IMG/VR virus record: IMGVR_UViG_3300028805_000083
Span: 1 to 37,571 of that record
Strand: one strand, 5' to 3'
Source: a virus
Lineage: Duplodnaviria; Heunggongvirae; Uroviricota; Caudoviricetes
Length of the DNA: 37,571 nucleotides
A model generated the notes under the pieces. It was not told the DNA's origin and made no database searches. It worked only from the letters and a program-made list of their open reading frames with translations. Of the stretch, positions 1 through 37,571 are shown piece by piece. The number at the start of each line of letters is the position of its first letter. The first letter of the stretch is position 1. Made by a program: the position numbers and the translations under genes.

Positions 1-112
1 CCACCTCTTCCAAGGTGTACGAGCCTACCTTACGCTTGTTGTTGTTCACCATGTCCACAGCAATCTCATGCTGCTCGGTGCTCAAATCGAAACTTTTAAT
101 TTCCTTGTTCAT
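1..112 (-). CDS. hypothetical protein (runs off the window edge)
   Basis: ATG at 112, open to the edge (MNKEIKSFDLSTEQHEIAVDM...), directly downstream of promoter 160-192. Confidence 0.75.
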   Translation of the reverse strand, partial: MNKEIKSFDLSTEQHEIAVDMVNNNKRKVGSYTLEEV

Positions 113-159
113 ACTGCTTTTACTTTTTAATTGTTAATACTGCTTTGTTGTTTGTTGAT

Positions 160-192
160 GCAAAGGTACGAAATTATTTTGAAATAACCAAA
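160..192 (-). promoter_or_regulatory. Bacteroidetes primary-sigma promoter (-33 TTTG / -7 TACCTTTG)
   Basis: Reverse complement TTTGgttatttcaaaataatttcgTACCTTTGC. Confidence 0.85.
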
Positions 193-196
193 TATT

Positions 197-337
197 TTAG
201 GAATTATTTTCAATTTTTCTAATAAGTTCCCTTGTCTCCATCATCTTTATTTTCTTTCTTAATTTGTTATTGTCGTGTATAAGCATGAAAACAATACACA
301 TCTGCACAACAGATAAAAATGCAATTAACTGCTCCAT
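197..337 (-). CDS. small membrane peptide, 46 aa
   Basis: Manual translation MEQLIAFLSVVQMCIVFMLIHDNNKLRKKIK...; own promoter at 385-417. Confidence 0.6.
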   Translation of the reverse strand: MEQLIAFLSVVQMCIVFMLIHDNNKLRKKIKMMETRELIRKIENNS

Positions 338-384
338 AACTCTAATCTTTTAATTAATAGAATACTGCTTTGTTGTTTTGTGTT

Positions 385-417
385 GCAAAGGTACGAAATT
401 ATTTTGAATTAACCAAA
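385..417 (-). promoter_or_regulatory. Bacteroidetes sigma promoter
   Basis: Same 33-bp motif. Confidence 0.85.
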
Positions 418-442
418 TTATTTTGGATGAAAATTTGTTAAA

Positions 443-478
443 AAACAACGATGGGCTTACCTCACGGCAAACCCATCA
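443..478 (-). terminator. intrinsic terminator
   Basis: GATGGG...CCCATC stem with an A-run on its left (U-tract on the minus strand), downstream of the tRNA-like gene. Confidence 0.55.
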
Positions 479-546
479 TCCAACTAAAAACCTAACAATT
501 CAAATTATGGAAAACAAAGAGCGTTATTACAACGCAACGAGCATAG

Positions 547-620
547 CACCCCTTGTAGGACTCGAACCTACGACCCTCGGTTGTTGGCAACCGATGCTCT
601 ACCAACTGAGCTATCAAGGC
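547..620 (-). tRNA. aberrant/pseudo tRNA, isotype undetermined (Trp-CCA-like or Gly-GCC-like)
   Basis: Canonical D arm (TAGCTCAGTTGGTAGAGC) and T arm (GTAGGTTCGAGTCCTAC), but an 8-nt anticodon loop (TCGGT-TGCCAACA-ACCGA) and a poorly paired acceptor stem. Confidence 0.7.
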
Positions 621-621
621 A

Positions 622-950
622 AAATGGGGATGGGCAACGGCAAGTCAAAATCGGCAACCACTCGGCACTGCCCTTTAATCCCCTTGTTAAATGTTAATAA
701 AAACCTCGTCTCTAAACCAACCTCTCTACTTTGCTGATAGAAATGTGCGCACGTTATCACATTTGGAGGGGGTGGATAAACTTGGCAAGGTAATGACCGA
801 AGATGCCCCAAAATGAACACCCAATGTAGCGGCTTTTAATAGCGGCTTGGGGGTGAATTGATGTGCCTATCGGAAGTGGCGATTATATGCAATACGGCAA
901 ACGCTCACTTGGCACTTAACGGCAGGGCTTAGATAGCGGTCTCTAAGTTT
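622..950 (-). ncRNA. candidate structured non-coding RNA, about 330 nt
   Basis: GC-richer segment with no convincing ORF and several stems (GTGCC/GGCAC+AAGTG/CACTT; AAATGTG/CACATTT; GGGGAT/ATCCCC+GGGCA/TGCCC), abutting the tRNA-like gene. Confidence 0.5.
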
Positions 951-1126
951 TTCTATTAGTCTTAATTAAATCAGTGTTATAATGTATTCCCTTAATAGTA
1001 TTTCTTTTTCATAACGTATAAGTTTTATATTTCGGCATTAAAATATATAATAAATAATAATTCTTATATCCCTTAATTGGGCGGAGGTCTTTCCATTATT
1101 CTCTCTGCTTTAATAGGTTTGACATT

Positions 1127-1303
1127 TTAGCGCATCTTGACGATGTTGTACAACTGCGTCTGCTTGGTGATTGGCTCACCAGTCTTTTTGTCGTACATCT
1201 GCTGACCATTCTCGTCCAAAGCGTAGTCTGTGCGCTTCTTTGATGGCACTGCCACCACTCGGTTGTTTCTAATGGCTTTGTTAAGCCTTTTCTGTCCACT
1301 CAT
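1127..1303 (-). CDS. hypothetical protein, 58 aa
   Basis: Manual translation MSGQKRLNKAIRNNRVVAVPSKKRTDYALDENGQQMYDKKTGEP...; below the track cutoff; promoter at 1351-1383. Confidence 0.7.
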   Translation of the reverse strand: MSGQKRLNKAIRNNRVVAVPSKKRTDYALDENGQQMYDKKTGEPITKQTQLYNIVKMR

Positions 1304-1350
1304 AGTTGCATTGTTTTTTATTTGTTATTTATTTTGTTTTCTTTCTCGAT

Positions 1351-1383
1351 GCAAAGATACGAAATTTTTTTGAAACTACCAAA
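1351..1383 (-). promoter_or_regulatory. Bacteroidetes sigma promoter
   Basis: -7 TATCTTTG, -33 TTTG. Confidence 0.85.
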
Positions 1384-1408
1384 TTTTTTAGTAGAAAATT
1401 AACAATAT

Positions 1409-1639
1409 TTAGCAATATTCTTTCTGTTCTTCAATAAATTCCTCTACCTCAACTTGCTCTTTGATGTCAGCGTTAAGTTTTTCCTCGTCAATATCAGAGA
1501 AATCATTGTCTCTGTCAGAACGATAGTCGTTGAGCGTTTTGCCATAGAGTTCGCATACAAACTCTCCGTCCTCTGTCACGCCAAGACCACTTATTGTCTA
1601 TCTCACTTGGTAGCCTAATTCTGTTTCGTAGATGCCCAT
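1409..1639 (-). pseudogene. 76-codon acidic hypothetical ORF interrupted by an in-frame TAG at codon 14
   Basis: MGIYETELGYQVR*TISGLGVTEDGEFVCELYGKTLNDY...KEYC-TAA; own promoter. Confidence 0.65.
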
Positions 1640-1666
1640 AATTATTATTGTTTTTTGTTTTGTGAT

Positions 1667-1699
1667 GCAAAGGTACGAAAAAAAATTGAATCGACCAAA
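1667..1699 (-). promoter_or_regulatory. Bacteroidetes sigma promoter
   Basis: Same 33-bp motif. Confidence 0.85.
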
Positions 1700-1787
1700 T
1701 AATTTCGCAACTTTTTTTGATTTTTTTTTCAAAGGTGGTGGGGATGATACCCCACACACCTTATTATATTAGATGATACTTACAGCC

Positions 1788-2363
1788 TTATGCGTTTGCA
1801 ACTGCAGGCTCCATAGCGGTCTCGGCTGCTGCCAACTCCGATTCCTCGGTCTTTTTGGCAATGCCCATGCCCTCAACGATAGCCTTGGCATTTTTCACAT
1901 CAATCTTGGGGTTGCTCTCCATGAGTTCCATTGCAGCCTTGAAGTCCTTGGTCTTGGTGCTGAACTTGTCGTAGAAACGACACAGAGCATGAGCCACGTT
2001 GGGGTTGCGGAACAACTTTTCGTTCTTGTGGTACTTGGCAAAGAGTTTCAGCCATGAGAAAATCTTCTCGGCTTTCTTCTCGTCAATCTTGGTGTAGCCA
2101 TCCTCAAACACCTCCTTGCGGTGTGCGTTCTTACCTACTGCGAAATACACAAGGTAAGTGATAGGATAGTTTCCGTTAGCCACCGACAACTCAACGAGTT
2201 TCTTGCAGATGTCAATGTGTTGCTGACGAAGTGCCTTGTGCTGCGGAAGTGTAAACCATATTGGCATTTTCACACCCTTACCACCATTATTCTCTGCCAC
2301 AAGACGAACACGTGTGTCAAGTGAAAACTTTTCCTTTTTTGTTTTTGTCTCTGTCTTTGCCAT
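1788..2363 (-). CDS. hypothetical protein, 191 aa
   Basis: Long ORF with promoter and AGGAGA upstream. Confidence 0.85.
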   Translation of the reverse strand: MAKTETKTKKEKFSLDTRVRLVAENNGGKGVKMPIWFTLPQHKALRQQHIDICKKLVELSVANGNYPITYLVYFAVGKNAHRKEVFEDGYTKIDEKKAEKIFSWLKLFAKYHKNEKLFRNPNVAHALCRFYDKFSTKTKDFKAAMELMESNPKIDVKNAKAIVEGMGIAKKTEESELAAAETAMEPAVANA

Positions 2364-2417
2364 AGTTTTAATCTCCTATTTTTTAATTGTTTGACTTATT
2401 GTTATTTCTTTTGTGAT

Positions 2418-2450
2418 GCAAAGGTACGAAAAAAATTTGAATCTACCAAA
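2418..2450 (-). promoter_or_regulatory. Bacteroidetes sigma promoter
   Basis: Same 33-bp motif. Confidence 0.85.
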
Positions 2451-2485
2451 TAATTTCTTATAAAAATCAGGCTCTTTAACCCTTT

Positions 2486-2941
2486 TTAACAAATGAGTTC
2501 AGATATTGTTGTGAAATCGCACACATGATAAACGTTATCCGCTTCATCACCATCTTCAAAATATGAACTTTGCAGCCATTCTGAAAGAGTTATTTCCATA
2601 AGGTGTTTGTCCTCAAAACGCACCCATACTTCATAGGTTTTTTCCTCAATGGTGAAATATGCAATGTAGCCGCCATTACCCTCTCTATCGAAATAATGCC
2701 TATTGATTTTGATGTCAAACACCCTCAGTGTTTCTAAAGGTGTGTCACCCTCTCCCAATGTTACTTTGTTTTTTATACCAATGGTGGCATAAACCCCACA
2801 AGGAGCAACATCTTTTCTCTTATCGGTATCATGGTAGAGAATGTCCTCAACCACTTTTTTTACCATAGTATTGCCATAGAAAGGGTTTTTGCTCCCATTT
2901 CTTGTTTCGGTCATTTCAACTCTTAACTTTGCTTCTACCAT
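2486..2941 (-). CDS. hypothetical protein, 151 aa
   Basis: ORF with AGGAGA 7 nt upstream. Confidence 0.8.
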   Translation of the reverse strand: MVEAKLRVEMTETRNGSKNPFYGNTMVKKVVEDILYHDTDKRKDVAPCGVYATIGIKNKVTLGEGDTPLETLRVFDIKINRHYFDREGNGGYIAYFTIEEKTYEVWVRFEDKHLMEITLSEWLQSSYFEDGDEADNVYHVCDFTTISELIC

Positions 2942-2962
2942 ATCTTTATCTCCTTTTATTTA

Positions 2963-3256
2963 TTATTTGAAATAAATTTTTGCTACATTAGGACAACTGC
3001 CATCATACTTACATAGATAGTGTTTGCTCACCAATTCTACACCAATTTCCTTAACCAACTTGTCAAGAGAGCGATTAATTCCACGAAGCGTATCACATTT
3101 GAGTTGAATCTCAATGCAACTACTTTCAACAAATATACTTATTGGAGCAACATCTGTGGAACAACCACTCATCCAATGGTGCTTATAGCCGTATTTTTCA
3201 AAGAAATTACTTTCGGTTATATTATCAGCAATTTCTTGTAATCTTTTCTTATCCAT
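2963..3256 (-). CDS. hypothetical protein, 97 aa
   Basis: Start moved to MDKKRLQEIA because the track start lies inside the promoter. Confidence 0.75.
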   Translation of the reverse strand: MDKKRLQEIADNITESNFFEKYGYKHHWMSGCSTDVAPISIFVESSCIEIQLKCDTLRGINRSLDKLVKEIGVELVSKHYLCKYDGSCPNVAKIYFK

Positions 3257-3288
3257 AACTCTAATCTCATTCTTATTGTTTTCTTGGT

Positions 3289-3320
3289 GCAAAGGTACGA
3301 AATTATTTTGAATTGACAAA
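3289..3320 (-). promoter_or_regulatory. Bacteroidetes sigma promoter
   Basis: Same motif. Confidence 0.85.
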
Positions 3321-3362
3321 ACGTTTTGAGGAAAATCTCTGGCTTCTTAACATTTTTTAACA

Positions 3363-3394
3363 AAAAAAATGGGTAGAGATTACTCTCCACCCAT
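3363..3394 (-). terminator. intrinsic terminator
   Basis: ATGGGTaGAGattaCTCtccACCCAT stem with an A8 run. Confidence 0.55.
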
Positions 3395-3435
3395 CGGAAC
3401 AACTAACATAAAACAATAAAAAACTATGAAAAAAC

Positions 3436-3606
3436 TTAGTCTGTTCTAAGTATCTTTGATTCATTTTCACTGCCGATAGTAAACTGACGAATATCAGCGT
3501 CCTCGGCTTTGTCTCTCGCTTTGTCAAGTGCTTCACCCTCGTCATTTGCCAAAACCTCAACAACGATAGAAGCATTATAATTCATTTGTATGGTATATCT
3601 GTGCAT
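3436..3606 (-). CDS. small acidic protein, 56 aa (DpnD/PcfM-like pattern)
   Basis: MHRYTIQMNYNASIVVEVLANDEGEALDKARDKAED...; the V-E-V-x-A-x3-EA pattern resembles DpnD/PcfM-type small proteins. Confidence 0.6.
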   Translation of the reverse strand: MHRYTIQMNYNASIVVEVLANDEGEALDKARDKAEDADIRQFTIGSENESKILRTD

Positions 3607-3640
3607 AATGTTTGTTTTCTTTTGAATTTATAATAGTTTG

Positions 3641-3961
3641 TTATTCTTTTGGCTTAATTTCCTTACCATCCTTATATAAGGTATTGAAAGCCATGAGCAC
3701 ATGAATAACGGTTATTTCCTCCTTATCAGAAATCTCACCAATGTACTCTATAACTGCATCCGATAACTCCTTACTATCCTTAACGGCTTTGAGTTGCGGA
3801 TAAACCATGTCAAAACGATGTCCTCTATAATCTTCGCAAATTGCGTGTCCATCGTAAATATCAAAAGGAATTGGTTTCTTAAAACCCTCTATGTTCAAAT
3901 TCTCGGAACAGACCTTTTTGCCATAGAATTTTTCCCAAATTTTACTTTCGTTGTTATTCAT
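3641..3961 (-). CDS. hypothetical protein, 106 aa
   Basis: ORF downstream of promoter 3992-4024. Confidence 0.8.
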   Translation of the reverse strand: MNNNESKIWEKFYGKKVCSENLNIEGFKKPIPFDIYDGHAICEDYRGHRFDMVYPQLKAVKDSKELSDAVIEYIGEISDKEEITVIHVLMAFNTLYKDGKEIKPKE

Positions 3962-3991
3962 TTCTCAAATAGTTTATTGTTTAATTCTTTG

Positions 3992-4024
3992 GCAAAGATA
4001 TAAAAAAAAAGGGGAAAAACCAAA
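3992..4024 (-). promoter_or_regulatory. Bacteroidetes sigma promoter
   Basis: -7 TATCTTTG, -33 TTTG; overlaps the GGGGA...TCCCC terminator hairpin at 4011-4037. Confidence 0.75.
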
Positions 4025-4079
4025 TTTTGGTCTCCCCAACTTACGTTAAAAAATATTAAAAAGAAGAATGATTATGGAT

Positions 4080-4451
4080 TCAATGTATTTTTATAATAGG
4101 TATCTTTTCTTCATTGTCAAACTTGATTATATAATCCCAATGAGCACCCATAGGGTCTTTGGAAAGCCTAATATAATGTATCTCTGACCTATCCGTTCCA
4201 TCACCATCTAAAACAAATTCATAAGCCTTATACAAGGTCTCAGAACGTGTCTCAGTCTCTATTTCGAGACGATAGCATTCTATGCCACAACCACTTTCGT
4301 AAGTGTCCACATATAGACTATCTTTTACAAAGGTGAAAAGCAATGTGGAATCATTTGTTATAAACTTCGTTGGTGTGGATGTCTGCCCATCAGCACAAGC
4401 AGACAACCCCACTGCTATTAATATTAAAGAAAAAAGAACGAAATTTCTCAT
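4080..4451 (-). CDS. putative lipoprotein, 123 aa
   Basis: Hydrophobic signal ending in the lipobox LSA-C. Confidence 0.7.
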   Translation of the reverse strand: MRNFVLFSLILIAVGLSACADGQTSTPTKFITNDSTLLFTFVKDSLYVDTYESGCGIECYRLEIETETRSETLYKAYEFVLDGDGTDRSEIHYIRLSKDPMGAHWDYIIKFDNEEKIPIIKIH

Positions 4452-4470
4452 TTTGCGTCAAATTTTAATA

Positions 4471-4641
4471 TTACTCAATACTCCAATCAATCACCAACCA
4501 ACCATAGGTGTCTGAAAGGTAATCGTTGATTGCATCATCATCTTTTGGGTCTATGCCATTTGGCAATTCTACTTCGTATGGTAAGCCAAGGCTTTCTTGT
4601 TCAACACCATCTGTTTCCCAAGTAATGTTTGTAATCTTCAT
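4471..4641 (-). CDS. small acidic protein, 56 aa
   Basis: MKITNITWETDGVEQESLGLPYEVELP...YLSDTYGWLVIDWSIE; promoter and AGGAGA upstream. Confidence 0.75.
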   Translation of the reverse strand: MKITNITWETDGVEQESLGLPYEVELPNGIDPKDDDAINDYLSDTYGWLVIDWSIE

Positions 4642-4670
4642 ATCTCTATCTCCTATTGTTTTATTGTGAT

Positions 4671-4703
4671 GTAAAGGTACGAAAAAAAATTGAATCTACC
4701 AAA
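4671..4703 (-). promoter_or_regulatory. Bacteroidetes sigma promoter (variant)
   Basis: Same motif; -7 element reads TACCTTTA. Confidence 0.75.
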
Positions 4704-4734
4704 TATTTTATTAGAAAAATGTGGTGGGGAAATG

Positions 4735-5556
4735 TTAAAATCCCCAATCCACATCTGTTTCGCTATCGAGGTCAATCACAAAAGGTGTCTGTGGTTTGGC
4801 AAAGTGACCGCTTTTGTAGTCGTTTGCAGTCTTATGATAGTGCAAGCCCATGATAGAACTATTAGGGTCAAGATAACGCATATCGTAAGAATTAGCGTCA
4901 ACCACATTCCAACCCCTAAACTGCTTTGGCAGCGTTTCATTCTCGCTATAGAACACAACGGCAACCTTACCACCATGCTGCAAAAACTTCTCGCACTCTT
5001 CCCAGTTATATCCGTCATAACTGAAAGTGAGGTCATAGTTAGGGTATTGTTCCATTAACTTCACTCTGTTGTAAACCTTTGTGTAGTCGTAGAACTGCAC
5101 ATCTGGAAATAACTCCAAAATGTTCTTTCCGCTTATAGGGTCTTTGAAAGCGAGAGGTGAAAGGTCGCTTGTACCATTTAAGCGCACACTAAAGCCATAT
5201 CCCATACGCTTTGCCCTTGCTCGTTTGCTCTCAATCTCATGCACAAGTATCTCCATGAAACGTGCCCTATCCTCATAGAACAACTTAGTTTTCTTGATAC
5301 GTGAACGATTTATCTTAGAGCCTTCCACACCCCTTGCAAGGGTATCACACTTGTTTAGTCCACTTCCGTTAAGGCAGAACTCATGGCAGTGCTGACCTTT
5401 GGGGCAAACATTATGCCCACTCATATTCCAAGGTGCGAGGTACAAGCAATAGGTCATTGTGCCATTCTCAAACGAAAGACGCATCTTTATACTCTGTGCC
5501 ACGTTACCAAGGTAACTAACTCCAATCTCGTTTAATGCTTTTCCGTAACCAATCAT
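4735..5556 (-). CDS. GP88-family (gene product 88-like) protein
   Basis: Motifs YLAP..GHNVCP..C..FCL..SG, VRLNGTSD, FYDYTK, YDLTFS; start moved to MIGYG after AGGAGA. Confidence 0.75.
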   Translation of the reverse strand: MIGYGKALNEIGVSYLGNVAQSIKMRLSFENGTMTYCLYLAPWNMSGHNVCPKGQHCHEFCLNGSGLNKCDTLARGVEGSKINRSRIKKTKLFYEDRARFMEILVHEIESKRARAKRMGYGFSVRLNGTSDLSPLAFKDPISGKNILELFPDVQFYDYTKVYNRVKLMEQYPNYDLTFSYDGYNWEECEKFLQHGGKVAVVFYSENETLPKQFRGWNVVDANSYDMRYLDPNSSIMGLHYHKTANDYKSGHFAKPQTPFVIDLDSETDVDWGF

Positions 5557-5606
5557 CTTTAATCTCCTTTTTAATTTATTGTTTAACGTGTTATCTGTTT
5601 CGTGAT

Positions 5607-5639
5607 GCAAAGGTACGAAATTATTTTGAATTAGCCAAA
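5607..5639 (-). promoter_or_regulatory. Bacteroidetes sigma promoter
   Basis: Same motif, with the 21-bp element at 5649-5669. Confidence 0.85.
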
Positions 5640-5691
5640 CAAAAATCAAATTATTTTCAATTTATAATAATTTTTTTCTGAATTATTTACA

Positions 5692-5726
5692 AAAAAAAGG
5701 ATTTACCATATAGATAAATCCTTTTT
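5692..5726. terminator. intrinsic terminator (bidirectional type)
   Basis: AAAAAGGATTTA...TAAATCCTTTTT. Confidence 0.6.
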
Positions 5727-5815
5727 AATCACCTTCATAAAAAAAGCATACATAGAATATACCAATCACTTCTATTAAGCCTAAAATGCAAGCAATTATA
5801 AAAAGTGTATACATA

Positions 5816-6184
5816 TTATTCTCCTATATATTTCACGCTTGCGGTCTGGCACCCACAATCTTTTCGGTTGCACAGAATGTTATAACCACTAAGCAACGTT
5901 TCGTCATAGGTATTAAGTATCATATCATCGTCAATTCTCTCACCACAATTAGGACAAGTTATAACAAAGTCCTCATAATTGTTTAATGGAAGATAGATGA
6001 TACCAAGTCCAATAAGGCATTTTAAGCCATTCTGAGACACTTTCCCATCATAGATAGCCAAACACCCCTCTACCCCATCAAAACTCTGTGTAAGGGCAAT
6101 CATATCAACATCTATTGCATCATTGATAATCATACCCATTTCTTCAGAGAAAACGTATATTCTAATCAGATATTCTTTATTCAT
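5816..6184 (-). CDS. hypothetical protein with a C-terminal Zn-ribbon-like motif
   Basis: CPNC...CNRKDCGC. Confidence 0.75.
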   Translation of the reverse strand: MNKEYLIRIYVFSEEMGMIINDAIDVDMIALTQSFDGVEGCLAIYDGKVSQNGLKCLIGLGIIYLPLNNYEDFVITCPNCGERIDDDMILNTYDETLLSGYNILCNRKDCGCQTASVKYIGE

Positions 6185-6447
6185 ACCAATTTATTGTTAT
6201 CTTCGCACCAATCATAAACCAACTCTATTGCTTGCTCAAGGCTTACATAAGAGTAAAATGTCCCCTCATGGGCATTATATGACACAAAAGGCTCTCCATT
6301 TACACTATCATCACCTTTTGTAAAATGCCAAGGTATCAAATACCCACAATAGAACACTTCATCACTTCCAATGGTTGTAACACCCATCTGTAATTTATAT
6401 GAATCTATTTTTTTGGGTAACTTTTTAAGTTTATCACTTAATGTCAT
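6181..6447 (-). CDS. hypothetical protein, 88 aa
   Basis: ORF with promoter and AGGAGA; ATGA overlap with the next gene. Confidence 0.8.
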   Translation of the reverse strand: MTLSDKLKKLPKKIDSYKLQMGVTTIGSDEVFYCGYLIPWHFTKGDDSVNGEPFVSYNAHEGTFYSYVSLEQAIELVYDWCEDNNKLV

Positions 6448-6479
6448 ATTCTAATCTCCTATATTTGTTTTATTGTGAT

Positions 6480-6512
6480 GCAAAGGTACGAAAAAAAATT
6501 GAATTAGCAAAA
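6480..6512 (-). promoter_or_regulatory. Bacteroidetes sigma promoter
   Basis: Same motif; adjacent to the ACCCCAACT/AGTTGGGGT terminator hairpin at 6517-6541. Confidence 0.85.
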
Positions 6513-6554
6513 TAAAACCCCAACTTTTTTTGAGTTGGGGTCTATTTTTAACAC

Positions 6555-7655
6555 TTATGCTGCAATTTTCATGCAAAGGTCATACGCACCTTGTACCTTG
6601 TTGTAGATATTTCCGTCAAGGATAGAGTCAAACTTGATTTCTGTGCTGCGCTCTGTCGCTTCATTCTGAAAGTAACTTGTCAGTCCATTCATCAGCCACA
6701 TGGCAGTACCCTTTTCTTGACCCTCTTGACCAATGCCACTTTCAAGGCACTCACGCACACCAAGGAACAAATTGCGTCCTCGTGTCTTGATGTCCTCATG
6801 GTTGATGTTTCTTGTCTCCATGAAAACCTTTGCAGCGTCCTTTGAGAGAACCGTCTGTGCGATAATGTTCTCCAAGTCTCTCTCTGCTAACTTGATGTTG
6901 CGAAGATGGTCGAAGCACTCTTTCATTCCATTAGTGTAAACCTTTGCCACGTTGAGAGCCTTATAAGCGAACTCTGCATTTTCTTGATTAAGCAAATCAA
7001 GTCTATCCATGACCTTAGAAGAATGACGGAAAGCAATACGTCCGATGTTGTCTTTCATTGCCCAATTAAGGGTATTGTTGCAGACTACACGCACTGGAGT
7101 AACCATACAACGAACTGAACCAGTGCCGTCATGTGATGTAGTGAAAACCACATACATATCTACCAAATCGTCACGCTGCGCATCAAGAACAATCTGCTGT
7201 GGGAACTTTGCGGTGACAAATACACGCTCTCCACGTCCTAATACTCCGCAAGTCTCAATTACTGGGGTGTTGTCTCTGTCTGCAAACTTACCGCTACAGA
7301 ACATATCCACGAACTTGAAAGCGGTCTCGTTCTGGACGATACCATATTTGTCGGACACAATGCCAAGTGACTTGTTGGTATCTGTGCGCACGGTTGCCCT
7401 TGTATTGTCGATGATAAGGGAGAGCAACTTGTCTGCTTCAATGCTCTCGCCATTCTCCATTGCATGAACAATCTCGTCAGACAAAGCAACCACTGGCTGC
7501 AACTTCACATTATAGTCAGCATGACACAACTTCAAAGCGTCTGCCACAAACATAGGCTCGTCAACCACTTGTCCAAGTCCATGCCAAGCACGCTCACGCT
7601 TGCCGTTCTCAGCGAAAGATGCTACACCATTTACCATTTCAATCATTGCACTCAT
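6555..7655 (-). CDS. DUF932-domain (TIGR03299-like phage/plasmid) protein
   Basis: AWHGLG, LGIVSDKYGIVQN..AF, ETCGVLGRGERVF, SHDGTGS...TPVRVVCNNTL. Confidence 0.9.
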   Translation of the reverse strand: MSAMIEMVNGVASFAENGKRERAWHGLGQVVDEPMFVADALKLCHADYNVKLQPVVALSDEIVHAMENGESIEADKLLSLIIDNTRATVRTDTNKSLGIVSDKYGIVQNETAFKFVDMFCSGKFADRDNTPVIETCGVLGRGERVFVTAKFPQQIVLDAQRDDLVDMYVVFTTSHDGTGSVRCMVTPVRVVCNNTLNWAMKDNIGRIAFRHSSKVMDRLDLLNQENAEFAYKALNVAKVYTNGMKECFDHLRNIKLAERDLENIIAQTVLSKDAAKVFMETRNINHEDIKTRGRNLFLGVRECLESGIGQEGQEKGTAMWLMNGLTSYFQNEATERSTEIKFDSILDGNIYNKVQGAYDLCMKIAA

Positions 7656-7705
7656 AATAAATCTCCTTTTTGATTAAATTAATAACTATGTTTCTGAATC
7701 ACGAT

Positions 7706-7738
7706 GCAAAGGTACGAAATTATTTTCAATCTACCAAA
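7706..7738 (-). promoter_or_regulatory. Bacteroidetes sigma promoter
   Basis: Same motif, with the 21-bp element at 7748-7768. Confidence 0.85.
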
Positions 7739-7793
7739 CAAAAAATAAATTATTTTCAATTTATAATAGTTTTTTTCTCATTTCTTGACAAAA

Positions 7794-8192
7794 TTACCTT
7801 TTTTTCTTTGGCTTTTTAATGACTTCTACCCTAATTTTCTCTTTCTTGAAATTCTTTTGAGACTTATGCTGCAATATATCTATGTAATGATTAAACCTCT
7901 TATTCATGGTGTCTCGCACTTCATAATACCCATGTCCTTCTATATGAATCACACTACCCAAAGGGATGTACCGAAGCAAATCTCTGCTCACGGCACAATA
8001 TTTAATTTTTCCACTTTTGAGTTTTTTCATGTCAATCTTTGTACCATCAGCAGTAATCAATGGACTATCGTCACATTGACTTGCAACTGCATTATAAGTG
8101 GTTAAAGTAACATGAGTTATAAACTTCTTGTCTTTGGCAAAGGTGACAGAAGCCACCAATGCCATTATAAAGGTGATAAATAACTTTCTCAT
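7794..8192 (-). CDS. secreted 3D-domain (RlpA/MltA-like double-psi barrel) protein
   Basis: Signal peptide; TTYN..ITADG, CAVSRD, IPLGSVIHIEG.G.YEVRDT, IDIL. Confidence 0.85.
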   Translation of the reverse strand: MRKLFITFIMALVASVTFAKDKKFITHVTLTTYNAVASQCDDSPLITADGTKIDMKKLKSGKIKYCAVSRDLLRYIPLGSVIHIEGHGYYEVRDTMNKRFNHYIDILQHKSQKNFKKEKIRVEVIKKPKKKR

Positions 8193-8515
8193 TCAAACCA
8201 ATTCAAAATGTCTAATAAAAGGTCAATAGAGTTAATATTTTCAAGATTGTTGGTCTCGTCCTCTTTCCATGAATAAACGTAAACACAACCACAATCACGT
8301 ATTATTGTGAAAATGTATTCGTCCTTAGAGCCAAGCAGTAACTTATTTTGCTTTGTGGCATTATAGATTTCTTCCATTGCGTTTCTGATTGAAGAACGAA
8401 TCTCACAAGCGAGGTCGTTTGTCTTTTCCTCTAAGGTGTCAAAATCAGCACTTGCCTTACCACTAATTTTGCCGTTCTTCACCAACTCAAAATAATCATT
8501 TCTTTCTAAAATCAT
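8189..8515 (-). CDS. hypothetical protein, 108 aa
   Basis: ORF in an operon, ATGA overlap. Confidence 0.75.
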   Translation of the reverse strand: MILERNDYFELVKNGKISGKASADFDTLEEKTNDLACEIRSSIRNAMEEIYNATKQNKLLLGSKDEYIFTIIRDCGCVYVYSWKEDETNNLENINSIDLLLDILNWFE

Positions 8516-8518
8516 AAC

Positions 8519-8947
8519 TTAATAAGGATAATCAATTTCTTTAAAATAATCTATAATCTTTTTAGAGGTCTCTGCTGCATACTGATTGCGAGGGTCAAAA
8601 CGTCCATTCTCACAATTCTCAGCCAACAACTTGATATACTCCAAGCATACCTTAAACATTTCGCTTTGTAGGTATCTGTGCTCACGGCACATCATTTCTG
8701 CAACGTGCTTCTTGCTATGCAACTTGCCATTAACAAAGTTGCCAAAAAAACGTGCAAACACATCGTCCATGTTCTCGCCACATTTTGGGCAAAGGTCATA
8801 CTCAAAACGTTTCAATACCATTTCCATGAGAAAATCTCTATCCTCAGAACAAGCCTTGGTATCATCTTTAATGAGACGAACAATCTGCTCATTGCTCAAC
8901 TGATAGTCCTCATACTCACGTCCGTCAATAGTAAACTTCTTATTCAT
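8519..8947 (-). CDS. hypothetical protein, 142 aa
   Basis: ORF with promoter and AGGAGA. Confidence 0.85.
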   Translation of the reverse strand: MNKKFTIDGREYEDYQLSNEQIVRLIKDDTKACSEDRDFLMEMVLKRFEYDLCPKCGENMDDVFARFFGNFVNGKLHSKKHVAEMMCREHRYLQSEMFKVCLEYIKLLAENCENGRFDPRNQYAAETSKKIIDYFKEIDYPY

Positions 8948-8975
8948 ATTTCAAATCTCCTTTTTTAATTCTGCT

Positions 8976-9008
8976 GCAAAGGTACGAAAAAAAATTCATT
9001 CCACCAAA
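8976..9008 (-). promoter_or_regulatory. Bacteroidetes sigma promoter (left arm of a divergent pair)
   Basis: Same motif, with the 21-bp element at 9018-9038. Confidence 0.85.
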
Positions 9009-9101
9009 TAAAAACAGAATTATTTTCAATTTATAATAATTTTTTCTTTTTATGTATTATAATAAGGTGAAAATAATTTTTTGGAAAAAAATGCTTCAAA
9101 A

Positions 9102-9134
9102 TTTGGTTATTTCAAAATAAATTCGTACCTTTGC
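9102..9134 (+). promoter_or_regulatory. Bacteroidetes sigma promoter (right arm of a divergent pair)
   Basis: TTTGgttatttcaaaataaattcgTACCTTTGC. Confidence 0.85.
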
Positions 9135-9163
9135 ACCACAAAACAACAATAAACAAAAAGAAA

Positions 9164-9394
9164 ATGGATAAACACTTGAATGTAAGAGTAATCGGAGTGC
9201 CAAAAAGTGCGTCCTACGATAAAAAGTGGATGGACACAATCTCTGACAAGGAAATGAGTGAACTTGCTCTTTCTGATGGAGACACGGCAATCTTTGAGAG
9301 CATGGAAGAGTTCAGCGAGGTTGTTTTGAACAACCCAAGCGCAAAAGAACAACTCCTTAGTAATTGGTGGTATTTCTTAACTGACTTGGCATGA
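9164..9394 (+). CDS. hypothetical protein, 76 aa
   Basis: ATG at 9164 (MDKHLNVRVIG); the track's TTG start is inside the promoter. Confidence 0.75.
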   Translation: MDKHLNVRVIGVPKSASYDKKWMDTISDKEMSELALSDGDTAIFESMEEFSEVVLNNPSAKEQLLSNWWYFLTDLA

Positions 9395-9738
9395 GAAAAA
9401 TCTATCTGACGATAGCCAAGGCTCTCTATAAACCCTCACCAAAGGTTGAGGGTCTTGTGCTAAAATTATGTGACTTGTTTGACAAGCCACTACCAAACGG
9501 AGTGACTATAACCTCTCTAACATTCAAAGAGGGTGCTCTAAAAGTTGGTGGTTTGTCTGTCAAGGAACTCATCAGAGGTGGGCAACATTGTGGAGTAGAG
9601 GTACATTGGTATCCAGATTTCACAAAGTCCACTAATATTGACCCATTTTGTAGTGCGTTCATATTGCGCTACAACTCTCTCGAAAAACTCTACCGTGAGG
9701 TGGAAAAGGTAATCTCTCAGATGAGAGATAATGCGTAA
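9391..9738 (+). CDS. hypothetical protein, 115 aa
   Basis: ATGA overlap with the previous gene. Confidence 0.75.
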   Translation: MRKIYLTIAKALYKPSPKVEGLVLKLCDLFDKPLPNGVTITSLTFKEGALKVGGLSVKELIRGGQHCGVEVHWYPDFTKSTNIDPFCSAFILRYNSLEKLYREVEKVISQMRDNA

Positions 9739-9865
9739 ACAACATTTAAACTTAGTATTAATCTTAACAGTACTGGCCCCATTGTTGTTGAAACAGTGGG
9801 GATGTACGTCATTTCACTGACGTTCAATGGCAACAACTGCCGTTGTACTTATTTAAGTCTTTAAC

Positions 9866-10051
9866 ATGGTAAATAGAGTTAATTATCGCATCGGATTTTA
9901 TACGAGAGACGGAATCTTTAGCGTATTAGGCAATAAGAAACGCTTTCGTAACTTCTTCCATACAAGGGAAATGGCTGAAGAAAAACGCAAAGAACTTCAA
10001 GGAAACTATAAACATAGACTAGAAATAAAACCATTCCATTATAGTTTCTAA
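9866..10051 (+). CDS. small hypothetical protein, 61 aa
   Basis: ATG 6 nt after repeat copy 1. Confidence 0.7.
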   Translation: MVNRVNYRIGFYTRDGIFSVLGNKKRFRNFFHTREMAEEKRKELQGNYKHRLEIKPFHYSF

Positions 10052-10106
10052 AACAGACCCACATTGTACTTATTTAAGTCTATTTATATATTATTGGGCG
10101 TAATAA

Positions 10107-10139
10107 TTTGTTTTTCTCAATTATTTTTCATATCTTTGC
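10107..10139 (+). promoter_or_regulatory. Bacteroidetes sigma promoter
   Basis: TTTG-N21-TATCTTTGC. Confidence 0.8.
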
Positions 10140-10189
10140 ACTGTATATTCGTACCCAATTGGGTAACGATATTTAATAAATCTTAAGAT

Positions 10190-10405
10190 ATGGCAAAATA
10201 TTATATTGAAACAAATGAAGGGCGTAAATATATTAAAGAAATTGACTACGCTCAAGGAAAACTCACATTCACAAATAATGAAGAAGAAGCATACAGAGGT
10301 AGGGATGGCTTTTATGCCAACGCTACTAGGGATATGATACGTAGAGGCTTCAAGGATGACTACCCAGAAGTAGAGAATCTAGAGTGCGATGCCGCATACT
10401 ACTAA
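10190..10405 (+). CDS. small hypothetical protein, 71 aa (paralogue of 10496-10726)
   Basis: YIKEIDYAQGKLTFTNNEEEA vs YLKTLDTAEGKIEFTTEPNEA. Confidence 0.8.
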   Translation: MAKYYIETNEGRKYIKEIDYAQGKLTFTNNEEEAYRGRDGFYANATRDMIRRGFKDDYPEVENLECDAAYY

Positions 10406-10495
10406 ATATCCCATCTGTAGACCATTGCGTCTTCAATGGCAACAGCCAATCTGTACTTATTTAAGTCTAATTATTAATAATAAAGTATACTAACT

Positions 10496-10726
10496 ATGGG
10501 AGGTTATCTATTACAGAATTCAAACGATGAGTATCTGAAAACTCTAGATACGGCTGAAGGTAAAATTGAGTTTACCACAGAACCAAATGAAGCAAGAAAT
10601 TATAGCGGTCGTCCAGGTGGTGGACAATGGGATGCTGATAATGAAAAACAATACCTAGACTTCCACTTCGGAGAAGAGTATGGAGAAAGAGTAACATCAT
10701 TACATTGTGTTTACCGTGAATGGTAA
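10496..10726 (+). CDS. small hypothetical protein, 76 aa
   Basis: Paralogue of 10190-10405; follows repeat copy 3. Confidence 0.8.
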   Translation: MGGYLLQNSNDEYLKTLDTAEGKIEFTTEPNEARNYSGRPGGGQWDADNEKQYLDFHFGEEYGERVTSLHCVYREW

Positions 10727-10806
10727 ACTCCACCCCCTACTTGTAGACCGCTTCAGCGGAATTCAGCGGCAACAACGTGCTGTTGTACTTATTTAAGTCC
10801 AATATT

Positions 10807-11019
10807 ATGGGAAAAGCAATATTAGAGTTTACTATCAATGGGAGAAAACATACATACTTCAGAAGAAAAGACCTATATGGGAAACCATTAACCACTACTA
10901 ATAAAAATAGTGCCAAACATCTAAAAGAATCTGAAGTTAAAAATACTGTGGCACTTCTTATTAAAGAATATGGTAAGGATAATATTACTGACGTGAATAT
11001 AATTAAGGATGAAAAATAA
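10807..11019 (+). CDS. small hypothetical protein, 70 aa
   Basis: ATG (MGKAILEF) 7 nt after repeat copy 4; followed by the AAGGATGAA/TTCATCCTT terminator. Confidence 0.75.
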   Translation: MGKAILEFTINGRKHTYFRRKDLYGKPLTTTNKNSAKHLKESEVKNTVALLIKEYGKDNITDVNIIKDEK

Positions 11020-11230
11020 AACTTCATCCTTTTTTTATATCCATAAAAAAAATATCCAAACGTTTCACAACGTCTGGATACCTTCGCTTAAGCTTTAACC
11101 TTAATAATCTAATACCATGAAAAACACATTTTACTTAAAACTCTAAAATTTAATCTTATGTCTAATAGAATTTCTTATTTCATAATATAAATATATCTTA
11201 CACCCTATTTGTACTTATTTAAGTCCAAAT

Positions 11231-11725
11231 CTATCCAAAAAATGTACCATCATTCTCAGGCCACCTACCCTCCGTCTCAAATATAACCTTGGGCTGTTGT
11301 ATCTTGGGTAACAACATCTTGGCATCATGCTCATGCAAAGAATCAAGGAGATTCTTATATGAACCACGTATGTTGAGATTCTTGGTTCCAGTATAACATG
11401 TGATATATACAGTACCTAAGTTCTTGATAATACCCTTCTGATAAAACTCTAAAAATATACCACTTGACCTCAAAAAATTCTCAAATGCCTCCAACTGATA
11501 AAATGCACGTGGAGCTTTACTTGGGTCAGACCACTCATAGAAATAAATGTTCACAGAATTATCCTTATACGCATTTGGTATCCTATGTATATTATCTAAT
11601 ACAACACCATTATTATAACGACTGTTATAATAATCATTATAATATGGGGTAGTAGTCTTAGGAGTTCTTCTCTTATTAATTAGATATTCTCTAAATAAAT
11701 CCCTTAAATCCTTACTTCTATTCAT
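11231..11725 (-). CDS. hypothetical protein, 164 aa
   Basis: ORF; paralogous to 11732-12421. Confidence 0.8.
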   Translation of the reverse strand: MNRSKDLRDLFREYLINKRRTPKTTTPYYNDYYNSRYNNGVVLDNIHRIPNAYKDNSVNIYFYEWSDPSKAPRAFYQLEAFENFLRSSGIFLEFYQKGIIKNLGTVYITCYTGTKNLNIRGSYKNLLDSLHEHDAKMLLPKIQQPKVIFETEGRWPENDGTFFG

Positions 11726-11731
11726 AGCACA

Positions 11732-12421
11732 TTAACCTAATTCAGATTCCTCACAAGCTTCATAAAACATTTTACCATAAGTGTGCTCAGACATAATCTC
11801 AAGCAAACCTATCTTCTCTGACTCTGGATTCAAACAACAATGACTCTCATATCTCCATGATATTTCAGCAGCCACAGCTTTGTCAACCCAATAGCCCATA
11901 CTCTCACAGTAATCACTAAACTCTTTAAGAGAATTAAAAGATAATTTATCTTCCTTACAATGATAGTCTGGATAAAACCAAATCTCCTTGGCATCAGATT
12001 CATAATCATCAGTGGCAAAACTAATATTGTCGAAATCATCCTCAACGCCACTGTAGGGAACGTTGATGTCAAACTTCTTAGCCTTTTTCTTGTTGTGCTT
12101 GTGCTTTCTTTTCTTACCCCACTGCTCTTCACGCTCTTGCTGCCAAAAAGCATCGTATACAGTATTCTTGTCCTTACCCTTCTTTCCCTTCTTGGGCTTC
12201 ATGACAATTACATTGCTTGGGGGAAATACGACATCACTATCATCAAGGTCATCATCCCAACCTGGAAACATTTCATCCCAATACTCTGCAATGTCATCAT
12301 ACTCATCAAAGATGCATGTTTCATTAGGCTCTTTAGCCTTACGAGATAAGTATTCATGGAATAAATTAACCAAGTTAGGTCTAACCTTGTTCGGTATCGT
12401 TATATTAATCTTTTTTGACAT
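11732..12421 (-). CDS. hypothetical protein, 229 aa
   Basis: ORF after promoter 12449-12481. Confidence 0.85.
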   Translation of the reverse strand: MSKKINITIPNKVRPNLVNLFHEYLSRKAKEPNETCIFDEYDDIAEYWDEMFPGWDDDLDDSDVVFPPSNVIVMKPKKGKKGKDKNTVYDAFWQQEREEQWGKKRKHKHNKKKAKKFDINVPYSGVEDDFDNISFATDDYESDAKEIWFYPDYHCKEDKLSFNSLKEFSDYCESMGYWVDKAVAAEISWRYESHCCLNPESEKIGLLEIMSEHTYGKMFYEACEESELG

Positions 12422-12448
12422 ACTATTATGTACACTTTTTACTATAAT

Positions 12449-12481
12449 GCAAATATATGAATTTTTTTTGAAATAACCAAA
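12449..12481 (-). promoter_or_regulatory. Bacteroidetes sigma promoter
   Basis: -7 TATATTTG, -33 TTTG. Confidence 0.8.
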
Positions 12482-12614
12482 TTTTTTAAAAAAAATTTTC
12501 TCTGGTAAATAAACACAACAGTTTTTTTCTTACAATTTTCCTATATTTTTACTATTTTTTGTATATATTTTTAATCCTAACCTTATAACTTACTTTATCT
12601 CAATTCCTTAAAAA

Positions 12615-12747
12615 TTTCTACGAAAATTTTTGGTATAAATGCCTTATAAATACGCCTACTTATACACAATTTTTTCGTCAATTCCTATCATTTTTACCTC
12701 ACTGATTATCAGATAGTTATGAATGGTTTCTACGAAAATTTTTGGTA
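12615..12747. repeat. 21-bp direct repeat TTTCTACGAAAATTTTTGGTA x2 in an AT-rich non-coding tract
   Basis: Copies at 12615-12635 and 12727-12747. Confidence 0.85.
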
Positions 12748-12979
12748 GTATTAAATTTTTACTCTGCGTGTTGACACATATAGTTTATAGTTCAGTTATT
12801 TTCACTTCACTTTCTTCGTCAAAATAGTTGTTATAGTCATATTCTTTTATAAGGTAAAATTCATTTTCAATATTTTGTTTTTCTTTAATTAATTTTCTAA
12901 ATTTAGTTAAAGAAATTTTATTTTTCTCAGAACATTCTTTAGTTGATTTATATTTTTTTCTCATAAAAACAAATTTATG

Positions 12980-13465
12980 TCAATATTTGTTTTCCTTACA
13001 ATAGATTTTTATATTATTTACACCTCTTTCTATAATATCTTTTACATTATTTTGTGTATGTTGTGCATCCATTCTTCTTAGTTGTTCTTTTCTATCGTTA
13101 TAGTTATTATGTATTGCTTTTTCTAGTTTATTATTATGGTATAATAGTGTTATTATATCTTTATATTTTTGTTTCAACTGGTATGGGTCTGTAGTGAAAA
13201 AGTATATGTCTTTATATCCATAGACTATTGAATTATTCTTTATATTGTCTATGAGGTCTTGTGTGACGCATACGTATTTCACGTATGAGTTTTCCACTTC
13301 TAGTACCATTATGAAATCTTGTGTTTCTAGTGTATTAACGCATATAATTTCTCTAATGGTAGCTTTTTTAGGTTCTATTGTTTTACATCCCACGTCTGTT
13401 ATTAGGTAGAGTATATTACCTTGTGTGAGCATATAGGATTTATCTAGTGTCTTAGGAATAATCAT
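12980..13465 (-). CDS. hypothetical protein, 161 aa
   Basis: ORF track. Confidence 0.8.
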   Translation of the reverse strand: MIIPKTLDKSYMLTQGNILYLITDVGCKTIEPKKATIREIICVNTLETQDFIMVLEVENSYVKYVCVTQDLIDNIKNNSIVYGYKDIYFFTTDPYQLKQKYKDIITLLYHNNKLEKAIHNNYNDRKEQLRRMDAQHTQNNVKDIIERGVNNIKIYCKENKY

Positions 13466-13603
13466 ATCAATGTAGTTGTTTAATTCTTTTCATTGAATTG
13501 CTATAGTTGGCATATCTTTTATTAATTGTTATCTTTAGAAAGTCAGTGGCGAGAGCATCACCTGGTAAAACATATTAGAGTATGCTCTTTCACCGAATAT
13601 TAG

Positions 13604-14164
13604 TTATTTATTTGCTATACAATGCTCATATGCATCAAGAATCTCTCTAAACTTAATTTCAGACTCTTTTGAGTTATTATTTCTATCTGGGTGATATTTG
13701 ATGCATAATGTTCTGAAATTACGTTTTATTATTTCAGATGGAGCATTTTCTGGAACACCCAATATTTCATAATATTTGCTTCTTGTAGTCTTTTTGTTAG
13801 TTATTCTTTTTCTGTTATTATCTGTAGTGTATCTCGATTTGTTCTCGTTTAAAATTTTATCGAAATCTAAATACTTTCTTCTAAGTTCTTCTAAATACTT
13901 ATTCAGTTCGCGTGTATTCGGTTTGAAAGTATCATTCTCATCACATCTATACCTCCAATATGCAGTTTCTCTATCAGAACATTCTTTATTAGAACATACC
14001 CAACATTCTGGTATAAAGAATTTGCAATTTTTTCTATGAAGAACATCTGATATATTATGTTTACAAGTGCAACCATCATAACCTCTACTGCACGAACTAC
14101 ATATCCAACAGATTGAACCTAGAGTTTCAATAACATTATTTCTTACTTTTGTTGATAGTGCCAT
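13604..14164 (-). CDS. J-domain (DnaJ-like) protein with a Cys-rich N-terminus
   Basis: C-terminal YYEILGV...FRTLCIKYHPDRN...FREILDAYE with the HPD motif. Confidence 0.9.
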   Translation of the reverse strand: MALSTKVRNNVIETLGSICWICSSCSRGYDGCTCKHNISDVLHRKNCKFFIPECWVCSNKECSDRETAYWRYRCDENDTFKPNTRELNKYLEELRRKYLDFDKILNENKSRYTTDNNRKRITNKKTTRSKYYEILGVPENAPSEIIKRNFRTLCIKYHPDRNNNSKESEIKFREILDAYEHCIANK

Positions 14165-14173
14165 AATCGTAAT

Positions 14174-14668
14174 TTATTTTAAGAACTTTTCATTACCTGG
14201 GCATACATATCTGCCTTTTCTAACACCATTAGAGTCATAATCTTCTCGTTTAGGATACATATCTAAGTATTCTTTTGAATATCTGCGAGGGTCATCTTTA
14301 TCGTATTTTCTGAAATCTTCTGAATATTTCCAACGCTTATTGATACTATCGTATCTAAATCTATCAACATCGTACTCTGTCCATTTTTCTATTTTAAATT
14401 CAAATTTCCACTGAGAATCTGAGTTCCAAACAAAGCAATTTAATGCAGTCAAGACCTCATCTTTTACCCAATCCTTAAAGAATAAGTCTCTGTGAACATC
14501 TTTTTGATAGCCATAATCAAGAAAATATATGCCTACAATATTTTCTTTATTGCCCCATCCACCATACTCACTTGTAGACTTGAATACTATTGTATCACCA
14601 ATATTTGCTTCCGAGAAGCAAGTATTAGCCCACTCTCTGAAGAATGTTATAGGATTATCACTATTCAT
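14174..14668 (-). CDS. hypothetical protein, 164 aa
   Basis: ORF track. Confidence 0.8.
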   Translation of the reverse strand: MNSDNPITFFREWANTCFSEANIGDTIVFKSTSEYGGWGNKENIVGIYFLDYGYQKDVHRDLFFKDWVKDEVLTALNCFVWNSDSQWKFEFKIEKWTEYDVDRFRYDSINKRWKYSEDFRKYDKDDPRRYSKEYLDMYPKREDYDSNGVRKGRYVCPGNEKFLK

Positions 14669-14720
14669 AATTGTTTGTTCTGCTAATTTAACAATTCTTT
14701 TGTAGCCAACAAGTATGTCG

Positions 14721-15191
14721 TTACCATATTTGTTTTATTTGTTTCATAAATTGTTTATACATTTCTTGTATATCTTTAGAATAGTTTTTTCTATATATTG
14801 TTCCTTCTTCTCTTTTGACTGCATAATATTTTTCTTTAAAGTAGTCATGTATAAGTTGTATCATTGTAGCTAGGTCGAAGGCTATATAGCTAAGTTGGTA
14901 TTTATATTGTTGATTAAACTTGATATAGTGTCCTCCCTCGAATATTATTTCTTCTGGGTTTGCTGACAGTGATACAATTGGTTTATTCACGTATGAGTTT
15001 TTACTTTCTTGGCATGGGTAGATAAAGAAACCTTGGCATGGGTAGATAAAGAAACAGTCTATCTGTGGAGAGAGGTATTTAGATTTCTCTATTGTGGAGT
15101 ATTTTGCCTTTGTTACTAGTACCTTGCTATTGCTTGTCCATATAGCAATGATATAGTGTGGTTTATTCAAGTTTAATTCTTTTAGTTTCAT
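14721..15191 (-). CDS. hypothetical protein, 156 aa
   Basis: ORF track; contains an in-frame 24-bp tandem duplication. Confidence 0.8.
   Translation of the reverse strand: MKLKELNLNKPHYIIAIWTSNSKVLVTKAKYSTIEKSKYLSPQIDCFFIYPCQGFFIYPCQESKNSYVNKPIVSLSANPEEIIFEGGHYIKFNQQYKYQLSYIAFDLATMIQLIHDYFKEKYYAVKREEGTIYRKNYSKDIQEMYKQFMKQIKQIW
15008..15055. repeat. perfect 24-bp tandem duplication
   Basis: CTTGGCATGGGTAGATAAAGAAAC x2 (FFIYPCQG FFIYPCQE). Confidence 0.95.
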
Positions 15192-15192
15192 A

Positions 15193-15651
15193 TTAAGCAG
15201 ATGTTTCTATTATTGTTGGGTTATCTACAAGCATCTTAAGTTTTTTCATGCATGTTTTATAGAAAGTTTCATAGTTATGCGCTTTTGTTTTATTAAATTT
15301 GCTTTTACATTTACATTCTTTTCTCAGTACGTCATGTGCTGTTTGTATTGATGTTGTGATATAGAAGACGCCAGCATATCCCATTGAAAATTTAACATAG
15401 ATATAGTTTTTTCCTTTAATCAGTTTATATGGTGAATTAGCCAAGAATGTTATTGTTTGTCCATTATCGGCATCATATATTGAGCAATATGATTTTTCTT
15501 TTTTCCATATTGCGTTTTTAAACTTACGGATGACGCAGCGAAGTCTAACGTTATCGAAATAGACGAAATAGTAGTATGTATTTTCTTTGAGGTTATCTAT
15601 TATTTTTTTTAATTCGTCTTTATCATTAAGTCTATAATAAATTTCTACCAT
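15193..15651 (-). CDS. hypothetical protein, 152 aa
   Basis: Tightly packed ORF. Confidence 0.8.
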   Translation of the reverse strand: MVEIYYRLNDKDELKKIIDNLKENTYYYFVYFDNVRLRCVIRKFKNAIWKKEKSYCSIYDADNGQTITFLANSPYKLIKGKNYIYVKFSMGYAGVFYITTSIQTAHDVLRKECKCKSKFNKTKAHNYETFYKTCMKKLKMLVDNPTIIETSA

Positions 15652-15894
15652 TTAGTCTTCAAAGTTTCCATTAATGATATTCTCTATTCCTTTCACAGTT
15701 GCTTCTAGCATAAACGCTCCATATTTATCTAGGTATTTATGTGTAGATTCTCTTGCGTTGATTGCTTCATTGATGGTATATTTCTTATCTTCAACGAATT
15801 GGTCGAAGGGTTTGAAATAGTCTTTCATCAGTGTTGCCACATTCTGGATATTTTTCAGTTTTCCTAGAATGAGTCTTTCTTTAATGTCATCCAT
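15652..15894 (-). CDS. hypothetical protein, 80 aa
   Basis: Tightly packed ORF. Confidence 0.75.
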   Translation of the reverse strand: MDDIKERLILGKLKNIQNVATLMKDYFKPFDQFVEDKKYTINEAINARESTHKYLDKYGAFMLEATVKGIENIINGNFED

Positions 15895-15895
15895 A

Positions 15896-16348
15896 TTATA
15901 TTTCTTTTAGTTTCTCATGTAATGTTTTAAAAAAACGATACATTTTTTTGAGTTTTGTTATATACATGGTTTTAGTTAGTTTTAATGTGTCTAGATTTGT
16001 AATTTGAATGAAATAGTGTTTTTCTTCTTTCATTAGTATTGTTCTAACAGAATCTAGCAATATTTTTTTATCGCTAGCTATTATGCTAGTGTTATTGAAT
16101 AGGATTGCGAACATATTTGGTTTTTCGCTTTCATACAGAAGCTCCACCCCTAGTAATTCTCTGTGCATGAGGTGTTCTTTATCATTTACAGAGCCTTTTA
16201 CTAGTCTAGCAATGTTACCACTTACAGAGAATAGCAATATATCTTTTGTCTTGCTAATCTTAATGTCTTCTGAATAGCTTTTTACTATAAGGCTTTCAAT
16301 CGACAATAGGTATAGTGGTTTCGTATTGTCCTTATTAATCCATATCAT
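15896..16348 (-). CDS. hypothetical protein, 150 aa
   Basis: Tightly packed ORF. Confidence 0.8.
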   Translation of the reverse strand: MIWINKDNTKPLYLLSIESLIVKSYSEDIKISKTKDILLFSVSGNIARLVKGSVNDKEHLMHRELLGVELLYESEKPNMFAILFNNTSIIASDKKILLDSVRTILMKEEKHYFIQITNLDTLKLTKTMYITKLKKMYRFFKTLHEKLKEI

Positions 16349-16596
16349 AGTTTTTTGATTCTTTCTATGAGGTGTTTATATTGAGTTTCAGATTCTTTAA
16401 TTGTTTGTTTAAGTCTTTCTATTTCGCTTTTAGCCCAATTATATTGGTAATCTCTATTGTAGAATAAATTTGCATCTGAATCTAGATTTGTGAGGTGTTG
16501 TTCTACTTTTTTCATTGCGGCATCAATAACGCCTCTTTGCTTTTTAACTGCTTCTCTATAATATATGCACAGTTCTTCTTTAGATGTAGCATACAC
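16345..16596 (-). CDS. coiled-coil hypothetical protein, 83 aa (GTG start, possibly a fragment)
   Basis: ATGA overlap downstream; 85-bp overlap with the upstream ORF. Confidence 0.6.
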   Translation of the reverse strand: MYATSKEELCIYYREAVKKQRGVIDAAMKKVEQHLTNLDSDANLFYNRDYQYNWAKSEIERLKQTIKESETQYKHLIERIKKL

Positions 16597-16706
16597 ATTT
16601 TCTTGAATAGGAAATAGGCATTGATGCCATATTTTTTTTTAACTCTATATGCTAAGTTAATGGTATCTAGGTATTCTCCGTGAGTTATATAGTTTTCTAG
16701 CCTCAT
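16512..16706 (-). CDS. truncated paralogue of 16709-17092
   Basis: KKKYGINAYFLFKKMCM vs KTRFGQDDYYLFKKMVM. Confidence 0.65.
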   Translation of the reverse strand: MRLENYITHGEYLDTINLAYRVKKKYGINAYFLFKKMCMLHLKKNCAYIIEKQLKSKEALLMPQ

Positions 16707-16708
16707 AG

Positions 16709-17092
16709 TTAATATCCTTGTTTTAACGGAAATGGTTTTTGTAGTTCAAGCATTTCTAGTCTTTTACTAGCCATTTCGTCTCTTATTTCTTCAAGCGTTG
16801 ATTCAAGTATATGTTTTTTATTAACCCCAAAGAAAGAGTCTGTCATTTTTCTATTTTTGAAATTGAATGTATTAATGGGAGACATATGTAGGCATAGAAC
16901 CAAGTTAAATGCTGTATCAATAAATCCTTGATAATTTAAATATCCATCAAGGCCATGTATGAATCCAACTACCATTACCATTTTCTTAAAAAGGTAGTAG
17001 TCATCTTGACCAAATCTAGTTTTTGTTATTTTGAGAATCGACATTGTTCTTCTCCATTCTAATGGGCTTAATACATCTTTTAGTGCAATCAT
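16709..17092 (-). CDS. hypothetical protein, 127 aa
   Basis: ORF, ATGA overlap. Confidence 0.8.
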   Translation of the reverse strand: MIALKDVLSPLEWRRTMSILKITKTRFGQDDYYLFKKMVMVVGFIHGLDGYLNYQGFIDTAFNLVLCLHMSPINTFNFKNRKMTDSFFGVNKKHILESTLEEIRDEMASKRLEMLELQKPFPLKQGY

Positions 17093-17661
17093 GCCATTTC
17101 AGCTATTTCCTCGTCTGTGAGGACTTTTTTATATTGTTTATTGTCTTCTGTAATATTTTCTCCAAAGTTGGAGAAATGTGACTTAAAGAGGGTGCATAGT
17201 TTTCTCTTTGCGATTGTTTCTTTGCAAGCGACACGTTTATTATCGTAGATGATAGTTTCCTCTTGGCTGCAAAGGTTATCTGGTTCTGATTTCAGTTTAT
17301 AGTGTGTTTGTACTATTACGAATCCTTTCAATTTAAAGAAATGGTTTCTAAGGTCATTGAAAGCATTGCGAATGGTTTGTTGTGATAGTAGGTCAATATC
17401 TATCCACATTTCCGCTTCTGGCGTTTCCTTCAATGGCATTTCCATTGAGTGTTCATTTGTTTTCACCATCAGTTGTTTGATATGTTTCACGTGTGCTTCG
17501 ATGAATGACAGTCCAATGCGTCTAAAACCTGTGATATACATATCTCTTTTGATACGAATTGGTGAGACTTCAATACCAGTTATAAACTGTTCTGTAAGTT
17601 GGTTAAGGTATTTGAAGAAGTCAAGTATACCAATATCGTTACTATCTGTTATTGAGTTCAT
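17089..17661 (-). CDS. hypothetical protein, 190 aa
   Basis: ORF track. Confidence 0.8.
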   Translation of the reverse strand: MNSITDSNDIGILDFFKYLNQLTEQFITGIEVSPIRIKRDMYITGFRRIGLSFIEAHVKHIKQLMVKTNEHSMEMPLKETPEAEMWIDIDLLSQQTIRNAFNDLRNHFFKLKGFVIVQTHYKLKSEPDNLCSQEETIIYDNKRVACKETIAKRKLCTLFKSHFSNFGENITEDNKQYKKVLTDEEIAEMA

Positions 17662-18229
17662 GTTTTATCTTATTTAAATTATACTTTTTACAATATTCTC
17701 TAAGTTCGCAACTTAATTTGAAGTATAATCCCAATGACATTTTATATACGAAATCATCTGGTACTGCTTTTTCCTTATCTTTCATTGGGAATCCACCTCT
17801 ACCTGTTCCCATGAATTTGCGATATGTTCTTGGTATTCTTGCATCTAAATATGATTCTTCTGTAATAAACCCAACATAGGTACTGCTTTCAAACTGTATT
17901 ACTATTGGAACGTATTTTTCCGTATTTTTTTTGATTATACTCATGTTTTTTTTTTTCATTAGGTTATATTTAAGACCTCTTTTCATTATTTTATCGTTCA
18001 GTTCGAAATATGATGATATGCCTAGTTTATATATGAAGTCACCCCCTTCATAAGTATTATATTCATATTCTTCACATTTTCCAAAACCTTCTAGAAAGTC
18101 GTAATACCTAAGTGGTTTTTTAGCTGATTCGTGTGCGAATCCTAGATAAAGGTTATATCCATTTATTATAACTCTAGGCACTAGGTCTTTTTTAATTCCT
18201 GAAATGTGTGGATTACTCATAATTCCCAA
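17642..18229 (-). CDS. hypothetical protein, 195 aa
   Basis: ORF track. Confidence 0.8.
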   Translation of the reverse strand: MGIMSNPHISGIKKDLVPRVIINGYNLYLGFAHESAKKPLRYYDFLEGFGKCEEYEYNTYEGGDFIYKLGISSYFELNDKIMKRGLKYNLMKKKNMSIIKKNTEKYVPIVIQFESSTYVGFITEESYLDARIPRTYRKFMGTGRGGFPMKDKEKAVPDDFVYKMSLGLYFKLSCELREYCKKYNLNKIKHELNNR

Positions 18230-18444
18230 TCATAATCAGTTGTTAATATTTCCTTGAGTGCTTTTCTAATTTTATTTTTAGTTAGTCCTTCTGGGAAATT
18301 ACCATACAAGTATTTTATAATGATAAATTTATCTAGGTCAAAGTCATAGAAGCCTCTTAATACGTTATGTTTGCTATATGAGAGTTTACAGAATATTCTA
18401 GTACCACTCTCATTGCTTCCGATGGTACTGAACTTAAACTTCAT
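18217..18444 (-). CDS. hypothetical protein, 75 aa
   Basis: ORF track. Confidence 0.7.
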   Translation of the reverse strand: MKFKFSTIGSNESGTRIFCKLSYSKHNVLRGFYDFDLDKFIIIKYLYGNFPEGLTKNKIRKALKEILTTDYDWEL

Positions 18445-18787
18445 ATTTCAACAGTGTTTTATCCAATGCGTCTGCGTAGAATTTAATCCAAGCCGCTAGC
18501 TGTGTTTTACCATTATCTACTGTTGTAGCTGTGAGGTCTTGTAATATGCTGTCAATTCCACATATGTTTCGTTCAATCTTCTCTAATAGCATTTTAAGTT
18601 CCAAATCGTTCTCTTCACATGAGGCAATAAGGTCTTTTACCATCACAGTATTTAAGTTTGTGGTGACACTCCTTATTGATGCTATGTTATGCGATATATT
18701 ACCACTTGTTAGTTTGCTTACCCTATCTACAAGGCTCTCAAGAATTTGCTGAGTTGTCCTTGCCTTTTCCAACTTACACTTTTCCAT
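18434..18787 (-). CDS. hypothetical protein, 117 aa
   Basis: First gene after promoter 18791-18823. Confidence 0.8.
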   Translation of the reverse strand: MEKCKLEKARTTQQILESLVDRVSKLTSGNISHNIASIRSVTTNLNTVMVKDLIASCEENDLELKMLLEKIERNICGIDSILQDLTATTVDNGKTQLAAWIKFYADALDKTLLKYEV

Positions 18788-18790
18788 AAT

Positions 18791-18823
18791 GCAAATATAT
18801 CAAAAAAAATGCTCAAAAGCAAA
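18791..18823 (-). promoter_or_regulatory. Bacteroidetes sigma promoter
   Basis: -7 TATATTTG, -33 TTTG; overlaps the terminator hairpin AAAATGCTCAA/TTGAGCATTTT. Confidence 0.75.
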
Positions 18824-18879
18824 AAGCCTTGAGCATTTTATTCATATTTAACAAACGTTAACGATTGTTTTCCTCATCG

Positions 18880-19194
18880 TCATTCCTCTGTGAGCATTTC
18901 TTCAAGTTCGTCCTCAGTCAGTTCTAGTTCTTCCTCCACTTCCTTCTTCTTCGGCTTCTTGGATGTCTTTTCAGCCTCTTTCATAGCCTTGACGATGGTT
19001 TCCTTAATCACCTTTGCCTCTTCCTCATTGGCAATGTGGCAATCTTTCTTATGTACACAGAAACGTTTTTCCCCATCAAAAACTAGATGGTCTCCACAGT
19101 CGTATTCATGTTCATACACACCAATGAAATGTTCGCCATTCAATTTCTTACCACTTACCAAGTCACCATTTGCGAAACGATTAGTCTTTGCCAT
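18880..19194 (-). CDS. hypothetical protein with an acidic tail, 104 aa
   Basis: ORF between a promoter and a terminator. Confidence 0.8.
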   Translation of the reverse strand: MAKTNRFANGDLVSGKKLNGEHFIGVYEHEYDCGDHLVFDGEKRFCVHKKDCHIANEEEAKVIKETIVKAMKEAEKTSKKPKKKEVEEELELTEDELEEMLTEE

Positions 19195-19306
19195 ATATTT
19201 CTATTATTTATCAGTTTGCTATATTTTTACTATATATTATAATACCACCTACTATAATAATGGTTAAAACAATTAGTATCATGCTGTTTTTACACTTTTA
19301 TTTTTT

Positions 19307-19339
19307 GCAAAGATATGAAAAAAAACTAAGATAACCAAA
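19307..19339 (-). promoter_or_regulatory. Bacteroidetes sigma promoter
   Basis: -7 TATCTTTG, -33 TTTG. Confidence 0.8.
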
Positions 19340-19340
19340 C

Positions 19341-19348
19341 TATTTATA
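19341..19348 (+). promoter_or_regulatory. candidate phage late-type promoter motif TATTTATA
   Basis: 26 nt upstream of the 19375 ATG; the same octamer lies upstream of the GIY-YIG gene (30679-30686, minus strand). Confidence 0.4.
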
Positions 19349-19374
19349 GATAATTAGCATTTAAAATTATTGAA

Positions 19375-20490
19375 ATGAAAAAGATATATTTAAAAGAAGA
19401 GCAATATAATCAAGCAGGAACTGATTTCCCTTATTATTATGACCCCAAAACAGATGAGTGTTATGAGGGTGCTTGGAATACCATGTATGCCTATCCATTT
19501 GGTTACTGGCCAATTGATTACAATGGCACTGAAATGTTTTGTGTTGGTGATGCTTACGACATGCACTCAAATGCTTGTGGTAAGGCTGCTGAAAAGTATT
19601 TCATGGACTGTATGACGGAACAAGTGGAAGAGAGCGCATATAACCTTGAAACTAACTTATCCACATTTGTTGATGAGTTAAAAGATGGGGGTTATACGTA
19701 TAATGAGGAAACTGATTTCTATGTATCTGCTGATGGTAGTGATGAGTTTGACCTTGATGATAAGATAGATGAGATTAGTGAGGGCGTATATAGCATTGAT
19801 TATGGCTATATAAAGGAATGTGTTGAATCAGCTATAGAGAATCTTACTTACCCAAGTCAAGAAGAAATCACTGAGTATGCATTAGAAAAATATGCAAACG
19901 AATACGATTTTACCACAAAAGAGGGTATTGATATTGCAATGCAAGAGATTGGTATGAATTTCGACTCTTTTTTTGAACAAGGAAGGAATGAAGGTAGGAT
20001 TTGGCCAAAAGACAATCTTATCTCATTCTATGAAACGGAACAGCCAGACCCAGATACACTGATGGATATTCTCCAAGATTTAAGTAGATGTAATGAAATT
20101 GGTCTTAGTTATGAAGAAATGCTTAACTTCATGATGGTATTTGAGGATTGGAGAAATGATGGTGAAGTAACTGCTTGTACTGTATCTGACTATATTGATG
20201 GAAACTACGGACCAGAATCATATGAGGATGATGAAGAAGATGATGAGATACAATATGCAAGAGACGGTAAGACGCAGTTTGTTCCTCACTTGGCTAGTCC
20301 TGAAGAGAAAAGAGAGTTCTTTAAAGATTTTAGAAATACAAGAGACCAAGCTGTATTCGTTCCACGTGAAAAGGGGGCTGGTTCTCTAGCACGTTATCAT
20401 GCATTACGTTATCCTTATGGAGAAAGTAAAAATAAATTAGGTAAGATAATTAGGGAAGAAATAGAAAAATTAATGGAGAGACAGAAATAG
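19375..20490 (+). CDS. highly acidic hypothetical protein, 371 aa
   Basis: Lone long plus-strand ORF; MKKIYLKEEQ N-terminus and KIIREEIEKL C-terminus; GGAGAG/CTCTCC terminator. Confidence 0.9.
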   Translation: MKKIYLKEEQYNQAGTDFPYYYDPKTDECYEGAWNTMYAYPFGYWPIDYNGTEMFCVGDAYDMHSNACGKAAEKYFMDCMTEQVEESAYNLETNLSTFVDELKDGGYTYNEETDFYVSADGSDEFDLDDKIDEISEGVYSIDYGYIKECVESAIENLTYPSQEEITEYALEKYANEYDFTTKEGIDIAMQEIGMNFDSFFEQGRNEGRIWPKDNLISFYETEQPDPDTLMDILQDLSRCNEIGLSYEEMLNFMMVFEDWRNDGEVTACTVSDYIDGNYGPESYEDDEEDDEIQYARDGKTQFVPHLASPEEKREFFKDFRNTRDQAVFVPREKGAGSLARYHALRYPYGESKNKLGKIIREEIEKLMERQK

Positions 20491-20531
20491 CCTCTCCATT
20501 TTTATTTTAATACAAGCTCATCAAGGATATT

Positions 20532-20834
20532 TTAATATGTTCGATATGAAGAAGACATTTCAAAATAATCAACCATTGTTGGTTTTGTAATGTAAGAATG
20601 TTTTGAAATTCCTATACAATTTGATGGGTTTTTACCTAGGTTAATTACAAAGGCATTCACCAAATTGTTTTCAACTAGATAAGTTTTTTTAGTTAACAAT
20701 ATCAACATATAATTTCTTAAAGTAGATGTTGCTTCTGGATATACTAGTTTTATAAAAACTTTTTTTTTACCTTCCTTTAATAATGGGTCTTGTAATATCT
20801 TTTTTATCGTTTCCTTTGCCATATTTTCTTTCAT
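20532..20834 (-). CDS. hypothetical protein, start uncertain
   Basis: ORF track; 5' part overlaps 20767-20925. Confidence 0.35.
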   Translation of the reverse strand: MKENMAKETIKKILQDPLLKEGKKKVFIKLVYPEATSTLRNYMLILLTKKTYLVENNLVNAFVINLGKNPSNCIGISKHSYITKPTMVDYFEMSSSYRTY

Positions 20835-20925
20835 ACCATTTGAAAGTTTTAGTCATTAAATCAAAGGTGTATATAACTACTCCAGCCACTGTAATGGCAG
20901 TATCAATTTTTTTTAGTATTCCCAT
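20767..20925 (-). CDS. small protein, 52 aa
   Basis: Manual translation MGILKKIDTAITVAGVVIYTFDLMTKTFKWYERKYGKG... Confidence 0.55.
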   Translation of the reverse strand: MGILKKIDTAITVAGVVIYTFDLMTKTFKWYERKYGKGNDKKDITRPIIKGR

Positions 20926-21037
20926 AATTATAATTCTTTTATCTTAAAATGTTCATCAAATCTTTTTTGGTGAATATAAATTTGTAGTTATCGTCTATAA
21001 TAATTTCATAATTGTTTCTGTGGCAGGTTTATAACTT

Positions 21038-21175
21038 TCAACTTCTTGACGTATTTTCTGTACCTTTTGTTGTCATTCGATTATGGGCAAGATTGCCTAT
21101 TGTAATCTTCTCCATATCATCCGCAATTATATCAAACCATCTAATTGCCTTATCTAATAACTCTTCTCTTGTCAT
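21038..21175 (-). pseudogene. chimeric 45-aa remnant
   Basis: MTREELLDKAIRWFDIIADDMEKITIGNLAHN then a junction into an out-of-frame KVQKIRQEVE segment resembling the N-terminus of 21178-21597. Confidence 0.5.
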
Positions 21176-21177
21176 AA

Positions 21178-21597
21178 CTATTCGTGTTTAATAAGTATGA
21201 TTTTCACTTTATCACCAAACTTAATGTCAGCAATTTTCTCTTTATCTTTGACAGAGATTAGTGGAGTAAACATTCCGTCTGAAAAGAGTTCAGAATCTAT
21301 GGCTTTGTTTAGCATTTGTTGCTCTTTCCACTGAGCACCTTCCTTTATCAATTGCCTGCATAACTGATGGAAACCGCTACGAAGTGCTATTGGAACTTTC
21401 AGTACTCTTTTTCTTGCAAATTCTTCCAAATCCTCGCTTACAGACTCTTCTTGCAAGGAGTCTATATAGTAATCAAGATTGGATAATATATGAAATGCTC
21501 CTTCTTCACTTGGATTTTCAAAGTTACCATTGGCATCCATAAGGCCATCTTGTGTTTTATTAATCCATTCCCTAATTTTCTGTACTTTGTCTGTCAT
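21178..21597 (-). CDS. hypothetical protein, 139 aa
   Basis: ORF; AGAAAGGAG upstream. Confidence 0.8.
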   Translation of the reverse strand: MTDKVQKIREWINKTQDGLMDANGNFENPSEEGAFHILSNLDYYIDSLQEESVSEDLEEFARKRVLKVPIALRSGFHQLCRQLIKEGAQWKEQQMLNKAIDSELFSDGMFTPLISVKDKEKIADIKFGDKVKIILIKHE

Positions 21598-21749
21598 ACC
21601 TCTTCTCCTTTCTGTGCTTTATTCCTTTTTAATTTATCATTATTTACGCAAGCGTACTTGTTACCACAAATATATGTATTACCAAAAAAATGTATGTATT
21701 CGCATTTGTAACATTTTTGATTAATACTGTTCTTTTGTCCTAAGTCCAT
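21594..21749 (-). CDS. small Cys-containing protein, 51 aa
   Basis: MDLGQKNSINQKCYKCEYIH...KAQKGEEV; ATGA overlap. Confidence 0.6.
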   Translation of the reverse strand: MDLGQKNSINQKCYKCEYIHFFGNTYICGNKYACVNNDKLKRNKAQKGEEV

Positions 21750-21752
21750 TAC

Positions 21753-21997
21753 TTATTCTCCTTTCTGTGCTTTAAATCTTTCTGGATAGCCAATTTTTTC
21801 AAGCATCGACCATTCTTCTTTATCCAACCGCATATCTTCAATATGCTCTTTTACTGCTATAAGATGTCTTGCTATTTCTCCAAGTTTCTCTAAGTCAGCC
21901 TCTTTCACTTCAATGGTGTCAATACTTTTAAGCGCATTATCATATGTCGAATTAAACTGGGAATAGCCATATACTTCTGTTGATTCAGTTCTCGTTA
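21753..21997 (-). pseudogene. 5'-truncated gene remnant
   Basis: Open frame ...YDNALKSIDTIEVKEADLEKL...FKAQKGE* with no ATG at its 5' end (TGA upstream; the only in-frame Met codons lie in the last third). Confidence 0.5.
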
Positions 21998-22023
21998 GTC
22001 ACCAAGAAATTCCCTATTATTTT

Positions 22024-22257
22024 CTATCCTCCCATATACTTTTTGAAACCTTCAAGCACAAACGCTCTGTCATAACCACCACTATTATCTTTAATGTGTG
22101 GGGCAAAGTATTCGCAAGCCTTCTCAATAAAGACATCAGTACGGACATATTCAATATCATCATCACTACTTTTGTAGTCAAACCATCTTTCATCAACATC
22201 ATTAGTTTTATAATCTTTTGAAAGATAAATCTTATCAGGTGCTTCGTTTGCTTTCAT
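22024..22257 (-). CDS. hypothetical protein, 77 aa
   Basis: MKANEAPDKIYL...DDDIEYVRTDVFIEKACEY; GGAGG upstream. Confidence 0.8.
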   Translation of the reverse strand: MKANEAPDKIYLSKDYKTNDVDERWFDYKSSDDDIEYVRTDVFIEKACEYFAPHIKDNSGGYDRAFVLEGFKKYMGG

Positions 22258-22260
22258 AAC

Positions 22261-24156
22261 TCACTCCTCCCTTAGTTTCTTTAAATCATTATATAAAGAA
22301 CTTAAAACCCGAACTTCTGTTGGAAAAGTAACTTCGTTGTATGCTTCGATACACTTTTTAAGAAATTCCATTTGCTCATCACTCGGTTTCCAAGTGTATC
22401 TGTCTTTGAGGGATTTTCTCAGCCAATCCACAAGTGAACAATCTCCGCCAAAGAATTTCATAACAGCATACTCTGTTCGCCTAAGATTTGTTTCATCCTC
22501 TTCACTCCAAGCATGTGGTTGCTCAATCTTCTTTAACTCTTTCTTCTCAAAGTCAAAGGTATATCCTGCATCAGTCATTGCCTTTTCAAGCGCATCATGC
22601 TGCTCTTTAGTAGCAGGACATATCTTATTTCTTGTAGTTACTGACACATTATCCACTTCTTTACTATGGAAATTATTTGTTTGCCCGTTATACCAACAAT
22701 ATAAAGAAATACGGTTTTGTACTGAGTATGATTTGAATAGTAAAATTTCTTCATTACAAACAAGTATATCACCATCCTTTGCATCTTTATTAATGTCCCA
22801 CAAACGATAATCGTTGTCTACAAGTTCTGTGCAAAGTGCCCCGATGGTATCCCCACCGAAATCAAGTCTATAATTATCTTTTAATACCTCAAGAACCCTT
22901 ACTACATTACCGTATTCAATGTTTACAAGCCAATCACCTTCATGAAACTTTGGCTCAACCTTATCAGCAGGCTTCTGCTCAACAATATCATTTTGGAATA
23001 CAGAATTACCGTCCTTATCCTCATACATTGGGTTATCTGTTCCGTCTTCAACAATATTGGCAATGGTAAAACTTACCAATCTTCCAAATGAGTTATAGTA
23101 AATAGTGTCGCCAACTTTATGTTTAGGAGTGTGCTTCTGCTCAATTTTCTTTAACTCTTTCTTTTCAAAGTCAAAGGTATATCCTGCATCAGCCATTGCT
23201 TTCATTAAAGCATCACGCTGCTCTTTGGTGGCAGGATGAGTATCAATTTGTTCATGACGACCTCCAATGCTAAAACCTCGAAGTTCACCATCACATTCAA
23301 GATAGATATAAGAATGCCAACATATACCTTCACATCTTGAAAAAATACCTATGTTATTATATTTATCAGCAAGCACATCACCATTCTTTGCATCTTGGAT
23401 AGTCCAAAGATGAATTTTATCATCATTTAAAAATTTACTTGAAGTAAAATCTTTTCCATTAATATCAAGCCCAACATAATATTGTTCTTGTACATCAAGT
23501 ATTTGCGCAACAGTATTGCCTCTTACAACCCAGTCTCTTTCATGAAACTTTGGCTCAACCTTATCAGCAGGCTCTTGTTTCTCTACTAACTTAACAGGAC
23601 ATTCTTCAATACAACCTGCCCTATCACAAGTCTCACAAATGTCATGATGATTAGCATTATCAACTTTTTCTTCTTTGATTGCTTCAAGTGCTGATTTACC
23701 TTGTTCTCCTTGCTTTTCAAGACAACAGTCATATTCTACTTCTTTGAAGAAACTATTATGTTCTTCTTTACTATATTTAGGACAATAATATGTACATGCT
23801 TGATTTATTAAAGAGTAATCTTCGGGAGAATAGTATTTTACACCTTTTATCCATTCTACACCTGCATATTTGTGTGTTTTTGTACACAAATAATTTTTAC
23901 CTTTCTTAATTTTTATAGATTTACCTTGCTTTTCAAGCCAAGCAAGAATATCTTTCTTAGGTATTAAACAATAGGTAGTGTTATCGTCTTGTAACTCGAA
24001 GAATGTGATAATTGCTTTCCTTATCTTCTCATCCTCATTCTCTTCTTTGAGTTCTGGGAAGATATAGTTTAACTCTTTTTCGCTAAACATTCGTTTTGCT
24101 TTTGCAATAGCCTCGTCATATCTTTGAGCTTTTTGTTCTATCGTCAGTTCTTTCAT
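22261..24156 (-). CDS. modular mosaic protein with internal duplications, 631 aa
   Basis: PADKVEPKFH, DAK(N/D)GD(V/I)L and PATKEQ.DAL.KAM.DAGYTFDFEKKELKKIEQ each occur twice. Confidence 0.9.
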   Translation of the reverse strand: MKELTIEQKAQRYDEAIAKAKRMFSEKELNYIFPELKEENEDEKIRKAIITFFELQDDNTTYCLIPKKDILAWLEKQGKSIKIKKGKNYLCTKTHKYAGVEWIKGVKYYSPEDYSLINQACTYYCPKYSKEEHNSFFKEVEYDCCLEKQGEQGKSALEAIKEEKVDNANHHDICETCDRAGCIEECPVKLVEKQEPADKVEPKFHERDWVVRGNTVAQILDVQEQYYVGLDINGKDFTSSKFLNDDKIHLWTIQDAKNGDVLADKYNNIGIFSRCEGICWHSYIYLECDGELRGFSIGGRHEQIDTHPATKEQRDALMKAMADAGYTFDFEKKELKKIEQKHTPKHKVGDTIYYNSFGRLVSFTIANIVEDGTDNPMYEDKDGNSVFQNDIVEQKPADKVEPKFHEGDWLVNIEYGNVVRVLEVLKDNYRLDFGGDTIGALCTELVDNDYRLWDINKDAKDGDILVCNEEILLFKSYSVQNRISLYCWYNGQTNNFHSKEVDNVSVTTRNKICPATKEQHDALEKAMTDAGYTFDFEKKELKKIEQPHAWSEEDETNLRRTEYAVMKFFGGDCSLVDWLRKSLKDRYTWKPSDEQMEFLKKCIEAYNEVTFPTEVRVLSSLYNDLKKLREE

Positions 24157-24158
24157 AA

Positions 24159-24563
24159 TTATTTCTTCTTTATATTATATATCCCTTCTGATGCTTCAAG
24201 AGCAAGACCTTTTGGAATTAGATATCGATAATCAAAGTGATGAGCATTGAGCCAATCAAATACAGCTTGTAATTCAAGAAATGAAAATGAATTTATTGAA
24301 GAATCTACAATTAGTATGAAGCCTTCACGAATTTCAACACCTTTTCCTAATATTTCTTGTACTTCACATAGTTCTTCCTCCGTCATGCTTGACATCGGTC
24401 GAAGATATGGTTTAATCTTAAATTGATAGAAATTCATGATATGTATATCTGATAATTCTTCATCAAACTCATGACGACCATCAGTATTGCATTTCACCAT
24501 TGTTCTATACGGTAATCTTGCATATAAATCTTTTAAAAGCAGTTCTTTATTTTCTTTTTTCAT
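24159..24563 (-). CDS. hypothetical protein, 134 aa
   Basis: LLLKDLYARLPY...IKPYLRPMSSMTEEE...DWLNAHHFDYR. Confidence 0.85.
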   Translation of the reverse strand: MKKENKELLLKDLYARLPYRTMVKCNTDGRHEFDEELSDIHIMNFYQFKIKPYLRPMSSMTEEELCEVQEILGKGVEIREGFILIVDSSINSFSFLELQAVFDWLNAHHFDYRYLIPKGLALEASEGIYNIKKK

Positions 24564-24585
24564 AATAAGATAATCTTTTTCATAA

Positions 24586-24711
24586 CTAATCTTCTATTTT
24601 GATATTTTTAATTTCTAACCACTCTTCAAAAGTTGTTGTATTAATAGCACCGTATTGCTCAAACAAAGCAACTTCTGTGTGATATTGATTTGTTGCGTCT
24701 TGTCTTTTCAT
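24586..24711 (-). CDS. small protein, 41 aa
   Basis: Manual translation MKRQDATNQYHTEVALFEQYGAINTTTFEEWLEIKNIKIED. Confidence 0.5.
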   Translation of the reverse strand: MKRQDATNQYHTEVALFEQYGAINTTTFEEWLEIKNIKIED

Positions 24712-24721
24712 ACTCTACTAT

Positions 24722-24820
24722 TTATTTGTTACTTTTAAAAGACTTACTAATGTTTCGTTTTGCTCTTGCAATAGCCTCGTCATATCTTTGAGCTTTTTGT
24801 TCTATCGTCAGTTCTTTCAT
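24722..24820 (-). pseudogene. truncated duplicate of the 5' end of the 631-aa gene
   Basis: About 70 bp at 24755-24824 nearly identical to 24091-24160; MKELTIEQKAQRYDEAIA then diverges and stops. Confidence 0.8.
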
Positions 24821-24949
24821 AATTTCTTCTTTTTTATTATTGTTAATGCAATCATACTTATTATTACAAACATGCCACTTCCACAAAAACCTATATATTT
24901 GCAATCATAGCAATCTTTATTGATAGTATTTTTTGTCCGTAGTCTATAA

Positions 24950-25294
24950 TTACAAGAAATTTAATTCGTGTAATTTTTCAATCATAACCACGCAAGCATC
25001 AATAGAGTTGTCGAACCAAGTAACTGTTTCTTTTCCAAAAGATGTTTCTGCTATACAAGTATGATAATTATGTTCACTACTTAGTTTATAATTTGGAATA
25101 ATACTAAGCAACGCTGCAAGACTCCAAGCAGGGTATACTGCATTCTTCGAATACTTAGTACCAAGCCAAAAGGTTGTATTTGGTGCTTTCTGATTAGTAG
25201 TACCATACCATCCGCCATCCGCACTTTCTATTGGCAGAAACTCTGCCAACTTCTTTGACTGTTCTAGGTCAGTATATGATTTAATTGCTGCCAT
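24950..25294 (-). CDS. hypothetical protein, 114 aa
   Basis: IKSYTDLEQSKKLAEFLPIESAD...PAWSLAALL. Confidence 0.85.
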   Translation of the reverse strand: MAAIKSYTDLEQSKKLAEFLPIESADGGWYGTTNQKAPNTTFWLGTKYSKNAVYPAWSLAALLSIIPNYKLSSEHNYHTCIAETSFGKETVTWFDNSIDACVVMIEKLHELNFL

Positions 25295-25409
25295 AGTTAT
25301 TAAAATGTTTTATAAGCATATTATGTTTAAATAAATCTATGAATTCTTCTACTGAACCTCCATAAGTATATTTTTTTATAGTTTTCTCTTAGTGTCATAA
25401 TTATTCAAA

Positions 25410-25529
25410 TTAAATGTTATACCCGTCATTTGGAGTGTGTTCTTTTTCAAATTTAGCGAGATACATTATCCATAATACTAGAATTACGAATATGATTAGA
25501 CATGGAATAACTAATACTAAGCCTTTCAT
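25410..25529 (-). CDS. small single-pass membrane peptide, 39 aa
   Basis: MKGLVLVIPCLIIFVILVLWIMYLAKFEKE... Confidence 0.55.
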   Translation of the reverse strand: MKGLVLVIPCLIIFVILVLWIMYLAKFEKEHTPNDGYNI

Positions 25530-25531
25530 AA

Positions 25532-25831
25532 TTATTTTCTTTTTGATGGTTTATAAGCTGTTATTTCTTTTAGTTTATTGATAAAGCCATTCCACCCATT
25601 AATTTCAGTATCATCAAACTTAATACCAAGAACAATCTTATCAGACAGTACATTGGTTGGGTCTAATCTCATTGTGAGGACACTTATGGTGACGTTATAA
25701 TACTTCGCACTACGATAGGTATAAAGTATTCTGTTTGCCTTCTTATTTCTCTTTGCCACATACCCAAAGAAAGATTTACTCTCTAATATATTCTCAACGG
25801 CTTCGAGTTGTATAAACTTGTTTTTACTCAT
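25532..25831 (-). CDS. hypothetical protein, 99 aa
   Basis: First gene after promoter 25835-25867. Confidence 0.8.
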   Translation of the reverse strand: MSKNKFIQLEAVENILESKSFFGYVAKRNKKANRILYTYRSAKYYNVTISVLTMRLDPTNVLSDKIVLGIKFDDTEINGWNGFINKLKEITAYKPSKRK

Positions 25832-25834
25832 AGT

Positions 25835-25867
25835 GCAAAGATACGAAAAATAATTATATTATCCAAA
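25835..25867 (-). promoter_or_regulatory. Bacteroidetes sigma promoter
   Basis: -7 TATCTTTG, -33 TTTG. Confidence 0.8.
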
Positions 25868-25871
25868 TGCT

Positions 25872-26216
25872 TTAAGGTTTTTTAACCTTTTCAAGCATCA
25901 GTGTCATAACATATTCATTAGTGTGCTCAAGGTCTATGTTACCAGTCTTAGTATTCCTCACTATCAATGACTTTAAGATTGGCTCTAACGATGCAAAAAG
26001 GTGTTGTGGATAACCTTTAAGTAATAGTTTACATACAACGTTATCCTCTTCTACCTTGGTTTCCTCAACCCTTTCTTGCGGCATCATATTATCCAATGCT
26101 TGTGTAACAAGTGACTGTACGTTATCCCTTTGAGAATCGTTCATTGGTATCTCATTGAGAGCCTCGGTAATTTGACCTTTGTATATAGCGACTAAATCTC
26201 TTCTATTTCCAGCCAT
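25872..26216 (-). CDS. hypothetical protein, 114 aa
   Basis: TAATG-type overlap with the upstream gene. Confidence 0.8.
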   Translation of the reverse strand: MAGNRRDLVAIYKGQITEALNEIPMNDSQRDNVQSLVTQALDNMMPQERVEETKVEEDNVVCKLLLKGYPQHLFASLEPILKSLIVRNTKTGNIDLEHTNEYVMTLMLEKVKKP

Positions 26217-26773
26217 TATCCCAACAGTGTTTTTCTAATTATGTTACCGTCCACATTAGGGAACTTAGCCTTAACCTTTGGAACAATCTGACCCATATCC
26301 CTCATTGTAGGGGTATAGCCCTCTTCCTTTGTTGCAAGGTAATCTGCGATTACCTCCTTAGTGAAGTTTACTATGTCTTCCTCAGTTGGCTGTTTTGGAG
26401 TAAACTGCTCAATAACAACAAGCTCTGCCTTTTCTTTCTCATAGGCTTCTGTATTACTAGCTTTCTGATAGGCTTCCATTGTCTCCTTGTGGTTGCTAGC
26501 CATCCTAAGAAGCACCTTAACCTCTTGGTCTTGTGTGTTCTTATACTCCTTATTGGTGTCATAGTTGATATTGCTCTCACGTATAAGCTCTGCCTTAATG
26601 AGCTTGATTGCGTCAAGAGTACCTTTCAGCTTCAGTTCCTCAAACAGTTCCTCTGGAGTCTTGTCCTCGTTTTTAATCTGAGTGTACTGTGTAAGCTCTT
26701 TAGCTACCTTGTTAAAGGTGGTGTCGATTACTCTTAGTATAGAGTCCTCGTACTCTTTAGTATTGAAATTCAT
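26216..26773 (-). CDS. GatB/YqeY domain protein
   Basis: LRMASNHKETMEAYQKA...EKEKAELVVIEQFTPKQPTEEDI...TMRDMGQIVPKVKAK. Confidence 0.8.
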   Translation of the reverse strand: MNFNTKEYEDSILRVIDTTFNKVAKELTQYTQIKNEDKTPEELFEELKLKGTLDAIKLIKAELIRESNINYDTNKEYKNTQDQEVKVLLRMASNHKETMEAYQKASNTEAYEKEKAELVVIEQFTPKQPTEEDIVNFTKEVIADYLATKEEGYTPTMRDMGQIVPKVKAKFPNVDGNIIRKTLLG

Positions 26774-26785
26774 AACATTTAATTT

Positions 26786-27481
26786 TTATAATTTTTCGTT
26801 TTTAGACCACATAAAGTTTTTATGCTGTTTGTATTTACCACTACAACAGAGTGATACGCATGATGGTGAGAATCCTTCCTCTTCGGTTGCTTTAACACTA
26901 TCCCATCGTTTCACTAGATTACCATCCATATCAAACTGATACACAACGGTTTTCTTCTTTCCACTATTTTTACGTGGATGGAGTCTCTGACTCCTTTTGA
27001 AATTCTCAATCGTTTCTGGCTTATTCAAATTTTCCTTGTGTGTCATCAAGCATAGATTCTCCAAGTTGTTATTCTGTGGATTTGTATCTATATGGCACAC
27101 AATCAATCCATCTGGTATTTCACCATTAAAGGCTTTCCATACTAACTGATGAACATAGAAATGTTTTCCTTTAGCCTCTTTATTCGATAGAGAAACGTGT
27201 AGGTATCTAGTGGAAGGTATTTTTCCAGGTAATAGTGTTTTACCGAATTTATTCTTTACCTCTCCATGCTTATTCACCTTATAGTTTTCAAAATCAGGAA
27301 TTTGCTTCCACTCTTCTTCATCTAGTTGAGCAGAAGCATTTTCCAATTTCTTGGCTACTACCGATTCGTGGTATTTTTTCCTAGCTTGTTCCCTTATTCT
27401 CTCTTTATTGGCTTGATACCAATTCTTAGAGTAGTTGGGATTTTGCTCTCTCCATTTTTTAGCTTGTACAGAAGATGACAT
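26786..27481 (-). CDS. free-standing HNH homing endonuclease (NUMOD4 + HNH + NUMOD1-like)
   Basis: WKQIPDFENYKVNKHGEVKN; VHQLVWKAF..IVCHIDTNPQNNNLENL; VYQFDMDGNLVKRWDSV. Confidence 0.9.
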   Translation of the reverse strand: MSSSVQAKKWREQNPNYSKNWYQANKERIREQARKKYHESVVAKKLENASAQLDEEEWKQIPDFENYKVNKHGEVKNKFGKTLLPGKIPSTRYLHVSLSNKEAKGKHFYVHQLVWKAFNGEIPDGLIVCHIDTNPQNNNLENLCLMTHKENLNKPETIENFKRSQRLHPRKNSGKKKTVVYQFDMDGNLVKRWDSVKATEEEGFSPSCVSLCCSGKYKQHKNFMWSKNEKL

Positions 27482-28521
27482 TATACCAAATCGTTATTAA
27501 TCTTAATGATTGTAGCAACAGTCATTTCGATTAACGATTCCAAGTCTCTGTAGTCGCACACCTCAACTTGTGTGTGCATGTTGCGGTTAGGGATAGAAAG
27601 CAGTAGTGTCTCAGCGTCTGTAGAAGACTGTTTAATCCACACAGTATCAGTTCCACCACTTCCGATAGCAAACTCTTGATAAGGTATTTTATTTTCCTCA
27701 CAAACGCTCTTTACAAGTTTTGCAAGGTGTTTGTTGCTATCAACGCCATGTGCGATAGCACCTCCTTTACCGAGTTTAATATCACCCCATTCGTTAGGGC
27801 TGACATAATCATCGTCTGTTGCAAAAGTTACATCGTAGTCAATAGAATACTGAGGGTCGATTTTGGATGCAGCACCTACAGCACCGCTAGCTGATGTTTC
27901 TTCTTGAGTGCAAGCAACACCATATACTTTAACCTTTGTGAGATTCATGGCTGACAGTCTCTTCAAGACCTCTGCCATGACAAACACGCCCACCTTATCA
28001 TCAAGACCACGACTAGCGAAGCGATTCTCTCCCAACAGAATGGGAATATCGCAGATAGTAACTGGGTCTCCTATTGAAACAAGTTTTGCGGCTTCTTCCT
28101 TTGTCTCAGCACCTATGTCAATTTTCAAGTCTTTGACTTTGATTGCCTTGTCCTTGTTTTCTCCGTGATATTCAATGTGAATGGGTGTTTTACCAATTAC
28201 ACCATGAATCATTCCATTTGATGTATGGATTGCTACGGTAGAACCTGGCAATACCTTTGGGTCAATACCTCCATCTATGATGAAATGAATAAAACCCTTA
28301 TCGTCAATGTTCTGCACTTGAAGAGCAATTTCGTCAATGTGGCCAGAGAGCATGATTTTAACATCACCGCTACCTACTGAGAATGCAGCATTACCTACCT
28401 TGTCGATAAACTCAAAGTGGGCAACACCGTCCAAATAATTCTGTACTACTTGAGTGGCATTTTCCTCGTAACCACTAGGGCTGAATGCTCTTAAAAGCGC
28501 ATTTAAAAAAACTTTATTCAT
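27481..28521 (-). CDS. M42 family aminopeptidase
   Basis: SGHIDEI, SRGLDDKVG, QEET, DVTFATD, GGTD, SIPNRNMHTQVEVCDYRD. Confidence 0.9.
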   Translation of the reverse strand: MNKVFLNALLRAFSPSGYEENATQVVQNYLDGVAHFEFIDKVGNAAFSVGSGDVKIMLSGHIDEIALQVQNIDDKGFIHFIIDGGIDPKVLPGSTVAIHTSNGMIHGVIGKTPIHIEYHGENKDKAIKVKDLKIDIGAETKEEAAKLVSIGDPVTICDIPILLGENRFASRGLDDKVGVFVMAEVLKRLSAMNLTKVKVYGVACTQEETSASGAVGAASKIDPQYSIDYDVTFATDDDYVSPNEWGDIKLGKGGAIAHGVDSNKHLAKLVKSVCEENKIPYQEFAIGSGGTDTVWIKQSSTDAETLLLSIPNRNMHTQVEVCDYRDLESLIEMTVATIIKINNDLV

Positions 28522-28933
28522 TGCAAATTGATAATATTTTAAATATGTTTTCTAATCTTTTATCGTTTCTTGTTCCGTCTCTTTTCAATACTGATACAAG
28601 TTGTTTTTCGCCAATATAACTTCTAAAATATGGCGGTATGTGTTTTTGATGCGTTAAAAGAAAATACCTCCACATAAAAAGTCTATAAAAAGTAGGAGTA
28701 CAACGTTCTCTATAAGTAAAATCGTCTATTAAATCTGATGCTGATTCAAAATATATTACAGCTCCAGAAATGCTTAGTGGATGTCTGACTAGCCAATTAA
28801 ACCTTTCCCTTCTGCTCATTGTGTTAGATTCAAACATCAAAAACTGATATTTGTATTCACGGCAAAACTGTAAAAATAGTTTGGCTATCCATCTTGAATG
28901 GTCTGAATAGTATTTTATGTGTTCGATATACAT
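28514..28933 (-). CDS. hypothetical protein, 139 aa
   Basis: ORF overlapping both neighbours. Confidence 0.75.
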   Translation of the reverse strand: MYIEHIKYYSDHSRWIAKLFLQFCREYKYQFLMFESNTMSRRERFNWLVRHPLSISGAVIYFESASDLIDDFTYRERCTPTFYRLFMWRYFLLTHQKHIPPYFRSYIGEKQLVSVLKRDGTRNDKRLENIFKILSICNE

Positions 28934-29790
28934 TATCCGAATACTTCTTTGAATGGTTGGAAATTACCATGTGGGTTATGCTCTCCATTTGTTGATGGAA
29001 CATTCAATATGGCAAAATGTATCACCTTGAATAACCCTTGGTATTTCTCCGAAGCCAAAACATCAGCAAAGAACTTTGCCATCTGTTCTGGAGGTGTGCC
29101 ATAAGCGCCACAGCCAAATGCACTGAGAACTAATGAATCGTTTTCATTCTCCAATGCAATGTTCAATATCTGTTTAATCTTGTTCTTGATAACTGTTTCA
29201 ACCCAAGGAACAATCTTACCATCCTCTACCCTCGGATTCTTAACTGCTGGCAGTGTGATTATATCCACGTAGAACGGCTCTTCCATGAGCTGATAGTCAA
29301 CATCATCACTCCCTCTGAAAACGATTACCTTGGGGCTATAAATGCCGCCATAGTTCATTTCTAGTGGGTATCTCTCATCCCTCTGTTCAATTCCATATTC
29401 ATCACCTATGTGGTGGAACTGATAGAGTGACTTAAAGAGATTGGTTCTTCTAAATAAGTTTTCTTCTTGTGCCGCAGAACCTGTGATTACGCCACCTCCA
29501 GGGGTATGGAATGAAGCCATATTTAAGACTGCTGGTTTTAACCCATTATCAATCATACTTTTAGCTTCATAGAGGCAATCATTGTTAATTACTTTAATTT
29601 CTGTTTCATAACGAGGTAGGGTGTCATGCTTCACTATGACTTTATTTCCATAGAACTTTGTGCCTTGAATCATGTAATCATCAAGACCATCTATGCGAAT
29701 TTCTTTACCATTAGGAGAGGTGTAGATGCCTTTCTTGCACAATTCTACTGTATTCGCATATAGTTCTGCTCTTTTTGGTTTATTCATCAT
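28933..29790 (-). CDS. TIGR02452/DUF2263 microbial-type PARG macrodomain (ADP-ribose glycohydrolase)
   Basis: VLNMAS..PGGG...GSAAQEENLFRRT (GGG-X7-QEE signature); LVLSAFGCGAYG. Confidence 0.9.
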   Translation of the reverse strand: MMNKPKRAELYANTVELCKKGIYTSPNGKEIRIDGLDDYMIQGTKFYGNKVIVKHDTLPRYETEIKVINNDCLYEAKSMIDNGLKPAVLNMASFHTPGGGVITGSAAQEENLFRRTNLFKSLYQFHHIGDEYGIEQRDERYPLEMNYGGIYSPKVIVFRGSDDVDYQLMEEPFYVDIITLPAVKNPRVEDGKIVPWVETVIKNKIKQILNIALENENDSLVLSAFGCGAYGTPPEQMAKFFADVLASEKYQGLFKVIHFAILNVPSTNGEHNPHGNFQPFKEVFG

Positions 29791-29959
29791 ACTCAAGTCT
29801 GAATTTATAGTCAAGAATCATTGCTTCATTTCTCGTAATTTCTTTCAAGCATTCGTCAGCCTTTTTTTTGTCGGAAAGAGTATGTATTTTTTCTCTTAAA
29901 GTTGCATTTGCGTTGACTAATTTAGTGATAGCCTCCGCTAGTACATTTTTTGATGCCAT
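29780..29959 (-). CDS. small coiled-coil protein, 59 aa
   Basis: Start moved to MASKNVLAEA, downstream of the promoter. Confidence 0.7.
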   Translation of the reverse strand: MASKNVLAEAITKLVNANATLREKIHTLSDKKKADECLKEITRNEAMILDYKFRLEYDE

Positions 29960-29987
29960 ATTTTTATTACTTTTTGGTTTGTTTTTA

Positions 29988-30020
29988 GCAAAGATATAAA
30001 AAAAAAATAAGTTATACAAA
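29988..30020 (-). promoter_or_regulatory. Bacteroidetes sigma promoter
   Basis: -7 TATCTTTG, -33 TTTG. Confidence 0.8.
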
Positions 30021-30029
30021 AAATAAACG

Positions 30030-30662
30030 TTAAATATTGTTACTTTTGTGAGATTCACGATATTTTTTTTGGTAAAGAGAAAATCTATCTTTATTATCTT
30101 GGTAATATTTTTTTATTTTATCTTTATGTAATTCATCATATAAACGTTTATATTCTTTTTTTTCTTCTCGATGTTCCTCTACATATTTTTTTTGATACTC
30201 ATATATTTTATTTTTATTATTTTTATAATATTTCTTTTTATATGTTGCTATATCTTCTTTGTGATTTTCTACATATTTTTTTCTGTATTCTAATATTTTT
30301 TCTCTATTTTTTTGGTAATATTCTTTTCTATGCTTTTTCTTTTCTTCTTCACTTATCCGTTCTACTTGTCTGCCTTTTTGTCCTCCGCAAGTAACATTAA
30401 GAACATCATAATCAGTATTGTTCTTATAATGTTCAATCCAGTATTTCTCACGTTCAACACCTTCATCAACAGATAAATTGTTTTCTATTATCACCATTTT
30501 AGGGTGTTCAACGCCATGTTCAGCACTAAACTGGTATGTTTTTTCACTTTCTCTGTGTCTATGGGTATAATGTCTACTTTTGGGGTTAATAGTTCTACCA
30601 ATATAAATGGTATTAAACTCTTCCCATAAATAAATGTAAATGTTATCTCTTTTTTCATTCAT
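30030..30662 (-). CDS. free-standing GIY-YIG homing endonuclease
   Basis: NIYIYLW...IYIGRT, R..H, EKYWI, DVLN; repetitive K/Y-rich C-terminus. Confidence 0.85.
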   Translation of the reverse strand: MNEKRDNIYIYLWEEFNTIYIGRTINPKSRHYTHRHRESEKTYQFSAEHGVEHPKMVIIENNLSVDEGVEREKYWIEHYKNNTDYDVLNVTCGGQKGRQVERISEEEKKKHRKEYYQKNREKILEYRKKYVENHKEDIATYKKKYYKNNKNKIYEYQKKYVEEHREEKKEYKRLYDELHKDKIKKYYQDNKDRFSLYQKKYRESHKSNNI

Positions 30663-30776
30663 AATGATATTGTTTTGATATAAATATCACTATAAAGCAA
30701 AAAGTCGCCAGAAAAAAAAAATCATAATACCAAGTTATTTCTTTAGTATTATGAGTTTTTTAATCAGTTTTAACAG

Positions 30777-31151
30777 TTAAGTACACAAATTTGTTTCAAT
30801 ATGATTATTTAGAAGGTCGAATTTCCTACTAATGACCGTTAAATCCTCTTGAATTGACGGTATTTTCGATTCAATCATACCTTTCAGATTATTAAGGTTC
30901 TTGAGAAGGGTCTCATTCTCCTTATATAGCTGTGCATTATCTTCTAACAACTTGTTAATATCAATTGGCTCACCACCACGTCTTCTTGTTTGTTCGTTGT
31001 GGCTATTTTCCCATGCTTTAACAAGGTCTAATTCTTGCTTGATAATATATCCAAGCTCCAATATGAGGCTCTTATCCCTCTTATTGCTTGCATTAGCATT
31101 AAGCTCAGATAAAATATCAATACACCTATTTAAATCCCTACCGTTAATCAT
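30777..31151 (-). CDS. coiled-coil hypothetical protein, 124 aa
   Basis: ORF track. Confidence 0.8.
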   Translation of the reverse strand: MINGRDLNRCIDILSELNANASNKRDKSLILELGYIIKQELDLVKAWENSHNEQTRRRGGEPIDINKLLEDNAQLYKENETLLKNLNNLKGMIESKIPSIQEDLTVISRKFDLLNNHIETNLCT

Positions 31152-31154
31152 TGT

Positions 31155-31322
31155 TTAAACTTTATAAATTCCACCATTAATCAGCCTACGCATTTCTTGC
31201 TCGAAATACTGTAACTGGGTTTCAGTTACGTTGTATAACCAGTCATTGAGATAGCGTTGATATTTAGCGTGGTTATTAACTCTAAATCTCCACTGGAGAT
31301 ATGTTTCTAATTCCTTAGTCAT
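31155..31322 (-). CDS. small protein, 55 aa
   Basis: Manual translation MTKELETYLQWRFRVNNHAKYQRYLNDWLYNVTETQLQYFEQEMRRL...; fills the gap exactly. Confidence 0.75.
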   Translation of the reverse strand: MTKELETYLQWRFRVNNHAKYQRYLNDWLYNVTETQLQYFEQEMRRLINGGIYKV

Positions 31323-31325
31323 ATA

Positions 31326-31928
31326 TTAGTCCCAATTTTCTTCATCGTATGGGTCATAACCATTATAGCCATAACAACTGTATTGTGGATTGCCACGGTA
31401 ATTTGTACCGCTATAAGATGGTTTTGCCTTGTTAATAATTGACTTTTTCAGCTTGCTTTTGTATTCATCACAGATTGGTTTAATGGTCTCACCGTTATAC
31501 TCAATCTTAGGGATAATGATTTTGTGAACGATTTCACCAGTGTTCATATCCACCAAAGCTAGCAGTTCCTCATTCCATTCATAACCATAACTAGCAAGGA
31601 TTTCAATAGCTTCTCTCTTCTCAAGAGGTGTGCAAAGACTCCACCAACTGTCTTCTACAAGTGTGTCAATAGTCTTTTCACATGGTTTTTCTTTAGTTGC
31701 CACGTCCAAAGATGGGGCATAACCCCAACCTACGCCATTATCAAGATTGCTACAATACTTATAAGAATCGTAGTATGCCGCCAAGGAGAACTTCTTGGTA
31801 TATTGGTAGTCAGGTGCTAAGTCTACACCTTCAAAGATACCAAAAGTTGTTTTGTTTTCTGTAGCACCATTGTATGTGCTATACTTAATGAAATCTCCCT
31901 TATTGAATGCTTTTTTTGTCTCTTCCAT
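31326..31928 (-). CDS. hypothetical protein, 200 aa
   Basis: ORF track. Confidence 0.85.
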   Translation of the reverse strand: MEETKKAFNKGDFIKYSTYNGATENKTTFGIFEGVDLAPDYQYTKKFSLAAYYDSYKYCSNLDNGVGWGYAPSLDVATKEKPCEKTIDTLVEDSWWSLCTPLEKREAIEILASYGYEWNEELLALVDMNTGEIVHKIIIPKIEYNGETIKPICDEYKSKLKKSIINKAKPSYSGTNYRGNPQYSCYGYNGYDPYDEENWD

Positions 31929-32544
31929 CTGTATATAAGTTGTATCTTTTAATTATTCTCAATACCTCTTGATTAACATAGGGATAAGGATTCATACCCT
32001 TGCTTATCATGCTTCTAACTAGCGTTGAAGATGCGTCCATTCTCTGCATCTTCACATACCAAAATCCTTTTGTTGTGTAACTATTCTTATTTCCCTTATG
32101 TATACTGAACGGTCTAGTAGGAATATAAATTTCAGTACCATTACCTCTTTTAATCTCAATGAAACCAACTTTATCTTTGATGTCAGTTTCAAAAAATTTC
32201 CAATTTGGAACGGCATCAATGGTATCGCTTCCACAGATTAAGAAGAGTTCATCGTTTGGGTATATCTCACGAAGCTTCTCTATAACCTTATAGGAGTACG
32301 TAGGAGGCTCAATGTCTTTTTCCAATTCACACACTTCACACTTCCCATCAAACGCCTCTATTGAAGCATTTATCATATCACAGCGCACATCAAATGGTGC
32401 TGGATTATTCTCTTTCCAAGGGTTGTGCTGTGCAACAACGAATAATACTTTATCGCAAAGACCACTGTTCAATACGCAAGATGCGATATTGATGTGTGCG
32501 ATATGAATTGGGTCAAATGAACCAAGTAGCAATCCTATTTTCAT
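31900..32544 (-). CDS. nadD: nicotinate/nicotinamide mononucleotide adenylyltransferase
   Basis: IGLLLGSFDPIHIAH, TYSYKVIEKL...LFLICGSDT, DASSTLVR. Confidence 0.9.
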   Translation of the reverse strand: MKIGLLLGSFDPIHIAHINIASCVLNSGLCDKVLFVVAQHNPWKENNPAPFDVRCDMINASIEAFDGKCEVCELEKDIEPPTYSYKVIEKLREIYPNDELFLICGSDTIDAVPNWKFFETDIKDKVGFIEIKRGNGTEIYIPTRPFSIHKGNKNSYTTKGFWYVKMQRMDASSTLVRSMISKGMNPYPYVNQEVLRIIKRYNLYTDGRDKKSIQ

Positions 32545-32821
32545 AATTATCTCCCACTAAAAGGTCATATATATCAGAGCCAAATGCTGCTCCAATACAG
32601 AATAGATAGTAAAGCGGCCATGCTATTGCTCCGAAAGTAATAATTGTTTTCTTGTTATTTGTTAATTTTGACATGAGAGCAGTATCTACTATACCCTCTT
32701 TCCATAAGGTTTCTTCCCCATATCTTTTTATTCTAGTCTCAACATCTTTCCTAACGATTAGGCATGTTATTACATATACCAAAATGGCTAAAAAGATAAA
32801 AGTAAATGTCATTATCGTCAT
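32513..32821 (-). CDS. two-TM membrane protein, 102 aa
   Basis: Two hydrophobic segments; first gene after the promoter. Confidence 0.75.
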   Translation of the reverse strand: MTIMTFTFIFLAILVYVITCLIVRKDVETRIKRYGEETLWKEGIVDTALMSKLTNNKKTIITFGAIAWPLYYLFCIGAAFGSDIYDLLVGDNYENRIATWFI

Positions 32822-32827
32822 TTTTTT

Positions 32828-32860
32828 GCAAATATATGAAAAAAAACTTAATTATCCAAA
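32828..32860 (-). promoter_or_regulatory. Bacteroidetes sigma promoter
   Basis: -7 TATATTTG, -33 TTTG. Confidence 0.8.
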
Positions 32861-32880
32861 TTTTTTAAGTTTTTTTAGGA

Positions 32881-33207
32881 TTAAAAGAACTTGTCTACAT
32901 TATTAATATAGACTGAATGTATCTCTTTATCTGCTGTTATCTTATCCAAAGGTTTAACAGAAGATTTTTCAACATAAGAAGTTATTATATCGTCACAGTC
33001 TGTGGGTGTAAGATATGGTCCAATCCAGATGGTTTCAGCCCATTCTTTATGTCTGACATAATATTTTCCATCTTTTGCTTTTCTAGAGATAAAAGCACTT
33101 CGTTCAATTGGTCTTCTATACCAAGGTAATTGTTTTACTTTCTCTTCAATTGAGATAGATTTAACTTGCCTACGATGTTTGGCAACGAAACTTGAAATAT
33201 CACTCAT
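32881..33207 (-). CDS. hypothetical protein, 108 aa
   Basis: Start moved to MSDISSF (ATGA overlap with the upstream stop). Confidence 0.75.
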   Translation of the reverse strand: MSDISSFVAKHRRQVKSISIEEKVKQLPWYRRPIERSAFISRKAKDGKYYVRHKEWAETIWIGPYLTPTDCDDIITSYVEKSSVKPLDKITADKEIHSVYINNVDKFF

Positions 33208-33425
33208 AAGCCTAGCCAAATTAAAAATCCACCAACACTGCAAAATGGGTTGACCTTATGATACCAAAGAAACATCCATAGTAAGGTAACTATAGTTATT
33301 GATATTAGCCAAAAAAATAAAGTAAAAATTTTTGCTTGTATCGTATCATACTCATAACATTGTAATGTAATCCACAAGCATGAGCATAACCACCCAATAA
33401 ATGCTAGAATTGCATAGAACAGCAT
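33204..33425 (-). CDS. small two-TM membrane protein, 73 aa
   Basis: Hydrophobic ORF. Confidence 0.65.
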   Translation of the reverse strand: MLFYAILAFIGWLCSCLWITLQCYEYDTIQAKIFTLFFWLISITIVTLLWMFLWYHKVNPFCSVGGFLIWLGL

Positions 33426-33440
33426 ATCATTAATAAAATA

Positions 33441-33475
33441 AATGGCTAGCCTTTCTTTGAAAAAAGCTAGCCATG
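33441..33475. terminator. intrinsic terminator hairpin
   Basis: ATGGCTAGC...GCTAGCCAT. Confidence 0.65.
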
Positions 33476-33479
33476 AATA

Positions 33480-33812
33480 TTAGTTTTCGAGTAGCTTGGC
33501 TAATTTCTCGTCATACTCTTGTAAAATAAGCGGATAATACATTGAATAAAACTCACGTATATCATCAAGTGAGTAGTCTTTCTTCATCTGTCTCAGAATA
33601 CATTTAGCTTCTAAGATGATAATCTTCTGAATATGTATATCTGGAACCTTACCATCACACCAATCTTCAGCCATCTTATTGAAGATGCTGACATATCCCA
33701 AATACTCTGCAAAAAGGATAAACAAAGGTGCTTCTACAATTATCACCTCTTCATTTGGCTGCTGATTTGTCTTAGTAGCAACCTCAACTACTGTTTTTGT
33801 TTCTGTACTCAT
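33480..33812 (-). CDS. hypothetical protein, 110 aa
   Basis: ORF track. Confidence 0.8.
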   Translation of the reverse strand: MSTETKTVVEVATKTNQQPNEEVIIVEAPLFILFAEYLGYVSIFNKMAEDWCDGKVPDIHIQKIIILEAKCILRQMKKDYSLDDIREFYSMYYPLILQEYDEKLAKLLEN

Positions 33813-33827
33813 TTTTATGTTATTTAT

Positions 33828-34040
33828 TTACCAACTATCTACGTCTGTGATATTTTTAACTTTTCCACAATACGGGCATACGATGTCAACACTACTACCT
33901 ATTCCAGTAGGTGTGAATATATACTTGAAAGGTGCATATTGCCTCAACGCATAGTGTGGTTTTGGTCTACACCTTTTATGCCATTGTTTAAAGTCATTGG
34001 CTCTTTTTTCTTCTACTTCATTTAACTTAAATTCTGTCAT
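33828..34040 (-). CDS. small Zn-ribbon-like protein, 70 aa
   Basis: H..C...FTPTGIGSSVDIVCPYCG. Confidence 0.8.
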   Translation of the reverse strand: MTEFKLNEVEEKRANDFKQWHKRCRPKPHYALRQYAPFKYIFTPTGIGSSVDIVCPYCGKVKNITDVDSW

Positions 34041-34148
34041 CAGTAAAATAATTCTGGACGTGAATAGACCACGCTATTCTTATTTTCTGAGTCGGTATGC
34101 GCATTTGTATCAGCATTGAATATAGTAGCTGCCGAGATAAATGCAACA

Positions 34149-34637
34149 TCATTGCAATTGTTCTGTGTCATTTTCTGTGACCTCTTCTTTTGATACTGTT
34201 ATTTTAAAATTCCTTTTACACTTATCTTTCAATGCTTTATACACTGGGTTGCTATACTCCTTGTAGCCATAGTATGAACCTTGTGGAGCATATCTAGTAT
34301 ATTGCACATCTGCACTCATACTCCCATTATAACTAGAATTAGTAGTTCTAGCTGGGTAACTTCTTCTATAGTCACCGCTTGTTCTGTTCATGGTGCTATG
34401 ATTATACCTAACCGCCCCATAATCAGAATAATCAGGAAAGAACCATGATATTTCATCTGGGTCAATTCCATTTCTTCTCAAATATTCTCTATCATTCTCA
34501 TCAAAGAATGTATAGATAGCCCATATAATGATGGCAATTGGAAAGAACATATAGATAAATGAACCCTTTGCAATCATATGTAACAATCCCAATATTGCAG
34601 CAATCATTACTGTTGCCCTAAAGCTAGTATAAAGCAT
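34149..34637 (-). CDS. membrane-anchored hypothetical protein, 162 aa
   Basis: Two N-terminal TM segments; promoter upstream. Confidence 0.8.
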   Translation of the reverse strand: MLYTSFRATVMIAAILGLLHMIAKGSFIYMFFPIAIIIWAIYTFFDENDREYLRRNGIDPDEISWFFPDYSDYGAVRYNHSTMNRTSGDYRRSYPARTTNSSYNGSMSADVQYTRYAPQGSYYGYKEYSNPVYKALKDKCKRNFKITVSKEEVTENDTEQLQ

Positions 34638-34653
34638 ATTTTATTCTTTTTCT

Positions 34654-34686
34654 GCAAAGATACAAAAATTTTTTGTAATATCTAAA
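34654..34686 (-). promoter_or_regulatory. Bacteroidetes sigma promoter
   Basis: -7 TATCTTTG, -33 TTTA variant. Confidence 0.7.
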
Positions 34687-34705
34687 TTTTCTATCTTAAA
34701 AAAAG

Positions 34706-34966
34706 TTAATATTTTTTTCTTTTAACAAGAAATTTTGCAAACACACTATTTTTCATCATTGTGCGTTCTTTCTGTTCCTTATCACCAATTCTGCGATAAG
34801 TGGCAGAATCTCCATCTTTTGTAAGTATGAAAATCTCTCTTCTTTCAAGAGTTACAAGAGGCGGAACATGGTAAACTTTATTTACTTCTATAGACTCCCA
34901 AGGTGTAATACTCCTAAGTTTGTCTATTTTCTCCTTCAATTCAGATACTGTATTTAGTTTTGCCAT
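34706..34966 (-). CDS. hypothetical protein, 86 aa
   Basis: Resembles the C-terminal domain of 34971-35678 (WESIEVNKVYHVPPL vs WDDIEEGGVYVIPKI). Confidence 0.8.
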   Translation of the reverse strand: MAKLNTVSELKEKIDKLRSITPWESIEVNKVYHVPPLVTLERREIFILTKDGDSATYRRIGDKEQKERTMMKNSVFAKFLVKRKKY

Positions 34967-34970
34967 ATTT

Positions 34971-35678
34971 CTAATATTTTAATACTTTTGTGATAAATAC
35001 GGTATCAATATCCTTGGGATATACAGAAGATAGTGTTTGACTCTCTTTACCATATTCATCTATTTCACTACAACGGAGTAATGTATCGCTTTTCATAACA
35101 ACCCTTACCACTTTTCTTGATTGAGAGAGAATCTTTGGTATAACGTATACTCCACCCTCTTCAATGTCATCCCATTCTACATGTTTTGGGAGTTCCATAA
35201 GTTTCTCCCTTCTTTCAGTATAGGTCATTGTTTTATATGATTTAACTATTGGTTCTACTTCCTCTTTTGATGAAGATACTTGTGATGGCGCAGGTAATGC
35301 TTTATTGCTTATTTCTTTAGCAAGCATTTCAGATGAAACACTCATTTGTGTGACACCTCTATTTTTAGGACACCACGCTGGTGGTGTTAGAGGAACCATA
35401 GGTCCAGTTTTAGCCTTAATGATTCTAGGTCTTGAATAGGAACTAAACACTACCATGAATCTGCCACAGCAAGCGTTGAATTGAAGTCTATCATCGCCTA
35501 TATAATTCTTAATTAAGTTGCCACAAAGGTGACAAGATGTACAAGTGTCCATATTTTCTTTTTTTTGCGTATCTTCTAAAAATAATTCTTGGTCAAAAAT
35601 ACAAGTTTCACATTCAGTGCAGCTTTTGCCAGCACAAGGGTGATTCATATCTGTTTCTTTATTTAAAACATGTGCCAT
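34971..35678 (-). CDS. hypothetical protein with a Cys-rich N-terminus, 235 aa
   Basis: C..C.C.C and C..C..C..L motifs; PPAWCPK. Confidence 0.85.
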   Translation of the reverse strand: MAHVLNKETDMNHPCAGKSCTECETCIFDQELFLEDTQKKENMDTCTSCHLCGNLIKNYIGDDRLQFNACCGRFMVVFSSYSRPRIIKAKTGPMVPLTPPAWCPKNRGVTQMSVSSEMLAKEISNKALPAPSQVSSSKEEVEPIVKSYKTMTYTERREKLMELPKHVEWDDIEEGGVYVIPKILSQSRKVVRVVMKSDTLLRCSEIDEYGKESQTLSSVYPKDIDTVFITKVLKY

Positions 35679-35694
35679 TACGTCTTTATATTAG

Positions 35695-36459
35695 TTAATA
35701 TAACCAACTATCGTCATCATCATCTTCTAACTCTTCAAACCCCAAATCGTAATCTGTTGGGTGATACCACTCTGAATAATTAGATGGTTCTTCCAATCTC
35801 TCAAGTGTGGGAGGCATCATTCTAGTTGGTCTTCTCCTATGTCCATTTTCATCAATGATACCCCTATCTTTCAAGAACTCGATGAAACGTTGGTCTACAG
35901 TTAATCCTCTTGGGTCAGCCATTCCATTACACTCTAGATATTCTCTCTGAGCATCTATCAATCTCTTTACTTCCTCTGGGATGTTCTTTTCTGTTTCGTC
36001 AACAAAATCATCACCATAGATTTCTTTACAAACCATGTTGAAGGTTTCTTGACCGATACGCTCAATCTCTGAGAAATTACCAACTATCTTTTCAACACAA
36101 CAATGTAACAAAGTATTCAATAGTTGGGTGATACGCATTTGCACCTTACCCATATCCCCATTGTTTTCCTTTGTTATCATGTTGTCTTTACCAAGCAATT
36201 GTCTTAGGATAGAAAAGATGTCTTCTTTATTAGATGCACTACAGAATGGGTTATCTCCTTGCTGTGCGTCCCTTACATAAGGCTGCATACATTCTAACAT
36301 AGCATATACGCTAGTGGTTAAATCGTGACTGTAAATTGATTTACCACAAACCCCTATAAAGCATCTAAATCTGTGATATATCTTTCTGTTTTTAAGTACC
36401 CTACACAGACACCTAAATACCATATCCATCAATACATTGTCATCCAATTTGGTATTCAT
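35695..36459 (-). CDS. hypothetical protein, 254 aa
   Basis: Start moved to MNTKLDD, immediately after the promoter -7 box. Confidence 0.8.
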   Translation of the reverse strand: MNTKLDDNVLMDMVFRCLCRVLKNRKIYHRFRCFIGVCGKSIYSHDLTTSVYAMLECMQPYVRDAQQGDNPFCSASNKEDIFSILRQLLGKDNMITKENNGDMGKVQMRITQLLNTLLHCCVEKIVGNFSEIERIGQETFNMVCKEIYGDDFVDETEKNIPEEVKRLIDAQREYLECNGMADPRGLTVDQRFIEFLKDRGIIDENGHRRRPTRMMPPTLERLEEPSNYSEWYHPTDYDLGFEELEDDDDDSWLY

Positions 36460-36460
36460 T

Positions 36461-36493
36461 GCAAATATATAAGTTTTTAGTTTATTTTCAAAA
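36461..36493 (-). promoter_or_regulatory. Bacteroidetes sigma promoter
   Basis: -7 TATATTTG, -33 TTTG. Confidence 0.75.
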
Positions 36494-36502
36494 TATAAAA
36501 AG

Positions 36503-36679
36503 TTAATTTTTTTTAAATGCTTCCATATCATTGTAATATTTACAATTGGGGCAATATAGGAATGGCCTCATATTGTTCTGCGGAAGCGTGACCATAAGGC
36601 ACTTCCAAGGAAGGAACTTATGACCACACTCCCTACACTGTATGACATATTTTATTTCTGTTTTATCGAATTCTTCCAT
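36503..36679 (-). CDS. small Zn-ribbon protein, 58 aa
   Basis: Manual translation MEEFDKTEIKYVIQCRECGHKF...LYCPNCKYY. Confidence 0.75.
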   Translation of the reverse strand: MEEFDKTEIKYVIQCRECGHKFLPWKCLMVTLPQNNMRPFLYCPNCKYYNDMEAFKKN

Positions 36680-36681
36680 TA

Positions 36682-37161
36682 TTACTCTACGTCAACATAT
36701 AAAGGTTTATATACCATATCATAGTTTTCATCAAGTAATGATACACAATACACCTCAGTACCGTTATGGTCAGTCTTTTCATGATTACAACTATGAAGAT
36801 GGCCTTGAAACACATACTTTGGTTTCGCCTCGTCTACAAATTTTCTAAGAGACTCATTGCCAATATGAGTACCATCTGCCCACCAACAATCTCGCTGTAA
36901 TAATACGTCACTTATACCATATGGAGCATCATGGGATAATATAATATCAATCTTACCAATAGCCTTTAGATGTCTCTCATACCTTTCGTCTTGTTCCTCA
37001 TAACTAGGCATGAAAGCCCATCTTCCAAATGGCTTACATAACGGTGTACCATAAATAACCTTTCCTTCATATTCAAATGTTTCACAATCCAAATATGTTA
37101 TCTTATCTTGACCTTGCAGTAATAGTCTCATTCTATCTGGATGCCTCTCTAACCAATGGTC
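36682..37161 (-). CDS. calcineurin-like metallophosphoesterase, 3' exon
   Basis: DHWLE (completes the GNH-D motif), YGTP, WAFM, DIILSHDAP, YVFQGHLH; the N-terminal motifs are missing because the intron lies upstream. Confidence 0.85.
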   Translation of the reverse strand, partial: DHWLERHPDRMRLLLQGQDKITYLDCETFEYEGKVIYGTPLCKPFGRWAFMPSYEEQDERYERHLKAIGKIDIILSHDAPYGISDVLLQRDCWWADGTHIGNESLRKFVDEAKPKYVFQGHLHSCNHEKTDHNGTEVYCVSLLDENYDMVYKPLYVDVE

Positions 37162-37571
37162 CTTTATATTCAACTAGATTCGTTACGTCTAGTCCGTCTT
37201 TTAAACTGCTCATGGATTTCCCATGAGAATTGACTATATCTTCACCCTCGCCATTATACGTTAGGGGCAGAGCATTTCCACTCACTTGAGTGTACTCGCA
37301 TTTCAGCGATAGTCGATGAACCTTCATCCATATAACGATGGATGCTTGGCTGCTTTTAGTAGGTTTCCCAATCCTTAACATTTTTACCATACCCTACGCA
37401 TTACCATAGGTTTCTTATGTGTGTTGCCACCATAAGAAGGTAGTTAAGGCTCTAAGGGGTTTCCAGCAATTAGCTCTGTTTCACTTGATGATTTCTCATC
37501 AAGAGCACAAAGTATTTTTTCAAATTTGTTTTTTTTGCTTTCTTCAAACACAAATGCGTTTTTGTACATAT
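37162..37571 (-). mobile_element. group I self-splicing intron (3' part, phage IA-like)
   Basis: P AATTGCTGGAAAC (37459-71), Q AAGCAGCCAAG (37345-55), R GGTTCATCGACTA (37310-22), S GAAGATATAGTC (37232-43), P3 CAGAGC/GCTCTG, P7 GACTA/TAGTC, P9 CTCATGG/CCATGAG, terminal G at 37162. Confidence 0.9.
37444..37571 (-). CDS. C-terminus of an intron-encoded ORF (probable homing endonuclease)
   Basis: ...MYKNAFVFEESKKNKFEKILC...ELIAGNPLEP* reads into the intron core; family not determinable from this fragment. Confidence 0.6.
   Translation of the reverse strand, partial: MYKNAFVFEESKKNKFEKILCALDEKSSSETELIAGNPLEP

Follow-up and report, generated by a model that had tools for sequence, protein, structure and literature searches.

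Within the window, by which we mean the whole stretch of 37,571 nucleotides that was analysed, a fragment of a huge rumen phage genome carries a short array of identical sites that we tentatively read as phage-specific transcription punctuation, with a compact promoter coupled to terminators as the likeliest form. The site is the 16-mer TGTACTTATTTAAGTC, of which five exact copies lie on the plus strand at 9844–9859 (copy 1), 10065–10080 (copy 2), 10452–10467 (copy 3), 10784–10799 (copy 4) and 11210–11225 (copy 5, the terminal one). An earlier note on this DNA had described five identical 16-mers in one orientation around a dyad core, ACTTA-TT-TAAGT, and had set a local array against scatter through the genome. 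Positions, orientation and dyad were all confirmed, and the copies are confined to 9844–11225: the rest of the 101,571-base record holds no exact copy, and no further copy with up to two mismatches was found across the whole record. When three mismatches were allowed, there were six matches against 1.05 expected, a number reached in 0 of 100 shuffles. Successive copies are 221, 387, 332 and 426 bp apart and, as had been noticed, each interval holds one small ORF (61, 71, 76 and 70 aa in turn); the remark that an ATG follows the repeat closely in two cases also holds, at 6 nt 3′ of copy 1 (ORF1) and 7 nt 3′ of copy 4 (ORF4).

The site is shared with four complete relatives of 295–412 kb, in the form YGTACTT-WWWW-AAGT(C/A). 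In an alignment of about 50 copies from seven genomes the two arms are invariant and the 4-nt A/T spacer varies, and the motif stays the same even in relatives in which identity of the adjacent protein is down to 29–41%. Each complete genome has 8–9 copies. They share one strand and form two clusters (cluster B, which corresponds to the array described here, and its sister, cluster A), which are separated by about 25 kb and border a region rich in Bacteroidota-type promoters. In the 295 kb relative G002, ACTT-W4-AAGT is absent outside the motif sites; a scan of bacterial genomes gave single scattered matches without clustering, and a literature search by the motif letters returned nothing relevant. 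Several asymmetric positions are conserved on the coding strand, namely T1, C16, Y17 and a T-biased spacer, and the AAGTA-C variants make a perfect palindrome, GTACTT/AAGTAC. No conserved flanks or downstream positions were found beyond the 16–18-bp site in this alignment, and the arms show no compensatory changes.

The island that contains the array opens with a Bacteroidota sigmaA-type promoter at 9102–9133 (plus strand; TTTG-N20-TAccTTTG), predicted by pattern scan to serve the first operon. ORFa (9164–9394, plus strand, 76 aa), the first gene of cluster B, and ORFb (9391–9738, plus strand, 115 aa) follow, both conserved in all relatives. ORF1 (9866–10051, 61 aa), ORF2 (10190–10405, 71 aa), ORF3 (10496–10726, 76 aa) and ORF4 (10807–11019, 70 aa) occupy the four intervals, all on the plus strand. 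A second promoter of the same type, also from the pattern scan and conserved in relatives, sits at 10107–10138 on the plus strand between copy 2 and ORF2, with its −33 element 26 nt downstream of the motif. Interval 4 contains, besides its ORF, a bidirectional terminator and a minus-strand small RNA. The terminator is a hairpin with A-run and T-run flanks at the end of ORF4 (11005–11031), and the RNA is FopS-like (RF04319; 11043–11127), scoring 55 bits in the window against a gathering threshold of 56 (E 1.2e-6; Rfam) and conserved in the closest relatives (58.5 bits in L234, 50.2 bits in L233). The motif read on the reverse strand was rejected as a promoter of this RNA, as the spacing between the two varies between 33 and 112 nt in close relatives. 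Copy 5 and the stop codon of a converging gene (11231–11725, minus strand, 164 aa) are 5 nt apart, an arrangement common to all relatives; the gene is conserved in them at 29–76% identity.

Judged by their 34% identity, ORF2 and ORF3 are tandem paralogs. Duplication of a single family four times was rejected, as hhalign finds ORF4 and ORF1 unrelated to the ORF2/ORF3 family. The predicted structure of ORF3 is a confident beta3-alpha-beta model that, in a fold search, resembled only uncharacterised small phage proteins and matched no known DNA-binding fold. Pfam and PHROGs gave no family for ORFa, ORFb, ORF1–4 or the converging gene, nor for the 203-aa and 94-aa proteins of cluster A, where the sole match was a sigma factor; an atlas search with ORFb was without result. 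An ORF-free segment had no match in Rfam (cluster A of the relatives) or in a tRNA search. These island genes, small and fast-evolving, are probably involved in host takeover.

The earlier note had left a choice between a cassette system and a regulon under a phage-specific promoter or operator, and the second fits better: the site is invariant, phage-specific and often preceded by hairpins, and the relatives encode sigma factors. In the model that we favour, the 16-mer would be the core of an 18-bp, phage-specific site recognised by a protein, tTGTACTT-WWWW-AAGTC-Y, punctuating the transcription units of small plus-strand islands in a clade of rumen phages of about 300–410 kb with Bacteroidota-type promoters. 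It could be read by a phage-encoded sigma factor acting with the RNA polymerase of the host, or by a different phage factor. Transcripts would begin at or just past the 3′ end of the site, with very short leaders, and the upstream hairpin would usually halt transcription arriving from the left. That hairpin might be an ordinary terminator or a 36–45-nt unit that uses the T-rich core of the motif as its U-tract. Directly observed are the site, its conservation, its confinement to two clusters, the link with hairpins, the breakpoints at the motif and the lack of known recombinases; the promoter activity, the site-reading factor and the mechanism of recombination between copies are inferred. A sigma factor was one of the two gene types for which the earlier note had proposed a search, and that half of the search gave matches in the relatives, which have two to four sigma-70-family proteins, and none in our own fragment: the Sigma70_r2 domain matched four times in G004 (three over the cut-off), twice in G002 and not at all in the fragment. 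One of the relatives' sigma factors, with regions 2 and 4, lies 1.3 kb from cluster A. A search for the Rpb2_6 polymerase domain was negative.

The promoter reading draws on the position of the copies. They are co-oriented with the island genes, and ORF1 and ORF4 lie behind terminator-like hairpins. About one-third of all copies are followed, 2–31 nt downstream, by the start codon of an ORF that runs on the same strand and lacks a host-type promoter. Eight copies lie 26–41 nt ahead of a host-type promoter, and these pairs may be tandem promoters. The spacer sequence GTACTTTTTT also partly resembles the −7 box that this phage uses, GTACCTTTG. No conserved −33 or −35 partner element was found near the roughly 50 aligned copies, and the motif and its surroundings contain no −33 TTTG/−7 TAnnTTTG pair. 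Bipartite readings, in which TTGTAC would serve as a −35 element or the whole motif as a −30 element resembling a MotA box, were rejected because start codons occur 2–9 nt past the motif and no downstream position is conserved. K-mer enrichment 5′ of the genes of G002 recovered the host-type promoter class and no second abundant class.

Several observations, the missing partner element included, weigh against a promoter. About one-third of the copies have no same-strand gene downstream to drive, and face instead the 3′ end of a converging gene, whose stop codon is −7 to +9 nt away. The dyad formed by the invariant arms has no promoter-based explanation. In G003 two copies are antisense, between genes of the minus strand, and two copies fall within a 5′ UTR after a host-type promoter. 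Lastly, the implied leaders of 2–9 nt are rare in Bacteroides, in which leaders of less than 10 nt make up 3.7% (PMC7366714).

The hairpins upstream of the motif provide the second part of the model. In the 47 nt 5′ of the motif, mean folding energy is −8.7 kcal/mol, compared with −5.4 for shuffled sequence and −4.8 downstream, and a fold of −8 kcal/mol or lower precedes 51% of copies versus 14–16% of controls, so that a stable hairpin stands before about half of them. In the window, a hairpin with a 10-bp stem and without a T-run of its own lies 3′ of ORFb (9777–9801, plus strand); in G002 the motif directly follows its counterpart. Three plus-strand hairpin units of 36–42 nt, all beginning TGTA(C/G), precede copies 1, 3 and 4. 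The type I unit before copy 1 (9803–9843) starts TGTAC and has two hairpins, the second of which (9825–9845) ends in the TG of the 16-mer. Units of type II precede copy 3 (10416–10451, starting TGTAGACC) and copy 4 (10742–10783, second hairpin 10764–10785). In a simple scan, hairpins 9825–9845 and 10764–10785, each followed by TACTTATTT, were terminator-like, and at copies 1 and 4 the unit and motif together would fit an intrinsic terminator, with a G+C-containing stem and then a U-rich tract.

The distinction between filled and empty copies drawn by the earlier note proved to be a genuine polymorphism. Copies 2 and 5 lack a unit and have the CCC-N4 form, and each of the three filled positions has an empty allele: that of unit 9803–9843 in G002 and L233, that of 10416–10451 in DNA run X1 and in relatives, and that of 10742–10783 in relatives and RNA run X21. 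Among the units, stem positions change in a compensatory manner; empty copies have no such stem. The units carry a conserved box, TTCAAYGGCAACA, which with 0–1 mismatch is located only beside the motif; a scan of viral contigs for TTCAATGGCAACAAC returned almost only isolated chance matches. The same unit types recur at non-orthologous copies 25 kb apart, at a fixed position relative to the site and with a TGTA(C) direct repeat. Some units, such as that at copy 3 of G002, resemble decay intermediates and not clean insertions, and gain and loss may proceed by slippage or gene conversion rather than by transposition.

RNA from the locus was available from sheep-rumen metatranscriptome runs as assembled contigs, in which strands, starts and ends are not readable. 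The material is real RNA, because its depth drops about 20-fold past 12.5 kb while DNA depth stays flat. In run X4, the contig with ORF4 has a depth of 31.7 versus 20.4 for the ORF2–ORF3 contig, despite the intervening hairpin, a difference that is weak evidence for a promoter; the weak coverage of ORF1 (3.6) counts against one. Contigs that begin at 9154 and 9159, near the promoter at 9102–9133, and at 10161, near the ORF2 promoter, are weak hints of transcription from both. The adapter-tagged contig ends at 9154 and 11240 were each seen once, on a strand that is not readable. The contig ends of run X21 at 10452, 10783 and 11204 coincide with the filled/empty polymorphism, and piece boundaries that are identical in DNA and RNA runs are assembly breaks.

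Gene content at the array varies within a fixed framework. Comparison of cassette number and order, which the earlier note had put forward, gave a divided result: content differs at a single slot in each island, and ORF4 has often disappeared (absent or decayed in G001, G002 and G004), but module order is identical in all relatives and no exchange between the two clusters was seen. In each island the variable slot holds unrelated genes in different phages, with four alternative contents. In cluster B it is the place of ORF1, where relatives have unrelated 46-aa or 35-aa ORFs, or nothing. The homology breakpoints in the variable slots fall exactly at the motif: when the window was compared by blastn with G002, L233, L009 and L024, homology ended at 9807 and resumed at 10057–10064, and at the terminal copy of cluster A the left and right flanks are found in all four combinations. 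We retain a weaker version of the cassette proposal, in which one slot per island is exchanged and homology breaks at the motif. The array would be a vertically inherited, operon-like series. As every module in it has the same site at its borders, recombination between copies may replace, delete or add modules, which is what has been described for PeSL elements in T4-type phages.

The strongest competitor to a promoter is an operator or roadblock, which we consider unlikely, if still a serious candidate. A dimeric phage protein would bind two 6-bp half-sites one helical turn apart, repress or insulate the islands, and block RNA polymerase from either side, so stopping both read-through between modules and converging transcription at the island border. 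The invariant GTACTT and AAGT(C/A) arms, the free W4 spacer and the perfect palindromes among AAGTA-C variants all suit such a protein. So do contexts that are independent of neighbour direction: gene starts, host-type promoters, two copies in a 5′ UTR downstream of a host-type promoter, converging stops and, in G003, two copies that lie antisense between minus-strand genes. The RNA contig end at 11240, about 14 nt from copy 5, would fit a stalled polymerase if it derives from a minus-strand mRNA. However, a symmetric operator needs neither the single orientation nor the conserved asymmetric positions, and Pfam, PHROGs and, for ORFb, the atlas recognised no DNA-binding protein among the island genes. 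The copies stand −70 to −85 or +18 relative to host-type promoters, unlike classical repression, and a block at every intergenic site would silence ORF1, ORF3 and ORF4.

Readings in which the motif is a substrate for recombination are improbable in our estimation. In the first of these, a phage DNA enzyme as yet unrecognised would make a staggered cut at TGTAC, with the 16-mer as its recognition and crossover site, and single-gene modules together with a 40-nt hairpin mini-element targeting this position would move between the copies of the two islands; if true, this would be a gene-capture system of huge phages independent of the recombinase families. Quite improbable, too, is the dedicated integron-like version, in which a phage enzyme uses the 16-mer as crossover to move single-gene cassettes and the hairpin element. 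The geometry is suggestive: direct copies bound every module, so that n modules have n+1 sites, these sites all point the same way irrespective of how the intervening genes run, variable-slot breakpoints coincide with the motif, hairpin-unit types repeat at non-orthologous copies in a constant position with a TGTA(C) repeat, and invariant arms are typical of enzyme recognition sites. Yet the recombinase half of the search came back empty. Phage_integrase (PF00589) had no match in our own record or the four complete relatives, while the control matched in 14 of 14 genomes, and Resolvase and Y1_Tnp were absent from the same set, leaving neither a tyrosine or serine recombinase nor a Y1 HUH transposase. 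Module order is fixed, exchange between clusters is lacking and each island has a single variable slot; ORF2 and ORF3 are tandem paralogs, and units such as that of G002 copy 3 look decayed. The array also has host-type promoters inside it, and its site is conserved in sequence, unlike an attC, which is defined by structure. As a dedicated machine, the integron-like or accordion-like cassette system of the earlier note is thus not supported.

A signal at the RNA level, in which a translational repressor or an endoribonuclease would act beside the start codon on a polycistronic mRNA, is very improbable. The motif does fill short stop-to-start spacers, 2–15 nt after a stop and 2–28 nt before an ATG, the genes adjacent to it lack a Shine-Dalgarno sequence while the minus-strand early genes have AGGAGAT, and upstream hairpins could shield processed 3′ ends; but many copies follow canonical terminators or, like the terminal and pre-promoter copies, lie in places where a plus-strand transcript would not be expected; the possible stem is just four A/U-rich pairs, and the arms of the motif show no compensatory changes. 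We give least credence to another strand-specific DNA transaction (T5-like nicks, a polar replication barrier or origin-associated sites), for although strand uniformity is absolute, copies are few per genome and the clusters are placed fairly centrally in a genome with terminal repeats, we found no feature in its support, GC skew in G002 simply tracks gene strand with no origin signal, and the sites are tied to gene boundaries at 2–9 nt.

The huge phages that infect Bacteroidota of the gut and rumen have yet to be cultured, and the 18-bp site offers a clean handle on their transcription control, marking small-gene islands that flank the region densest in early promoters. Its reader, for which a phage sigma factor, a repressor and a DNA enzyme are candidates, would define a regulatory gene class. 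The motif-bounded variable slots mark where these phages test new small genes, and the hairpin mini-element exclusive to the motif is a small mobile or unstable feature.

Several known systems resemble parts of this locus. The hairpin unit alone recalls REP and PATE elements, in being a short hairpin with a GTAG/GTAC foot, one orientation and presence/absence polymorphism; unlike them it has no Y1 or RAYT transposase, occurs only fused to the 16-mer and has the box TTCAAYGGCAACA. Integron attI/attC arrays share the one small gene per interval, the n+1 boundary sites and the uniform orientation. However, attC sites are structure-conserved imperfect palindromes of 57–141 bp, whereas the motif is an invariant sequence of 16–18 bp, in an array of fixed order with internal promoters and no integrase, carried by a lytic-type huge phage. 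Dimeric operators and roadblocks (lambda-type; EcoRI-Q111, LacI) have the same 6-bp half-sites, one-turn spacing and free A/T spacer, and act independently of gene direction. The motif differs from these in its conserved asymmetry and orientation and in its atypical promoter positions, and its cognate protein is putative. Compact phage promoters, including the 23-bp T7-type, the T4 late TATAAATA recognised via gp55 and the N4 hairpin used by the virion polymerase, are likewise short, nearly invariant and few, with one orientation near the transcript start and a phage-encoded factor as reader, which for our motif is putative; dyad symmetry and the one-third of copies without a downstream gene set the motif apart.

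The closest parallel is provided by the PeSL (promoter-early stem-loop) cassettes of T4-type phages (Arbiol et al. 2010, PMC2839356; Comeau et al. 2014, PMC4122927), in view of which the statement in the earlier note that no described element has such an architecture was too strong. PeSLs are composites of about 100 bp around a canonical host sigma-70 promoter and number about 50 per genome, whereas the motif described here is 18 bp long, nearly palindromic and without the host −33/−7 pair, occurs 8–9 times per genome in two one-strand clusters, and coexists with host-type promoters that form a separate, abundant class. In both cases, a repeated intergenic motif with a stem-loop or terminator precedes small ORFan genes within an early region that is plastic, and insertions, deletions and replacements have their junctions at the motif with no dedicated recombinase.

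The array of TGTACTTATTTAAGTC repeats reported in the earlier note is real: five exact plus-strand copies lie at 9844, 10065, 10452, 10784 and 11210. The window makes up the first 37.6 kb of a 101,571-base viral record (G+C 34%; CheckV completeness 34%), and the full record has no further copy even when two mismatches are allowed. Allowing three mismatches, 6 matches to the 16-mer were found versus 1.05 expected, and 0 of 100 shuffles reached 6. The remaining layout also held up, with one small ORF in each of the four intervals (ORF1 to ORF4; 61, 71, 76 and 70 aa), start codons 6 nt past copy 1 and 7 nt past copy 4, and a hairpin unit of 36-42 nt, starting TGTA(C/G), upstream of the 'filled' copies 1, 3 and 4 and absent at the 'empty' copies 2 and 5. 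Plus-strand promoters of the Bacteroidota sigmaA type (TTTG-N19-21-TAnnTTTG) are located at 9102-9133, ahead of the conserved genes ORFa and ORFb, and at 10107-10138, downstream of copy 2 and ahead of ORF2; a terminator hairpin separates ORF4 from copy 5.

ORF2 and ORF3 are paralogs (34% identity), and comparison revealed no relationship of ORF1 or ORF4 to them. None of the small island proteins matched a Pfam or PHROG family, and the predicted structure of ORF3, a confident beta3-alpha-beta fold (pLDDT 92), resembles uncharacterised small phage proteins only. The island is transcribed, although the RNA data give no location of starts. RNA contigs bear sequencing-adapter letters directly at 9154, about 15-20 nt past the 9102 promoter box, and at 11240, 14 nt beyond copy 5, which implies many fragments ending there, on one strand or the other.

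When viral contigs were scanned for exact matches, the 16-mer turned up in 55 stretches, many of them multi-copy, on contigs of 295-412 kb. Each of four complete relatives, and likewise an 86-kb fragment, has 8-9 matches to the motif pattern at up to two mismatches, all of them on one strand; the backwards pattern, used as a control, gives 0-1. Copies in the complete genomes are not scattered genome-wide but form two clusters, A and B, about 25 kb apart. Cluster B is syntenic with the window array, and the position of cluster A would fall beyond the left end of the window contig. Host-type promoter density is highest between the two clusters (33 in 30 kb).

The consensus reads YGTACTT-WWWW-AAGT(C/A) and then a pyrimidine, with invariant arms and a variable yet T-biased spacer; no conserved positions lie outside the motif within 40 nt on either side. 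Variants ending in AAGTA-C form a perfect palindrome, GTACTT/AAGTAC, and in a 295-kb genome ACTT-W4-AAGT is confined to motif sites. More distant relatives, in which the product of the converging gene (164 aa; minus strand, 11231-11725) is only 29-41% identical, share both the motif, unchanged, and its layout. Matches in bacterial genomes are single and scattered only. The site is hence strongly selected and specific to this phage clade.

The hairpin units show presence/absence polymorphism at orthologous sites. Copy 1, filled in the window, is empty in relatives G002 and L233; at copy 3 the window and L047 carry a unit but L009, L024 and L043 do not; copy 5, empty in the window, is filled in G004 and G005; and for copies 3 and 4 the sequencing runs contain empty alleles. 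The units fall into two types, one type can occupy non-orthologous copies even 25 kb apart, and the conserved unit box is found next to the motif only. Copy 3 of G002 retains the box alone, which suggests decay by deletion. Elsewhere, two tandem units, each starting TGTAC, precede one motif copy (L092; G004:188756-188838). The second hairpin of the unit, CAATGGCAAC-AAC-GTTGCCGTTG, has variants with compensatory changes; the opening two bases of the 16-mer form the end of this hairpin, and TACTTATTT comes next. At copies 1 and 4 a simple scan predicted this combination to be terminator-like. The 47 nt upstream of the motif, taken over all distinct copies, form much more stable folds than shuffled or downstream sequence, and ordinary terminators precede many empty copies.

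Module order in cluster B is identical in every relative: promoter, ORFa, ORFb, hairpin and motif; a variable slot and motif; promoter, ORF2 and motif; ORF3 and motif; ORF4, often lost, and terminator; and a terminal motif abutting the stop codon of the converging gene. The variable slot has four alternative contents among relatives, and a second slot, between the last two copies of cluster A, likewise holds four unrelated genes. Between the window and four relatives, homology ends at 9807 and restarts at 10057-10064, breakpoints that correspond to the motif copies bounding ORF1, and the left and right flanks of the terminal cluster A copy occur in all four combinations. The cassette reading of the earlier note therefore survives as far as gene swaps with breakpoints at the motif, but not as regards order polymorphism or movement, since neither shuffled module order nor transfer between clusters was found among the relatives compared. 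Its integron-like form is not supported, as none of the four complete genomes contains a tyrosine recombinase, a serine recombinase or a Y1 transposase. These comparisons point to module replacement at a common boundary sequence, not an integron-like machine.

As to function, we favour, at somewhat less than even chances, a compact promoter that is specific to the phage and paired with terminators upstream of it. The motif is co-oriented with the island genes in the layout hairpin, motif, ATG; its coding-strand spacer is T-biased and resembles the phage's own -7 box; the site is near-invariant; and a search for sigma factors found them encoded in relatives, with one next to the sister cluster. 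A same-strand ORF without another promoter starts 2-31 nt past about a third of copies. Dyad symmetry, copies that lack a gene to drive and 2-9-nt leaders, which are rare in Bacteroides (PMC7366714), argue against this promoter. An operator or roadblock, the main rival and somewhat less likely, would account for the symmetry and for the mixed gene contexts: eight copies lie 26-41 nt ahead of a host-type promoter, two are within a 5' UTR, roughly a third adjoin the stop codon of a converging gene, and two in G003 are antisense between minus-strand genes. However, it leaves the conserved asymmetry and orientation unexplained, and no binding protein was found. A dedicated recombination site, an RNA-level signal or a site of another DNA transaction are possible at low odds.

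The minus strand of the record carries 46 Bacteroidota-type promoters, versus 3.8 expected on both strands together. Eleven of them, within 9 kb (window 1-9008), are near-identical to one another over 32 nt (TTTGGT..TTCAAAATAATTTCGTACCTTTG), and this minus-strand stretch looks like a hyper-early region. Shine-Dalgarno sites are mostly lacking in the host phylum; a Shine-Dalgarno-like AGGAGAT lies 6-9 nt ahead of many minus-strand early starts (e.g. 8947, 7655 and 5649), and is absent from the island genes adjoining the motif. Plus-strand promoter-pattern matches at 24095-24126 and 24759-24790, opposite the local genes, fall in two stretches of about 70 nt that are nearly identical, lie 660 nt from each other and are probably a duplicated gene segment.

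A FopS-type small RNA (RF04319) was detected at 11043-11127 of the minus strand, shortly downstream of the converging gene (55 bits versus a gathering score of 56; E 1.2e-6), and confirmed in the two closest relatives (L234:4629-4710 and L233:4538-4619), in one above the gathering score. Depth spikes there (3468 in DNA run X1, 153 in RNA run X21) because host sRNA copies map to it too. FopS sRNAs in Bacteroides repress SusC-like transporters (PMC11697453). About 450 nt of conserved, ORF-free sequence in cluster A1 (L093:3250-3720, and the same place in G001 and G005), flanked by motif copies, is a candidate non-coding RNA, with a host-type promoter ahead, a tRNA-like GGTTCGAATCC arm inside, two terminators at its end and no Rfam or ARAGORN match. 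The minus strand of the window also encodes a predicted tRNA with a four-base anticodon (ccaa) and enlarged loop (548-621; ARAGORN) and an HNH homing endonuclease (26786-27481; PHROG 59, E 4.5e-34).

Overall, the motif is a real and strongly conserved feature. Module replacement at its boundaries matches that at the PeSL elements of T4-type phages (PMC2839356; PMC4122927), and the near-identical 32-nt promoter repeats of window 1-9008 are themselves PeSL-like. The motif is best classed, as a variant, with the promoter/terminator punctuation elements that double as recombination junctions in large lytic phages.
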